From positions 158,422 through 222,421 of the forward strand of contig JAKLDN010000008.1 of assembly GCA_022703505.1 (NCBI GenBank): a DNA stretch of 64,000 nucleotides, read 5' to 3'. Positions within the stretch are counted from its first letter, which is position 1, and each line of letters starts with the position of its first letter. Positions 1 through 64,000 of this stretch are shown here, piece after piece. The notes beneath the pieces are model-generated. The model did no database searches, was not told the DNA's origin, and saw only the letters and a list, made by a program, of their open reading frames with translations. Position numbers and translations under genes: made by a program. Origin of the DNA: Spirochaetota bacterium. Lineage in GTDB: Bacteria > Spirochaetota > Spirochaetia > Treponematales > UBA12059.

Positions 1-7
1 GGGTTCC

Positions 8-373
8 GTGGGGGGCGTGGAACGGCCCTGGTACGTGCACCCCCACCAGGAGGACAACCTGATCGTCCTGCACGGCAAGCGGATCGTGGATATCTACAGC
101 CGGGCGGTCGGGCGGATGGAGACCTTCACCGTGGAGCCTCAGCGGATCCTGAAGGACGGGAAGGTTATCTTCGACGGACCGGCCATGCTGGTCTGGCCCG
201 TGAACGTCTATCACCGGATCGTCTCCGGACCCGACGGGTCCGCCTCCCTGAACTTCGCCGTGCGCTCCAAGGGTTTCGACGTCCGGACGAACTTCTCCAT
301 CTACGACCTGGACATCAAGACCGGGGAACACCGGGTGATCCGGGAGGGATACAAGGACCAGATGACGGGCTGA
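8..373 (+). CDS. Cupin-fold protein (possibly N-terminally clipped by window edge)
   Basis: 121-aa ORF starting 7 nt from the window edge. Beta-rich cupin-like sequence (WYVHPH..LIVLHG). No strong motif. Confidence 0.45.
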   Translation: MGGVERPWYVHPHQEDNLIVLHGKRIVDIYSRAVGRMETFTVEPQRILKDGKVIFDGPAMLVWPVNVYHRIVSGPDGSASLNFAVRSKGFDVRTNFSIYDLDIKTGEHRVIREGYKDQMTG

Positions 374-452
374 CGGAACCTTCCGAAAGGCTCGATCGGG
401 TTTCCGGGGCGGCCGGGGATGATGCCGCCCGCGCACGGTCCCAAGGATCAGA

Positions 453-755
453 TCAGCGCGCCGCGATGAGGACGGCGGCCAGGGCGGCCGCCAGCGCCAT
501 AAAGGCGGCGGCATAGATCCAGCCGGGCAGGGGCCCCGAGGCCGTCGGGCGCCCGGACTTCGGGGCGGCCGGGCTTCCGGAAGCCGCGGAATAACCGCAG
601 GTGGGACATCCGTTCCGGAACAGGAAGGGTTCCCCGGAAAATCCGCAACGGGGACATTTCACGGAGGAGAAGAACCTTCCGCATTTCGGGCAGACCGAGG
701 CGTCCCGGCCGACCTCCGCCCCGCAGTGCTCGCAGAAGTATCGGGGGCGTTTCAC
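453..755 (-). CDS. Zinc-ribbon protein with C-terminal hydrophobic anchor
   Basis: Four CxxC pairs (CEHCG, CPKCG, CPRCG, CPTCG). C-terminal hydrophobic stretch AAAFMALAAALAAVLIAA. Confidence 0.5.
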   Translation of the reverse strand: MKRPRYFCEHCGAEVGRDASVCPKCGRFFSSVKCPRCGFSGEPFLFRNGCPTCGYSAASGSPAAPKSGRPTASGPLPGWIYAAAFMALAAALAAVLIAAR

Positions 756-789
756 CCCCGTCCCTCCCGGCGGACGGCCGCGGACGGGC

Positions 790-1095
790 TCACGCGCTCT
801 CCTGCGCCTTGGCGGGGGCGGGGCTGTCCTTGGCGGCTCCCTCTTTCGCCGGGACGTCCTTCACGGCACCGTCCTTGGCCGCCGGGGCTCCGGCCTTCGG
901 GCTTCCGGAGGAGGACTTGCGGGAGTCGTTCACGTAGAACCCGGAGCCCTTGAAGATGACCCCGGTGCCCCCGAAGATCAGCCGCTTGACGGCCTTGCCG
1001 CACTCGGGGCAGGAGGAAAGGGGGGCGTCGGACATGCTCTGGAAGGCTTCGAAGGTGTGGCCGCAGGAGGAACACTCGTATTCGTAGGTGGGCAT
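790..1095 (-). CDS. FmdB-family putative regulatory zinc-ribbon protein
   Basis: MPTYEYECSSCGH..CPECG signature of the FmdB Zn-ribbon family. The internal Met start was chosen because the longer ORF overlaps the next gene. Lys/Ala-rich tail. Confidence 0.7.
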   Translation of the reverse strand: MPTYEYECSSCGHTFEAFQSMSDAPLSSCPECGKAVKRLIFGGTGVIFKGSGFYVNDSRKSSSGSPKAGAPAAKDGAVKDVPAKEGAAKDSPAPAKAQESA

Positions 1096-1217
1096 ATCAA
1101 ACCTCTTGCCGCCGGGCCGATCCCGAGCGCCCGGCGCTCCGGATCGGCTGAACCGGGCATGATTTTTCCGATCGAAATATACCCATAGGCCCCGGGCTCC
1201 GGCAAGTCCGGCGGGGC

Positions 1218-1874
1218 TCAGGCTTCGTCGGACTTGGCGAAGATGTCGTAGACCGCCTGGGGTTCCGTGGCCTTGAGCAGGGTTTCCCGCAGCTCCGCGT
1301 TCTTGAGCTTGGAGCTGAAGTAGGAAAGGGTCTGCAGGTAGTAGGCGTGCTGGTTGTACGCCGAGGCGATCATGAAGAGGATCCGGACCGGGGAGTCGTC
1401 GAAGGACGCGAAATCCACGATGTCGCACTTGCTGATCCCCACGGCCACCACGAGGTCCGTCACGGAGGACAGCCGGACATGGGGGATGGCGATTCCCCGG
1501 CCGATGGCCGTGCTCATGAGCTCCTCCCGGCGGAGGATCTCCGAGACCAGTTCCGGGCGGCTTTTTACCTGGGGCGCCGTGGCCAGGGTTTCCGCCAGGG
1601 CCACGAGGGCGTCCCGCTTGTGGGGGTGGTTCGGGAAGATGATCCGCTCGGGGGTGAGGACGTTCCGAATCAGGACGGGATTGGAGGCCGCGGAACTCCG
1701 GTTGGAGGAGAGGCGTTCGTTGACCCAGCGCTCGATCTCGCTCTTCTTGAAGCGCCAGACGGTCCCGATCTTGCCGGAGGGAATCTCCCCCTTCTGGGCC
1801 CAGTCGTAGACGGTCCGCTCGGATACCCGAAGGTAGCGTGCGACTTCTTCGATCGTCAGGATATCGTCATCCAT
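1218..1874 (-). CDS. HTH (MerR/excisionase-type) + PTS EIIA-2 (PtsN-like) fusion regulator
   Basis: N-terminal LTIEEVARYLRVSERTVYDWAQKGEIPSGKIG DNA-binding helix. C-terminal EIIA-2 fold with the GIAIPH phospho-His motif. Confidence 0.7.
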   Translation of the reverse strand: MDDDILTIEEVARYLRVSERTVYDWAQKGEIPSGKIGTVWRFKKSEIERWVNERLSSNRSSAASNPVLIRNVLTPERIIFPNHPHKRDALVALAETLATAPQVKSRPELVSEILRREELMSTAIGRGIAIPHVRLSSVTDLVVAVGISKCDIVDFASFDDSPVRILFMIASAYNQHAYYLQTLSYFSSKLKNAELRETLLKATEPQAVYDIFAKSDEA

Positions 1875-1947
1875 GCGGAAAGCTCCCAAGGTTGGCTTAA
1901 GTTTCTTCTATATTGAATCCAATGCGAAAGATTGTCAAGACGCGCAT

Positions 1948-2568
1948 TTAGTCCCCTTCCTTGCGTATCGCTTCCAGGGCACCTCGGATTTCCGAGGGTT
2001 TCCAACCCTCGGAGCGGAGCTTCCGTGCCGCGGCCTCCGGATCCTTCCGGCCGGACCGGAGCAGTCTGCGCGCCGCCCTCAGCAGGGCCTCTCCCCGGGC
2101 CTCCTCCGGGTATAGTTCAACGCAGACACGCCGGGCCAGGTCCTCGGAAACCCCTCGGGCGGCCAGGCCCGCCGCGATCCGGGCCGGCCCCTCCCCGCGG
2201 CGGCGGGCCCTCTCCTCGGCCCAGGCGCGGGCGAAGCGCTCGTCGGACAGGAGCCCCTGCCCCTCGAGCCGGTCCAGGGCCGGGGATATCGATCCGTCGC
2301 CCATCCCCCGCTTGCGGAGTTTCAGGGTCAGGAGGTACCGGGTCTGCTCGGCCCGGGCCAGGAGCTCCAGGGCCTTGGTTTCGGCCGCGTAGATCCCCGA
2401 GGCTTCCTTCGCGCCGGCCAGGAACGTGTCCCCGGCTTCCTGCCCGATCGAGGGAACGGGGCCCGCGGAAGGCGATAGTTGTTCCAGGCGGAACAAAAAA
2501 CAGGAGCCCCCGTCCGTGCGCAGTCGCACGATGCCGGAGGCTCCGATTTCCAGGGATTCGACGCGCAT
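1948..2568 (-). CDS. recX: RecX-family regulatory protein
   Basis: 206-aa protein. Repeated three-helix RecX pattern (YLL...L.KRG, ERFARAWAEERARRRG, LRSEGW). Confidence 0.7.
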   Translation of the reverse strand: MRVESLEIGASGIVRLRTDGGSCFLFRLEQLSPSAGPVPSIGQEAGDTFLAGAKEASGIYAAETKALELLARAEQTRYLLTLKLRKRGMGDGSISPALDRLEGQGLLSDERFARAWAEERARRRGEGPARIAAGLAARGVSEDLARRVCVELYPEEARGEALLRAARRLLRSGRKDPEAAARKLRSEGWKPSEIRGALEAIRKEGD

Positions 2569-2583
2569 CGCGTCGGTCCCGGA

Positions 2584-2976
2584 TCAGCGCTTGGAGAACT
2601 GGAACCGGCGGCGCGCTCCGCGCTGGCCGTACTTCTTCCGCTCCACCATTCGGGGATCCCGGGAGAGCATGCCGTTCGTGCGCAGGGCCGTGTGGTTCGC
2701 GGGGTCGAACTGGGCCAGGGCGCGGGCGAGGCCGTGCCGGCAGGCCCCGGCCTGGCCGTTCATGCCTCCGCCGACGACGTTGATGACGACGTCCAGCTTG
2801 TTCTCGTTGGCGGTGACAACCAGGGGACCGCGGACCTTGTTGAACAGTTCCTCGAAGCGGAAGTACTTGTCCGCCTCCAGGCCGTTCACGAGGATCTTCC
2901 CGGTGCCTTCCCGGAGATAGACGCGGGCGACGGAGGTCTTGCGGCGTCCGGTTCCGATACCCAGATTCCTGACCAT
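2584..2976 (-). CDS. rpsI: 30S ribosomal protein S9
   Basis: Canonical S9 sequence ending GQRGARRRFQFSKR. Confidence 0.95.
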   Translation of the reverse strand: MVRNLGIGTGRRKTSVARVYLREGTGKILVNGLEADKYFRFEELFNKVRGPLVVTANENKLDVVINVVGGGMNGQAGACRHGLARALAQFDPANHTALRTNGMLSRDPRMVERKKYGQRGARRRFQFSKR

Positions 2977-2988
2977 TATCCTATTCTC

Positions 2989-3417
2989 CTACAGTTCCAG
3001 GGCGATGGGCTGCTGCGCGGCGTGCGGGTGGCTGGAGCCGGCGTAGATCTTGACGTTCTTGTTGAGCTTCCGGCCCAAGGGTCCCTTGGGGAGCATCCCG
3101 CGGATGGCGATCTCCAGGGGCATGCCGGGGTGCCGGTCCGAGAGGGCCTGGTAGGTCTGGCCCTTGAGGCCGCCGGGGAACCCGGTGTGATGGTAGTACA
3201 TCTTGTTTTCGCGCTTGGCGCCGGTGACGGCCACCTTGTCGGCGTTGATGACCACGACGTAGTCGCCGATTTCCTGGTGGGGCGTGTAGAAGGGCTTGTT
3301 CTTCCCGCGGAGGATGTAGGCCACCTTGGCGGCCACGCGGCCCAGGGACTTGCCCTCGGCGTCGATGAGGTACCAGGAGCGGGGAGCCTCTTCGGGCTTC
3401 ACAAAGACGGTCTTCAT
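2989..3417 (-). CDS. rplM: 50S ribosomal protein L13
   Basis: [29 protein letters not shown]... canonical L13. Internal Met start, since the upstream ORF extension has no L13 homology. Adjacent to rpsI. Confidence 0.95.
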
Positions 3418-3511
3418 GTATCGATTCCTTCGTGTTCTTGGAATACAGCGGAAAATAGCGCGGGTGATACTCCCATATTCGGGGGATTGTGTCAAGTAAG
3501 GCGACGGAAGT

Positions 3512-3649
3512 CAGGTAACAGGACTCAGGTCACAGGACTCAGGACCCAGGGGTCCGTCGACCGCGCAGGTTTCGGCGGAACCGGCTTCTGCATCCGTCGG
3601 GTGGACTGTCATCGGGCGCCTGGCTCCTGGTTCCTGACTCCTGTGTCCT
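3512..3649. repeat. Paired inverted arrays of CAGGNNN heptamer repeats (array 3512-3550, inverted CCTG array 3618-3649) forming a long imperfect stem-loop
   Basis: The plus-strand array reads CAGGTAA CAGGACT CAGGTCA CAGGACT CAGGACC CAGG. The complementary array reads CCTGGTT CCTGACT CCTGTGT CCT and ends at the stop codon of the small membrane-protein gene. Confidence 0.6.
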
Positions 3650-3879
3650 TATTTCCCCGCGTTCTCCTTGGCTTCCTCTTCCTCCTCCTTCTTGGCCTCC
3701 ATCCGGTCCTTGATGTCGGCGATGCCGATGAAGACCGCGATCAGGCCGATGAGGACCGCGAGGACGGGGAGGGATCCCCGTAGGAATACGACGACGTCCT
3801 GCCACCAGGCAAGACCGAAGGGGACGCAGGCGACTACGGCCAGCAGGATCAGGACGATACCGACTATGAGAGCTACCAT
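3649..3879 (-). CDS. Small membrane protein with acidic C-terminal tail
   Basis: 76 aa with two predicted TM helices and an EEEEEAKENAGK tail. Flanked on both sides by the heptamer hairpins. Confidence 0.4.
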   Translation of the reverse strand: MVALIVGIVLILLAVVACVPFGLAWWQDVVVFLRGSLPVLAVLIGLIAVFIGIADIKDRMEAKKEEEEEAKENAGK

Positions 3880-3995
3880 GATCGAATGTTCCTCCTCATG
3901 TTCGTCCGGTCCGGCCGATGGGGCTGCGGCGGGGCCGGAAGGCGGTCCGCGCCGCCCACCTAAGCATACCCGAAAGAATCATTTCGTCAATACGG

Positions 3996-4135
3996 GAGTC
4001 AGGCGACAGGTAACAGGACCCAGGTGCCAGGAACCAGGCGACAGAGGGGCCTTCCGGCGGCTGATGACGGGAGGGAATCCGCAGTTGTCCGGTCGGCACC
4101 TGAGTCCCGTGTCCTGACTCCTGGCTCCCGAGTCC
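3996..4135. repeat. Second pair of inverted NNNCAGG heptamer arrays (3996-4046 and 4098-4135)
   Basis: The plus-strand array reads GTCAGG CGACAGG TAACAGG ACCCAGG TGCCAGG AACCAGG CGACAGA. The inverted array reads CCTGAGT CCCGTGT CCTGACT CCTGGCT CCCGAGT. Confidence 0.6.
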
Positions 4136-4193
4136 CCTTCCTTGCTATACTGCCCTCCCGTCTTCAGGCGGAATCTACCAGTCAGGCGGTTGT

Positions 4194-6005
4194 ATGATCC
4201 CCAACGGAGCCCTCGTATTCTACAAAGGAAAGCCCGCCCTGGCCCGGAATTCCGGGGACAAGCTGGAGCTCTCGATACCCGGCGCCCCGGAGGTGAAGGT
4301 CCGGCCCAAGGACGTGGAGCTCCTGCACCCGGGTCCCCTGTCCAGGGTCCCCGAGGCCCGCCCGGACGGGGACTTCGAGACGGCCTGGGAGATGAGCGCC
4401 GGGGAAACCCTGGGCCTGGAGGCACTCTGCGAGCTCGTCTTCGGGCGGGCGGGTCCCGAGGAGGCCCTGGCCTGCCGCCTGGAGGCCCTGGAGGGCCTCC
4501 GGTTCCGGACCGAGGAGGCCCACCCGGGATTCCGGGCGGTTTCCCGGGAGGAGCGGGAAAAGGAGGCCGCACGCAGGGCCCGGAAGGAAACCGAGGCCGC
4601 GGACCGGGAGGCCTTCCTGGCCCGCGCCCGGAAAGGCCTCTTCGAGCCCGGGGACGAGCGCTTCCTGGGGGAGGTCGAGGCCTTCGCCCTAGGTGCCACC
4701 CAGAAGGCCCGGATCCTGGGTGACCTGGGACTGGCGGACAAGCCCGAGGCCGTGCATGCCTGGCTGATCAAGACCGGCCGCTGGACCGACGCCGTCAACC
4801 CCTGGCCCGTCCGCTTCGGGACCGCGTCCAGGGCACCGGACCTCGAGCTCGGACCGGAGGACGACGACGGCCGGGTCGACCTGACGGGGCTTGAGGCTTG
4901 GGCCATCGACAACGCCTGGAGCCGGGATCCCGACGACGCGGTCTCCTTCGACGGCCGGGACGTTTGGGTGCACGTGGCGGACCCCGCCTCCGCGGTGCTC
5001 CCGGGGAGCCCCGCGGACCGGGAGGCCTCGGACCGGGCCGCCACCCTCTACCTTCCCGAGGGTTCCGTCCCCATGCTCCCGGACTCGGCCCTGGAGCGGT
5101 TCGGACTGGGATTGTCGGGCGTAAGCCGGGCCTTGTCCGTCCGGATCTCCCTGGAACCGGACGGCTCGGTCCGGGAGGCGGAGATCCTTCCCACCCTCGT
5201 GAAGGTCACCCGGCTTTCCTACGGCGGAGCCGACCCCCTCCTGGGGTCCGGCCCCCTGGCCGAGCTGGACCGGATCGCCTCGATCCGCTCCGAAGCCCGG
5301 ACCGCCGCGGGGGCCGTGGACATCTCCATCCCGGAGGTCCGGGTCTGGGTGGACTCCGGGGAACCGCGCATCGACGCGATCCCGGAGCACCGCTCCGGCG
5401 CCGTGGTCCGGGAGATGATGGTCCTGGCGGGAGAGGCCGCGGCCCGCTGGGCCTTCGACCGGTCCCTGCCCTTCCCCTACTACAGCCAGGAAGCCCCCCA
5501 GGACGCGGGCTCCCTGCCGGCGGGCTTGGCCGGGGAGTTCGCCAAGCGCAGGCTGATGAAGGCCGGAATGGCGGGCCCCCAGCCCCGGGCCCACCGCGGC
5601 CTGGGGGTGCCCTTCTACGCCCAGTTCACGAGCCCCCTGCGCCGGTACTCCGACCTCCTCGCCCACCACCAGGTCCGGGCCGTCCTGGCGGGGCGCAAGC
5701 CCCTGGGAGAGGACGAGATTTCCGCTCTCCTGGGCCGCGCCGCGGCGGCCGCTGCCCTGATCCGCCAGGCCGAACGGGCCAGCCAGCTCCACTGGACCCT
5801 GGCCTTCCTGGGAAGGCGCCCCGGCTGGACCGGGGAGGGCGTCGTCGTCGGAACCGGGAATCCCGCCTCGGTGTACATCCCCGGCTTGGGGATGGAAACC
5901 CGGGTCCGCCTGGGGGGGACGGAGCTCAACGCGACGGTTTCCCTGCGCCTGACCGGAACGGACCTGGCCCGCCAGGAGGCCCGGTTCGAGACCGCGGAGG
6001 CCTAG
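4194..6005 (+). CDS. RNB-domain 3'-5' exoribonuclease (RNase II/R family)
   Basis: 603 aa. RNB catalytic motif FTSPLRRYSDLLAHHQ. Aspartate-rich region DNAWSRDPDDAVSFD. Confidence 0.8.
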   Translation: MIPNGALVFYKGKPALARNSGDKLELSIPGAPEVKVRPKDVELLHPGPLSRVPEARPDGDFETAWEMSAGETLGLEALCELVFGRAGPEEALACRLEALEGLRFRTEEAHPGFRAVSREEREKEAARRARKETEAADREAFLARARKGLFEPGDERFLGEVEAFALGATQKARILGDLGLADKPEAVHAWLIKTGRWTDAVNPWPVRFGTASRAPDLELGPEDDDGRVDLTGLEAWAIDNAWSRDPDDAVSFDGRDVWVHVADPASAVLPGSPADREASDRAATLYLPEGSVPMLPDSALERFGLGLSGVSRALSVRISLEPDGSVREAEILPTLVKVTRLSYGGADPLLGSGPLAELDRIASIRSEARTAAGAVDISIPEVRVWVDSGEPRIDAIPEHRSGAVVREMMVLAGEAAARWAFDRSLPFPYYSQEAPQDAGSLPAGLAGEFAKRRLMKAGMAGPQPRAHRGLGVPFYAQFTSPLRRYSDLLAHHQVRAVLAGRKPLGEDEISALLGRAAAAAALIRQAERASQLHWTLAFLGRRPGWTGEGVVVGTGNPASVYIPGLGMETRVRLGGTELNATVSLRLTGTDLARQEARFETAEA

Positions 6006-6102
6006 GGAAGGAGCCGGTTTCGTCCGTCCGCCCCGTCTGCGGGGAACGGTGGAACCCCGCGTCCTTGACGGCCGCCGACCACGGGAGTATCCTCCCAAGT
6101 CA

Positions 6103-8565
6103 ATGGAGCAAAAAGACTACCGCCTGGCGGCGATCCTGTACACGGACATCGCGGGTTTCTCCCGGATGATGGAAAACGACGAGGCGGGAACCCTCCGGCT
6201 CCTCCACTTCCACAACGCCGTCATCACCGAGGCCGCCGAGCGGAGGCACGGCACGGTCATCAAGACCATCGGGGACGCCTTCCTGGTGGACTTCCGGAAC
6301 ACCGTGGAAGCCCTCCAGACCGCCCTGGAAATCCAGGACAAGTTCTACCAGTACAACCTTGAGCACAAGGAGCTGCCCCTCCTTGTCCGCGTCGGCATCC
6401 ATCTGGGGGACATCTATTTCTTCGAGAACGACGCCCTGGGGGAGGGCATCAACATAGCCGCCCGCCTCCAGTCCCTGGCCCACCCGGGGGCTATCTGCAT
6501 GTCCCAGGACGTGTACAACCAGGTCCTCAACAAGATCGACTTCCACGCCGTCAAGCTGGGCAAGGTCTCCCTCAAGAACATCACCAAGGAAATCCACGCC
6601 TACGAGATCTCCAGCGCCAACGTGGAATTCGACCCGAACCGGGACAAACCCCAGCCGGGCTTCCCGCCCGGGGCCTACGCCGGCCCGGAGCCCGCGGAAC
6701 TCGGGACCCTGGGGCCCACCCTGCCGGAAGCCCCGCCGAAGACGTCCCGGGAAGCCGGCACGGGCTCCCCGAAGCCCCGCGGCCCCGACCGGGACTACAG
6801 CCCCGAAGGCTCCGCGAACGTCCTTTCGGAGATCCGCAAGGCCATCCTGGACGACACCCGGACCGAGGGTCGGCGCCTCTCCGTGGACGAGGCCCTGAAG
6901 CGTTACGGGGACTACGGGGTGGAGGCCCACGAGGTCATCGCCCGCATGGCGGAACAGGGACTGCTCATCAAGCGGACCCCTTCCCGGACCGACGGGGCGG
7001 GGAAGTTCGACGGGGAATCCCTGGGCCGGGACATCGAGCGGGCGGTCCGGGGCATCGTGGCCCTGGTGGACGACAAGATCGGGGAGTACGAGGAGAGCCG
7101 TCGCCGGGATCGCGGCAGCGCCCGCGACGTCGGCCGCGACGGGAACCGCGAGGACGGCCGGGACCGGTTCGAACGCGGGATGGACCGCATGGAAGCCCGG
7201 CTGGAGCGCTTCGCCGAGCGCATGGAACGGGGCGCGGGACGCTGGAGCGAGAAGACGGCCATCAAGGCCGAGCTCCGGCGGCACGCGGAGACGACCGAGA
7301 CCGGGGAGTGGGACAAGGAGCTCAAGGACTCGGACTACTTCAAGCCCGGCCGGGAAGAGCTGGCGACCAGTTTCGAGGCCTACCGGGAGGGCCTGGCGGA
7401 AAAAGCCCGCAGGCTGAGGGGCGGATTCGCCGGAAACCTCATTTCCTTCCTGGGGGTGAACGCCCTCTTGTGGTTCATCAACCTGCAGGTCCAGGGAGAC
7501 TCGTCCTTCCTGTGGGCGGCCATCGTCACCGCGGGCTGGGGGACCGGGGTCGTCTCCAACCTGGCGGGCCTGGCCCGGACCAACGCCAAGCTCCGGGAGG
7601 CCGACCGGGTCCCGGACCTGGAGGGCGAGGCCCTGGCCACCTACAAGAAGCTGAACATAGTCCGGGACTCCATGGCCCGTCATACGGCCAGCGTCCTCAC
7701 CGTCCCGGCCCTGCTCTTCACCATCCACGCCGTGGCCACGCCCCTGGTCTTTCCCTGGTGGCTCATACCCTCGGGGATCATGGCGATCAGCTGGGTATCC
7801 CACGCCATCGCCTACGCCTCCGCCCGCCGACGCCTGGAGTCCAAGCTCTTCAAGGAGGCCGGGGTCGGAGGCTGGAGGGACCTCTTCCGAATAGGAAAGA
7901 CCCGCAAGGCCGCGGCCCGGGCCTCCGGCCCCTACGCCACCCTGTACGCCGAGGCGGAGACGGCCAAGGAAGCCATCGTCGCCCAGGTCAAGGCCGCGGG
8001 CAAGGACTCCCCCTTCGACAAGGAGCTCATCCCGTCCCTGGAGGAGTACGTGGGTCAGGTCCGCCTGCTCACCCAGACGGTCAACGAGATCGACTCCATC
8101 ATCGACGCCATCCCCATGAAGGACCTGGCCAAGGACAAGGCGGAGCTCAGGGGGAAGCTCGAGGGCAGCGTCAATTCCTCCTTGAAAAGCGAGTACGCCC
8201 GGTCCGTGGAGGAGATCGAGAGGCAGGAGAAGTCCTTCCAGGACCTCCAAGACCAGCGGGAGGTCCTCCACCTTCGCCTGAAATCCTCGGTCAATTCCCT
8301 CAAGCAGATGCAGCTGGACATGGCCCGGTACCGGGCCAACCCCGACCTGGCCCAGTCCGCGTCCCTGGACCAGGTACGCTCCCGCACCGGGGAGCTCTCC
8401 AAGTACCTGGAGGACCTCCGGAAGGGCTACGAGGAGGCCCGGGAGGCCGAAGATCCCTGGAAGGATCTGGAGCGCCAGGCGGCGGAACGGGAAGCCCGGG
8501 CCAAGGCCCTTCCGGAGTCGGAGGGCTCCGGGAACGAGGGCGGGGCGGATTCCCCGTCACGTTGA
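6103..8565 (+). CDS. Class III adenylate/guanylate cyclase (CHD domain) with long C-terminal TM + coiled-coil region
   Basis: N-terminal YTDIAGFS...IGDAF...GIHLGD..GEGINIAARL cyclase motifs. Central hydrophobic segments, then an ~250-aa coiled-coil tail. Start at MEQKDY, preceded by GGGAG. Confidence 0.8.
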   Translation: MEQKDYRLAAILYTDIAGFSRMMENDEAGTLRLLHFHNAVITEAAERRHGTVIKTIGDAFLVDFRNTVEALQTALEIQDKFYQYNLEHKELPLLVRVGIHLGDIYFFENDALGEGINIAARLQSLAHPGAICMSQDVYNQVLNKIDFHAVKLGKVSLKNITKEIHAYEISSANVEFDPNRDKPQPGFPPGAYAGPEPAELGTLGPTLPEAPPKTSREAGTGSPKPRGPDRDYSPEGSANVLSEIRKAILDDTRTEGRRLSVDEALKRYGDYGVEAHEVIARMAEQGLLIKRTPSRTDGAGKFDGESLGRDIERAVRGIVALVDDKIGEYEESRRRDRGSARDVGRDGNREDGRDRFERGMDRMEARLERFAERMERGAGRWSEKTAIKAELRRHAETTETGEWDKELKDSDYFKPGREELATSFEAYREGLAEKARRLRGGFAGNLISFLGVNALLWFINLQVQGDSSFLWAAIVTAGWGTGVVSNLAGLARTNAKLREADRVPDLEGEALATYKKLNIVRDSMARHTASVLTVPALLFTIHAVATPLVFPWWLIPSGIMAISWVSHAIAYASARRRLESKLFKEAGVGGWRDLFRIGKTRKAAARASGPYATLYAEAETAKEAIVAQVKAAGKDSPFDKELIPSLEEYVGQVRLLTQTVNEIDSIIDAIPMKDLAKDKAELRGKLEGSVNSSLKSEYARSVEEIERQEKSFQDLQDQREVLHLRLKSSVNSLKQMQLDMARYRANPDLAQSASLDQVRSRTGELSKYLEDLRKGYEEAREAEDPWKDLERQAAEREARAKALPESEGSGNEGGADSPSR

Positions 8566-8611
8566 CAAGCCCCGGGTTTTGCCCCTAGTATCGCACCTGT
8601 CCCCAAAGCTA

Positions 8612-8685
8612 GACCCGGTAGCTCAGTTGGATAGAGCGAGCGCCTCCTAAGCGCTAGGTCGTGGGTTCGATTCCCGTCCGGGTCA
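8612..8685 (+). tRNA. tRNA-Arg (anticodon CCT)
   Basis: The cloverleaf folds by hand. Acceptor GACCCGG/CCGGGTC. D-arm GCTCAGTTGGATAGAGC. Anticodon stem AGCGC/GCGCT with loop CTCCTAA. T-loop TTCGATT. Confidence 0.8.
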
Positions 8686-8690
8686 GGCAT

Positions 8691-8727
8691 GAACGGTCCG
8701 CAGGCACGACGCCCGCGGGCCGTTTCC
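8691..8727. terminator. Imperfect GC-rich hairpin between tRNA-Arg and the convergent gene
   Basis: GAACGGTCCGC...GCGGGCCGTTTCC followed by a short T-rich run. Could be a bidirectional terminator. Confidence 0.35.
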
Positions 8728-8740
8728 ATTTCCCGGGGAA

Positions 8741-9190
8741 TCAGCCCTTGAGGGGGAAGTAGATGTTCGTCTCCAGCTTTTCCACAGGGGTGTCCTCCGG
8801 GGAGTTCAGGTACTCCTCGTACATGAAGGACTCCGGGGTGACTCCCTTCTCGGCCACGAAGGCCATGAGGGTGTTGTAGGTCGTCTCGATCGTCGTGTAG
8901 GGACCCGTATGCTTGGCCGTCGCGGTCGGCCCGCCGGGCAGGCGGCCCGACTTGATCCTGCCTTCCCCGGGCTCGGCCTTCCCGACCGGGAAGCCGATCT
9001 CGACGTCCAGGTCCTCCATGTCCATGTTGTGGTACATCGCGAAGGGAGGCCCCGCGAAGGGGATCCCCTTCCGGGCCATGTAGGCCGCGATCTGGCCGAA
9101 GACCGGCCCCATCGTCTCGGGCAGCTTGGCCGCGGCGGTCCGGTACCGGATCGACAGGGCGGGCTGTTCCTTCTTCCGCAGAATTTCCAT
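8741..9190 (-). CDS. GyrI-like small-molecule-binding domain protein
   Basis: 149 aa with GyrI/AraC-effector-domain-like composition (GPY...ETNIYFP). Confidence 0.55.
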   Translation of the reverse strand: MEILRKKEQPALSIRYRTAAAKLPETMGPVFGQIAAYMARKGIPFAGPPFAMYHNMDMEDLDVEIGFPVGKAEPGEGRIKSGRLPGGPTATAKHTGPYTTIETTYNTLMAFVAEKGVTPESFMYEEYLNSPEDTPVEKLETNIYFPLKG

Positions 9191-9271
9191 GGCGCTCCTC
9201 CTCGACCTTGAAGATGAGGCTATCCTGCCGCAGCCTTCACGAGCCTGGAATGCGGAGCAGGCCTTCGATCT

Positions 9272-9700
9272 TCAGGCCGACTCCGCGTCCTTCCCTTCCG
9301 CGTCGGGCGCCTCGGCGGCCGCCCGGGCCGCGCCCTCCGGTGTCGGCAGCAGGGCCACCCAGAGACTCCCGCAGGCCGCCGCCGACACGACCAGGATCTT
9401 GACCCAAGCCGGGGGTATGGCCAGGGCGCCCAGGCTCGCGAAGGTCATCATCGCGGCGATGGAGATGATCTTGCCCCGGGCCCGGATCCTGCCCTCCTCC
9501 ACGAAGAGCTTGACCCCCGGACCGAAGCGCCTGTGGGAGACGATCTTCTCGTACATGCGCCGGTTGGTGCGCAGGAAGGCCAGGCCCGCAAGGATCCAGA
9601 AAATCGTGGTGGGGAGGCCGGGCAGGAAAATTCCAACCCAGCCCAGGCCGAAGGCCAGGAAGCCGGCGGCCATCAAGATCCGTCGCTTTCCTTCGTTCAT
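9272..9700 (-). CDS. YbaN/DUF454-family inner membrane protein
   Basis: ILMAAGFLAFGLGWVGIFLPGLPTT...LRTNRR signature. GGAGGGG RBS before the MNEGKRR start. Confidence 0.65.
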   Translation of the reverse strand: MNEGKRRILMAAGFLAFGLGWVGIFLPGLPTTIFWILAGLAFLRTNRRMYEKIVSHRRFGPGVKLFVEEGRIRARGKIISIAAMMTFASLGALAIPPAWVKILVVSAAACGSLWVALLPTPEGAARAAAEAPDAEGKDAESA

Positions 9701-9829
9701 CCGCCCCTCCCCGCTTCGGTACCACGCTACCACTCCGGCCGCCCCGGAGTCCAGGGCCGGTCTCCGGCGGGCCGCCCGGAAGGCCGTTCGGCCGATCCGG
9801 ACAGCCGCCGCGTAGGCGCGGCGCCCCCG

Positions 9830-14655
<4,826 letters not shown>

Positions 14656-14772
14656 GAATATCCCCTTCCGGGGACGCCGGCCCGGGGCGGACCGGATGAT
14701 CGACGCTCTGGAATCGGGCATTTGACAGTAACCCTGTTCAGGTTTATCCTGGAAATTCGAGAGGGGGGCGAT

Positions 14773-15219
14773 ATGGAAGGCAAGACCAGGATCGGTATCA
14801 TCATCTGCGACCGGTACCGCAGCTGCGCGGGGGGCAAGTGCTTTCGCTCCCTGAGGAACCGGGAGGGAGCCTTCTCCCGCTACAAGGACCGGGAGGCCGA
14901 ACTGGTCGGATACACGAGCTGCGGTGGCTGTCCCGGCGGCAACATCGAGTACGCCGGCGAGGAGATGGTCAAGAACGGGGCCACGGTCATCCACCTGGCC
15001 ACCGGCCTGGTCGTCGGCTATCCCCCCTGCCCGAACATCGATTATTTCGCCAAGTTCCTCCGGGAACGGTACAAGGTCGAGGTCGTCGTAGGCACCCACC
15101 CGATACCCACCAAGTACCTGGACATGCACACCAAGCTGGGCACCTGGAACGCCCCGGAATGGAAACCCCGGATCCAGCCCACCCTCTCGGACCTCGCGAC
15201 CCGGGACGCGTACAACTGA
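14773..15219 (+). CDS. CGGC-domain protein
   Basis: CDRYRSCAGGKC...CGGCPG cysteine signature. GAGAGGGGGG RBS. TTGACA-17-TATCCT promoter candidate upstream. Confidence 0.6.
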   Translation: MEGKTRIGIIICDRYRSCAGGKCFRSLRNREGAFSRYKDREAELVGYTSCGGCPGGNIEYAGEEMVKNGATVIHLATGLVVGYPPCPNIDYFAKFLRERYKVEVVVGTHPIPTKYLDMHTKLGTWNAPEWKPRIQPTLSDLATRDAYN

Positions 15220-15256
15220 GCATTCGGCGATCCGCGGTCTCCGTGCTCTGGTAGGC

Positions 15257-15286
15257 TTGACGTATTATAAGCATATGCCTATAATA
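15257..15286 (+). promoter_or_regulatory. Consensus sigma-70 promoter (TTGACG-17-TATAAT) with an embedded 24-bp near-palindrome operator
   Basis: TTGACG at 15257-15262, TATAAT at 15280-15285. The spacer and -10 form TATTATAAGCATATGCCTATAATA (one mismatched pair). 7-bp GC hairpin at 15320-15336 in the leader. Confidence 0.6.
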
Positions 15287-15364
15287 TCCCTAGAAAGATT
15301 TTGAGCTTTGCCTTTTTCTCCGCGCCGTAGGCGCGGATACTCCACCAATCACGAGGAGGCGGAT

Positions 15365-15721
15365 ATGCCTTGTATGGATGGAACGGGACCGGCCGGCACC
15401 GGTCCGGTGACGGGCAGGGGCCTCGGGGCCTGCGCGGGCGGCCGCGGAGCGGGATGGGGATACGGCCCGGGTTTGGGCAGAGGAATCTGCCGTGGATTCG
15501 AACCGGGCCGGGGTCCGGGTTTTGGATCGGGATTCGGCAGGGGGTCGGGTCGAAGGATGGGATGGTTCTCCGTAGGGTACGGACAGGCCGGCGGGGGGCC
15601 GGCGACTAACGTCAAGAGCGTGCTGGAAGAACGACGCGGCTTTCTCCGGGCGGAACTCGAGAGGACCGAAGACCTCCTGAAAAAGGCCCCGGCCGCTCCT
15701 GGGGAAGACAAGGATGCGTGA
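15365..15721 (+). CDS. Glycine-rich DUF5320-like protein with C-terminal coiled coil
   Basis: MPCMDGTGPAGTGPVTGRGLGACAGGRGAGWGYGPG.. then KSVLEERRGFLRAELERTEDLLKK. GAGGAGG RBS. Confidence 0.5.
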   Translation: MPCMDGTGPAGTGPVTGRGLGACAGGRGAGWGYGPGLGRGICRGFEPGRGPGFGSGFGRGSGRRMGWFSVGYGQAGGGPATNVKSVLEERRGFLRAELERTEDLLKKAPAAPGEDKDA

Positions 15722-15798
15722 TACTCCTTGCGGAACCGTCCAAAACATCGGACAATGGGCCCGGCGCGCGGGGCCGCGAGGCCGCGCCGGGAGGCATC

Positions 15799-16797
15799 AT
15801 GCTGGTTCCGAAGATCAAGAAACTCTACGACATCGATCCCCGGTCCTGGGAGCATCCCGCGGATAAGGCGGCCCTGGCGGCCCTGCGGTCCCTGAAGGGT
15901 CTGGACGAACTCGTCTCCACGATCCTGTCCGTCACGACGGAGAAATCCCTGCGCCTCATGCACCTGGCCTCCGCGATCAAGGTCACCGAGCGCCAGTACC
16001 CCCGGATCTTCCGCCTGACGGCCGAGGTGACGGACACCTTCGACTGGCCGTACACGCCGACCGTGTTCGTCAAGCAGAGCGTGGAGTACAACGCGGGAGT
16101 CCTGGGGGCCAAGGAACCCTTCGTCGTCCTGAACTCCTACCTCCTTCGAAACTTCGACGAGACCGAGGTCAAGGCCATCCTGGCCCACGAGCTGGGCCAC
16201 ATCATGAGCGGCCACGCCCCGTACAAGACCCTCATCTGGATGCTGGCCCGCATCTCCCCCTACCTGCTCGGCCTGCCCAAGATCGTGCTCATCCCGATCT
16301 TCGCGGCCCTGTACGAATGGGACCGCAAGAGCGAGCTGACCGCGGACCGGGCGGAGGTCCTGGCCCTCCAGGACGACGGCCCTTCCCTGAACGCCTTGAT
16401 GCGCATGGCGGGCGGGGAGGACCTGTCCGAGGTGGACATCAACGAGTTCTTCCTGCAGGCCCGGGAGTTCGACGAGCAGAAATCCCTCCTGGACTCGGTA
16501 CACAAGCTGCTGAACCAGCTCTGGCAATCCCACCCCTTCCCGGTGGAGCGGATCCAGGAGCTGCGCACCTGGTCCGCCTCCGGGGCCTTCAAGGCCATCC
16601 TGGACGGCAACTACCTGAAGCGGGGATTCTCCGCCGAGACCCCCGAGGAGGACATCAAGGCGGGGTTCGACTTCTACAAGCGGGACATGGAGGATTCCGA
16701 GGATCCCCTGACCCGCCTTGCCTCGAACCTGGGCAAGGGGATCGAGAAGGCCGCGGGCAACCTGGAGGACGCCTTCAAGGAGCTGTTCAAACCGTAG
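15799..16797 (+). CDS. M48-family zinc metallopeptidase (HtpX-like, soluble)
   Basis: HELGHIMSGH HExxH motif with downstream ELTADRA. GGGAGG RBS at the MLVPKIKK start. Confidence 0.8.
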   Translation: MLVPKIKKLYDIDPRSWEHPADKAALAALRSLKGLDELVSTILSVTTEKSLRLMHLASAIKVTERQYPRIFRLTAEVTDTFDWPYTPTVFVKQSVEYNAGVLGAKEPFVVLNSYLLRNFDETEVKAILAHELGHIMSGHAPYKTLIWMLARISPYLLGLPKIVLIPIFAALYEWDRKSELTADRAEVLALQDDGPSLNALMRMAGGEDLSEVDINEFFLQAREFDEQKSLLDSVHKLLNQLWQSHPFPVERIQELRTWSASGAFKAILDGNYLKRGFSAETPEEDIKAGFDFYKRDMEDSEDPLTRLASNLGKGIEKAAGNLEDAFKELFKP

Positions 16798-16865
16798 CCC
16801 GACTTCGGACGGCGTGGCCGCGGCGAGTCGGCGCCGGCCCGCTGCCCGCGCCGGAACCGGTCCGC

Positions 16866-18095
16866 CTAGTCCAAGTCCCCCGCGTCCAGGCGATCCGCCA
16901 GGCGGACGCCCACCGCCAGGGCCAACTCAACGGCGGCGGGTTCCACCGCGGACAGGTCGTCCTTGGGGGTGTGGTAGCCCCCGGAGCGCTCCTCGTTGGA
17001 CCACTTCATGGCGATCAGGGTGGTGGCCCGGGCCCCCGCCTTGGCGGTCTCCGCGGCGTCCGTCCCACCCGTCAGGAAGGCGATGGGCTCCACCGCGGCC
17101 GGCACCCCAGCCTCCCGGGCAGCGGCCGCGCAGGCTTCCGCCAGAGGAACCGATAGCTTCACGGAGCCGTTGATGTCGCTGGTCAGGAAGCGGGCGTCCG
17201 CGGCCTTGTAGACGCAGTCCATGTTGTAGTGCCAGGTCGGAAGCCCCGCGATCTCGGCGGCATGGGCTTTGGCCCAGGCCCGGGCCCCCCGGAGCCCCGC
17301 CTCCTCGGCGTCGAAGCTGACGAACAGAAGGCGGGTACCGACCAGGCCCCGGCCCGCGTCCCGGCGGGTCCGGAACTCCCGCAGGAGCTCCAGGGCGATC
17401 GCGGAGGCCGCCAGGTTGTCCCCCGCCCCGGGAGTGCCCTCGGAGCCCGCGAAGTTCCACAGGGGAGCCACCAGGAGGAAGTCGAGGCAGAAGGATATCG
17501 TCACCGCCGCCCTCACCCAGGGTCCCGGTGCCAGGACCGCGACGGCCAGGGAGACGATCCAGAGCACCGCGAAGGAGCCGATGCCGCCGTATACGCGCAG
17601 GGAGTACTTCTCGGGCTTGTCGATGTAAAAGTTGAAGACCCGGGCGGAGTCGTGGTGGCCGCTCACGATGAGCTGGCGCTTCGCGGGCCCGGCGGGCTCC
17701 AGCACCGCGGTCACGTTCCGCCCCGTGCGGCCCGGGAAGAAGGGGTCCAGCACTTCCCGGTACAGGAAGAACCCGAAGATCAGGATGCCGATGCCCGCTG
17801 TCATGAGGACCGCCGAGAGGGCGGGGGCGAAGAAGAGGGCCGGGGCGGAGACCAGGTACAGGACCACGAGCACCCGGATGAAGCCCAGGAAGGCCCCCGG
17901 GTGGACCCGGAAGTCCTCGGCCCAGGCCTTGTCGGCCGCGCCCCGCGCCTCCGCCAGGAGGGCGTCCGCACAGCCCAGGGACGCCTCGCTCCCGGCCAGC
18001 CGCGGCCCGAAGCGTTCGATGAGCTTTCCCGTCAGTTCCAGCGCGGCCTTCGCCCTCGTATTACGCATAGTCATCCTCCCCGCATCAGTATGCAC
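16866..18095 (-). CDS. M28-family peptidase with an internal multi-TM insertion
   Basis: M28 aminopeptidase-like blocks (SGHHDS, FVSFDAEEAGLRGA) interrupted by about 4 hydrophobic helices. Start ambiguous (alternative at 18074). Confidence 0.65.
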   Translation of the reverse strand: MHTDAGRMTMRNTRAKAALELTGKLIERFGPRLAGSEASLGCADALLAEARGAADKAWAEDFRVHPGAFLGFIRVLVVLYLVSAPALFFAPALSAVLMTAGIGILIFGFFLYREVLDPFFPGRTGRNVTAVLEPAGPAKRQLIVSGHHDSARVFNFYIDKPEKYSLRVYGGIGSFAVLWIVSLAVAVLAPGPWVRAAVTISFCLDFLLVAPLWNFAGSEGTPGAGDNLAASAIALELLREFRTRRDAGRGLVGTRLLFVSFDAEEAGLRGARAWAKAHAAEIAGLPTWHYNMDCVYKAADARFLTSDINGSVKLSVPLAEACAAAAREAGVPAAVEPIAFLTGGTDAAETAKAGARATTLIAMKWSNEERSGGYHTPKDDLSAVEPAAVELALAVGVRLADRLDAGDLD

Positions 18096-18178
18096 GGGAG
18101 GGAATCAAAACGGAAGACTGTTCGGGATCCGAACCTCGGGGAGGGGCGGCGCCCGCGCCCCTCCCCGGGGGGGTTCGA

Positions 18179-19561
18179 TCAGAAGCGGCTCTCCACTCCG
18201 TCGATGAAGGTGAACCCTGCAAGCAGGGCCGTCGGGTACGCGAAGAGGTGCACGTCCGCGAGATTCACCAAAGCCTCCGGCAGGGGCACGGGAGGCACGA
18301 AAATAGGCGGAAGCACGTTCGGCAGGAACTTGAAGGCCTCGTACGCCGCCAGGGTGTTCTCCACGGGCACGATGCCGTCCTCGGGGGAATGGATCATCTG
18401 CAGGATCATGCCGGGAATCCATCCCGTCCGGAACGCCGTGTTTTTAAGCAGCCGCCCGAATACGGTGCCGGTGCCGGCCGCGAGTTCAGCCGCCAGGGTG
18501 TCCGTGATGAGTTCCCGTAGCACTTTGGAGGGCATCGCCGCGGACACCTCCGCCCCGGAGTACGCGCCGCCGAACAGGGTGTCCAGGATTCCCGGGAGGG
18601 GCGGCTTCAATAGGGCGGCGTAATCCCAGGCTGCGGGCTCCACGTTCCGGTAGACCGAGGCGTAGCCGAAGACCGTATAGGGGATGTAGTAGGGAACCGG
18701 CGCCTCCTCCCCGGAGAGGACTTCCCGGACCATCGTACCCGAAAGGTCGTAGGAGCCCGCGCAGGGCACCGCGGCGGTCACGTGCATGCCCGTTTCCTGC
18801 ATGCGCTTGGCCGCGGCCATCGTGGCGAATCCGCCCTCGGAATAGCCGATGAGATACAACCGGTTGTTGGCGCGGGCCGCTCCCCAGAGGGTGGCGAGCA
18901 CCGTCCGGGCCCGGCCGACCAGGACGCGGACGGACTCGCCCAGGGAAAGGTGGACATAGGGGTGCGGAGCCCGGCTGTCGCCGAATCCCGGATAATCGGG
19001 CATCACCACGATGTACCCCGCCGAGGCCATCAGGGCGCCGGCCACGCACTCCACGTAGTTCTGGAAAGCCCCCGAGACGTCCCGACTCGAGAGGACGGAC
19101 AGGGGGTTCGAGTTGAACCGGGACGGGGCGTTCTCCCAGTACACCCGCGTCCCGTGCTGGTAGGCGATGATCGGGACCGAGAGGGTCCTGCCCAGGCTGA
19201 CGGGCACCCACATGAGCCCGCTCTGTCCCCCGGTTTTCAACTTGACGGGCATCACCAGGTACGGACTGTTCGAGGCGGCCGCGGCCGCACAGGAAGCCAG
19301 GGCGTCCTTGATGCCCGAGAGGTACCCCGACAACTCGTCGGCGGTGAAATACCCGCCCGTCGGTTTGGGTATGGACGAGGCGCCGAACAGCGCCTTGCTT
19401 TGTACGGCCCCCAGGGCGTCGAGATCGGCAAGGAGCTCGTCCACGGAAACCGCGGACTCCTCCGGGGACGCCTTGGGTTCCACGACCTGGGCGCATCCCA
19501 GGACCAGCAGGGACAGGAGGACAGCGCAGACTGCCCCCCAGCGGGGAAACGTTCCACTCAT
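18179..19561 (-). CDS. Secreted lipoprotein, alpha/beta-hydrolase (lipase/esterase-like)
   Basis: Signal peptide with lipobox LVLGC. GYSEGG (GxSxG) nucleophile elbow. GGGGAGGAA RBS. Confidence 0.75.
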   Translation of the reverse strand: MSGTFPRWGAVCAVLLSLLVLGCAQVVEPKASPEESAVSVDELLADLDALGAVQSKALFGASSIPKPTGGYFTADELSGYLSGIKDALASCAAAAASNSPYLVMPVKLKTGGQSGLMWVPVSLGRTLSVPIIAYQHGTRVYWENAPSRFNSNPLSVLSSRDVSGAFQNYVECVAGALMASAGYIVVMPDYPGFGDSRAPHPYVHLSLGESVRVLVGRARTVLATLWGAARANNRLYLIGYSEGGFATMAAAKRMQETGMHVTAAVPCAGSYDLSGTMVREVLSGEEAPVPYYIPYTVFGYASVYRNVEPAAWDYAALLKPPLPGILDTLFGGAYSGAEVSAAMPSKVLRELITDTLAAELAAGTGTVFGRLLKNTAFRTGWIPGMILQMIHSPEDGIVPVENTLAAYEAFKFLPNVLPPIFVPPVPLPEALVNLADVHLFAYPTALLAGFTFIDGVESRF

Positions 19562-19821
19562 GATTTCCTCCCCGGCGCGGCGCGTGCGGCCGCGCCGATA
19601 CAGCGAACCCGCCGCCGAAGCCGGGTAGCGGTTCGGCGGTCCATCGTCGCTAGGATGTCGTTTGGGTGGTACACTATCGGGCGGCGGCCGAGTCGATGCC
19701 GGGGAAGGTTCCGGACGCCGAACGGTTCGGGGGCACCGGCGATTCAAGCATAGTGCCGGCCCGCCGGATTCGCAAGCGCCGGGAACCCCGGAGGCCGACC
19801 AAGATCGCTTGGAGGGACGGC

Positions 19822-20511
19822 ATGAAGACCATCGGACTGATCGGAGGCATGAGCTGGGAATCCTCGGGGGTCTACTACACCCTGATCAACCGGGAGGTGC
19901 GGCGGCGGCTGGGAAAAAGCCATTCCGCGTCCTGCGTGATGTGGTCCTTCGACTTCCAGGAGATCGAGGAGCTCCAGTACGCCGGGGACTGGGAGGCCCT
20001 GCGCAAGCGCATGTTCCAGGCGGGCAGGGGCCTCGCGGCCGCTGGGGCGGACTTCGCGGTCCTGTGCACGAACACGATGCACAAGGTCATGGAGGGTTTC
20101 GAGGCCGCCGCGGGCATCCCCTACCTGCACATCGTGGACGCCGCAGGGGAGGCCCTGGCCGCGGACGGCCCGGGCACGGTCGGCCTCCTGGGCACGAAGT
20201 TCACCATGGAGGGAGGCTTCTACGCGGACCGGCTCCGGGACCGCTTCGGCCTTACGGTCCTGGTACCGGAGGCGGAGGACCGGGCAGCGGTGAACGACGT
20301 CATCTACGGGGAGCTCGTCCGGGGTGAGATCCGGGAGGAGTCCCGGACTCGCTACGCCGAGGTCATCGACCGCCTGGCCGACCGGGGGGCCCGGGGGATC
20401 GTGCTGGGCTGTACGGAGATCGGCCTCCTGATCCGGGAGCACCCCCGGGTGCCGCTCTACGACACCACGGTCCTCCACGCCCGGGCCGCGGTGGATCGGG
20501 CGCTGGGGTAG
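19822..20511 (+). CDS. Asp/Glu/hydantoin racemase-family protein (aspartate racemase-like)
   Basis: MKTIGLIGGMSWESS N-terminus and conserved LCTNTMH and LGCTE cysteine motifs. Confidence 0.8.
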   Translation: MKTIGLIGGMSWESSGVYYTLINREVRRRLGKSHSASCVMWSFDFQEIEELQYAGDWEALRKRMFQAGRGLAAAGADFAVLCTNTMHKVMEGFEAAAGIPYLHIVDAAGEALAADGPGTVGLLGTKFTMEGGFYADRLRDRFGLTVLVPEAEDRAAVNDVIYGELVRGEIREESRTRYAEVIDRLADRGARGIVLGCTEIGLLIREHPRVPLYDTTVLHARAAVDRALG

Positions 20512-20529
20512 GAGGATTCTCCGCCTACC

Positions 20530-20961
20530 CTACTTCCCCGCCAGATAATCCCGAAGGCTGATCCCCAGCACGGCTTCCCAGCCCGCACGGTAGTCGGCAA
20601 TCGTGTCCGGATCGATCCGGCCCAGGATGTCGTGGACCAGGCGGAGCCGGGTGCCGGTTCCGTCGGGATCCAGGGTGTACTCCATGGAGGCGGCGACCGC
20701 CCCGTCCATGCCCATGGGGCCGTCCAGGATCAGGGTCTCCGGCGGATCGAGGTGGCGGACCACGGCGTAGACGGCGCCCCCGCCGGACCAGGACTCCCCG
20801 AAGGCGCCGCCCGGGCGCGGATCCAGGCCGACTTTGGAGCCCTCCCGGAAGGCGTGGGACCACCAGGCGCCGATGCCCCGGGTGAGGGCCTCGAAGACCC
20901 GCTCCGGTGCGGCGTCGAACCGGAATTCAAGCTCGATCGTGTCGTGGACTAGGTCTTTCAT
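20530..20961 (-). CDS. SRPBCC/AHSA1-like domain protein
   Basis: 143 aa with typical START/Bet v1-like composition (APERVFEALT..WW). Confidence 0.6.
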   Translation of the reverse strand: MKDLVHDTIELEFRFDAAPERVFEALTRGIGAWWSHAFREGSKVGLDPRPGGAFGESWSGGGAVYAVVRHLDPPETLILDGPMGMDGAVAASMEYTLDPDGTGTRLRLVHDILGRIDPDTIADYRAGWEAVLGISLRDYLAGK

Positions 20962-20988
20962 GGAACCTCCGGCGCCTTCGCCCCGGGC

Positions 20989-21534
20989 CTAGTTCGACTC
21001 GTCCATCACCTTGTAGAGGGCGTCATACCGGGCCCGGACCAGCTTCAGCTCGGCCTCGTTCACTTTCGCCTCCTCAGGCAGGGCCAGGACGCTCTTCTTG
21101 GCTTCCTCGAGACCCTGGATCGCCTGGGCCTTGTCCGCGGGGGACAGGGACGGATTCGCCCGGATCTGGGCTATGGCCTCGTCGAACTGCTTGATCATAT
21201 CCGGATTCTGACGCTCGAAGGTGACGTAGGCGGCCAGCATGAAGGCCGTGCCCGCAACGTAGCTGAACCGCGCCAGGGTCCAGCCCTTGCCCTTCAGGAA
21301 GGCTTCCAGGTCCGCCCCCGCCATCATCGCGGCGAAGGCGCCGGGCCCCGCGGACTCGGCGGCGTCCAGCTGGCGGCCCTTGGCCTCCATCCACTGGACC
21401 ACCGAGGGCCAGTCGGCGATGAGCTTGGCCAGCTCCCGGTCCGTGAAGGGGGCGTCGGCGGACTGCGCCAGGACGGGGGCGCAGAGGGACAGGGCGAGGA
21501 GGAGGGCGGCGACAAGCCGGTTGATTGCTTTCAT
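20989..21534 (-). CDS. Secreted hypothetical protein (paralog 1)
   Basis: Signal peptide MKAINRLVAALLLALSLCAPVLA. Shares the DAPFTDxELAxxIxDWPxVxxW block with the next gene. Confidence 0.55.
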   Translation of the reverse strand: MKAINRLVAALLLALSLCAPVLAQSADAPFTDRELAKLIADWPSVVQWMEAKGRQLDAAESAGPGAFAAMMAGADLEAFLKGKGWTLARFSYVAGTAFMLAAYVTFERQNPDMIKQFDEAIAQIRANPSLSPADKAQAIQGLEEAKKSVLALPEEAKVNEAELKLVRARYDALYKVMDESN

Positions 21535-21613
21535 GGGAGAAAGTATAGCACGCTCCGTCAAGGACGGAAGGCAGGACGCGGACCGATGGCTCCGGCAGTC
21601 CACGGGAGTGTAT

Positions 21614-22021
21614 CTAATCCCCCGCCTTCCTGCGGGCTTCCGCGATCTCGCCCAGGCGCGTCTTCACGAGCTCGTACTCCTGTGGATCCCGGGCTCCTCC
21701 CGGATCGTCCGCTTCCACAAGGAGGCATAACCGGAAGACCGAACCCGCCATGTACCGGAACCGCTCCGAAGTCCAGTAGAATCGCCGCTTGAGTCGAGCC
21801 TCGAACTCGGATCCCTGGAACAATTCCGCAGCGGAGCGCTCCGGGTTCTCGTAATCGAACTTTCCTCCTCCAAGATGAATCCACTCCATTACGGGGTACC
21901 AGTCGTGGATAAATCGTGCGAGTTCCCAGTCGGTGAAGGGGGCGTCCTGGGTCTGGGATACGGCGGGAAAGGCGGACAGGGCTACGAGAACTATTAAAGG
22001 GAGTGTTTTTGAGCTTTTCAT
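21614..22021 (-). CDS. Secreted hypothetical protein (paralog 2)
   Basis: Signal peptide followed by QDAPFTDWELARFIHDWYPVMEW. Tandem paralog of 20989-21534. Confidence 0.55.
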   Translation of the reverse strand: MKSSKTLPLIVLVALSAFPAVSQTQDAPFTDWELARFIHDWYPVMEWIHLGGGKFDYENPERSAAELFQGSEFEARLKRRFYWTSERFRYMAGSVFRLCLLVEADDPGGARDPQEYELVKTRLGEIAEARRKAGD

Positions 22022-22198
22022 ACCAAGATTCTAGACCCGCTCGCCTCGCTTGTAAAACGACTTTTATGAAAATCTAGACCTTGGAACGCGCCCACTTCCA
22101 CAAGCCCCAGGCGGCCATGCCCAGGAGCACGACGTACTGGGCCGAGACGAAGCGGACGTCCACCGGATAACGCCGAAAGAGGGCTAGGCCCGGGGAGC

Positions 22199-22627
22199 TC
22201 AGTAAAGCAGTTCGACCCGGAGGCCCGGAAACCGTTGGAAATCCCGATCTCCCGTGACGATCACCGCGTCCTGTTCCAGACACAGGGCGGCCAGGTGGGC
22301 GTCCGTCGTGAGGTTGCCCCCCGTACCCGAGGCGAGCAGGAGGTGCCCCAGTATCCCGAGATGGGCCTTTCCGGGATCCAGGATACGGACCGACGGCCGG
22401 GCCGCCAGGTCCCGGATCCACTCCAGGGCCTGTTCAATGGATAAAGGCCGCGGGAAGACACGGCTCGAGGTCGTGAGCCGGAGGAACCCGAGGATCACGG
22501 CCCAGGGAAGTCCGATCTCCTCCGTTCCCCCGTTCACCTCCTCCTTCAGCCACGCCTCCGCCCGCTCGTGGCGGGCCGAGCCCGCGTCGACGGCGTACAG
22601 CAGGACGTTCAGGTCCGGGATGATCAC
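22199..22627 (-). CDS. vapC: PIN-domain toxin VapC
   Basis: MIIPDLNVLLYA...D..D acidic PIN residues. 4-nt overlap with the upstream antitoxin. Confidence 0.8.
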   Translation of the reverse strand: MIIPDLNVLLYAVDAGSARHERAEAWLKEEVNGGTEEIGLPWAVILGFLRLTTSSRVFPRPLSIEQALEWIRDLAARPSVRILDPGKAHLGILGHLLLASGTGGNLTTDAHLAALCLEQDAVIVTGDRDFQRFPGLRVELLY

Positions 22628-22881
22628 TTGCGCAGGTCCCGCTTGGCGATCGCGGCGTCGGCCTCCAGGCTATCCGCGACCTCCCAGGCCTTGTCGAGGT
22701 CCGCGGCGGGAGTCCCCATCCGGTAGGAAACGGGCTTCCACGGGGATCGGCCGACCGGGTCGCGCCCCAGGCCCTTTGCCAGGGTACGGTTCACCTCGTC
22801 CTTGAGGGTCGTCGAGTCCCGGGCCGCCCGGTCCTGTAGCTCGCGCATCAATATGTCCGAAATATCGATCGTAGTGCGCAT
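22624..22881 (-). CDS. vapB: VapB-type antitoxin
   Basis: 85-aa ORF overlapping the VapC start by ATGA. Typical type II TA layout. Confidence 0.6.
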   Translation of the reverse strand: MRTTIDISDILMRELQDRAARDSTTLKDEVNRTLAKGLGRDPVGRSPWKPVSYRMGTPAADLDKAWEVADSLEADAAIAKRDLRK

Positions 22882-22983
22882 ATGGACATCATACTGCTAT
22901 ATCCCGCCGGGGTCAATATTTCGGGTCCGAATCCGCCCACACGAGTCTTTAACCGGCCGCAAACGATTTTTCTGATTTTTCAT

Positions 22984-23017
22984 TGACGTCGCGTACATAG
23001 TGTAGTATATACACTAT
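22984..23017 (+). promoter_or_regulatory. Sigma-70-like promoter (TTGACG-16-TATATA) overlapping a 21-bp palindrome ATAGTGTA-GTATA-TACACTAT
   Basis: -35 at 22984-22989. Palindrome at 22997-23017 covers the -10. Lies 48 nt upstream of the sirtuin start. Confidence 0.55.
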
Positions 23018-23064
23018 TAGATGACCCGCGGCCGATCCTCGTGACCGGCTTCGAGGAGGAAACC

Positions 23065-23883
23065 ATGGCAAAACGGCATCGAATCGATCCTTCGGACTAC
23101 AGGTCCATCGTCTTCCTGACCGGGGCGGGGATATCCGTGGCCTCGGGGATCCGCCCCTATCGGGGACCCGGGGGCCTGTGGAACGACGAGACCCTGGTCA
23201 AGTTCTCGGACCTCGAGACTTTCCGGAAGGATCCCCTAGCGGTCTGGCGCTTCATGAGCGAGACCCGGAGGATCTCCGCCGCCGCCCGGCCCAACCCCGC
23301 CCACCTCGCCCTGGCGGAGCTGGAGGTACGGCTGGAGGCGGAGCAGTCCCTGACGGTCATCACCCAGAACATCGACGGCCTCCACCGCCGGGCCGGGAGC
23401 TCCCACGTGATCGAGTTCCACGGCTCCGTGACCCGGACCCGGTGCTCCAACCACCGCTGCGACTTTCCGGCCTTCGAGGATCCCCTCCTGCACGCGGATT
23501 CCGTGCCCCTCTGCTCGGTCTGCGGCGCCCCCCTCCGGCCGGACGTGGTCTTCTTCGGGGAGATCATCCCCTCCGTCCGGGGCGCCGCGGCCATGGAGGC
23601 CCTGGCGGACTGCGACCTCTTCGTAGCCGTCGGCACCTCGGCCTCGGTATACCCCGCGACCCGCTTCGTGGAATGGGCCTGGAAGCGGAACGCCCGGACG
23701 GTGTTCGTGAACGTGGAGTCCTTCCGGGATCGGGATCCCGTGGCCGCCACCTGGTTCCGGGAGGAGTACATCGGGCCCGCGGAACGGATCCTGCCCCGGC
23801 TCTTCGGGGAGGGCCTGGACGAGGAGGAGCTGGACGGGTACCGGCCCGAGGTACTGGAGGATCTCCCGGAAGCCCGGGAGTAG
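23065..23883 (+). CDS. NAD-dependent protein deacylase, Sir2 family (CobB-like sirtuin)
   Basis: GAGISVASGIRPYRG, TQNIDGLHRRAG, EFHGS catalytic His. Zn-ribbon CSNHRC...CSVCG. GAGGAGG RBS. Confidence 0.85.
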   Translation: MAKRHRIDPSDYRSIVFLTGAGISVASGIRPYRGPGGLWNDETLVKFSDLETFRKDPLAVWRFMSETRRISAAARPNPAHLALAELEVRLEAEQSLTVITQNIDGLHRRAGSSHVIEFHGSVTRTRCSNHRCDFPAFEDPLLHADSVPLCSVCGAPLRPDVVFFGEIIPSVRGAAAMEALADCDLFVAVGTSASVYPATRFVEWAWKRNARTVFVNVESFRDRDPVAATWFREEYIGPAERILPRLFGEGLDEEELDGYRPEVLEDLPEARE

Positions 23884-23917
23884 CGGGAATTCTGGCACGA
23901 ACGCGAGGAGAAGAATC

Positions 23918-25699
23918 ATGGAGAAAACGGACTTGAGTTTCATGTTCCTGAAAAAGGGCCTGGCCGCCGGCCGGGACCTGGATCTCGTGCTCCGGGTGGA
24001 GACCCCGGCCCGTACCTCCGAGGGCGCACGCAAGCCCGCGGACCTGGCCCTGGTCCTGGACCGCTCCGGATCCATGCAGGGCCGCAAGATCATCTACGCC
24101 CGGCAGGGGGCGGCCGCCGCCGTGGGCCTCCTGGGGCCGGAAGACCAGGCCAGCCTGGTGCAGTTCGACGACCGGGTGGACCTCCTCCAGCCCCTGACCC
24201 CGGCGGGCCGGGCCGGTGCCCTCCAGGCCGCCATCGCGGGCATCGAGCCCCGGGGCAACACCGATCTCCACGGGGGCTGGGCCGCGGGAGCGGACAGCCT
24301 GGGGGACGGAGAACCCGGACGCGGCGCCCGGCGGGTCGTCCTGTTGACCGACGGCCTGGCCAACCACGGGGTGACCGACCCCGGGACCATCGCCGCGAAG
24401 GTGGCCGAGGCGGCCCGCCGGGGCATCGCCACCAGCGCCCTGGGCATCGGGGAGGACTTCAACGAGGAACTCCTGGAGGCCGTGGCCCGGGCCGGGGACG
24501 GCTCCTACACCTTCGTGGAATCCCCGGACCAGCTGCCCGCCTTCTTCGAAGCCGAACTCGCGGGATTCGCGAACCTGGCGGGCCGGGAAGTCCGGCTCGG
24601 CCTGGCCCCGGGACCGGGGATCCAGATCGTCTCGGTCCTGAACGACCTTCCGTCCTCGAACACGGGTTCCCTGGTCCTGCCCAACCTGGTCGCAGGGGGC
24701 CGGCAGGAGATTGGGCTTACCGTGCGGGCCCTGCCGGGCCTGACCGCCCGGCCCGGGGAGGAGACGGAGCTCCTGGCGGTCCGGCTGGAATGGACCGATC
24801 CGGAGACCGGGGAGCGCCGGGAAATGCGGCAGGCCGCCCGCGTCCGGGCGGTCGAGGATCGGGATTTCGAGGCCCTGCCCGCGGATCCCGCCGCAGTGGA
24901 GACCCTGGCCCTGCTCCGGACGGCCCGGGCCAAGCGGGAGGCTCTGAACGCCGTGGACCGGGGGGACGAAGCGGGAATCGCCCTCGCGATGGACCATATC
25001 CGGGCCATCCTGGCGGGAACGCCTCCCACCGAACGGACGGAGCGGGAGAAGATCTCCCTGGCCTCCCTGGAGGAGGACTTCCGGCTCCGGAAAATGGGCA
25101 AGTTCCGCAAGAACGTGCACTACGAGTCCTACGCCCGGGGCCACGCCATGGACGAGGCCCGGCTCTTCGGACATTATTCCCGGAAGCTCCTGTTCCTGGT
25201 CCGGGACAGGCTGGACCTGCACATCGGCAGCCTGGCCGGCTTCCCCTGCGACGCGATCGTGAACTCCCGGTCCGACGAGCCCGCCTCGGGGCTGGACGAG
25301 GCTCTCCGGGCCGCGGGGGGCCCCGCCTTCCGGGCCGCCTGCGAGGCGATCGGCAGGCTGGGCGCAGGTGCCGCGGCCGTCACGGGCGGCGGAGACCTGC
25401 CCGTCAAGTCGGTCATCCACGTGCGGGTCCCGGACTGGCGGGGTGGGAATGCCTCCGAGTTCGGAGCTCTATCGGAGTGCTACGCGGCCTGCCTCCTCGT
25501 CGCGAAGGAGCGGGGCTTCGGCCACGTGGCCTTCCCGGTCCTGGGCGCGGGGGGCAGAGGATTCCCCGTAGATGCCGCAGTTTCCCTTGGGCTGAGTGCC
25601 GCGGCCCAGTTCCTGTTCTCGAACCCGGCGCCGCGGCGGGTGACCTTCGTCTGTCCGGACGGTCCGGCAGCCGAACTGATCTGGGGCCAGCTTCCCTGA
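23918..25699 (+). CDS. vWA (MIDAS) + Macro domain fusion protein
   Basis: N-terminal DLALVLDRSGSM MIDAS motif. C-terminal macro fold: DAIVNSRSD, GGP, VIHV, FPVLGAGGRGFPVD. Confidence 0.8.
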   Translation: MEKTDLSFMFLKKGLAAGRDLDLVLRVETPARTSEGARKPADLALVLDRSGSMQGRKIIYARQGAAAAVGLLGPEDQASLVQFDDRVDLLQPLTPAGRAGALQAAIAGIEPRGNTDLHGGWAAGADSLGDGEPGRGARRVVLLTDGLANHGVTDPGTIAAKVAEAARRGIATSALGIGEDFNEELLEAVARAGDGSYTFVESPDQLPAFFEAELAGFANLAGREVRLGLAPGPGIQIVSVLNDLPSSNTGSLVLPNLVAGGRQEIGLTVRALPGLTARPGEETELLAVRLEWTDPETGERREMRQAARVRAVEDRDFEALPADPAAVETLALLRTARAKREALNAVDRGDEAGIALAMDHIRAILAGTPPTERTEREKISLASLEEDFRLRKMGKFRKNVHYESYARGHAMDEARLFGHYSRKLLFLVRDRLDLHIGSLAGFPCDAIVNSRSDEPASGLDEALRAAGGPAFRAACEAIGRLGAGAAAVTGGGDLPVKSVIHVRVPDWRGGNASEFGALSECYAACLLVAKERGFGHVAFPVLGAGGRGFPVDAAVSLGLSAAAQFLFSNPAPRRVTFVCPDGPAAELIWGQLP

Positions 25700-25744
25700 A
25701 AGCCGGGCCCGCCTATTAACCCGTCGAAGGAGGATCCGAGACCT

Positions 25745-26431
25745 ATGTACACTTACCCGTACCCCCACCCCGCGGTCACCGTGGACTGCGTCGTCTTCGG
25801 CCTGGACGAGGGGGAACTCAAGGTCCTCCTTATCCAGCGGGACCTGGACCCCTTCGCCGGAAAATGGGCCTTGCCCGGGGGCTTCATCCGCATGGACGAG
25901 GACCTGGAGGCTGCCGCCCGGCGGGAACTGGAGGAGGAGACGGGGGTCAAGAAGCTGTACATCGAGCAGCTCGGGGCCTTCGGGACCCCCGGCCGGGATC
26001 CCCGGGAGCGGGTGGTCACCGTGGCCTGGTGGGCGGTGGTCAACCTCTACGAGCACGAGGTGAAGGCCTCCACGGACGCCCGGAACGCCGCCTGGTTCCC
26101 CGTGGAGGAGCTTCCCGCCCTGGCCTTCGACCATCCGGTCATCCTGGACGCGGCGCTGGCCCGCGTGCGGGAAACCCTGCGCCGGGAACCCCTGGCCTTC
26201 GAGTTCCTGCCCCGGAAGTTCACCCTGACCCAGCTCCAGCGCTTCTACGAGACCGTCCTGGGCCGGCCGTTGGACAAGCGCAACTTCCGAAAGAAGGTCC
26301 TTTCCTACGGCCTGCTTGAGGAGCTCGAGGAGTACGAGGTGGACGTGGCCCACCGGGCCGCACAGCTCTATACCTTCCGCCGGGACCGCTACGAAACGTT
26401 CCGGGAGGAAGGCAGCCGGTTCCTGGTATAA
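25745..26431 (+). CDS. NrtR-like Nudix hydrolase-domain transcriptional regulator (Nudix + C-terminal winged helix)
   Basis: Nudix box GKWALPGGFIRMDEDLEAAARRELEEETG. C-terminal 90 aa is helix-rich and basic (KRNFRKKVLSYGLLEE). GAAGGAGG RBS. Confidence 0.7.
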   Translation: MYTYPYPHPAVTVDCVVFGLDEGELKVLLIQRDLDPFAGKWALPGGFIRMDEDLEAAARRELEEETGVKKLYIEQLGAFGTPGRDPRERVVTVAWWAVVNLYEHEVKASTDARNAAWFPVEELPALAFDHPVILDAALARVRETLRREPLAFEFLPRKFTLTQLQRFYETVLGRPLDKRNFRKKVLSYGLLEELEEYEVDVAHRAAQLYTFRRDRYETFREEGSRFLV

Positions 26432-26440
26432 GGAGGCCTC

Positions 26441-28504
26441 ATGCTGGGCGCGATTTCAGGGGACGTCCTGGGCTCGTTGTACGAGGCCTGGTCGATCAAG
26501 GACAAGAACTTCCGGCTCTTCCACGAGCTGGACCGGCCCACCGACGACTCCGTCCTCTCCCTGGCGGTGGCCAAGGCGATCCTGGACGCCGACGCCGAGG
26601 GCCGGTTGCCGGAAGCCGGGGACTACGAGCGGGAACTCCGGGCCTTCGGCCGCCGCTACCCCGACGCGGGCTACGGGGGCTCCTTCCGGGCCTGGGTGAA
26701 CGATCCCGTAGGCAAGCCCTACGAAAGCTTCGGGAACGGCTCGGCCATGCGGGCCTCCGCCGTGGGCTGGGCCTTCGGGGACGCGGAAACCGTCCTGACC
26801 CAGGCGGAACTCTCGGCCGCCCCGACCCACGGCCACCCGGAGGGCATCAAAGGAGCCCAGGCCGTCGCCCTGGCGGTCCTCCGGGCCCGGACGGGATCCT
26901 CGAAGGAGGAAATCCGCTCGGAGCTCTCCCGCCGCTTCGGCTACGACCTGGGCCGGACCGTGGACTCGATCCGGCCGGGCTACCCCTTCGAGGTCAGCTG
27001 CCAGGCCTCGGTCCCGGAGGCGATCGTCGCCTTCCTGGATTCCCGGGATTGGGAGGACGCGGTGCGGAACGCCGTCTCCCTGGGGGGCGACGCGGACACC
27101 CAGGCCTGCATCGCCGGGGCGATCGCCGAGGCCTTCTACGGCGGGGTTCCGCCCCGGGTCCTGGCCTGGGTCCTGCCCCGGCTGGAGGCCGGCCTCCTTT
27201 CGACCCTCTCGGACTTCGCGCGCCGCTTCCTGCCCGCCGACCGGGCCGCGGCCGTGGCCGCCGAGACCGCGGCCCGCGGTCTGCCCCGGGGAGTACCGGG
27301 GGCGGGCGGGAACCGGAAGGCCGGCGGAGCCGGCCCCGCCCCGGGCGACCGGAAGCGCCGCGGAGCGGCGCATGCCGGAGACCCGGGCAGGGACCCCGAC
27401 ACCCGGCACCCCCTGGCCCCCGCCCCGGGCTACCGGGTGGTCCTGGCCGGCTCGACCCGGGCCCGGATCGCCGACTACGCACGGCGCCTTTCCGCGGACC
27501 CAGGTCTCGCGGGGGCGCGGCTCCAGGCGGCCCTGGCGGACCTGGCTGTCCCCAGGTTTGACGCGGCCTGGCTCCTCGTCTCCCTCCTGGCCACCAAGAA
27601 GCCCCGGATCTTCGCGGAGAGCGAGGTGGCCGGGGACGGCTCGGACTGGACCCGGGAGGAGCTCGGGCTTTTGGGGGACATCGGCTTCGCGGTGCCCGTC
27701 ACGGTCTTCGACGACGGCCGCCACTCCGCCCCCCGGGTACACTCGACGCCCTTCGGGGCCACCCTGCTCTTCGCCCCCGGGGCCCTGTTGGCAGGGAGGC
27801 GGGGATCCCCCGCGGACGGGCACGTAGCCCCCGGCGGCCACATCGACCCGGTCCGGTACGGGGCCCTCTACGAGGGGCGGCTCCTCCCCCTCCTCCAGTA
27901 CGCGAGCGCCGTCTCCTCGGCGGCGGGCCGGAAGGCCCTGGTCACCGTGCCGGGCCTGGGCTGCGGCCAGTTCGCCGGACCTTTCCGGGGCCGCCTGGGA
28001 CCGTACCTGAGGGACGCCCTGGCGGGGATCCTGAAACGGAACGCGAAGATCCTGCCGGGCATCCGGGCCGTCCGCCTCGATCCCTACGACGAATGCGGGA
28101 ACGAGGACCGGCGCATCGGACGGATCGCCTTCCGGGTCCGCCCCCTGGCGGTGAACGAACGGAAGGGCACGGGGCTCGGCCTGCCCCAGCTCCGCCCGCC
28201 CCGGGACTACCAGGAGCCCGGGGACGACTTCTCGGACTGCGACCTCTTCAGCGTCGTCGCCTGGGACCCCGTCTCCTGGCCCGGGAACGACTACTGGGCC
28301 GGGGCCCGGGCCACCGACGACGGGGTCAAGGCCGCGGCCACGGACGCGATGTTCGCCCTTTCGGGCTTCCGGGGCCGCTACGACCCGGAGACCTGCGGAT
28401 ATCTGCCGCCCCCGGGGGTCCGCGCCTGGGAGGACCTGGTCCTGGAGCAGCGCCTGGTCCTGCGGGCCGTGGACAACGTGACGGTCGTCGGATCTCCGGG
28501 ATGA
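26441..28504 (+). CDS. ADP-ribosylglycohydrolase (DraG/ARH family) fused to a 400-aa uncharacterized C-terminal domain
   Basis: N-terminal ARH motifs (DDSVLSLA, GNGSAMRASAVGW, GGDADTQACIAGAIAEAFYG). The C-terminal half has a TVPGLGCGQFAG glycine-rich loop and no family I can name. AAGGAGG RBS. Confidence 0.75.
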   Translation: MLGAISGDVLGSLYEAWSIKDKNFRLFHELDRPTDDSVLSLAVAKAILDADAEGRLPEAGDYERELRAFGRRYPDAGYGGSFRAWVNDPVGKPYESFGNGSAMRASAVGWAFGDAETVLTQAELSAAPTHGHPEGIKGAQAVALAVLRARTGSSKEEIRSELSRRFGYDLGRTVDSIRPGYPFEVSCQASVPEAIVAFLDSRDWEDAVRNAVSLGGDADTQACIAGAIAEAFYGGVPPRVLAWVLPRLEAGLLSTLSDFARRFLPADRAAAVAAETAARGLPRGVPGAGGNRKAGGAGPAPGDRKRRGAAHAGDPGRDPDTRHPLAPAPGYRVVLAGSTRARIADYARRLSADPGLAGARLQAALADLAVPRFDAAWLLVSLLATKKPRIFAESEVAGDGSDWTREELGLLGDIGFAVPVTVFDDGRHSAPRVHSTPFGATLLFAPGALLAGRRGSPADGHVAPGGHIDPVRYGALYEGRLLPLLQYASAVSSAAGRKALVTVPGLGCGQFAGPFRGRLGPYLRDALAGILKRNAKILPGIRAVRLDPYDECGNEDRRIGRIAFRVRPLAVNERKGTGLGLPQLRPPRDYQEPGDDFSDCDLFSVVAWDPVSWPGNDYWAGARATDDGVKAAATDAMFALSGFRGRYDPETCGYLPPPGVRAWEDLVLEQRLVLRAVDNVTVVGSPG

Positions 28505-28618
28505 GAAGGCTGAAGCGCCCGGACCTCCGGGAGCCCGAACTCCTGAAGGACCTTGGAAGCCGCGTGGCTCCGGAGGCGATCGTGACGTGACGAGAATCGG
28601 CGCCGAATCAAAAAAGAT

Positions 28619-28655
28619 GGAAAACGATGTAAACACCATTGAAAACCATGTAAAA
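28619..28655. promoter_or_regulatory. AT-rich 16-bp direct repeats spaced 21 bp apart upstream of the ZIP transporter gene
   Basis: GGAAAACGATGTAAAC and TGAAAACCATGTAAAA. Conspicuously AT-rich against 68% GC background. Confidence 0.45.
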
Positions 28656-28813
28656 AAGTTTGCGCGCGCGTCGGGAGGACGAAGCCGACCGCCTCATGCT
28701 TCGTGAGCCCGCACCCTCCCTCTGGCGCCCGGCCCGGCCATGCCCGATACTTGAACCGAGGCGGCCGCCGCCCGGACACTCGCTCCCTTCGGCGCGGCCG
28801 GACTGGAGGTTCC

Positions 28814-30112
28814 ATGGATCCCCTGGCGATATCCCAGGCCCTCTCGGCCCTGGTCTTCGGGGCCCTGTCCGCGGGGAGTCTCCTCCTGGGCGCCTGGACC
28901 GGAATATTCCTGAAGCCGCCGCCCCGGGTCTCCGCCGCGGTCATGGCCTTCGGCGCGGGGGCCCTCTTCGCGGCCCTGTCCCTGGAACTGATCGGCGAGG
29001 CGGTGGAGCGCCTCCACGGGAACTTCTGGCCCATCGGACTGGGCTGCGTGGCCGGGGGCCTGCTCTTCGTCACCCTGGACCACCTGGTGAACGGCGCGGG
29101 AGGCTTCCTCCGCAAGCGCTCCACCCTGTCCCGGCGCCTCCGAGCGGACCGGAGGAAGGACGTCCGGCTCCTCCTGGAGAGTCTGGCCAAGGTCCCCCTC
29201 TTCGCCAGCCTGCCCCCCGAGGAGGTCCGCAGCCTGGCGGACCAGGTGACCCGGGTGCGCTGCGACGCCGGCACCCCGGTCATCCGCACCGGGGAGCCCG
29301 GGGCCGAGCTCTACCTGGTCGAGTCCGGCCGCCTGGAGGTATCCCGGGGGGGCGCAAGCCTGGCGGTCCTCGGGCCCGGGGACATGGTCGGGGAGATGGC
29401 CCTGCTCACCGGGGAGACCCGCACCGCGGACGTGACGACCCTGGAAGCGGCGGTCCTGCTCACCCTGCGCAAGGAAGCCTTCGACCGACTCCTGGCCGCG
29501 AACCCCCGGCTCCGGGAGGCGGTGGAGAGACTGTCCGGCCAGCGGCGGGAGGCCCTGGAGAAGGCGGCCGCCACGGTGGACCCTGCGGCCTGGGCCCGGA
29601 AGGCCGGGACCGGGGACTGGAAGCCCAGCTCCCTGGAGCTGGACGAGGCCTTCGCCCAGGCTGGGGGAAAGAAGAAGGGCGGGGCCCCCATGGGTATCTG
29701 GCTGGGCATCCTCCTGGACGGCGTCCCCGAGTCCGCGGTCATCGGTGCCAGCATGATCGGGGCCGAGAAGGCCAGCCTGGCCCTGATCCTGGGACTCTTC
29801 ATCGCCAACTACCCCGAGGCCCTGTCCAGCGCCGTGGGGATGCGGAAGATGGGCATGTCGGTGTGGAAGATCACCGCCCTCTGGGGCTCCATCGTGGCCC
29901 TGACCGCGGTGGGCGCGGGGATCGGCAACCTGGCCTTCCGCTCGGCCCCCGGGGAGCTGGTGGCCCTCTTCGAGAGCCTGGCCGCGGGCTCCATGCTGGC
30001 CATGCTGGCGGAGACCATGATGCCCGAGGCCTACGAGCACGGCGGTTCCGTCACCGGTATGGCCACCATCCTGGGCTTCGTGTCCGCGGTCTTCCTGCGG
30101 GTGGCGGGGTGA
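28814..30112 (+). CDS. ZIP-family metal transporter with an inserted cyclic-nucleotide-binding (CAP_ED) domain
   Basis: TM helices and GIxLHxxxEG-like ZIP blocks at both ends. Central cNMP fold (FASLPPEEV...GEPGAELYLVESG...GEMALL..RTA). GGAGG RBS. Confidence 0.75.
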   Translation: MDPLAISQALSALVFGALSAGSLLLGAWTGIFLKPPPRVSAAVMAFGAGALFAALSLELIGEAVERLHGNFWPIGLGCVAGGLLFVTLDHLVNGAGGFLRKRSTLSRRLRADRRKDVRLLLESLAKVPLFASLPPEEVRSLADQVTRVRCDAGTPVIRTGEPGAELYLVESGRLEVSRGGASLAVLGPGDMVGEMALLTGETRTADVTTLEAAVLLTLRKEAFDRLLAANPRLREAVERLSGQRREALEKAAATVDPAAWARKAGTGDWKPSSLELDEAFAQAGGKKKGGAPMGIWLGILLDGVPESAVIGASMIGAEKASLALILGLFIANYPEALSSAVGMRKMGMSVWKITALWGSIVALTAVGAGIGNLAFRSAPGELVALFESLAAGSMLAMLAETMMPEAYEHGGSVTGMATILGFVSAVFLRVAG

Positions 30113-30205
30113 TTCGGAATTCCGAGCCCCCTCGATAATCAGGATGGATTCCCGGAACCGTGATAGACTGAAGGATAGAGAATCATTACAAAGGAGCGTC
30201 CCTTC

Positions 30206-31186
30206 ATGAAGATCCACGTCATCGGCTGCGGCAACGCCTTTTCCAGCGAGTCCTTCAACCAGTCCTTCGTGATCGAGGAAGCCGGGCGGCGCATGCTCAT
30301 CGACTGCGGCATGCAGACCCCCCAGGCCCTGGTCACGGCCCGGTACAAGCCCCAGGACATCCACGACATCTACGTGAGCCACCTCCACGCGGACCACGTC
30401 GGGGGCCTGGAGTACTTCGCTTTCGCCCGGTACGACTGGGCCAAGCATCCCCGGTCCTGGTCGGAGGGGACCTACGCCCCCCGGCTGATCGGCAACGTCC
30501 AGCTCCTCCGGGACCTCTGGGACAAGACCCTCCGGGGCGGCCTGGAATCCATGGAGGGTTTCGTCTCGAACCTGGAGACCTTCTTCGAGCCGGTCCCCGT
30601 CGAGCCGAACAAGCGCTTCGAGTGGCAGGGCTGGACCGTGGACCTGATCCAGCAGATCCACATCATGTCGGGCTCGGTGATCATGCCCTCCTTCGGCATC
30701 CTCTTCAGCAGGACGGGCCGCAAGTCCGTGTACTTCGTGACGGACAGCCAGCACTGCTCGCCCCGGCAGATCGAGGAGTACTACAAGCGCGCGGACCTGA
30801 TCTTCCAGGACTGCGAGTGCACGGGCATGGACCTTCGCTTCCCCGAGGGCGCCAAGACCTACGTCCAGGACGGGGTCCCGAAGGCCTGGCCCGAGGACGA
30901 GATGGAGGCCCTGGACCTCCTGGCCCGGGGGATCGAGCCCGTGAAATGGTCCCGGTACAAGTTCTCCTCGGGGGTCCACGCCAACTACGCCCAGCTGGCG
31001 GGCTACGAGAGCGCCAACTCCATCAAGCTGGATCCCCAGGTCAAGGCCAAGATGTGGCTCTCCCACTACCAGGACTACGTCCTCATCGGCAAGGACCACT
31101 TCGGCAACGAGGTCGACTGGGCCGCGGAGGCGAAGAGAGACGGGTTCGCGGGCTTCGTCAAGCTGGGCCAGCGATTCGAGGTCTGA
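30206..31186 (+). CDS. MBL-fold metallo-hydrolase
   Basis: HLHADHVGG (HxHxDH) motif. AAGGAG RBS. Confidence 0.75.
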   Translation: MKIHVIGCGNAFSSESFNQSFVIEEAGRRMLIDCGMQTPQALVTARYKPQDIHDIYVSHLHADHVGGLEYFAFARYDWAKHPRSWSEGTYAPRLIGNVQLLRDLWDKTLRGGLESMEGFVSNLETFFEPVPVEPNKRFEWQGWTVDLIQQIHIMSGSVIMPSFGILFSRTGRKSVYFVTDSQHCSPRQIEEYYKRADLIFQDCECTGMDLRFPEGAKTYVQDGVPKAWPEDEMEALDLLARGIEPVKWSRYKFSSGVHANYAQLAGYESANSIKLDPQVKAKMWLSHYQDYVLIGKDHFGNEVDWAAEAKRDGFAGFVKLGQRFEV

Positions 31187-31226
31187 GGTACGGAGGGTCC
31201 GGAATGGAACCGTCCGGGAGGTCCCC

Positions 31227-32774
31227 GTGAAGCGGCGTCCGCGGGACTCCGAGGAGCTCGAGGAACTCGAGGCTGTCGAGGAAGACGAGTCAGTCGAAGA
31301 GCTCGAGTCGGTCGAGGACGCGGAGCCGGTCCCCCAGGACTCGGAGGCGGTACCGCTGTACTCCGAACTTCCGGACTTCGCGTCCCCCGAGGCTTCCCTG
31401 GGCCCTCCGGGCGTGCCGGCCGACGAATCGATCCGGCGGGGATTCGAGGCGGAGATGCGGATCCTCCAGGCGGAACTGGAGAGGATCCGGCAGGCCAAGA
31501 GCGACGCGGCACGGCATGAAACACCGACCAGCGGCAGGAAGCACACAAAGGAGAAACCCATGGAAGAACTCAGGGACCCGGGCTCGAGCCCACAGACCTA
31601 CGGCACCAAAGAATACATCAAGCGGCGCCGCAAGCTTTCGGGCCTTTTCTTCGAGACCGCCCTGCCCAACGAGTACCTGGTGGAGGTGGGGCGCAAGGAC
31701 GTCCGACCCCGCCTGGGGGGCCGGCGATTCCGGCTCTTCCGTAAGTTCCTGCGCATCCCCGCCTCGGTCCAGACCCTGGTCTTCACCACGGACAACGCCA
31801 ACGTGGACTACCAGGGGATCGGTGTGGACGGCTACGCCTCCTGGCGGGTGGACCCGGAGCATCCCGAGGTCGCGGTCCGCACCCTGGACTTCTTCGACGA
31901 GGACGACCCCATGGCTCGCACCAACGCCGAGCTCCGGACGATCTGCGTGGAGGCGGTCCGCCACGTGATCTCCAACATGAGCATCGACGACGCCCTCAAG
32001 AAGAAGGACGAGATCGCGGAGAACCTCTCCCGCCAGCTCAAGGGGATCGAGCGGAAGTGGGGCATCCTCTTCGACCAGGTGGGGATCGAGAAGGTCCGCA
32101 TCATGTCGGACCGCCTGTTCGAGCAGCTCCAGGCCCAGTTCCGGGACGGGCTCCGGTTGGAGGTGGAGCGCAAGCGGATCGCCACGGACCGCCAGATCGC
32201 GGCGGAGCAGAACGCCATGCGGGAGGGCACGGGGCTGGAGACCATCCTGACCAACCAGAAACTCGAACTCTCCGAGGTGGAGCAGAAGGCCCGGGTCCAG
32301 GAGGCCCAGGCGGCGGAGGCCCACCGCCTGGCCCTCCAGAAGATCGAGATAGACCGCGCGACCTTCCGGGAAGAGCAGTCCTTCCGCACCGAGAAGGAGA
32401 AGGAGGGCCATGCCCTGGCACTCCTGGAACGGACACTGAAGACGGAACTGGCCGCCGCGGAACTCCGGCTCCTCAAGGAAGAGTCCTCGGTGGAGGACCT
32501 GCGGGCGAAGATCGGGGAGCGCCAGCTGGAGCTCCAGCGCCTCCAGCGGGAGGTTTCCCAGGTCTTCTCCGACCAGGCCCTGGCCAGCGAATTCATCCAG
32601 CGCCTGCCCTCCCTGTTCGCGGCCCTCCAGATCGACAACTACACCGTCCTGGATTCGGGCTCGGGCCAGGTCACGCCGGTCACCCGGGTGCTGACGGAGG
32701 TGGCCGCGGCCCTGAAGGGCCTGGACCTCAAGGGACTCCTGGGCGGGGGAAAGGACGCGGCCCCCGGGGCCTGA
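31227..32774 (+). CDS. SPFH/band-7 (flotillin-like) protein with acidic N-terminal repeats and long coiled coil
   Basis: GTG start after GGGAGG. EELEELEAVEEDESVEELESVED N-terminus. SPFH core. Extended EA-rich coiled coil. Confidence 0.65.
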   Translation: MKRRPRDSEELEELEAVEEDESVEELESVEDAEPVPQDSEAVPLYSELPDFASPEASLGPPGVPADESIRRGFEAEMRILQAELERIRQAKSDAARHETPTSGRKHTKEKPMEELRDPGSSPQTYGTKEYIKRRRKLSGLFFETALPNEYLVEVGRKDVRPRLGGRRFRLFRKFLRIPASVQTLVFTTDNANVDYQGIGVDGYASWRVDPEHPEVAVRTLDFFDEDDPMARTNAELRTICVEAVRHVISNMSIDDALKKKDEIAENLSRQLKGIERKWGILFDQVGIEKVRIMSDRLFEQLQAQFRDGLRLEVERKRIATDRQIAAEQNAMREGTGLETILTNQKLELSEVEQKARVQEAQAAEAHRLALQKIEIDRATFREEQSFRTEKEKEGHALALLERTLKTELAAAELRLLKEESSVEDLRAKIGERQLELQRLQREVSQVFSDQALASEFIQRLPSLFAALQIDNYTVLDSGSGQVTPVTRVLTEVAAALKGLDLKGLLGGGKDAAPGA

Positions 32775-32839
32775 CCGGGGAGGGAGCGGCGGGCCGGGTT
32801 CGGAAGGAACCGAGGGGCGGGGCCCGGGCGCCGGGCCCC

Positions 32840-33286
32840 TCAAAGGGCGAGTTCGAAGACCTCCTCCCCGTCGTCCAGGATACCCGTGTCCCGGAAGCCC
32901 GCCTTGAGGTAGACCTTGATGGCGTGGGCGTTCTCCGGGTGGGTGGACAGCCGCACGCGGGCGGCCGCGGGGTAGTCCCGGCGGATCTCCGCCACCAGGA
33001 GCCGGACCGCGGCGCTCCCGATCCCCCGGCCGTGCAGGTCCGGCAGGACGTACATCCGAACGATCCAGGGGATGCCCCGGTCCGCCGGATCGTCCGCGTC
33101 GTCGTCGACGCCGCTCATGCAGAATCCCGCGAGCTTGCCGTCCGCGTAGATCGCCCGGGGCCGAAGGGACGGGTAGAGCCAGGCCTGAGCCAAGCTCCGG
33201 ATATTCGCGGCCACGTGGTCCTGCTTGGGCATGGCCACGATCTCCTCGAAATTGTCCTTGTCCACGGGGCGCAGTTCCACGTTCAT
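32840..33286 (-). CDS. GNAT-family N-acetyltransferase
   Basis: LHGRGIGSA acetyl-CoA-binding motif. Last gene of the overlapping six-gene operon. Confidence 0.8.
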   Translation of the reverse strand: MNVELRPVDKDNFEEIVAMPKQDHVAANIRSLAQAWLYPSLRPRAIYADGKLAGFCMSGVDDDADDPADRGIPWIVRMYVLPDLHGRGIGSAAVRLLVAEIRRDYPAAARVRLSTHPENAHAIKVYLKAGFRDTGILDDGEEVFELAL

Positions 33287-34194
33287 GGTGCCTCCTTGTT
33301 CGATTCCGGCAACGGCTCCGCAGCCCGGGCCCAGGCCGCGGGCACGCCGCCGGGGGCCGAGAGGGCCACGATGCCCCCGACGATGGCGCAGGTGGTGTCC
33401 CGGTCGATGCCGCAGGCGGCGTCCCGGAGGGCCGCGGCGTAGTCGGAGGGCCGACGGGCGGCGACCCAGAGGCAGAAGGGGACGGTGTCGAAGGCCGCCA
33501 CGGCCATGCCGGAGCCGAGGCTCCAGGCGGCCCTCTCGGCCGGCACGTCCCCCAGGACCCGGGCCTTCCCGATCCCCTCCCGCACCCGGCCGGACCCGAG
33601 CACGTCGAGCACGGCGGTAAAGAATGCGTCCCGGTCGAAGGACCCCGTCCCCTCCCGGCCGGACGCGGCCGCTAAGGCGGCGGCCGCGGCTACGGCGGCC
33701 GCCCCGTCGATGCCTTCGGGATGGGCATGGGTAGGCTCCGCGCTTGTCGCGCCCTCCGAGGCGGCCCGGGCGGGGTCCCCCGCGTACCAGGCCCCGATCG
33801 GCGCGGCCCGCATGGCTCCCCCGTTGCCCCAGGAACCGGTTCCCCCGAAGGCCGCCCGGGAAACCGCGCGCCAGTCCTTTCCCCGGGCTATCTCGGACAG
33901 GATCGCGTGGGCCCCTCCCCAGTAGCCCCGGGCGGGGTCCTCGGCGTAGCGGAGGGCGAAACGCCGGGCCAGGTCGTCCGGGTCGATCCGTCCCCGGGCC
34001 TCCAGGGTCTCCACGACGGAGACCGCCATGGCCGTGTCGTCGGTCCAGCGCAGGGACCCCGGCGGAACCTGTCCGGCCTCGATCCGGGCCGCGACCTCCA
34101 CGGGGTCCCGGGAGAAACAGGCTTCCCCGTACGCATCCCCCGCGGAGAGCCCCAGCAGGGACAGGCGGGCGAGGATTCGGCGGCCGTCGTTCAC
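33283..34194 (-). CDS. ADP-ribosylglycohydrolase-family protein (second copy in window)
   Basis: DDTAMAVSV, GNGGAMRAAPIG, GIDRDTTCAIVGGIVA ARH-family blocks. Confidence 0.8.
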   Translation of the reverse strand: MNDGRRILARLSLLGLSAGDAYGEACFSRDPVEVAARIEAGQVPPGSLRWTDDTAMAVSVVETLEARGRIDPDDLARRFALRYAEDPARGYWGGAHAILSEIARGKDWRAVSRAAFGGTGSWGNGGAMRAAPIGAWYAGDPARAASEGATSAEPTHAHPEGIDGAAAVAAAAALAAASGREGTGSFDRDAFFTAVLDVLGSGRVREGIGKARVLGDVPAERAAWSLGSGMAVAAFDTVPFCLWVAARRPSDYAAALRDAACGIDRDTTCAIVGGIVALSAPGGVPAAWARAAEPLPESNKEAP

Positions 34195-34790
34195 GATTCC
34201 TCCTCCACGGGCTCCGCGTCCTGGACCACCGGCAGTTCCTCCATCAGGGACGCCAGCTCCCGGGCGAAGTCCGCGATCCTCGAGTCCTGCATCACTTTGG
34301 CCTCGGCCTCCAGGCGGGAGCCCAGGATCCGGTCGAAGCAGCGCACGAAGCGGAGGTTGGGCAGGGCCTGGGGCCGGACCTCCCGAAGCCTCCGGACCGC
34401 CTCGGCCTCGCTGCCGGTCTCCAGGTAGAGGAGCGCCAGGGCCGCCGCGGTGGACCGGGACACCCCCGCCCAGCAGTGCACCACGTAGCCGGACGCCTCC
34501 CGGCGGGTGCGGCGCCAGAAGGCCACGACCCTGCGGGCGTCCCGGACCTCGGGGATCCGGGCCAGGAAGGGATGCCGGAGATGGGACCGCTCGGTGGCGT
34601 CCTGGAAGGACAGGCGCAGGATGCTGCGGAAGCGCGGTCGGAACTCGGGGCGCACCCGGGTGCCCGGCTCCCGCTCCGCCCAGGGGACGCGGGGATTCCC
34701 GATGGACACCAGGTGGTCCGGCAGGGGGACGCCGACCCTCACCAGGTCCGCCAGCTCCTCCTCCCCGAAGACGAGAATCGGCAAGGTCAT
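34191..34790 (-). CDS. Dual-specificity (Cys-based) protein phosphatase
   Basis: VVHCWAGVSRST CX5R P-loop. Internal Met start with a 4-nt overlap to the upstream gene. The longer ORF prefix is Pro/Gly junk. Confidence 0.7.
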   Translation of the reverse strand: MTLPILVFGEEELADLVRVGVPLPDHLVSIGNPRVPWAEREPGTRVRPEFRPRFRSILRLSFQDATERSHLRHPFLARIPEVRDARRVVAFWRRTRREASGYVVHCWAGVSRSTAAALALLYLETGSEAEAVRRLREVRPQALPNLRFVRCFDRILGSRLEAEAKVMQDSRIADFARELASLMEELPVVQDAEPVEEES

Positions 34791-35556
34791 GCCCACCTCG
34801 GGTTCGGAACCGGGACGGCTGCGGGGATCCGCCGGACCTTTCGGGTTTCGACCTCGATGTCCCAGAAGACCCGGGCGTGGGGATACGCCCCGTTCACGAA
34901 GCGCCCCCGCCGGCCGGGCCGGTTGTGGATGTGGCCGAAGAGATGTAGCCGGGGCTCCCGGTCCCGGACCAGGTCCCGGAGGGCGGGGATGCCGTGGATC
35001 AGCTCCGCCCGGCCGTCCAGGATCCCCGCGGGCGGGGAATGGGTGACCAGGATCGATTTCCGGTCCACCCGGGGCGCCAGGGCCCGGACCTCCCGGTCCA
35101 GGTCCGCCTCGCTCCGGTGGTCGACGGTCCACCGGTACCCGACGAAGTTCCAGGTCCCGAACTCGATCCTCCGTCCGTGCAGGTTCACGATCCCTCCTCC
35201 ATCCGCCCAGGGGGTGTCGTCGTGGTTCCCGGGCACCAGGAAGACGGGCTTTCCGGCCCCGCCCAGGACCTCCCGGAACCGGCCTTCCAGGATGGACAGC
35301 CCCCTCAGGTTAATCTCGTTGAAGCGCCGGCCTACGGTTTGCCAGGGCGACGGGTCCTCGGGATCCGCCAGGTCCTCCAGAAGGTCGTCCGGGTCCGCCC
35401 CCAGTTCCCGGACCAGGAACTCGTCGGGCAGGCGGATGTCGTCCAGGAGGTCCCCCGCCAGGACCCCCGCGTCCCAGGGACCCTCCGCCAATGTCCGGGC
35501 GAAGAGACGGTACGCCGGCATGAGGGCGTGGAGATCCGAGGAGAAGAGGAGCCTCA
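34787..35556 (-). CDS. Calcineurin-like metallophosphoesterase
   Basis: SDLH, GDLLD, GNHD, HSPP, GHIH metallophosphoesterase motifs. GGAGGGGG RBS. Confidence 0.75.
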
Positions 35557-36723
35557 TTCCGCCCCCTCCAGTTCCTCGAGGCCCTCGTCCAGGACCGCGC
35601 GGAAATGGGCGGCCAGGGCGGCCTTCCGGCGCTCCAGGAGTTCCTCGTCCGAGGCCGAGGGGAGGAAGGGCGCGGGCGCCCCGGACCGGGGCGGGGCGAG
35701 CATGAGGTCCTCGACCAGCCGGGAGAGGTCCGCGGGGTCGAACCGGGCCTCCAGGTACCGGTGGTTTCCGGAGGGATCCGCCGTCCAGCGCCCGGAGCCT
35801 TCCCTGTCCACCTCGAGCCGGCCCGGCGCGGAGAGCCGGAAATACCGGGTCCCCGTCACGGCGGCCAGGACAGCGGCCTGGTCGTAGCAGGCCCAGTCCA
35901 GGCCCACCGTGTGGAGGCGGTAGGCGGTGCGCACGGGGTTCCCCCGGGGCGCCTCGCGGCAGAACCGGGCGCCCGCCTGGAGGGAGCCCCCGAGTTCGCC
36001 GTCGCAGATCACGACGGGGGTCGGCCATCCGGCTAGGACGCGCCGGGCGGCCCCGGGATCCTGCCGGAGATTGTACTCGATCCCCTCGGGGATCCGGCCG
36101 CACATGAGGACGAGCTTCCGCACCGAACGGCGGACCAGGTCCGGCCCGGACAGGGGGCTGGTTCCGTCGGGGCCCGAGTCGAGGAGGGCCGCCAGGTTGA
36201 GCATCGGGCCGATGCCCACGAGTACCGCGTCCGCCCGATCGCGGCCCGCCAGGAGCCGCCGGATAAGGCCGACCGCCTCCGGGTCCGCTTCGTGCGCTGT
36301 TCCGGCCTGCGCGGGCGCGGCGGCCGCCTCAGGATTGTTACCGGGCACGGCTTCAGCCTGCGCGGACACGGCGGCCGGTTCCGGACCGCCCGGGGCCGCG
36401 ACGCCCTCCCCGGGTCCGTAGGCCTCCGCCAGGAAGCGGATGTACGAGAGGTCCGCGTGCTCGTCCAGGAAGCCCGGCCGGCCGAAGGCGCCGACGGGTA
36501 TGTCCGGTCGGCCGTACCAGCGGTTGACCGCCCGGATTGCGGGGACGCCCCAGCGTGCGGAGGTGCAGTAGGTCATCCCAAGGATCTCCGCCAGGCCTCG
36601 ATCCGCAAGGGCGTGGAGCACCGCCAGGGCCCCCGCGTCGTCCACGTCCTCGTTCAAGTCCGTGTCCAGGATCAGGGGTAGCGGCCGTCGCCGTCTTCGC
36701 GGGAGGGGAGGAAGCTCAGCCAA
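35554..36723 (-). CDS. Inosine-uridine-preferring nucleoside hydrolase-family protein
   Basis: LILDTDLNEDVDDAGAL (DxDxxxDD) N-terminal motif. Confidence 0.8.
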   Translation of the reverse strand: MAELPPLPRRRRRPLPLILDTDLNEDVDDAGALAVLHALADRGLAEILGMTYCTSARWGVPAIRAVNRWYGRPDIPVGAFGRPGFLDEHADLSYIRFLAEAYGPGEGVAAPGGPEPAAVSAQAEAVPGNNPEAAAAPAQAGTAHEADPEAVGLIRRLLAGRDRADAVLVGIGPMLNLAALLDSGPDGTSPLSGPDLVRRSVRKLVLMCGRIPEGIEYNLRQDPGAARRVLAGWPTPVVICDGELGGSLQAGARFCREAPRGNPVRTAYRLHTVGLDWACYDQAAVLAAVTGTRYFRLSAPGRLEVDREGSGRWTADPSGNHRYLEARFDPADLSRLVEDLMLAPPRSGAPAPFLPSASDEELLERRKAALAAHFRAVLDEGLEELEGAE

Positions 36724-37735
36724 GGAACACCTCCCCTTCGTCGGTCACCTTCAGGAGCGTCTTGCAGGACTTGCAGCGCCCCCGCATGGGCCGGGCCGAC
36801 CGGGTTCGGGCCCCGCAGATGGGGCACTTGAAGATCTTCGGGAACTCAGGCTCCTCCAGTCCGTCCGAACTCCTTTTCAGGAGCGCCATGGCTTCCGCCT
36901 CGGTATCGACGATCTCGAAGTACTGGTGGAATAATCCCAGAAGCAGAAATACTTCATCGATCTTCGGGGGGATTCCGAAGAGGACCAGGCGGCCGTCCCG
37001 GAGCTTGACCGTCTTCAGGATACCGGTCAGGTGCCCGATTCCCGACCCTGGCCATTGAAGCCCGGAGAAGTCCAGGGCCAGACGGATGAACTCGGCCTCC
37101 ACGCGCCGCAGGACCAGGCCGTAAAACCAAGTCCCGGCCTGCCGGTCCAGGTAGCCCGAGTACCGAATGACCAGGCCGCCGGGGAGGTCGGACAGAGGTT
37201 CGAAGACGGCCTTGTTACCGTTGCCGTCCTCCTCTTCCCGGGGAAGGTCCGGCGCCGGAGCGCCGGGCGAGCGGTCCGCGGCCGCGGCCGCTAGGATCGC
37301 GGCGGCTTCCGTAGGATCCCGGGCTGGAGGGAAAAGCGTCTCGAGCCTGGAAATCCGGAGGCTTTCCCGGATGCAGGGCGAAGGCAGGACGACCACAGTT
37401 CCGCCCCGGGGATGGACCGCCTTCAGAGCAGCCGTAAACAGATGGATCGCGTGATCGCCGCAGGACTCGACCCTCCAGGTATCGAACACGACACCGTGCG
37501 TGTCCAGATCCTTCATATACCGCAGAAGCAGGTCAACGGCCCAACCATCATTCCCTCGATCAAACTTGCCGTCGACCTCCACGAGCAGGGTGCCCTCCGG
37601 CGTACCGGGCACTCGGTCCTTCAAGGGTTGGGCTGTCAGGCCGAGCTTGCCGGTTGGGTCCGTCCGTCGTTCCGGGGATGGAGTCATGAAGGGGCTCCAG
37701 GATTTTCCATCGTTTTCCTTGGGTTCCATATTCAC
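36716..37735 (-). CDS. STAS-domain (anti-sigma-antagonist-like) protein with C-terminal zinc ribbon
   Basis: Two STAS-like segments, then CPICG...CKSC. Start could be 37735 or the later Met at 37687. Confidence 0.55.
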   Translation of the reverse strand: MNMEPKENDGKSWSPFMTPSPERRTDPTGKLGLTAQPLKDRVPGTPEGTLLVEVDGKFDRGNDGWAVDLLLRYMKDLDTHGVVFDTWRVESCGDHAIHLFTAALKAVHPRGGTVVVLPSPCIRESLRISRLETLFPPARDPTEAAAILAAAAADRSPGAPAPDLPREEEDGNGNKAVFEPLSDLPGGLVIRYSGYLDRQAGTWFYGLVLRRVEAEFIRLALDFSGLQWPGSGIGHLTGILKTVKLRDGRLVLFGIPPKIDEVFLLLGLFHQYFEIVDTEAEAMALLKRSSDGLEEPEFPKIFKCPICGARTRSARPMRGRCKSCKTLLKVTDEGEVFLG

Positions 37736-37785
37736 AGGGTGCTGACAAAGGCGATGGCGCCTTTGTCAGCACCCTGCCAGGAAGA

Positions 37786-37827
37786 GTATAGCACGGGGCG
37801 GAGGCGTTCCCGGATCCCCGCTTCGGC
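37786..37827. repeat. Perfect 19-bp stem / 4-nt loop hairpin (CAGGGTGCTGACAAAGGCG-ATGG-CGCCTTTGTCAGCACCCTG)
   Basis: Directly visible inverted repeat in the divergent intergenic region. Immediately 5' of the STAS-gene ATG on the minus strand. Confidence 0.7.
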
Positions 37828-37958
37828 CTACCCCGCCCTCGGAAGCTCGATGGTCGCCGTGGTCCCCTCGCCAGCTGGCAGGACGCCGGTTCATTAAAGG
37901 TTTTTGGGTTTTTCATTTTGGTAGTTGTCATATTGGACAATTACGCTATTATGGATGC

Positions 37959-38996
37959 ATGCCGATCACACCGGAATCCGCCCAGATTCCCGCCGTGGAA
38001 GTCCGTTTCTCCTACACCGCCGAACTCGTCCTGGCGTCCATGCTCGTAACGGGACGCCCCGCCTCAATCACAGGCTTCGACGAGGCCTGGCAGAAAGCCC
38101 AGACGGCCGCCCTTCCGCCGGCCGCCCTCCGGTTCCTGGAGAAAACCCGGGGCTTCTCCTGCCCCACCCTCTCGTTCATCGACTTCGTGGCCCGGACCCG
38201 GGAGTTCGACGATCCCGAGCGGCTCTTCGCCGAGGTTCGCAGACTCCCCGTCCGGCGCTTCCTGTCGATCCTCCTGAACGAGGATCTTTCGGACCCGGAC
38301 CTGGACGAGTGCCTGGCGGAGCCCCGAAAGGCAGCCTACCATGTATCCAAGCTCTCCTTCTTCTCCCGGATGCCGGAAAGCGACCTCGTGTCCATCTTCA
38401 CGGATCCCCAGGCCTTCCGGGAGGACCTGATCGGCTTCGTGGCGGCCAACCGCACCGAGGGCTTCGAGGCGCGCATCCGGGACCTGGCGCCGGTCTACGC
38501 GGGTCGCATCGCGGCCATGCAGACGCGCCTGGCCGCGGAATCCCCGCTCCAGGTGATCCAGGACATCAAGAAACACCCCCCCTACCGCAGCGAATCCCTC
38601 CGGTACGTGTTCCTCCCCTCCCATTTCGAGGGATACATGAACATCTCCTGCCACGACGAGGAACAGTACATGCTCCTCTTCACCATAGTCCCCCCGCCCC
38701 CCGGCGACGCCGCCGGAATCCGGATAGCGGAAAAGCTCCGCGCCCTCTCGGACAGAAGCCGGATGGAAGTGCTTCGCCTCCTGTCCACGGCGCCCAGCTA
38801 CGGCAAGGAGATCTCCTCCCGGCTCGGACTGACCACCGCCACGGTATCCCGGCACCTGGACCAGCTCAAGAAGGCGGGGCTCGTGATCGAGGAGCCCGCG
38901 GACGCCCAGAACGTCAAGATTGTCCGGCTGGACCGCGCCGGGGTCGAGCAGCTCCTGGACGAGACCCGCCGCTTCCTCTTCGGCGAATCCTCCTGA
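37959..38996 (+). CDS. ArsR/SmtB-family wHTH regulator with large uncharacterized N-terminal domain
   Basis: C-terminal RMEVLRLLSTAPSYGKEISSRLGLTTATVSRHLDQLKKAGLV. TTGTCATATTGGACAA palindrome upstream. Confidence 0.65.
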   Translation: MPITPESAQIPAVEVRFSYTAELVLASMLVTGRPASITGFDEAWQKAQTAALPPAALRFLEKTRGFSCPTLSFIDFVARTREFDDPERLFAEVRRLPVRRFLSILLNEDLSDPDLDECLAEPRKAAYHVSKLSFFSRMPESDLVSIFTDPQAFREDLIGFVAANRTEGFEARIRDLAPVYAGRIAAMQTRLAAESPLQVIQDIKKHPPYRSESLRYVFLPSHFEGYMNISCHDEEQYMLLFTIVPPPPGDAAGIRIAEKLRALSDRSRMEVLRLLSTAPSYGKEISSRLGLTTATVSRHLDQLKKAGLVIEEPADAQNVKIVRLDRAGVEQLLDETRRFLFGESS

Positions 38997-39058
38997 CCCG
39001 ACCCTCCCAGCCCGCGCACGAAATCCCGCGGATCTGAACGAATTTTCGATTTCCCCCC

Positions 39059-39087
39059 TTGACAACGTGTTTCTGTTTTTGTATTGT
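39059..39087 (+). promoter_or_regulatory. Sigma-70-like promoter (TTGACA-17-TATTGT) in an AT-rich patch
   Basis: TTGACA at 39059-39064. The spacer ends in a TG dinucleotide before the TATTGT -10 (extended -10-like). GTAATTACGTAAT palindromic element follows. Confidence 0.45.
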
Positions 39088-39127
39088 AATTACGTAATCA
39101 GGTAACTACACACTTTAGGAGGTATGT

Positions 39128-39325
39128 ATGGACCTTTTGAACACGATGGATTCGGCCGCGTTCCGGAACCACCTTGCAGCACCCGTCCCTGCCCTCTACC
39201 GGGACATGGACGACACCGCCCGGGCTTCGAGCCTGAACGTCACCCGCAAGGAGGCGAACGAGCGGGTTTCCCTGGGCTTCCCCCGGGAAACGTGGGTGCA
39301 GTCCTGGGCCGTGGCGCCGTTCTGA
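39128..39325 (+). CDS. Small 65-aa ORF with near-ideal SD (TAGGAGGT)
   Basis: Strong RBS 5 nt before the ATG. No recognisable homology. Followed by a 330-nt structured non-coding leader before the SBP gene. Confidence 0.4.
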   Translation: MDLLNTMDSAAFRNHLAAPVPALYRDMDDTARASSLNVTRKEANERVSLGFPRETWVQSWAVAPF

Positions 39326-39654
39326 GCGGGACCTGAATCGTGAGCCCTCACTCAAACGGAGCATTCCTCGCGGAAACGGCGGTCGCCGGAAGGGGCCGCC
39401 GTTTCGCCTTGCTCGAGTCCTGACCCCCCCTCCACCGAATCCCCCACGCCCCCCTGCCATCTCGAACCTTGACAGCTCCTTCCCCGTGCCTTACTTTCAG
39501 GATGAAAGTAATCTTCGCGTTCCGCCGTTGTTCTCTTGAATGTACGAGAGGCCGGAACCCGAGAGGATTTCCACCGGGCCCCGAAGAACCTTGAAAGGAC
39601 CCGAGACGACGACGCCGGGCACGCCGGAAGCGGCGCGGCCCGCAGGAGGAAGGC

Positions 39655-40911
39655 ATGATTTCCAGAAAGTCTTTCCGTGTCACAGCCCTTGCGCTCATGA
39701 TCCTTATGGTCCTTCCCCTGGCGGTTTCCGCCCAGGGCAAGGAGATCGTCCTCAAATGGCCTTCCATTTGGGTGGGCAAGGATTCCAAGGCCCCCGCGAT
39801 CGCCCAGATCGTGGAGAGCTTCAACAAGGCCAACGCGGGCAAGATCCGGGTGGAGGTCGAGCCCCAGCCGGACTACAACGCCTACGAGCAGAAGGTCCGG
39901 ACCTCCCTGGCGGCCAAGCAGGTGCCGGGTGACATCTTCACCTTCAACCTGAACGCCACGACCCGGGAGTTCTACGACTCCCCCCTGCTCATGGACTTCT
40001 CCAAGCACCTGACCGGGGAATGGAAGGCCTCCTTCGACGCGGGCGCCGTGGCCCAGTCCACGGTGAACAAGAAGCTCAAGTCCCTGCCCTACGAGACCGC
40101 CATCCTGCCCATCTGGTACAACACGGACCTCCTCAAGAAGGCCGGCGTCACCAGCATCCCCGGAACCCTTCCCGAGTTCTGGGCCGCCATGGACAAGCTC
40201 AAAGCCTCCGGGGTCACCCCCATGAGCCAGATGAGCGGCGACATCAACGCCTGGACCTCCATGCTCTGGTTCTCCCACCTGGTCGTGTCCCAGGGGGGTC
40301 CCAACGTCTGGGACAAGCCCTTCACGGACAAGGTCTTCGTGGAGTCCGCCAAGATCCTCAAGCGGATGTTCGTCGAGTACTCGACCCCGGACGCCGTGGG
40401 CGCCGGCGCGGGCGTCTCGGGCGGCCATTTCCTGGCCGGCCGCACCGCGGTCTTCTCCAACGGACCCTGGTACGCGGGCCGGGCGGACCTACGGGCCACC
40501 CCCTTCTTCAACAGCATCGTCGTGGCTCCCGCCCCCGTGATCGGACCCAACCGCAACATGATGATCAGCATCCTCCAGTCCAACATCGCCGCCGGGGAGA
40601 CCAAGGACGCCGCCCGCCGGGAGGCCATCCTCGCCTTCCTCAAGCACCTGACCAGCCGGGAGAGCATCGCCCTCCTGCAGTCCACCTCCGGGGCCATGTT
40701 CGCCATCGACTCGGGCTTCATCCCCCTGGATCCCTTCCAGAAGCAGTTCTACGACCTGGCCGCCAAGTCGAAGATCACGTCCCACCACCTCCAGGCCGCC
40801 TACGGCGCCGAGGCCACCCTCGAGTTCGCCCAGCAGCTGGGGGCCCTGGTCCTGGACAAGATCACCCCCGAGCAGTTCTGCGCCCTGGTGGAGAAGAAGA
40901 TCGACCGCTGA
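39655..40911 (+). CDS. ABC transporter substrate-binding protein (family 1, sugar-type)
   Basis: Signal peptide MISRKSFRVTALALMILMVLPLAVSA. Family 1 SBP composition. Confidence 0.85.
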   Translation: MISRKSFRVTALALMILMVLPLAVSAQGKEIVLKWPSIWVGKDSKAPAIAQIVESFNKANAGKIRVEVEPQPDYNAYEQKVRTSLAAKQVPGDIFTFNLNATTREFYDSPLLMDFSKHLTGEWKASFDAGAVAQSTVNKKLKSLPYETAILPIWYNTDLLKKAGVTSIPGTLPEFWAAMDKLKASGVTPMSQMSGDINAWTSMLWFSHLVVSQGGPNVWDKPFTDKVFVESAKILKRMFVEYSTPDAVGAGAGVSGGHFLAGRTAVFSNGPWYAGRADLRATPFFNSIVVAPAPVIGPNRNMMISILQSNIAAGETKDAARREAILAFLKHLTSRESIALLQSTSGAMFAIDSGFIPLDPFQKQFYDLAAKSKITSHHLQAAYGAEATLEFAQQLGALVLDKITPEQFCALVEKKIDR

Positions 40912-41031
40912 TCCCGGAATCCCGACCCGCGGCTCCGGCCGCGGTCTCGGGAACATCGATTCATCCGCATTGAACCCCGAGCGCCCCGGCCGGAACGGAG
41001 GGGCGCTCGGAGTCTTCCGAGGCCAAGCTCC

Positions 41032-42252
41032 ATGACCAGGACCACGATCGTCAACGCCCGAATCCTCGAAGGAAACGACCCCGGCGGGCCGGCCGGCGAA
41101 TCCGGCCGAGGCGGAGCGCCCGGGGCCGCGGACGGTCCCGAGGGCCTCCGGGATCTCCTTCTGGGAGAGGGCCGGATCCTCCGCATCTCCCCGGCGGGCC
41201 GGACGCCACCGGAGGGTGTAGTCATCGACGCGGAAGGCGCCCGGGCGGCCTCGGGCTACGTGGACATCCACACCCACGGCGGGGCCGGGGCGGACGTCAT
41301 GGACGCGGACTCCGAGGGCCTCGGGCGCATCGCCCGCTTCCACCTCTCCAACGGCACCACGACCTTCCTGGCCACGACCCTCACGGCACCCCTGGACCGG
41401 ATCCGGGCGGCCCTGGACACGGTCCGCGCCTACCGGGGCGGAGGAGCCCGGATCGCGGGGGTCCACCTGGAAGGTCCCTTCCTCTCCCCGGCCAACGCGG
41501 GGGCCCAGGAAAAACGGTTCCTCCGGGCGCCGGACACCGAAGCCCTGCGTTTCGTTGCGGACAACGCGGACATCCTCCGACGCGTCACGCTCGCCCCGGA
41601 GCTTCCGGGCGCACTCGACTTGATCGCGGAATGCGCCGCCCGGGGCATCGGCGTGTCCGCGGGGCACGACGCGTCCGTGGACGACGAAATCGAGGCGGCG
41701 ATCGAGACGGGCCTTTCCTGCGTGACCCACATCTACTGCTGTTCCTCCACCATCTCCCGGAGGACGGGCCCCCGGAAGCACCTGGGGCTCACGGAGCTCG
41801 GCATGGCGGATCCCCGCCTGGCCGTGGAGGTCATAGCGGACGGCCGCCACGTCCCGGACGCCCTCTTCCGCCTGATCCTGCGCGCCAAGGGCCGGGACTC
41901 GATCTGCCTGGTATCCGACAGCATCCGGGTCGCGGGGATGCCCGACGGAGAGTACCGCCTGGGGGACCCGGGCACGGAGGTCCGGGTCCGCAAGGAGGGG
42001 GACGAAGCCTCCGTGCCGGACCTGGGGGTCTACGCGGGCAGCGTGATGCCCCTGGGCGCCATGGTACGCAGGCTCGTCGCGGGGGGCGCCGCCTCCCTGG
42101 AGGACGCCGTCCACATGGCGTCCGCGGTTCCGGCCCGGTTGGCCGGCCTTTCCGACCGGGGCCGCATCGCCGAAGGCCTGCTGGCGGACATCAACCTGCT
42201 CGCGGAGGACGGGTCCGTGCTCCGGACCTTCCTGGGAGGACAAGCGACATGA
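41032..42252 (+). CDS. nagA: N-acetylglucosamine-6-phosphate deacetylase
   Basis: DIHTHGG metal-binding motif and amidohydrolase fold blocks. Confidence 0.85.
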   Translation: MTRTTIVNARILEGNDPGGPAGESGRGGAPGAADGPEGLRDLLLGEGRILRISPAGRTPPEGVVIDAEGARAASGYVDIHTHGGAGADVMDADSEGLGRIARFHLSNGTTTFLATTLTAPLDRIRAALDTVRAYRGGGARIAGVHLEGPFLSPANAGAQEKRFLRAPDTEALRFVADNADILRRVTLAPELPGALDLIAECAARGIGVSAGHDASVDDEIEAAIETGLSCVTHIYCCSSTISRRTGPRKHLGLTELGMADPRLAVEVIADGRHVPDALFRLILRAKGRDSICLVSDSIRVAGMPDGEYRLGDPGTEVRVRKEGDEASVPDLGVYAGSVMPLGAMVRRLVAGGAASLEDAVHMASAVPARLAGLSDRGRIAEGLLADINLLAEDGSVLRTFLGGQAT

Positions 42253-43085
42253 ACTGGATGGAAATCTCCCCGGAGCGCCTGGGAGAAGGTAGCCCGATCC
42301 GGGTGGAGATCGTGGAGAACGAGTTCGACCTCTACTGGGAGATCGCCTTCGACATGGCCGAGCGGATACGGGCCGCGGCCCGGGAGGACCGGCCCTGCCT
42401 GTTCATCGTGCCCGTGGGGCCCGTGGGGCAGTACCGCCGCCTGGCCTCCCTGTGCAACCGGGAGCGCATGGACCTGCGGCACGTCCACCTCCTCAACATG
42501 GACGAGTACCTGGACGACCGGGACCGCTTCATCGGGCTGGACGACCCCCTCTCGTTCCGGGGCTTCATGGACCGGGAGTTCTACGGCCTATTGGACCCGG
42601 CCCTCGCCCCGCCGCCGGAGAACCGGGTCTTCCCGGAGCCCGGCCGGGAGGGCGAGGTCGCGCGACTCGTCGAGCGCCTGGGCGGGGTGGACACCTCCTA
42701 CGGGGGCGTGGGGATCAACGGCCACATCGCCTTCAACGAGCCCCCCGAGCCCGGCGAGGATCCCACGGTCGAGGAGTTCGCCGCCCTTCCCACGCGGTGT
42801 CTCTCCCTTACCCGGGAGTCCCGGACCATCAACTCCGTCACCGCCGCGGGAGGCTGCATCGACCGCATCCCCCGGCGCTGCGTCACCGTGGGCATGAAGG
42901 AGATCCTGGGGGCCCGCCGCCTCCGGTTCTACATGAATCGGGAGTGGCAGAAGGGCATCGTCCGGAAGCTCCTCCACGGGGGGATCACGCCCCGGGTCCC
43001 CGCCTCCCTCCTGGCCCTGCACCCGGACGCGAAGCTGACCATCACCCGGACCGTCGCCGAGCCCCCCCTGGGCCGGTTGCGCTAG
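42249..43085 (+). CDS. nagB: Glucosamine-6-phosphate deaminase/isomerase-family protein (NagB-like)
   Basis: ATGA overlap with nagA. GINGHIAFNEP motif. Confidence 0.75.
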   Translation: MNWMEISPERLGEGSPIRVEIVENEFDLYWEIAFDMAERIRAAAREDRPCLFIVPVGPVGQYRRLASLCNRERMDLRHVHLLNMDEYLDDRDRFIGLDDPLSFRGFMDREFYGLLDPALAPPPENRVFPEPGREGEVARLVERLGGVDTSYGGVGINGHIAFNEPPEPGEDPTVEEFAALPTRCLSLTRESRTINSVTAAGGCIDRIPRRCVTVGMKEILGARRLRFYMNREWQKGIVRKLLHGGITPRVPASLLALHPDAKLTITRTVAEPPLGRLR

Positions 43086-43094
43086 GAACCGGCC

Positions 43095-44168
43095 GTGGAA
43101 CCCATCCGCGTCGGGATCATCGGCTTCGGGATGATGGGCCGCATGCAGGCCCTCGGCTGCTTCGGCGCCCTGGCCGACGATTTCCGCCTGGCCGCGGTCT
43201 GCGACGACCACACTCCCCACCTGGCCGCCGCCCGGGAGCTCTTCGGTCCGGACGTCCGGTACTTCCCGGATTACCGGCGCATGCTGGACGAGTGCGACTT
43301 CGACCTGGCCGCGGTGGTCACCCCGGACTTCCTGCACGAGGAGATGGCGACGGCCTGCCTGCGGGCGGGGAGACACCTGCGCCTGGAGAAGCCCATGGCC
43401 CTGGACCCCGGAGGCTGTGCCCGGGTGATCGAGGCGGCCGAAAAGGCGGGAACCGTCGTCCAGATAGGCCTCGAGCTCCGCTACGCGGAGCTGGTGGGCC
43501 GGATGCGGGAGCGGCGGGAGGTCCTGGGGCGGCTCAAAATGCTCTGGTGCCACGAGTTCCGCCACCCCTTCCTGGCCAAGCCCGGGAGCGTGCCCGACTG
43601 GATCGTCCGCCGGGAGTACTCCGGCGGAACCCTCATAGAGAAGTGCTGCCACCACTTCGACCTCTTCAACGACTTCGCCGGGGCCCGCCCGGCTTCCGTG
43701 TACGCCGTCGGGGACCACGAGGTCCAGTACGCCCACACGGACGTCCTGGACAACGCCTTCGCGACCGTGGAGTACGAGAACGGGACGCGGGCGAACCTGT
43801 CCCTGTGCATGTTCGCCCCCCCCGCGGAGGGACGGCCGGGCCTGTCCACCCTGGACTTCGGCCTCCTGGGCGACTCGGGGCGGATGGAGCTGAGGGGCGA
43901 CGAACTGTCCGTCTGGGACCGGGGGCGCCCCGGTGTGGAGTCGTACCGGCACGAGCGGGTCGACCTCGTGGGCCACGACGACGAGATCGTCCCCTCCCTG
44001 CGGGACTTGGTCCGGTGCATTCGAACGTGCGGAACCCCGGACGCGGACCTCCGTGCGGGCCTTTCCAGCGTGATGACCGCCTGGGCCGCGGAAGAGTCCG
44101 TCCGCCTGGGCCGCCCCGTGGAGATGCGGGAGGTGGAGGAGCGCTTCGAGGTGGACTACCCGGCGTAG
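43095..44168 (+). CDS. Gfo/Idh/MocA-family oxidoreductase
   Basis: GTG start. IRVGIIGFGMMG Rossmann motif and EKP block. Confidence 0.8.
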   Translation: MEPIRVGIIGFGMMGRMQALGCFGALADDFRLAAVCDDHTPHLAAARELFGPDVRYFPDYRRMLDECDFDLAAVVTPDFLHEEMATACLRAGRHLRLEKPMALDPGGCARVIEAAEKAGTVVQIGLELRYAELVGRMRERREVLGRLKMLWCHEFRHPFLAKPGSVPDWIVRREYSGGTLIEKCCHHFDLFNDFAGARPASVYAVGDHEVQYAHTDVLDNAFATVEYENGTRANLSLCMFAPPAEGRPGLSTLDFGLLGDSGRMELRGDELSVWDRGRPGVESYRHERVDLVGHDDEIVPSLRDLVRCIRTCGTPDADLRAGLSSVMTAWAAEESVRLGRPVEMREVEERFEVDYPA

Positions 44169-44179
44169 GAGGGAGCCCC

Positions 44180-44989
44180 CTACAGGACGGCGCCCCGGGA
44201 GACCATCAGGGCCAGGACGGCCAGGGGCGCGTCCAGCAGGGCGTGGGCTCCCATCAGGTACGGGAGGACCGTGGGCCGCCGGTCGATCACCCAGCCCGTC
44301 CAGAGGGCGAAGGGCAGGAATCGGAAGGCGAGCCATAAGGCGTACAGCGGGTCGGGACGGAAGGACAGGAAGAGGTGCTGGAGGGAGAGGACGGCCCCCA
44401 CGGCCAGGATCGTCCTCCATCGGCCCCATCCGGAGGCCCGCAGCCGGGGCGCCGCGTACCCCCAGTACAGAGGGAGCTCCGCGAGGCCCTGGCCCGCGGG
44501 CACGAGCAGGAACAGGGGATAGACCGCGGCTTCCGGAAGGGGACCGAAGAGCAGGTTGTTCGGGATCGAGGAGCCGCCCCAGAACGCCTCGGCGAGCAGG
44601 AAGCCCGGAACCATCGAGAGCACCCCGGAGACCACCATGAAACCGGCCAGCCAGGCCAAGTCGCCCTTCCAGGTCGATCCCCGGGCGCAATACAGATCCC
44701 GCATCCGGAGGCCCTCCCGACGGGCCGCGGCGGCCAGGAATCCGAGGGAGGCCGCGTTGGCCGCGCTCAGGTACCAGAGCCACCCGGCCGACGCCCGTCC
44801 GAAGGGATCGACGACGCCCCGGGCCGCGAGCATCCCGGCGGCAGCCAGGAGAAGGGCGAAGGGCACGAAGCAACGCAGGCCCATGGCAAGCCAGGCCCGG
44901 CGGAACAAGGACTCCCCCGAGACGCGGACGGCGATCGATGCCCGGGAATCGGGAAGATCCCTCGCCGCCTCTCCGCCGGTATCCCGCAT
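44180..44989 (-). CDS. CPBP/Abi-family intramembrane metalloprotease
   Basis: Polytopic membrane protein with LAEAFW and HLFLSF-type conserved Glu/His patches. Confidence 0.55.
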   Translation of the reverse strand: MRDTGGEAARDLPDSRASIAVRVSGESLFRRAWLAMGLRCFVPFALLLAAAGMLAARGVVDPFGRASAGWLWYLSAANAASLGFLAAAARREGLRMRDLYCARGSTWKGDLAWLAGFMVVSGVLSMVPGFLLAEAFWGGSSIPNNLLFGPLPEAAVYPLFLLVPAGQGLAELPLYWGYAAPRLRASGWGRWRTILAVGAVLSLQHLFLSFRPDPLYALWLAFRFLPFALWTGWVIDRRPTVLPYLMGAHALLDAPLAVLALMVSRGAVL

Positions 44990-45043
44990 GTCGCCTCCTT
45001 CCCGGGTTCGGCCCGGCCGTTCGCTGTCCAGTGCATCCTGAGG

Positions 45044-45250
45044 GTCGACGAAGCACGCGGCGCCTCGTTACCTTACAAACTACTGGAAATCGCCGAAGGG
45101 CGATGCCCTTCGGCGTCGAGCATATCCGGCGGATCGACGAAGCGCGAAGCGCTTCGTTGCCTTCAAACTACTGGAAATCGCCGAAGGGCGATGCCCTTCG
45201 GCGCCAAGCATATCCGGCGGATCGACGAAGCGCGAAGCGCTTCGTTGCCT
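45044..45250. repeat. About 2.4 tandem copies of an 88-bp unit, each with two hairpins
   Basis: Units start near 45044, 45132 and 45220. Each contains CGACGAAGCGC-gaa-GCGCTTCGTTG and CGCCGAAGGGC-gat-GCCCTTCGGCG stem-loops. Copy 1 is diverged. Confidence 0.7.
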
Positions 45251-45292
45251 TGAAAAAACGACGGCGTACCCTACGGTACGCCGTCGTTTTTT
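45251..45292. terminator. Bidirectional rho-independent terminator
   Basis: AAAAAACGACGGCGTACC-cta-CGGTACGCCGTCGTTTTTT. Perfect 13-bp stem flanked by an A6 and a T6 run. Confidence 0.85.
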
Positions 45293-45295
45293 CAA

Positions 45296-45340
45296 GCTCC
45301 CCCGCGGTGACTCGAACACCGGACCCAGTGGTTAACAGGC
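45296..45340 (-). other. tRNA 3'-end-like fragment (T-arm + acceptor 3' strand); candidate att site at the island boundary
   Basis: Minus strand reads GGGTC-CGGTG-TTCGAGT-CACCG-CGGGGGA-G. The upstream 50 nt are AT-rich with no D-arm, anticodon arm or matching 5' acceptor. The terminator lies directly 3' of it. Confidence 0.5.
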
Positions 45341-45566
45341 GAACTTTCTATTACTTTGGATTATCACCGCCTGTCACTATTTATAATTATAGCAAGTATT
45401 TGCTTAGTTTTCAATAGTATGCGTTAGCAAGCGTTTTTATGGTTTTTTTAGATTTTTGCGCCCAATTTGCGCCCAGTTATTTATTGCTAACTATGCAATA
45501 GAAGAGGAAGCTCACCAAGCATTTTTATAGCCTTCGTCCTCAGTATGTACATGCTTCACCTCCTTA

Positions 45567-46823
45567 TCAAGCTCTTTTAAAAGCTCCCTGCATCCGCTCA
45601 ATTTCAGGCCTACGGATGCCCAGAGCCTTCGCCCGCACCTGCCACCTCGAGACCACCCCGCGTATCGCCTCCATGATCGAGAGTGCCTCGGGCTTTGAGA
45701 GCCTGAAGTACTGCGCGACCGATAGGGCCAAGTCGAAATCCAACGAATTGTCATGCTCGTCGATGGCGAGGGAGAGGCCCGCCGAATCAGGCGAGGGATT
45801 GATGTCGTAGGCGGGAGAAAGCCACCAGCCCTTCGCATCGAGGAGGAAGCCATGATTCCGAAGATGGTCGTCGGTGTTGGAAACGGCGATGGAAAACACG
45901 ATGCGTTTCCAGAGCTCCCGCAGATCGGCGTCGGGCCGGGATCCGGAGCGCATGATGAACTCCGCGAGCTCGAGGTAGCTTGCGCCGGCCTCGGCGTCAT
46001 CGCCGTCCTTGCGGCCGAGCAAGGTCATGGCGGAGGCGAAATGGATACGTCCCTCTCCTTGGCGATCGAAGCGCTTCGTCATGAAGGTGGAGCCTCGCTT
46101 CGAGAAGGAGTCTAGCCTGCATTCGCTCATCTCGATGCCAGCTGCGCAGGCGAGGTCGGCGACGAGCATCTCCCAAGCGCCTGAGTCGCGTTCATCATCC
46201 TTGCCCGGGAACTTGGCTATCCAGAGTTCGCCCTTCTCGTCCACTACGCTAGCCTTGGGCCTAGCGCCTCCGAGCGAGGAGCCGGGCGCAATCAACATGG
46301 CGAGCCAGGGGTCGAGCTTGTCGTCATCCTCTTCATGTTCCGCGAGGAAACTCGCATACTCGAGATCGCGTAGCGTTGACCACGGCGGGGCTGCCATAGC
46401 CGTATCCAAGCTCTGATAGGCTTCGTTGCCTGGTATCTTAAACCGCAAGGCGCCCAAACGATTCTTATCATGAACGCCGAGGAGGTACTCCGCTTCTCCG
46501 AGCCTTCGCGGCGTCCGCCCTTCCTTCCTTGCCAAGATGGCCTCGCGCCGCCTCATGAGGACGCGGCCCCAACGATCGGGAGAGGAATCCAGGAACAGGC
46601 CGAAATTTGGCTTACCCACCCCGGCATACTGGGGTCCCTTATAGAATCGCAGATCAGGGTCGAGCGTTCGGTTGTCGTCGCGGCGAAGCCATGCCGCGTC
46701 GTACTCGAAGGAGAAGACTTCCTTGCCGCGCGGCGCTTGGACGGACAACGTGCCGAGATGGGCAACGGATCCAAGGCCGAGCCAATCGGCATACACTTCG
46801 ATAGTGCGCCCGGCGTCGCTCAT
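45567..46823 (-). CDS. hipA: HipA-family Ser/Thr kinase toxin
   Basis: 418 aa. SNTDDHLRNHGF catalytic loop. Confidence 0.85.
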   Translation of the reverse strand: MSDAGRTIEVYADWLGLGSVAHLGTLSVQAPRGKEVFSFEYDAAWLRRDDNRTLDPDLRFYKGPQYAGVGKPNFGLFLDSSPDRWGRVLMRRREAILARKEGRTPRRLGEAEYLLGVHDKNRLGALRFKIPGNEAYQSLDTAMAAPPWSTLRDLEYASFLAEHEEDDDKLDPWLAMLIAPGSSLGGARPKASVVDEKGELWIAKFPGKDDERDSGAWEMLVADLACAAGIEMSECRLDSFSKRGSTFMTKRFDRQGEGRIHFASAMTLLGRKDGDDAEAGASYLELAEFIMRSGSRPDADLRELWKRIVFSIAVSNTDDHLRNHGFLLDAKGWWLSPAYDINPSPDSAGLSLAIDEHDNSLDFDLALSVAQYFRLSKPEALSIMEAIRGVVSRWQVRAKALGIRRPEIERMQGAFKRA

Positions 46824-47149
46824 GATTCATCCTTCTTCGGCGACTTTCGGGCACGCCGTCGGCTAGGAAGCTTGGCGTCCTGGAGAGCGCGTCCGAGCTC
46901 GTCATCGAGCGCGACAGCCTCGAGGTCCTTCTCGAGTCCCAGCACGAACAAGACCTGTATCCAAGTAGCCATCGATACCGAGCCGGAGCCATTCTCGAGG
47001 GCGCTCAGGGTCTGTCGGCTGATGCCCGCCCGTTCGGCAACCATCTCGGCGCTGAGATCGCGTCGGAGCCGCGCCAGTCGGATATTCTCGCCGAGCGTTT
47101 CGAGGCTACGTTGGACACTGGGCAATAGGACCGGGAGTTTCTTAGGCAT
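46820..47149 (-). CDS. hipB: HipB-like XRE-family HTH antitoxin
   Basis: LSAEMVAERAGISRQTLSALENG HTH. 4-nt overlap with hipA. Confidence 0.75.
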   Translation of the reverse strand: MPKKLPVLLPSVQRSLETLGENIRLARLRRDLSAEMVAERAGISRQTLSALENGSGSVSMATWIQVLFVLGLEKDLEAVALDDELGRALQDAKLPSRRRARKSPKKDES

Positions 47150-47353
47150 AACGTATAATATAATAGGCATAAAAGGTATATCTGTCAAATTATTACGACG
47201 TAAAACTGAATAACACAACTCACATGCAAAGGTGGTTCTTACAAAATGTCGAGAATCGGACTACTTTGATGTTCCTGACACGGCCACTTCATTGACCATA
47301 CCCTAGAAGGTATCTCCATGGTTTATACCTTGATGGGTAAATGGTAAGAAAGG

Positions 47354-47779
47354 CTATTGAACGATAGGCGTCTTCCCGTCCTTAACCTTGCTAGTCGTCT
47401 TAGCTGCAATCCGCGAGGCGGAGCCCCGGGACTTAGAAACTCCACGAGCACTGGAGGGTTGAGTAGCATAGGTCATAATCCGTTCACGCTGAATGAAGCC
47501 ATGGTCCTTCCGGAGGACTTCCAGAAAACGGCAAGCAGCGCCATTCGGGACGTTCCGACCAGCTTCCCAGGCCTCAACGGTCTTCTTAGCGACTCCAAGA
47601 ACTTGGGCGAAAACAGTCTGGGAAAGCCCAAGAGCGAGCCGGAGTGCCTTAACCGCATGGGCATCATAGGTGGGAAGCGGTGCTATCTTGATCGCTGTAG
47701 TCTTGAGCTTAAGCTTGCCCTCTTGATGAGCCTTGACCTCAGAGAGGCCACGCATGATGCTCTCGAACGCTTCGCCCAT
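47354..47779 (-). CDS. HigA-like HTH antitoxin
   Basis: LRLALGLSQTVFAQVLGVAKKTVEAWEAG HTH. Sits immediately downstream of the toxin. Confidence 0.7.
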   Translation of the reverse strand: MGEAFESIMRGLSEVKAHQEGKLKLKTTAIKIAPLPTYDAHAVKALRLALGLSQTVFAQVLGVAKKTVEAWEAGRNVPNGAACRFLEVLRKDHGFIQRERIMTYATQPSSARGVSKSRGSASRIAAKTTSKVKDGKTPIVQ

Positions 47780-47780
47780 A

Positions 47781-48109
47781 TCAGTCTCCTAACAGTCCCT
47801 TTACGTACGTCTTGATCGCCTGCTTCTCTTCGGAGCTCAGGTTGTCCTTCTCATCCTTACCGAAAACAGTGATGAGATAGATCAGGCCGGACGCCCGCAT
47901 ATCGAGATAGATCGTCCGCAGGCTCCCGGATTCCCCCTACCTTCGCGCGCCCAGCGCAGCTTACGCACACCACCTGTTCCCTGGATGACCGGAGCGATCT
48001 CCGGATGCTCGAGGAGGTAGTTCTGGAGCTCGCGGAGGTCATCCTCCGTCATCCCGAGGGCCTTCCATCGGGATTGGAACTCCTTGGTCTCTACAAAGGT
48101 TCTCGTCAT
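47781..48109 (-). pseudogene. RelE/HigB-family toxin disrupted by a -1 frameshift in a G5 homopolymer
   Basis: N-terminal MTRTFVETKEFQSRWKAL...GVRKLRWAREGRG in one frame. C-terminal ESGSLRTIYLDMRASGLIYLITVFGKDEKDNLS in another. Adding one G at about 47935 restores a 108-aa toxin. Confidence 0.7.
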
Positions 48110-48302
48110 CCAGTATACCAGACCACCCTATCTAATAGGGTACTTAGAATGAATATAGCTCTGTGAGAGACTCTCGTCTAGAAGAGGGAAGGATATGAAA
48201 GAGGAAACTCGATAAAGCGGTTTGACGCGCTCGAGCGAGTACTAGCAGGTACAGAATGTCTCTCCCCCATATCGCGTTGCCCTGAAACAGCCTGTGGGTT
48301 AA

Positions 48303-48338
48303 GACTAAAAAGCCCGCCCCATAAGGGAGCGGGCCAAG
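48303..48338 (-). terminator. Intrinsic terminator after the 327-aa gene
   Basis: Minus strand GGCCCGCTCCC-ttat-GGGGCGGGC followed by TTTTTAG. Confidence 0.55.
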
Positions 48339-48340
48339 GG

Positions 48341-49324
48341 TCATTCCAGGAAGCTATAACGGGACTTCATGTAGCGCGCCCAGGGTTCCAGCTCCGGGTG
48401 CCGGTCAGTCGGGACATACCGGAAGAGCTGTTCAGTCGGGATGTACCTGAACTCGTCGGGCATGAGGAGCAGTGTCGGCCACAGCTCGTAGAGGTCGCGG
48501 AAGAACTTACGGTAATGCGGCGAAGTGATGGACCGAAGTTCACGATTAGCTCCGACGGCAATGTGGACCACGATGACGTTATCGACCTCGGGGATGCCGA
48601 CCTCCAGGATGCGGGATGCCAGGAGTTGATGCCGGGCAAGCTGATACATCGGCTCATAGAGCAGGTATTCGATTCGCGGTACAACCTCCAGATTGAACGG
48701 TGTAAAGGGACCATAGAAGATCTCGCGGTAGGTATCCACGCGATCCGAGCCATCGGTCCTAAACCTCTTGTACTGGGACGAATAACTCTCGGTAAACTTA
48801 ACCTCGCACAGCATGAAGACCTTGCGATCATCCATGGTCTCAAAGCACATCGCAGCGTCGATGGAGGTTGAGCCAGCACCGCGAATCCGGTCGGTACCGA
48901 CATGAGATTCCTCCCCTAGGTAGTTGATGTCGCCCTGCCACTCGAAGGCGATGAACGCATCCTCCTCCACAGGGAGCATTCGTTTGATCTCGGGGAATTG
49001 CGGACGAAGGAAGTCAGCCAGAGCATCCGGGCGATTGCGGAACGGGAAGAGCGTGTTGACGCAGAATATCTGGCTGGAACAGGTATGGTTGGTTGGCAAG
49101 CCAGGAAGCGCGGCTCCATGCCAGACGATGCCAAGGCGCTCGAAGGTAGCCAGGGCATCGTCCCGGATCTCATGGAACAAGTTGTAGGCGGCGAGCTCAA
49201 GCGGGAAGCAGAATGGGTACATACGGCTCCGGTATAAGCCCGGAGCCCTGGCCTCGCGCGGGAGAGCCTTGCTGGTCAGCTTCCACTCCAACTGCATCTT
49301 CTTGGCGACGGAGAGGTAATTCAC
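48341..49324 (-). CDS. Hypothetical protein, possible PD-(D/E)xK-type nuclease
   Basis: 327 aa. DDRKVFMLCEVKF resembles a D...E-x-K patch. Sits downstream of the RecT-like gene. Confidence 0.35.
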   Translation of the reverse strand: MNYLSVAKKMQLEWKLTSKALPREARAPGLYRSRMYPFCFPLELAAYNLFHEIRDDALATFERLGIVWHGAALPGLPTNHTCSSQIFCVNTLFPFRNRPDALADFLRPQFPEIKRMLPVEEDAFIAFEWQGDINYLGEESHVGTDRIRGAGSTSIDAAMCFETMDDRKVFMLCEVKFTESYSSQYKRFRTDGSDRVDTYREIFYGPFTPFNLEVVPRIEYLLYEPMYQLARHQLLASRILEVGIPEVDNVIVVHIAVGANRELRSITSPHYRKFFRDLYELWPTLLLMPDEFRYIPTEQLFRYVPTDRHPELEPWARYMKSRYSFLE

Positions 49325-49338
49325 GATAAAGTCCTCCC

Positions 49339-50253
49339 CTACGCCGTAGCGGTCATGCTGGCAACGTTCTTGAGCACCTTCCGCGCGTAGGCGACCATGC
49401 GTTCCACGCCATCGGCGCTGTTCGACTGACGGGCCTTGGCCAGAATCCAGTCCTGATGCTTAGGCGTGAAGGCATCCTCGTTGTCCTCGAGGATCGAACG
49501 GAGTTCGCCCTGGAGACGATTCATCTTGGTGATCTCGTCTTCGGGTTCTGGCTCGGGCTCTACCTCGGGTAGAGGCTTGGTCGCTGGCATGAAGGGCTTT
49601 GGGTGGTCCTCAACAGTGGTAGTATTCATCGCAGGCCGTTCCGACATGGTCGGAAGAGGTACAGGAGTGACCGGCTTATCCTGGATACCAACGCTTTCTG
49701 CATCGGGGAGTTCGGCCGGATCGTAGGGCATGCCGCCGAGCTCCGAGGGAAAAGCCAGGCGGAAGCCTTGGGAAATCGCGACCTTCTTTAACTGAAACTT
49801 GGGCATCTTGGTCCAGAAAGACGTGGGTTGGCCATCGCGCTTCCGCTGGACTGCTTCCTTCCAGTAGACCTCATGTACGAAGGGTGAGTGCCAGTCCTTG
49901 CGGTGGATCTCGACAAGAGCCTTCATATCCTCGCCCTGGCCTTCGACCCAGGCTCGCCAGCCGTCGAGCTGGCTGGTGCGCTCGGCGCGGTCAAGGTAAG
50001 TCTGGTAGCCTACAACGATTGACATGCGCCGGTACTCGCCTTCGCCGTAGACCGCCACGTGGATCTCTCTTTTAAACGGGTTGAGGTGGAAGGCCTGAGC
50101 GACCTCGATGAATTGGAGCTTCTCCTCCTGGGTGAGCTGGGTCGCGAGGCCGAAGGCGGTGAGGTAGTCGAGCAGGGTCTGCTTCTGGACCTCGTTGGTA
50201 GGAAGGGGCGGCCCCTCGCGAGGCTGGGTGGGGAACGGTGATACTGTGGACAT
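49339..50253 (-). CDS. RecT/Bet-family single-strand annealing protein
   Basis: VVGYQTYLDRAERT and WTKMPKFQLKKVAI blocks parallel E. coli RecT (IIGYRGMIDLARRSG, W..MAKKTAIRR). TAGGAGGT RBS. Confidence 0.65.
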   Translation of the reverse strand: MSTVSPFPTQPREGPPLPTNEVQKQTLLDYLTAFGLATQLTQEEKLQFIEVAQAFHLNPFKREIHVAVYGEGEYRRMSIVVGYQTYLDRAERTSQLDGWRAWVEGQGEDMKALVEIHRKDWHSPFVHEVYWKEAVQRKRDGQPTSFWTKMPKFQLKKVAISQGFRLAFPSELGGMPYDPAELPDAESVGIQDKPVTPVPLPTMSERPAMNTTTVEDHPKPFMPATKPLPEVEPEPEPEDEITKMNRLQGELRSILEDNEDAFTPKHQDWILAKARQSNSADGVERMVAYARKVLKNVASMTATA

Positions 50254-50410
50254 GGGAGACCTCCTAGGGGATGGATCTCCAATATCAGTAGTATCGCCAT
50301 ATACGACCAGGAAGTAGAAATGTCCCAACCGAAGCCCAAGCTGGATGTTCATTGACAGCACAATTGGCGCGGTGTACTGTCCATAAGATACTTAACTGGA
50401 GGTAAAAACG

Positions 50411-50611
50411 ATGGCAGATGTATCTACGTCAGGATTCAATGGAACGACAGACATCCCAACGCAAGTCTTCGAAAGCTTCCTTTCGGAGCTGAAGAGCACC
50501 GGAGCATCGAGCGAGATGATCGAAAGACTTCGCAAGACGTTGCTCGAGGATCACATCTTCACAGAAGGCGCTCTAAAGACCGCCGTTCTAGGTGAGGAGA
50601 CGTCGCTATGA
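50411..50611 (+). CDS. Small 66-aa protein translationally coupled to the ATPase
   Basis: GGAGGT RBS. Stop overlaps the ATPase start (ATGA). Confidence 0.5.
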   Translation: MADVSTSGFNGTTDIPTQVFESFLSELKSTGASSEMIERLRKTLLEDHIFTEGALKTAVLGEETSL

Positions 50612-53061
50612 TCCGCGTAGACTCCATTACGATCAAAGAGTTCCGCGGAATACGTGATCTGACGCTCAATCTAAAAGGCAAGAACTATGCGGTCTGCGGT
50701 CCTAATGGGACTGGAAAAAGTGGCGTAGTGGATGCCTTGGAGTTCGCGCTGACTGGTAACGTCTCCCGCCTCTCTGGCAGAGGGAAAGGTGAAGTATCCC
50801 TCAAAGCCCATGGTCCCCATGTTGATCAAAGAAATGCCCCTGACAAGGCTCGAGTAACCGTGATACTAACTATCCCTAGCTTGAATAAGTCAGTCACAAT
50901 CGAACGAAGTGTAAAGGCACCTGCATCTCCTGTAATAACTCCCAATGAGCCAGACGTGCTCGCAGTTCTTCAACACGTCACGAGTCACCCCGAAATCGTA
51001 CTCTCTCGTCGAGAGCTGATTAACTACGTGTTAGCAACTCCTGGTGATCGCGCGCAGGAAGTACAAGCATTGCTCCATTTGGATCGAGTTGAGGAGGTTC
51101 GTGGCACGCTTCTCAAGATCGCTAATGCCTGTGATAAGCAGGTAGCTCCGCAGGCAAGCGCCGCTATATACGCCCGCGATAACCTAATGCGAGCGCTGGA
51201 AGTAACAGAGCTTACGAGTGCAACCATTCTCGAGGCAGCAAACAAACGGCGAGTTATGCTTGGGTTGATAGCACTCACCGAGCTAACTGAATCCGCTTCA
51301 TTAAAAGATGGGATGTCACAGTCCGAAGCAGCTCAATCTTCTGGTGTTCCTAAGGCGCAAACTCTGGCGGACATCCAAGTAACCCGCGAATCATTGGTAG
51401 AGCTTGGAAACGACTCGACTAAAGCACTAATAAGTGGTGTTGTAGCGGACCTCGGCGCCTTGACTGGTGACTCGGCTTTAGAAGCAAGTGTGAAGCTAGA
51501 ATCATTCTACGCAATGGGAATGGGCTTCATCGACAGGGGTTCATGCCCATTCTGTGATGATGAGTGGGATTTGGACGAACTGAGGCTTCATGTCCAGGGG
51601 AAGCTTGATCACCTCAAGCAAGTAGCACTTAGGCGCAGAGTCATTGAGGATAAGCTTATCCCCTTGATCTCGCTTCTTAGGAAACTAGCTAGCAACCTGG
51701 ACTCATTGATTAGTCAAGCGCAGCTTGTGAAGGCACCGGATGTGATGGCAAGCGTAAGCGGCTACAGCGTATATTGCAGAGAAGCATCGAGCAAATTGAC
51801 TACGATACTACCTCTCGCGGATACCATCAAGCAACTCATGGATTTGTCCGCTGTCCCCGATGGTACGATTAATGCGATCACATCGCTTGAAACACTAGTC
51901 TCAGGTCTTCCTGAGCCCACTAAACAGGAAGGGGCCCGAGAATGGCTCACCATTGCACAAGAGCGTCTTCAGGTATGGAGGGAATCGGTTCGACTGCATG
52001 AACTCCTGAAGGAACGAGCCAAGAGCGCTCGAAGGGTATATGACACGTATGTATCGGCGAGTGACAAGAAACTTGTTGGACTGTATGCGGCTGTTGAAAG
52101 GGACTTCTCGAGTCTGTACCGCTTCGCCAATCGAGACGATGAGGACAAGTTCAATGCGAAGATGGTGCCTTCCATGGGGAAGCTTGGATTCGATGTAGAC
52201 TTCTATGGGCGTGGGTTCTTCCCGCCCGGCGCTTATCATAGTGAGGGCCATCAGGACAGCATGGGACTTTGCCTGTACCTAGCACTAATGCGACACATCC
52301 AGGGAGTAGGATTTACATTCGCGGTGCTTGACGACGTGCTCATGTCGGTTGACGCTGGTCATCGCCGGGAAGTGTGCACGCTTCTAAAGACAGAATTTCC
52401 TGACACTCAGTTCGTCCTGACAACGCACGATCCAATCTGGCTTCGACATATGAAGACTGAGGGACTTCTTGCAAGCCGCTCATCAGTGCTATTCAGAAAC
52501 TGGTGCGTAGACGCGGGGCCCTCTCAATGGGAGGAGGAGGATGTCTGGAGTGAGATCGATGGACACCTCGAATTAAATGACATCCGAGCGGCTGCTGCCC
52601 TACTAAGGCATTACCTCGAGTATGTGTCGGCCGAACTGTGCCAACGACTTCGGGCATCAGTAGAGTATCGAGGCGATGCTCAATATCAGCTAGGGGAACT
52701 ACTCCCACCTGCAATTACTCAAATGAGAACGCTTATCAAGCGCGCTAAAGAAGCTGCAAGTTCATGGGATCAAAGAGAGGCTCTTGGGGCATTGTCAGCG
52801 CGCGAAGTAAGGTTCGCGGATTTGGTGAAGGCCACTAATTCCGATGCATGGCAAGTGAATACAGCAGTACACTATAATTCTTGGGATAGCCTTGGCAAGA
52901 ATGATTTCGCTCCGGTCGCTAATGCATACCGAGAATTGCTAGGTGGCTTTACCTGCTCGGGATGTGGAGAGTACCTTCGGGTATCGCCAGACAGAGAGAC
53001 GGCTGAATCGCTTCGCTGTGATTGTGGTGAAACAAATATTAACCTAAAGAAGAAGTCCTGA
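50608..53061 (+). CDS. SMC/Rad50-like ABC ATPase with zinc hook (RloC-like) and C-terminal Zn-ribbon domain
   Basis: Walker A GPNGTGKS. Coiled-coil insert carrying CPFC. Walker B/D-loop VLDDVLMSVD. H-loop TTHD. C-terminal CSGCG...CDCG. Confidence 0.7.
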   Translation: MIRVDSITIKEFRGIRDLTLNLKGKNYAVCGPNGTGKSGVVDALEFALTGNVSRLSGRGKGEVSLKAHGPHVDQRNAPDKARVTVILTIPSLNKSVTIERSVKAPASPVITPNEPDVLAVLQHVTSHPEIVLSRRELINYVLATPGDRAQEVQALLHLDRVEEVRGTLLKIANACDKQVAPQASAAIYARDNLMRALEVTELTSATILEAANKRRVMLGLIALTELTESASLKDGMSQSEAAQSSGVPKAQTLADIQVTRESLVELGNDSTKALISGVVADLGALTGDSALEASVKLESFYAMGMGFIDRGSCPFCDDEWDLDELRLHVQGKLDHLKQVALRRRVIEDKLIPLISLLRKLASNLDSLISQAQLVKAPDVMASVSGYSVYCREASSKLTTILPLADTIKQLMDLSAVPDGTINAITSLETLVSGLPEPTKQEGAREWLTIAQERLQVWRESVRLHELLKERAKSARRVYDTYVSASDKKLVGLYAAVERDFSSLYRFANRDDEDKFNAKMVPSMGKLGFDVDFYGRGFFPPGAYHSEGHQDSMGLCLYLALMRHIQGVGFTFAVLDDVLMSVDAGHRREVCTLLKTEFPDTQFVLTTHDPIWLRHMKTEGLLASRSSVLFRNWCVDAGPSQWEEEDVWSEIDGHLELNDIRAAAALLRHYLEYVSAELCQRLRASVEYRGDAQYQLGELLPPAITQMRTLIKRAKEAASSWDQREALGALSAREVRFADLVKATNSDAWQVNTAVHYNSWDSLGKNDFAPVANAYRELLGGFTCSGCGEYLRVSPDRETAESLRCDCGETNINLKKKS

Positions 53062-53240
53062 TGTCGCTTCTAGCTTTCGAAAGATAGAAGGCACTTTCTC
53101 CTCCTCGGGCTAGGTTTGTTAATGCCATCCTTAGACATGATAGCATTATACTATTGGACGGGATCTCCTACAGTATAGAGAGGGATTTATCAGCGCAGGG
53201 AATATGGCGGAAAACCAAAACCTACAATCAAGCATCATGT

Positions 53241-54146
53241 CTAAGGCACAATGCTGAACAGGAAGTCAGCCATCTGCTCAAGAACGGCTATGCTCTTCAC
53301 CACCTCATCCTTCGTGATCATGATAGATCGACCGAGATCGCCGCCCTTCCCCCCGGTCTTCCTGATATAATCCTCGTCTATCACTCCCATCGTGTGAGCT
53401 AACAGGTGGCGGTTCTGAAACTGCACCTGGATAAAGCTCCACTCGCCTTGGCCGATGCACGAAGGGAAGCCCCTACCGAAAAGTCTGGATATTCGATCGT
53501 TAGCGCCTGAGAGATTCTGGAAAGATATCTTAGGATCGTGCTTGCGACAGAGCTCTCTACCAAAGCCATCGAATGAGGCTACCGCATCCTCTAGAGCATT
53601 CTCGGTAAGCTTCTTTGCGATGTCGCTGCTTGAAGTATCTGCCAAGGTAAGCATCGTGGTAACAATCCTGAAGTTATCGCGAAGTATCTGGAGAGAGTTA
53701 TGAGTCCCACAATCAGGGCAATAGCCGAATGCTCCATAGATCGCATACTCGAGGGTGCATGCAGAACAGGTCGCTCTATGTTCCAGGGTCTCCTCTGAGT
53801 AGTACGCAATTGGTGTAGGACTCCCCTTCACCGTAATCCCAATGGATAACATGGCATGAGGGTCGGGCTTCCTCTCCATCCTCTTGAGTTGTGAGAGTAA
53901 TTGGCTTGACAACTCATGCAACGCGATAGACTGAGCATACTTGATTTGTTGCTTCGTCCAGAATTCAGATTGAGGACCGGTATAGTTGCAGTATGGGCAA
54001 TGACAGGGCACTTCTCCCGGAAGACCGGTCCCGAATTTGATCTTGAAGTACTTCTCGCATTGAGGGCACTCTCGACCGATGTATCCCTCTCCATCTGGCG
54101 ATATCTTTATTGCATACTCCATCTCGACCTTCCAGGTTCCCCTCAA
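53241..54146 (-). CDS. Multi-zinc-ribbon hypothetical protein
   Basis: CPQCEKYF, CHCPYCNY, CSAC, CPDCG cysteine pairs. 301 aa. Confidence 0.5.
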   Translation of the reverse strand: MRGTWKVEMEYAIKISPDGEGYIGRECPQCEKYFKIKFGTGLPGEVPCHCPYCNYTGPQSEFWTKQQIKYAQSIALHELSSQLLSQLKRMERKPDPHAMLSIGITVKGSPTPIAYYSEETLEHRATCSACTLEYAIYGAFGYCPDCGTHNSLQILRDNFRIVTTMLTLADTSSSDIAKKLTENALEDAVASFDGFGRELCRKHDPKISFQNLSGANDRISRLFGRGFPSCIGQGEWSFIQVQFQNRHLLAHTMGVIDEDYIRKTGGKGGDLGRSIMITKDEVVKSIAVLEQMADFLFSIVP

Positions 54147-54158
54147 TATCTTAAGCGC

Positions 54159-54494
54159 TTAGAACACAATGTCTCCAGGATTCTCCTTCGAACTCGACAT
54201 CAGAGCCGTCGTAGCTAGCCTTTGAAGCTGGAGAACACCCTTCGAACCCACAGTTAAGCGCTCAATCTCAGCCAAATCCTTATTCTTGGTCGCGAGTCTC
54301 AGTTCCCTGGTATGTTCCCGTATGTGGCCGAGAAGCAGCTTCACGGTGAACTGGTTGACTTGCCAGACAAGATCGCTAGATATCACGTCCGCCCGTACCG
54401 TAGCCATCCCTGACTCATCCAAGCTTCTTCGAGCAGAATCAAGAGATGAGGCAAGCCTCTTCGCAAGCTGCATCCTTGCAGACATAGCCATCAT
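54159..54494 (-). CDS. Hypothetical 111-aa protein
   Basis: Co-directional and tightly spaced with the flanking genes. No recognisable motif. Confidence 0.4.
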   Translation of the reverse strand: MMAMSARMQLAKRLASSLDSARRSLDESGMATVRADVISSDLVWQVNQFTVKLLLGHIREHTRELRLATKNKDLAEIERLTVGSKGVLQLQRLATTALMSSSKENPGDIVF

Positions 54495-54669
54495 TCACCT
54501 CACATTGTCATGAAAATCGCCCAAAGCTGTTCCCGTACATCCCAACCCGCCGCATCCCACTTCATCGCCCAGACGAAGTGCCCTTTGACCTTCGACGCGC
54601 AGGCCCGTGATCTACCCTTCTCTCGCAGGATTCGGTTAGTGTGGAACTCTAGGCAGTTCAGCACTGCTA

Positions 54670-55086
54670 CTATTTCCTCCTGAATTGGTGCCAGACAGTG
54701 ATGATGCTCTTAATAAGCCTTCTAGCCATCGTAGTCTTAGGGGCAAACAGCTTCTCGGCTACATCATTCTGGAGTCTTCGTATGCGTTCTATCTGCTTTC
54801 GAGTCATCTTGCTAGACCAAATGACATGCCCTTGGCGGATCCAGTAATGTGACTCGCAGGCAAGTTCCCAGTTTCCGACTGAAGGGAAAAGTGTTGGGAC
54901 ATCATCTTTAATCACTAAACGCCATTCTCCAGGACCTAATGGCGTCACAACTTCATTACCGCAACCACAAGGACACAAATGTATTGCTGTTGAAAATCTG
55001 TCTGACACGTAAAGTACACCTGGTTCAAGAGTGTCTGGGATAATATCTACTCGTTCGATGCGTAGGGAGACGGTTCTCTCGCTCAT
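54670..55086 (-). CDS. Cys-rich small protein (DUF6527-like) downstream of the E1-like gene
   Basis: 138 aa with HLCPCGCG. Start overlaps the E1-like stop by ATGA. Confidence 0.55.
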   Translation of the reverse strand: MSERTVSLRIERVDIIPDTLEPGVLYVSDRFSTAIHLCPCGCGNEVVTPLGPGEWRLVIKDDVPTLFPSVGNWELACESHYWIRQGHVIWSSKMTRKQIERIRRLQNDVAEKLFAPKTTMARRLIKSIITVWHQFRRK

Positions 55087-56336
55087 GAAGACTTCTTTGC
55101 GATATCATTCCACTCAAGAGTGTAGGCACTAAGGCATTCATGAGTAGCATCTTGATAATACCCAATATGTTTCTTCCACCTAATGACAGCTAAGGCCGCA
55201 TTGAGCGCATTAAGGTCCGCGACTTGGATGTTGGATCTGTATAGCTCATCTCCATCTTCGCCAAATGGAGCGGTCATGTTGAAGAAACTTTCTGCTTCCT
55301 TGGTCCCGGTTGACACTCTGCAAATACCAGAAATAGTTCTACTCTTCCCACCATCATTGTCGACTGCCTCAAGGCCCATTCCAACATCAATGAAGGGGAG
55401 CTCAAGACTGAAGAGCAGACTGGAAATCTCATTGCGGACAGACCCGGCATCGACAGCAACGAAAACAAACGCTAGGCTAGAAAGAAGATCACGGTGCGAA
55501 CCATCGACCTTGAGCTCATGAGCCTTGATTCCACGATGTATCCGACTATATGTAGCAGAAAGGTATTGTGCCTTCGTAGTAAGGCTTCCCTTAAAAGTTT
55601 CGAGGGATGCAGCGCCAGGCGTTCGGAAGGCGTTATGTTGGTGGAAGTGGTCATAGTCAAATAGGTGTATCTCTTCAACCGGAGTCTTCGCTACAAGGTC
55701 GAGGATATAAGAACCGGTTCCACCGAGGCCGATGATCCCGACTCGCATCCCTTTGAAAAGATGAGACAGATCCGAAAGTCCAGCCCTTGCAGTCGCGGTG
55801 TCCTCATAGACAAATGGTGTAGGTTCACGAACAGTACGTTCCGCCTTAAATGTTCGAGGCGTCATCGTATCATCGACACGCTTCGCTGGATAAGCTATAA
55901 GCTCCTCATAACGGTGAACTTTGTCCAGAAGAGTTGCGTAGACTCCTTCGGGTGGTTTCGACGATAGATGAAAACCAGCGACACCGCATGTCGGGATTGC
56001 AAAACCGGCGTTCTCGTTGGCGAGTATATTGATGGGGATGTCCGCAGAACTATGGGGCTTCTCACCCATGAAATAGAACGTATGGTCTTCCGCAGTAAGC
56101 TTGCCATCCCGGGTGACAACCTTGCAGGCGAGAACACTTAGACCGATGCTCCCATCAGCTTTGAGGTATGGGAAGTCTCGAAGAATCAGAAGAGAATCTA
56201 GTATCTCGGCATTATAGCCTTCGCTGAGTAGCTCAAGGAGCTCAGCATCAGGACTTGTCGGTTCGTTTGACATTAAAGGACATCCCCTTGTGAACCGCTG
56301 TCGACTCTCCCGGAACCAGGATACCGGTCTTTCCAT
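55083..56336 (-). CDS. E2-like/E1-like (ThiF/MoeB superfamily) fusion protein
   Basis: C-terminal half has GIIGLGGTGSYILDL nucleotide loop and DYDHFHQHNAFR. N-terminal 150 aa has an HPN-like EKPHSS...IPTCG His/Cys patch. True start probably the Met at 56273. Confidence 0.7.
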   Translation of the reverse strand: MERPVSWFRESRQRFTRGCPLMSNEPTSPDAELLELLSEGYNAEILDSLLILRDFPYLKADGSIGLSVLACKVVTRDGKLTAEDHTFYFMGEKPHSSADIPINILANENAGFAIPTCGVAGFHLSSKPPEGVYATLLDKVHRYEELIAYPAKRVDDTMTPRTFKAERTVREPTPFVYEDTATARAGLSDLSHLFKGMRVGIIGLGGTGSYILDLVAKTPVEEIHLFDYDHFHQHNAFRTPGAASLETFKGSLTTKAQYLSATYSRIHRGIKAHELKVDGSHRDLLSSLAFVFVAVDAGSVRNEISSLLFSLELPFIDVGMGLEAVDNDGGKSRTISGICRVSTGTKEAESFFNMTAPFGEDGDELYRSNIQVADLNALNAALAVIRWKKHIGYYQDATHECLSAYTLEWNDIAKKSS

Positions 56337-56502
56337 TCTCCGGAATGAGGAAAGTTATTGTAATGTTGGCGGTTGGAGGTAATGTCTCCCCTGGAAAAGC
56401 AAGCTTAAGAAGATCCTCATAGCTAATCCGTCCGTGCGGAACTTCCTTCGGCCTTGAGTTTACATAGACTTCTACCAAGTTGGCTCTTTCAGCGTCGGGC
56501 AT
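56248..56502 (-). CDS. Ubiquitin-like (beta-grasp) small protein
   Basis: 84 aa immediately upstream of, and overlapping, the E1-like gene. No C-terminal GG (ends KRTDKS). Confidence 0.5.
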   Translation of the reverse strand: MPDAERANLVEVYVNSRPKEVPHGRISYEDLLKLAFPGETLPPTANITITFLIPENGKTGILVPGESTAVHKGMSFNVKRTDKS

Positions 56503-56635
56503 ACTATACCTCCCATTGAGTGAATGATGTTGTATCGATCCTAAGCGATACTTAAAATATCTAATAGCCCCAGCGAGGGCAAGATCATACCGAGCATGAG
56601 TTACATGTTGACCTCTTCGACCGGATAACGCCTTT

Positions 56636-59326
56636 CTAATAAATACTCAGAGCTACCTTAAGCTGCCCCCTCAAATCCCTACCCGCCTCATCCCTCTTCA
56701 TCGCCCAGACGAAGAGTGCTTTGCCTTTCGACGCGCGGGCCCAGAGCTCGCCTACTCGGCGCTTCTCGCGTTCTGAGGGATCGGCTGCGATGTGGGCACC
56801 CTTGTACTCGACGACGAGGACGCGGCCATCCTTGAGCCTGGCAATGAAGTCTGGATAGAAGTCGTCTCTCGAGGTAGGAAGGCGGAAGCACCACTGATGT
56901 CGGGGTGGGACGTTGCGTACCCAAGTCTCGACTTCGTCGAGAGCGTCGATCTCCTTGGCGCAGGCGTATTCCTCGCCGTCGCGCTTCAGGTTGTCGACGA
57001 CGGAGAAGAAGTGTTTGGAGAATCCATAGGAGGAAGCAGGCTCTGCCCGTGGGTAGGGACAGCGGTCTTTCGAGAAGGAGAAGTCGCCTTCCCAGACGAG
57101 GCTGCCATCGAGCTCGGGAAGGTCAAGAAGCGACTCAAGTCCTAAGGACGCGGCGCTGAGGCGGTACGAGTCGAGCTTCGCCCTGATCTTATCCTCGAGA
57201 AGGTACTTTTGGAGGATGAGGTCCCCAAGGCGGAGCTTTCGCTCGTCGATGAGCTGGTGTATGAGGCGGGACAAGAAGTCCTGGAGGACCAGCTGGGACA
57301 CGTCGCTCCGCGCGAGGCGGCGATCGAGCCAGAACACGAGGCCGTTTAGGTAGTACTCGCCTGCGACCTCGGCGGTGAAGAGCTCTCGGTCGTAGCGGGT
57401 GTTCCGGGTGATGACTTTCTCGGCAACGACATCAAGCTCCGTGACCTTCCGCTCGGCAGGTACGGAGAACTCCTCCAGTGTGAGGCGAGCGGGGAAGCGC
57501 GACGCATCCGAAAGGTCGAGACGTCCACGGTTGGCAAACCAGCCCTCGTCAATGGGAATGAGCTCGCCTGAGACCTCATCGCGGGAGAAGAGAGAGCCCA
57601 CCGTGAAGACATCGGGGCCAGCAGGAAGGACGCGATGCCGGGAGGCTTGAAGAAGGCGATAGTTGCCAAGGTTGCGCGCGATATCGCGCGTGCGCTCGCC
57701 ACCGGCATCCGCCCCGAGGGTCTCCGCGAGCTTGGCGATCGTAGCCTCGGTGATCGAGCCAGAAACCCTGACGAGAGGGACACCGTCTGAACGAGTACCC
57801 GCAGTCTCGACAACAAGGCCAGACTCGGCGGCGAAGAGGCCAAAATCGAGAGCAGCATACGCGGGTATTGCAATGGACCGACCATCAGGCGCGAGACCGA
57901 CTATGGTGCCAGAGCCTTCACCTGGAAAGAAATCCGCCACCTCGGTCCATGCGTCCGCTTCTATGCGCTCGAAGCCCATCTTGTCGACGAGGCAATCCTT
58001 GAGCGCGGAAGCCGTCTCGGCGAAGTCGCGTGAGGAAACATGGGCATAGGCCTTGTTCAGCAATGCCGAGGGACGCTCCTCCGCGTAGGGCATCCGCAAG
58101 ACACGGCCGAGAAGTTGCTCTACAGCACGCGCGGATTTCAGTTCCTGGATAGAGCAGAAGACATAGGCGAAGGAGCAATCCCAGCCTTCCTTGAGGGCTT
58201 GCACGGTGATGATGTGCCGGATGGAACAATCCGGCGCGAAGAGGTTGACGCCTTCGATGCCGCGCTCGTCTCCGGTCGCCACGGCGATATGGGCGGGATC
58301 GATGCCCTCATTCTGGATGAGGTGTTCGCGAAGCCTGTCGGCGGTGATGACCGTCGGATCATCTTTGTCCTTGGCTTGAGCCTGGTAGAGGGTGATGGGC
58401 CGCACTGAATCCCCGGAGGCCTTGGCGGCTTCTTCTAGGGAGTTTCGGGTGCTGATGGCCGCGGCGACGGTCGTGGCCCAGCTGGCGTGCTCGGCAAGGA
58501 CTATCGGCAGCTTGATCATCTTTTCGGCCTTGAGCTCGGTGGCCGTGGCCTCGTGGAGGACATTTGAGCCGCTGGCACTGCTCGTGTCGGGTGTGGCGGT
58601 AAACTCGATGATACCGAGGGGAGAAAGGCGGGCGAGCGTATCGAAGGAGAGCTTCGACCGGGCGTTGTGCGCTTCGTCGATGATGATGAGCGGCTTAAAG
58701 ACATGGCAGAGGTTGACGAAGGAATGGACGGGCTTTCCCCGGTTGGCTCCTTCCTTACCGAGCTCGAGCCCCGCTATGCCATTGAGGGCCGCGAAGTGAC
58801 GCTCCCATCGTTCGGAATGAGCATAGATGGTTCGGGTTTTCGTGTCTTCCGCTTTGAAGCCCTGGATAGTCGAAACCACGACGACAAGTCGTGTAGAAAA
58901 GTCCTGGGGACTTACCGCTTCGAGTCCATCTCTCGTGACCACAAGAGGACGGCCCCAGGCCTCGACGAGCTCCTCCCGATATGGATGCCCGGCAGTTGAA
59001 AGAGCTGTGAGTGTCTGTTCGAGAATAGCCTGCGATGGGACGAGCCACAGCACATGAAGTGATTGACTGTAGGTATAGCTGTCGCGCACGATGCGCAGGG
59101 AACGCGCAGCGAGCCAGGTCTTGCCGCCTCCGGTCGGGATGCGAATACAGACATAGGGTATATCGCCCACACCCGGAGCCTGGTGCCAGCGAGTAACCGA
59201 GGGACGGCCACGCACGCTCCAGGATTCAATGAAGGCAGCCTTGGGATCGCCAAGGCGCTTGGCTCGCTCGAGGTAGTCCTTCAGGGATTCGAGGGCCTTT
59301 GCCTGGTAGATCTTGGGCTCAAACAT
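56636..59326 (-). CDS. res: Type III restriction enzyme Res subunit (SF2 helicase-nuclease)
   Basis: IIDEAH DEAH box, TATP motif, helicase C blocks. Start overlaps the mod stop by 8 nt. Confidence 0.85.
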   Translation of the reverse strand: MFEPKIYQAKALESLKDYLERAKRLGDPKAAFIESWSVRGRPSVTRWHQAPGVGDIPYVCIRIPTGGGKTWLAARSLRIVRDSYTYSQSLHVLWLVPSQAILEQTLTALSTAGHPYREELVEAWGRPLVVTRDGLEAVSPQDFSTRLVVVVSTIQGFKAEDTKTRTIYAHSERWERHFAALNGIAGLELGKEGANRGKPVHSFVNLCHVFKPLIIIDEAHNARSKLSFDTLARLSPLGIIEFTATPDTSSASGSNVLHEATATELKAEKMIKLPIVLAEHASWATTVAAAISTRNSLEEAAKASGDSVRPITLYQAQAKDKDDPTVITADRLREHLIQNEGIDPAHIAVATGDERGIEGVNLFAPDCSIRHIITVQALKEGWDCSFAYVFCSIQELKSARAVEQLLGRVLRMPYAEERPSALLNKAYAHVSSRDFAETASALKDCLVDKMGFERIEADAWTEVADFFPGEGSGTIVGLAPDGRSIAIPAYAALDFGLFAAESGLVVETAGTRSDGVPLVRVSGSITEATIAKLAETLGADAGGERTRDIARNLGNYRLLQASRHRVLPAGPDVFTVGSLFSRDEVSGELIPIDEGWFANRGRLDLSDASRFPARLTLEEFSVPAERKVTELDVVAEKVITRNTRYDRELFTAEVAGEYYLNGLVFWLDRRLARSDVSQLVLQDFLSRLIHQLIDERKLRLGDLILQKYLLEDKIRAKLDSYRLSAASLGLESLLDLPELDGSLVWEGDFSFSKDRCPYPRAEPASSYGFSKHFFSVVDNLKRDGEEYACAKEIDALDEVETWVRNVPPRHQWCFRLPTSRDDFYPDFIARLKDGRVLVVEYKGAHIAADPSEREKRRVGELWARASKGKALFVWAMKRDEAGRDLRGQLKVALSIY

Positions 59327-60977
59327 GATCGCCCTCCTCTCCAGCGCTAGCGGCGCGTGTAGCGAGGGTTTGAGGAGCTTCGGGCATGAGCCCTGCCGCG
59401 TATTCGAGCGCGCCTTCCGCGAGGAGCGGCATGGACCCGAGGTCATATGGTATCTGCTTGAAGGAGATATTGATGCGAGCGAGTGATGAGGGCGAATAGG
59501 TCGTCGCCTCGGCGTAAACAATGCGAGGACCATCATGCTTGGGGAGCGAGGCCAGAACGGCTGGCGTGAGGACATTGCCGCCCTTGGGGCGCTTGTCCCC
59601 GAGTATCCCGTTGTACAGGAGATAGAGGCCTCGTCCCTCGTGAATGCCGAGGAATGGCGATGCCGGCTTGATCGAGCCGCCTATGGCTGGTGCCTTGGTC
59701 TCGCGCCACCAGACGAAGGCAGCGAGGTCGATAAACTTGACCTTGGGGTTGAGGCGACCGAAGGCATCAAAGAGAGTCTCGCCGAGCTTGACGAAGCGGA
59801 AGCCGCCACCACCCTTCCAGCTAACAACTTCAGAGATGCCACCCTGCTCTCCGTCAATGACCTTCTGAAGACGGGGTAGGCAGTGCGTTACCGCATGGTC
59901 GCCCATCTCAACTCCGATCCAGCGACGGCCCATCTTGTGGGCGACGGCTGCGGTTGTGCCGGAGCCAAGGAAGGAGTCGAGGACAATATCACCAGGGTTA
60001 GTGGCGATGTGGATAATTCGGTGAAGTAGCCTTTCAGGCTTGGGTGTAGAAAACGGAATCAAGTCAGGAAAAAGCTTCGTAATCTCAAGCTTGGCCTGTC
60101 CATTGGATCCGACTTCTTGGTATAGCCAAAGCGTTGATGGCACAAGTCCAGCTTGCACCTCCGAAAGAAACTTCTTGACCCGAGGTGCATTGCCTCCATC
60201 TTGGCCAAACCAAATGCGTCCATCAACCCGCATCTCTTCAAAGCGAGGTTGAGTATAGAGCCAACACCGCCCAGGCGGGGGATCAATGGTTCGCCCGCTC
60301 GGAGTAGTGATAGTATAGAACTGCTCCTTGCGCCGCCCCTTCTCTGCTTTTGCATGTGCAGGTAGCGAAGCCCAAACACCTCTTGGATCGTTGTCTGGAT
60401 TGGTGAAGCGTTCGAGCTGGCTCTCCGAAGCAGGGAGCATGTGTCGAACTTGCTTCCACTGCTCGCGGTCCTTTGCGTAAAGGAGTACATGATCGTGGAC
60501 GGAAGAGAAATCCGTCCGGTTCTCTCTCGTCGGGTTCTTCTGCCAGAATATGTCAGCGATAAAATTACCGCGGCCAAGAAGCTCATCGAGGATAACCTTC
60601 AGGTACTGGCATTCTTGGTCATCAATGTTGACCCAAAGACTTGCATCGTCAGTCATAAATTCTCTCAACAACTCCAGCCTCGGGTACATCATCGAAAGCC
60701 ACGTTGAGTGCTCAAGGTTGTCGTCGTAGTGCTCGAAGGCAGACCCGGTGTTGTAGGGCGGGTCGATGTAGATGCACTTCACGCGCCCAGCGTAGTAGGG
60801 AAGCAAGGCTTTGAGAGCCTCGAGGTTGTCGCCCTGGATGAGGAGGTTGTCCTGCGCGGCCTTCGGGTCGCCGACAATGCCGCCTTTGGCTGCGGTGTGA
60901 GGCTCGAGGAGGCGGAAGGGAACAAGGGATGCGGCGCGGAGGGCGTCTTCTTTACCTGTCCAAGTTAGCGTAGGCAT
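59319..60977 (-). CDS. mod: Type III R-M DNA methyltransferase Mod (beta-class, N6A/N4C)
   Basis: DPPYN motif IV precedes FLGSGTT motif I (permuted order). Confidence 0.85.
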   Translation of the reverse strand: MPTLTWTGKEDALRAASLVPFRLLEPHTAAKGGIVGDPKAAQDNLLIQGDNLEALKALLPYYAGRVKCIYIDPPYNTGSAFEHYDDNLEHSTWLSMMYPRLELLREFMTDDASLWVNIDDQECQYLKVILDELLGRGNFIADIFWQKNPTRENRTDFSSVHDHVLLYAKDREQWKQVRHMLPASESQLERFTNPDNDPRGVWASLPAHAKAEKGRRKEQFYTITTPSGRTIDPPPGRCWLYTQPRFEEMRVDGRIWFGQDGGNAPRVKKFLSEVQAGLVPSTLWLYQEVGSNGQAKLEITKLFPDLIPFSTPKPERLLHRIIHIATNPGDIVLDSFLGSGTTAAVAHKMGRRWIGVEMGDHAVTHCLPRLQKVIDGEQGGISEVVSWKGGGGFRFVKLGETLFDAFGRLNPKVKFIDLAAFVWWRETKAPAIGGSIKPASPFLGIHEGRGLYLLYNGILGDKRPKGGNVLTPAVLASLPKHDGPRIVYAEATTYSPSSLARINISFKQIPYDLGSMPLLAEGALEYAAGLMPEAPQTLATRAASAGEEGDHV

Positions 60978-61014
60978 AGGCTGTCCTTGTCAAAGAGCTC
61001 GCGAGCTGGTTTCA

Positions 61015-61455
61015 TTATAGAATCCAAGGGAGCGGTAGAGCGGTGATTCCGAGGCGGCTCATGCCGTCGTGCACGTGCTGACGGAGAAAAGGCCACATGG
61101 TCTTCTGGATCTGGTTCTCATGGAAGACCTTGCGCACTTCTTCATCCTTCCAGAGTTCCTCGAAGGTGGGAACATCCGTGAGATGAAAGACGATGAAGAA
61201 CACGGAGACCTGACGGAAGATAGGGGCTCCCTGGAAGCTCACGGTGATCTCGTATCGCGGGCGGAAAATACGGGTTTCGCCGTTGACCAGGACAGGATCG
61301 CCATCAGCGAAAACCTGGTTCCATCCGAGGTTGATCTCGCTATTAGGCGCAGGCATCTCCCCGAGCAGATCGGAGTGAAAAGACATCGGCTTGATGTCTT
61401 GCAGGCTCATCGACTTGAGGAGCCGCGTGAGCCGCTCGTTGATCGTTTCGCTCAT
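61015..61455 (-). CDS. Hypothetical 146-aa protein coupled to the MqsA-like gene
   Basis: 4-nt overlap with the upstream antitoxin gene. No recognisable motif. Confidence 0.4.
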   Translation of the reverse strand: MSETINERLTRLLKSMSLQDIKPMSFHSDLLGEMPAPNSEINLGWNQVFADGDPVLVNGETRIFRPRYEITVSFQGAPIFRQVSVFFIVFHLTDVPTFEELWKDEEVRKVFHENQIQKTMWPFLRQHVHDGMSRLGITALPLPWIL

Positions 61456-62159
61456 GAGGCTACCGAGAGAGGCGCCGGAGCCTCAGACTTCATATCAATG
61501 ACCTGGGCAACGCCGGTAGACCAGCTGATGCCTTCCATGAGGCGGGAGTAATCCCTGAATGAGGAGTCACCGACATAGCGGGCGACTTGTTCGGGGACAG
61601 TGCGACCAGCGCGCGTGGCGCACTCCTCCACCTTGACCCGTTGAAGCTCGGTGAGTTCACGGCTCAAGGCTTCGAGTCCTTCCCAGGAAGAAGCAGCCTT
61701 GTATCCAGGGGACTCCTCGATCCTGCGACGTTGCGTCATCCCGATCTTCCCCGAGTTGATGTCGTACATCGCCTTGAAGGTGCAGGGATCGGCGGCGAGT
61801 TTGAGGAGGAGACGATTGGTCGAGTCGGGCGTACCCCCGCTCTCATAACCGTTCATGGTGAGCTCGCCGAAACCGAGGATCGCGCCAAAGGCCTTCTGGC
61901 TGGCATTGTAGCAAGCGCGCAGGGAAACGAGGGCTTCGGGCGACGGTGCCTCATAGAGACGGGCATACGCCTCACGCGCGGCGTCTAGATTGGTGTCGAG
62001 TTGGCCTGGGGCCTCGAACTCGTCTCCGCAGGTGAGGCAGCGCGAGTAGTGGGCTTTATAGGAGACCTCCCTGCCCTTGATTGTCACCTGTTCAACCCGC
62101 TCGATGATCTCGATATCTCGGGTTACCCCGCAGCGGGAGCACGGCAGTCTATTGCTCAT
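61452..62159 (-). CDS. MqsA-like antitoxin (N-terminal Zn-ribbon + XRE HTH) with C-terminal extension
   Basis: CSRCG...CLTCG zinc ribbon. LRACYNASQKAFGAILG HTH. Confidence 0.65.
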   Translation of the reverse strand: MSNRLPCSRCGVTRDIEIIERVEQVTIKGREVSYKAHYSRCLTCGDEFEAPGQLDTNLDAAREAYARLYEAPSPEALVSLRACYNASQKAFGAILGFGELTMNGYESGGTPDSTNRLLLKLAADPCTFKAMYDINSGKIGMTQRRRIEESPGYKAASSWEGLEALSRELTELQRVKVEECATRAGRTVPEQVARYVGDSSFRDYSRLMEGISWSTGVAQVIDMKSEAPAPLSVAS

Positions 62160-62415
62160 AATTGCCCTCATCATGAAAAGACATCACGATACCGGCATCC
62201 CCATTGGTGTCGGTCCAGATCTTCAGCTTGATGTACAACAGAATCATGTCTCCAGCCGGGGCCTGGCGCGTGTAGGGTTGATGAAACACCATGACGTCTC
62301 CAGGCGACCCATCATCATCGGGCTCAGGCCCCTTGGCATAGTGTTCAGGCCTCAGGTCGGCGATGATCTCGTACGCGTCCTCTTCGCTGAGTCCTTCATC
62401 CAGCATGAATTCCAT
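62149..62415 (-). CDS. MqsR-like toxin
   Basis: ILLYIKLKIWTDTNGDAGIVMSFHDE matches the MqsR core (YLKITVI...VSFKE). Internal Met start. Confidence 0.6.
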   Translation of the reverse strand: MEFMLDEGLSEEDAYEIIADLRPEHYAKGPEPDDDGSPGDVMVFHQPYTRQAPAGDMILLYIKLKIWTDTNGDAGIVMSFHDEGNYEQ

Positions 62416-62972
62416 GGTCTTACGCCTATTGCGAGGCTTCCAAGCAAGCTTTCTAGCCGCGAGGAGTGGCCTGAGGCGGATGAGGAACAGCTGAGCCGCG
62501 AATGAACCTCCCATTCAATATACTTTCATTATCGGTATTGTGCAATACCGATAGTAAGCTCTTGAATTGAGAGTGTCCCGGCTCGAGAGCCTTGGTTGTG
62601 ATGAAGCGGGTAGCAGGAAGACGTTATTGACATAATTATCCTCGGCTCTCGATAACACATGGAAAACGATGGAACCATGATAGCAGAGCTGGGAGAAATG
62701 TAAAGTCAGACACGACTACTCGGTGTGGACAACACACTCAGATAGGGGCTACCACGTAATATTCCTGAAGGAGTCCGCAGCGGAAAAGGGTGGGCTTAGG
62801 GGCAGATTGTGTGTTGAACATATCCTTGGTGACTATTCTGACAATAGCAACTATTTCTATACCTGATAATTAATTATAAGTACATGCAAGCGCTATATAG
62901 TGATTTCTATACTGTTGGGAGGGGCTTCTCACTAGTATCATACAGGTATATTACTGCGAAGGAGTCTTACCG

Positions 62973-63401
62973 ATGCTTCACTACGCTTCTGACCTGATCA
63001 AGTGGCTCGTCTTTACCGACAAGGAGAGGACCGTTCTACTCGATGCCCTGAACGCCTTCTTCTCGGCATCCGAAACCGTCCAAGAGCCGGTTCATGCGGA
63101 CGAAGATGAGCCTTATTCCGCAAGGCTGGCCCTCCATACCGATACGAAGAAGCTGGACAGCCTCATGTCAGTTCGCGGCCTCTTGGTCTCGAGCCTTCGC
63201 GAAGGATCAAGTGCCGTTATTGGCCTAACAACCAACGACCGCGAGGCTCTGAGTGCTCTGTTGATGCTCGATATCGCTGGCTTCTACGACTACCTAATCA
63301 GCCTTGAAGATAAGATGGCCGCCATGGGGGTCGAGTTCAGACCGATCGATGATGATCGCCAGAAGGCAAGGTTCCGCATCATGAGCAAGCTCAATGCCTG
63401 A
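62973..63401 (+). CDS. Hypothetical protein
   Basis: AAGGAG RBS after a 450-bp AT-rich non-coding stretch. No motif. Confidence 0.45.
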   Translation: MLHYASDLIKWLVFTDKERTVLLDALNAFFSASETVQEPVHADEDEPYSARLALHTDTKKLDSLMSVRGLLVSSLREGSSAVIGLTTNDREALSALLMLDIAGFYDYLISLEDKMAAMGVEFRPIDDDRQKARFRIMSKLNA

Positions 63402-63495
63402 CTCTACTAGGCGGATACAACGAAAAGTGGCCGCCCTCGAAGGCGGCCTTAAACGACGCTAACGGTGAATATATGGAGGCAGCTCTAAGCGCGCG

Positions 63496-64000
63496 CTACC
63501 TCAGCGCTCCCTGTAGAATTCGAATAGCGGAACGGATCGCCTTCCTTCTCGCACTGGAGGGATCACGCTGGACGAGCTCATGGAGGAGCTCGACGATTCG
63601 GAGCCCGTCGGCGACCGCAACGTCGTTGATGTGCTGCGCTTCAGGGCTTTGACTGCGCCTCTTGGCAGGAGCTTGCGGGACGACACGCTTGGCCTTGGCT
63701 GCCTCCGCTGCCTGGTGGATGGTCTTCTCGCCGCGACGGACTGAGGCGGCTTCCTCGGGGTCGGAAAGCACTGCCCGTGCGCGCTCCACTTTGGCCCGAG
63801 AAGTCCCGATGGTGTCGGCAGTAACTTCGGCTGTCTTGCGCGGCTTGCTGTCGGTAGCCTCGATTGAGGCTACCCGGGTATTGAAGCCAGTCTGAGGCCG
63901 GTCAACAAGCTCGATGAGCCGGAGAAGTTCAGCATCCGAGAGGTTACGGCGGTCCTTCTGGGTATGGATGGCGTAGGCCAGGGCCTCGGCTTCGGAGGCG
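63496..64000 (-). CDS. ParB-like protein (C-terminal part; N-terminus beyond window)
   Basis: The minus-strand frame stays open to the window edge. ALAYAIHTQKDRRNLSDAELLRLI resembles the ParB/Spo0J HTH region. Confidence 0.5.
   Translation of the reverse strand, partial: ASEAEALAYAIHTQKDRRNLSDAELLRLIELVDRPQTGFNTRVASIEATDSKPRKTAEVTADTIGTSRAKVERARAVLSDPEEAASVRRGEKTIHQAAEAAKAKRVVPQAPAKRRSQSPEAQHINDVAVADGLRIVELLHELVQRDPSSARRKAIRSAIRILQGALR

Follow-up and report, generated by a model that had tools for sequence, protein, structure and literature searches.

A widespread two-gene cassette on mobile DNA encodes a Rad50-like ABC ATPase with a candidate zinc hook and a HEPN-like domain, and a small acidic partner

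The window, the whole 64,000-nucleotide stretch of Spirochaetota DNA analyzed here, contains a widespread, unnamed two-gene cassette that is found on mobile DNA. Its larger gene encodes an 817-aa protein that is built like RloC, as the original prediction had proposed: a long coiled coil, which bears a CxxC hook at its apex, interrupts the ABC head, and an effector domain follows at the C terminus. By its sequence, however, the protein is not a recognizable member of the RloC family; RloC was compared by description, and the sequence comparison was with PrrC only. Both the 817-aa protein and the coupled upstream 66-aa ORF that had been predicted are present, and the stop codon of the latter overlaps the start of the former in an ATGA read from the sequence. 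The cassette lies within a low-GC island of the window and comprises the following features.

50398..50402, + strand: Shine-Dalgarno GGAGG, read from the sequence, 8 nt 5′ of the small-ORF ATG
50411..50611, + strand: gene for the 66-aa partner protein, acidic and predicted helical (pI 4.4, net charge -6)
50608..53061, + strand: gene for the 817-aa Rad50-like ABC ATPase / zinc hook (candidate) / HEPN-like / Zn-ribbon protein
50608..51078, + strand: ABC head, N-terminal lobe (residues 1-157; Walker A 31-38, Q153)
51079..51534, + strand: coiled-coil arm 1 (residues 158-309), from the low-confidence full-length model and sub-threshold AAA_13/LmuB coiled-coil matches
51535..51570, + strand: hook loop (residues 310-321), a non-helical break between the arms; CPFC 313-316 at nt 51544-51555
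51571..52128, + strand: coiled-coil arm 2 (residues 322-507), helical in the full-length model
52129..52452, + strand: ABC head, C-terminal lobe (residues 508-615), with signature, Walker B, D-loop and H-loop
52453..52542, + strand: linker and beta-hairpin (residues 616-645), with invariant W632, G637 and P638
52543..52947, + strand: HEPN-like helical bundle (residues 646-780), with invariant R667-x3-E671 and N751-x3-H755
52948..53043, + strand: C-terminal Cys4 zinc ribbon (residues 781-812), with C783, C786, C804 and C806

The ABC head and candidate zinc hook

The Walker A, CPFC, Walker B/D-loop, TTHD and CSGC...CDCG motifs named in the original prediction were all located, and they are conserved across an alignment of 297 family members sharing 29-100% identity. 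Since the noted residues are invariant or nearly so in this alignment, the motif set is not due to chance. The ATPase motifs comprise Walker A (GPNGTGKS, residues 31-38), a signature-like HSEGHQD (544-550), Walker B (VLDDV, 573-577), the D-loop SVD (580-582) and the H-loop TTHD (605-608, with H607). Within Walker B (LDD, 574-576), Asp replaces the usual catalytic Glu, as it does in PrrC.

Between the two head lobes runs a coiled coil some 350 residues long, which carries an invariant CPxC at its apex. The full-length AF2 model is poor (pLDDT 68), and its use was therefore limited to secondary structure and a fold search with the head. It places helical arms (158-309 and 322-507) on either side of CPFC 313-316. 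C313 and C316 are retained in 296 of the 297 members and P314 in 295, and CPFC is thus a candidate zinc hook whose binding of zinc is predicted from sequence. The fold search returned Rad50, SMC and SbcC as the closest folds, so that, as modeled, the head resembles those of Rad50 and SMC proteins and not those of Lamassu or Septu. Grouping with these two systems, which the original prediction had raised against itself, was not found, and the HMMs of both families scored far below their thresholds.

Several ATPase-containing defense systems were considered as candidates and rejected. For Septu and MADS, NCBIfam scores were 36 bits for PtuA (cutoff 500) and 21 bits for MAD3 (cutoff 420); the best PADLOC scores were 59, 53 and 50 bits (mad3 59, LmuB 50) and were confined to the head. 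Gabija and PARIS models gave only weak P-loop/Walker B matches far below threshold. Septu PtuA (PtuAB in retron Eco7), PARIS AriAB and Lamassu LmuB likewise use an SMC/ABC-type ATPase to gate a nuclease, but in these systems the nuclease resides on a separate protein (HNH, TOPRIM, Cap4 or other), and no such genes adjoin the cassette. A search beside the family loci for the cognate partners PtuB (HNH), LmuA/LmuC and other mad genes was also negative. Given that both retron Eco7 PtuAB and PARIS act on tRNA, control of a translation-disabling nuclease by an ABC ATPase is a recurrent logic.

The protein also departs from Rad50 and SbcC. No adjoining Mre11/SbcD nuclease is conserved in 80 loci, the coiled coil is much shorter than that of SbcC or eukaryotic Rad50, an effector domain has been added, and Asp stands for the catalytic Glu of Walker B. 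The similarity of the head to Rad50, SMC and SbcC, together with the hook and long coiled coil that are hallmarks of DNA tethering, would nevertheless suit a DNA-directed system that, like Wadjet, Lamassu or SbcCD, would clamp or tether foreign DNA; its C-terminal bundle and ribbon would bind DNA or a partner, and the small protein would be kleisin- or Mre11-RBD-like and would bridge or gate the heads. Zinc ribbons often bind nucleic acid, HEPN folds that lack the Rx4-6H motif can serve for binding instead of catalysis, and RefSeq automatically assigns the GO term double-strand break repair. We consider such a clamp unlikely. The 80 loci hold no conserved nuclease, kleisin or other partner gene, so that a purely structural ATPase would be without an effector; the Arg, Glu, Asn and His residues invariant in 297 sequences of a small helical domain look catalytic; and the partner, at about 65 aa, is far smaller than kleisins or LmuC/JetA-type subunits.

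The C-terminal domain and its relation to PrrC and RloC

In the 297-member alignment, four polar residues of the helical C-terminal domain, R667, E671, N751 and H755, are invariant. The model places R667-x3-E671 on the second helix (659-681) and N751-x3-H755 in the loop preceding the last helix. HEPN domains are the best structural matches of this bundle, yet Foldseek yielded no significant match in the PDB, and an HMM of the domain found no match among PDB sequences. The acidic residue conserved in helix 2 of HEPN domains is present as the invariant E671. The HEPN Rx4-6H motif, which lies where helix 3 ends or in the loop leading to helix 4, is in contrast incomplete: H755 is rightly placed, but positions -4 to -7 are occupied by N751, V750, Q749 and W748, none of which is Arg. 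Some HEPN clades likewise lack this arginine, and the PrrC/RloC nucleases are themselves described as members of the HEPN superfamily (PMC3710099). We infer that the C-terminal domain is probably a metal-independent HEPN-type RNase.

The bundle is followed by a ribbon formed by CSGC (783-786) and CDCG (804-807), whose cysteines are conserved in 293-296 of the 297 members. This region is modeled as three short strands and gave weak matches to Zn-ribbon Pfam families. Neither the effector domain nor the small partner is covered by any model in Pfam, NCBIfam, PHROGs or PADLOC 2023. When a profile of the C-terminal domain was searched against 1.84 billion representatives, the best 150 matches listed all had the layout of about 817 aa or were fragments thereof, and no other architecture was seen among them.

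PrrC joins an ABC ATPase with a 'DD' Walker B to a nuclease domain at its C terminus, a plan shared by the 817-aa protein with its putative nuclease domain, and the motifs LLR[N/H]xxE and [I/V]NxxxH are common to both. The PrrC nuclease, which targets the anticodon of tRNA-Lys, is proposed to be silenced by a separate protein, the EcoprrI Type Ic R-M enzyme; the putative silencer in the cassette would be a dedicated 66-aa protein. PrrC further differs in being 396 aa long, in having no coiled coil or hook, and in being encoded inside an hsd operon; no hsd genes were found near the cassette in the window. The comparison of the C-terminal domain with the PrrC anticodon nuclease domain, put forward in the original prediction as a check, gave a negative answer. 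Against the PrrC profile, hhalign aligned only the Walker B/H-loop region (E 6e-5), and with the nuclease domains it returned probabilities below 1% for both shallow and deep profiles. The PADLOC PrrC model did not match the C-terminal domain, while in a positive control it scored 491 bits on real PrrC and 153 bits on the PrrC nuclease domain.

RloC, a Rad50-like anticodon nuclease that excises the wobble nucleotide, resembles the protein in architecture. Both are single polypeptides of about 800 aa with the same domain order, a complete ABC motif set (Walker A, signature, Walker B, D-loop and H607 in the 817-aa protein) and a CX2C hook in the coiled-coil insert, and the hook position is similar (C291 in GkaRloC, PMC2610378, and C313 here). 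Both also have a C-terminal helical domain with R-x3-E and N-x3-H, occur on mobile islands, and are occasionally linked to Type I/III R-M genes and ArdC. The catalytic triad of RloC is R-x3-E-x36-52-H (PMC2610378). An Arg/Glu/His triad had been anticipated, and R667, E671 and H755 (plus N751) do supply its residues, but Glu and His are 83 residues apart; no His is found 36-52 residues past E671, and H755 is the only invariant His. In the R-x2-N-x3-H segment of PrrC, which contains R349 and N352, R349 is essential and is conserved in RloC. The 817-aa protein has Trp (W748, in 294 of 297 members) where this Arg stands, while the equivalent of the Asn, N751, is invariant. The C-terminal Cys4 ribbon and the coupled small acidic partner are additions absent from RloC.

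With a limit of E<=5, the window protein still had no match to Pfam AAA_13 (PF13166), a family carried by all real PrrC homologues examined. A single homologue reached 29 bits against a cutoff of 36, in an alignment confined to residues 170-617, which cover coiled coil and second lobe. This sub-threshold match, the RloC-like size, domain order and hook position, and the presence of R-x3-E and N-x3-H would all be accounted for if the protein were a divergent but genuine RloC anticodon nuclease, which would excise or cleave the tRNA anticodon upon DNA damage and in which the extra helices between Glu and His are an insertion. The x83 spacing, W748 in place of an essential arginine, the negative AAA_13 result, the failure of the PrrC model and of hhalign alongside a working positive control, and the lack of a ribbon or coupled small gene in RloC argue against this, and we regard membership in the RloC family, as originally predicted, as quite improbable.

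ABC-HEPN fusions of the same design, also on mobile islands, were described by Anantharaman et al. (2013) as the APECO1_4465 and ERFG_01251 groups (PMC3710099), which show that the ABC-HEPN design arose or diversified several times. We compared these groups by description only, and the present family may coincide with one of them; the part of that account drawn on here speaks of neither a zinc hook nor a zinc ribbon or small partner.

The small partner, family distribution and genomic neighborhood

The 66-aa ORF had been noted as lacking an obvious counterpart. In fact, counterparts stand beside essentially every family member, and it is RloC and PrrC that have none. A homologous small ORF lies upstream of the ATPase gene in 76 of 79 family loci, with a 4-nt overlap in 72, so that the two proteins are produced together. 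The partner is acidic and 58-78 aa long across the family, its pairing with the ATPase is retained even in the most divergent members, and its gene was called independently by gene callers in four assemblies and by RefSeq. The 66-aa protein itself had no match in Pfam, PHROG, NCBIfam or PADLOC, and among 21 matches to the small protein there were no fusions or alternative partners.

The arrangement is that of a Type II toxin-antitoxin system, in which a small upstream gene overlaps a larger one and is co-inherited with it; neutralization of a toxic large protein by the small one is predicted. The cassette might thus serve primarily as an addiction module that stabilizes plasmids and ICEs, and not in phage defense, a reading that overlaps mechanistically with the partner-regulated RNase favored below. 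It would fit with the gene order and the large putative toxin, with the location of the pair beside genes for relaxase, T4CP and recombinases on ICE-like contigs and conjugative plasmids, and with the absence of family homologues from a phage genome collection. We think it doubtful, given that a hooked coiled-coil ATPase of 817 aa is far more elaborate than addiction needs, that recognized defense genes make up about a tenth of immediate neighbors, and that no DNA-binding or autoregulatory domain was detected in the small protein.

Grouped at 50% identity, the family comprises at least 840 clusters; it is present in at least 546 species in many bacterial phyla, with one archaeal match on a Halorhabdus plasmid. 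The pair occurs on plasmids, in ICE-like elements and in defense islands. All-vs-all clustering of neighbors within 6 kb revealed no third conserved gene; even the commonest neighbor cluster reached only 11 of the 81 loci and kept no fixed position, and a Pfam and PADLOC census of immediate neighbors was heterogeneous. The open-access full texts covered by targeted searches yielded no description of the family; the likeliest place for an earlier one is the ABC ATPase classification of Krishnan et al. (2020).

Automatic JGI/RefSeq names such as 'RecF' and 'double-strand break repair' would make the 817-aa protein a housekeeping repair ATPase, a paralogue of RecF, RecN or SbcC, and genes for RecT and a PD-(D/E)XK nuclease do adjoin the cassette both in the window and in a related locus (L001). 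A housekeeping role is nonetheless highly improbable and is effectively refuted by the distribution, which is patchy, crosses phyla and reaches only about 0.3% of species genomes. The low-GC island, the plasmids and the variable neighbors also speak against it. NCBIfam RecF, RecN and SbcC scores were also far below their cutoffs.

The proximity of a Type III mod/res pair, on which the original prediction had also drawn, is real: the end of the res ORF, at 56636, lies 3.6 kb downstream of the cassette, and mod comes next. Because a Bub ubiquitination-like operon lies in between, this proximity is incidental. R-M genes adjoin only about 10-15% of family loci, and Type I genes about 5 of 81. RloC is linked to R-M in 8 of 72 cases, and ArdC linkage, also observed for the present family, has been reported for it (PMC2610378); both resemblances would favor RloC kinship.

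A promoter/terminator scan returned counts no higher than those for shuffled sequences, and an Rfam scan of the island found no RNA family. A weak hairpin 12 nt past the stop codon was the sole item of the former scan.

Proposed mechanism and significance

We propose, with confidence and reservation about evenly balanced, that the cassette is a self-contained mobile module in which an ABC ATPase plus HEPN domain acts as a partner-regulated RNase. By analogy with RloC and PrrC, the ATPase would be the sensor and switch, with hook-mediated dimers undergoing ATP-driven head engagement on DNA or a phage-derived cue. Head engagement would allow the two nuclease domains to meet and form the active site, and cleavage of tRNA or another translation RNA would then arrest the cell, with post-segregational killing or abortive infection as the outcome. 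The acidic partner would be a dedicated regulator, most likely an antitoxin-like inhibitor keeping either the nuclease or the head switched off, and would fill the role that the Type I R-M enzyme plays for PrrC.

ABC/SMC ATPases that gate nucleases are a major theme of prokaryotic immunity, exemplified by PrrC, RloC, PARIS, Septu/retron Eco7 and Lamassu, and the present family adds a large branch to them. Its combination of what would be a true zinc hook, a HEPN-like domain without the canonical arginine and a dedicated partner of 60-75 aa makes for a compact two-gene system in which to study how RNase activation is linked to a hook-head cycle of the Rad50 type, and raises the question of how such a toxin stays silent without an R-M enzyme. 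Models for both proteins in defense-annotation tools would label hundreds of pairs now listed as 'AAA family ATPase + hypothetical protein'.

A more specific version, which we offer tentatively and consider unlikely as a whole, holds that the cassette is an immune sensor not recognized before, in which the small acidic helical protein is a nucleic-acid mimic or decoy seated in the DNA groove of the Rad50-like head or at the interface of the HEPN dimer. Its release would be brought about by free DNA ends or by factors of phages or plasmids, whereupon hook-bridged heads would engage and assemble a non-canonical, Arg-less HEPN site from R-x3-E and N-x3-H, supported by the Zn ribbon. If true, this would represent a new way to silence an ABC-gated RNase, independent of any R-M enzyme. 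Anti-restriction proteins are an example of factors that could bind or displace such a mimic.

The two-gene cassette and its distribution

The two genes form a genuine unit that is conserved across the family. The ORF listing of the window places both genes exactly where the original prediction had them:

50411..50611, + strand, small ORF (66 aa)
50608..53061, + strand, large ORF, ATPase (817 aa)

Reading of the sequence revealed that the small-ORF stop and the large-ORF start overlap in ATGA, and that a GGAGG lies 8 nt 5′ of the small-ORF ATG. The ATPase carries Walker A GPNGTGKS (residues 31-38), CPFC (313-316), signature-like HSEGHQD (544-550), Walker B VLDDV (573-577), D-loop SVD (580-582), TTHD (605-608), and the C-terminal Cys pairs CSGC (783-786) and CDCG (804-807); all motifs quoted originally were recovered at the expected positions.

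A word-index search detected 1,349 clusters of ATPase homologs. The best 120 of these are nearly all 814-827 aa long with 58-100% identity, and their depositor names go at most to "AAA family ATPase" or "RecF". When a single genome per species was scanned, relatives occurred in at least 546 genomes, with hosts including Acidobacteriota, Nitrospirota, Verrucomicrobiota, Planctomycetota, Bacteroidota and Patescibacteria; Alpha-, Beta- and Gammaproteobacteria, Leptospira and Legionella are further hosts. That the ATPase is a housekeeping repair protein is highly improbable. The small ORF, initially thought to have no obvious counterpart, has a homolog of 58-77 aa 5′ of the ATPase gene in 76 of the 79 loci whose upstream region was covered; in 72 of the 79, its stop and the ATPase start share 4 nt (ATGA in 57, GTGA in 14, TTGA in one). 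Independent gene callers and RefSeq also annotate it. The family resides on 25 annotated plasmids, seven of which are conjugative and all of which label the pair "AAA family ATPase/ATP-binding protein" and "hypothetical protein", and was not found in the phage genome collection searched. A role as a plasmid-addiction toxin-antitoxin module, not in phage defence, is unlikely.

The C-terminal domain and its relation to known nucleases

The defining features of RloC are ABC motifs, a coiled-coil insert that bears a CX2C hook, and a C-terminal Arg-X3-Glu-X36-52-His triad, which is R692/E696/H737 in G. kaustophilus RloC (PMC2610378); the essential PrrC nuclease residues R320, N321, E324, R349, N352 and H356 are all conserved in RloC (PMC3025547). 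Our reference PrrC was a real 396-aa protein encoded next to hsdS, recovered by back-translating the published LARP peptide. Its nuclease motifs, TLLRNLYEK and SRIINFTSHS, have the counterparts ALLRHYLEY and WQVNTAVHYNS in the cassette ATPase, where R, E, N and H, all but one of the five core residues, match in order and intra-motif spacing. By contrast, a nearly invariant Trp stands where R-x6-H has its Arg, Glu and His are 83 residues apart as opposed to 31 in PrrC and 36-52 in RloC, and a Zn ribbon is added.

Profile comparisons failed to connect the families. AAA_13 did not match the window ATPase; one homolog gave a sub-threshold match (29 bits; residues 170-617, profile positions 132-579 of 713), ending where the C-terminal domain begins. 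With hhalign, the C-terminal profile (Neff 1.8 or 4.7) scored probabilities below 1% against a shallow PrrC profile (Neff 1.5), and the PADLOC PrrC model, which gives the isolated PrrC nuclease domain 153 bits, detected nothing in this domain. With direct comparison made against PrrC alone, RloC/PrrC membership is, at the sequence level, not demonstrated. Given this scope and the shallowness of the PrrC profile, a very distant kinship of the C-terminal domain may exist; a divergent true RloC is distinctly unlikely. The original RloC-type reading holds for the architecture and probably for the logic, while its assignment of family membership is wrong or at least unproven. As a separate observation, locus L085, a 95-kb IMG/VR "viral" contig, carries at 79-1957 a complete prrC (396 aa) directly 3′ of an hsdS-like gene; the classical PrrC/Type I arrangement is present on a contig classed as viral, which is possibly a prophage or mis-binned island.

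According to the published HEPN survey, the superfamily has a conserved acidic residue in helix 2, its catalytic His either closes helix 3 or opens the loop that leads to helix 4, and additional helices are often inserted between helices 2 and 3; some clades keep the His, lose the motif Arg and conserve another basic residue elsewhere (PMC3710099). In the predicted ATPase structure, R667 and E671 lie in the second helix of the C-terminal domain and N751 and H755 in the loop after helix 723-744, with an extra helix in between, an arrangement that fits this description. As no further partner is conserved with the cassette, the C-terminal domain alone qualifies as candidate effector, and since its four invariant polar residues lie on a HEPN-like bundle, a putative metal-independent RNase is the most economical reading. 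A DNA-clamping SMC-like system, in which this domain would be non-catalytic, is improbable.

No models for the effector domain or its partner exist in Pfam 2025, NCBIfam 2026, PHROGs v4 or PADLOC 2023, depositors' family names offer nothing beyond "AAA family ATPase", and targeted searches of open-access full texts, a collection without the 2020 classification of ABC ATPases by Krishnan et al., found no paper on the family. Anantharaman et al. (2013) name further ABC-HEPN groups, APECO1_4465 and ERFG_01251 (PMC3710099). As these groups' sequences and that classification were outside our comparison, we rate the family as a putative further form of ABC-ATPase-gated HEPN nuclease and not as categorically new.

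The small partner and a proposed mechanism

The small protein is acidic (family median net charge -4; pI 4.4 in the window). Its core of about 50 residues has a pattern that looks helical, and none of the Pfam, PHROG, NCBIfam or PADLOC models matches the protein. A profile search returned solely standalone 63-78-aa "hypothetical proteins" and no fusions; the two most divergent matches precede an 839-aa SMC_N ATPase with the 4-nt overlap kept. Judged by mean column identity (34% versus 42-49%), it diverges faster than the ATPase while staying in fixed coupling with it. A role as dedicated regulator explains it best, and the simplest such role is that of an antitoxin-like inhibitor.

In PrrC and RloC, the nuclease is under the control of an ABC head, and its activity is modulated by the hook. 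By analogy, hook-linked ATPase dimers would react to a cue received at the head, ATP would drive the heads to engage and so let the two nuclease domains meet, and the ensuing RNA cleavage would stop translation, with the small protein acting as regulator. We consider the chances of this largely analogy-based picture, an ABC-gated RNase with an antitoxin-like partner, to be evenly balanced, and those of any specific RNA target or trigger to be far lower.

Genomic surroundings

Window G+C drops from ~70% to ~50-57% near 45 kb, which places the cassette in a foreign island:

45016-45296, three tandem ~88-nt units with internal palindromes (REP-like), then a perfect 22-bp hairpin
45567-48109, - strand, two toxin-antitoxin-like pairs at the left end of the island
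48341-49324, - strand, PD-(D/E)XK "REase-ARP" nuclease
49339-50361, - strand, RecT/Bet-family annealase
53241-54494, - strand, 54-aa ORF, 111-aa ORF and 301-aa Zn-ribbon protein, downstream of the Bub-type operon
54670-56502, - strand, Bub-type bacterial ubiquitination-like operon
54670-55086, - strand, DUF6527/BubE E2 of this operon
55083-56336, - strand, DUF6791+ThiF E1 of this operon
56248-56502, - strand, Multiubiquitin of this operon
56636-60977, - strand, Type III res (listed as 979 aa from 59575) and mod (59319-60977)
61015-62174, - strand, two overlapping ORFs, 146 aa and 240 aa

The repeats mark the left edge of the island exactly at the G+C drop (~70% to ~55%), with no tRNA gene nearby, the window's sole one being at 8612-8685. 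The first toxin-antitoxin-like pair comprises a HipA_C kinase (418 aa) and an HTH_31 partner; the second, a 141-aa HTH_3 protein and a 75-aa ORF (47882-48109), possibly a RelE/HigB-like toxin. RecT and REase-ARP form a recombinase pair divergent from the cassette. RecT likewise adjoins the cassette upstream in L001, a 77%-identical locus, and the two modules therefore co-travel in close relatives, not family-wide. The 301-aa protein matches PADLOC candidate PDC-M14A (4e-17). The Bub-type operon, part of which is absent from locus L081 (GCA_035912075.1), separates the cassette from the Type III genes. In the latter, the listed res overlaps mod by ~250 nt; the true start is probably an internal Met at MFEPKIYQAK, giving the 896-aa product called in other assemblies, whose best NCBIfam match is a weak one to the BPTD_3080-type restriction endonuclease model. 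The 240-aa protein has CxxC...CxxC at its start and resembles an antitoxin-type regulator of the Zn-finger/HTH kind.

The importance first attached to the Type III genes is wrong or at least unproven. When the ORFs lying up to 6 kb from the cassette were clustered all-versus-all over 81 loci, no third gene proved constant; our reading of representative sequences identified the largest clusters as large serine recombinases (11 loci), Type III Mod (8) and an HTH protein (6), followed by Type I HsdM (5), HsdR, ArdC-like and T4CP (4 each), at variable positions and on either strand. In a census, 148 immediate neighbours matched 96 different Pfam families, and about a tenth matched established models of defence genes, among them Type III REase, BrxL, Type I M/S, HmaB, AbiEi, Dsr1, Hhe and PDC candidates. 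In L087/L088 (1245-4320) and L089 (Phaeobacter pP72_b), the cassette is carried by ICE and plasmid backbones, and its neighbourhood includes ArdC-N, an orphan HEAT-repeat methyltransferase, a strawberry-notch helicase, DUF6878/DUF736/DUF2493 proteins, a relaxase and T4CP. These surroundings resemble plasmid leading or establishment regions, which may bear on the timing of cassette expression.
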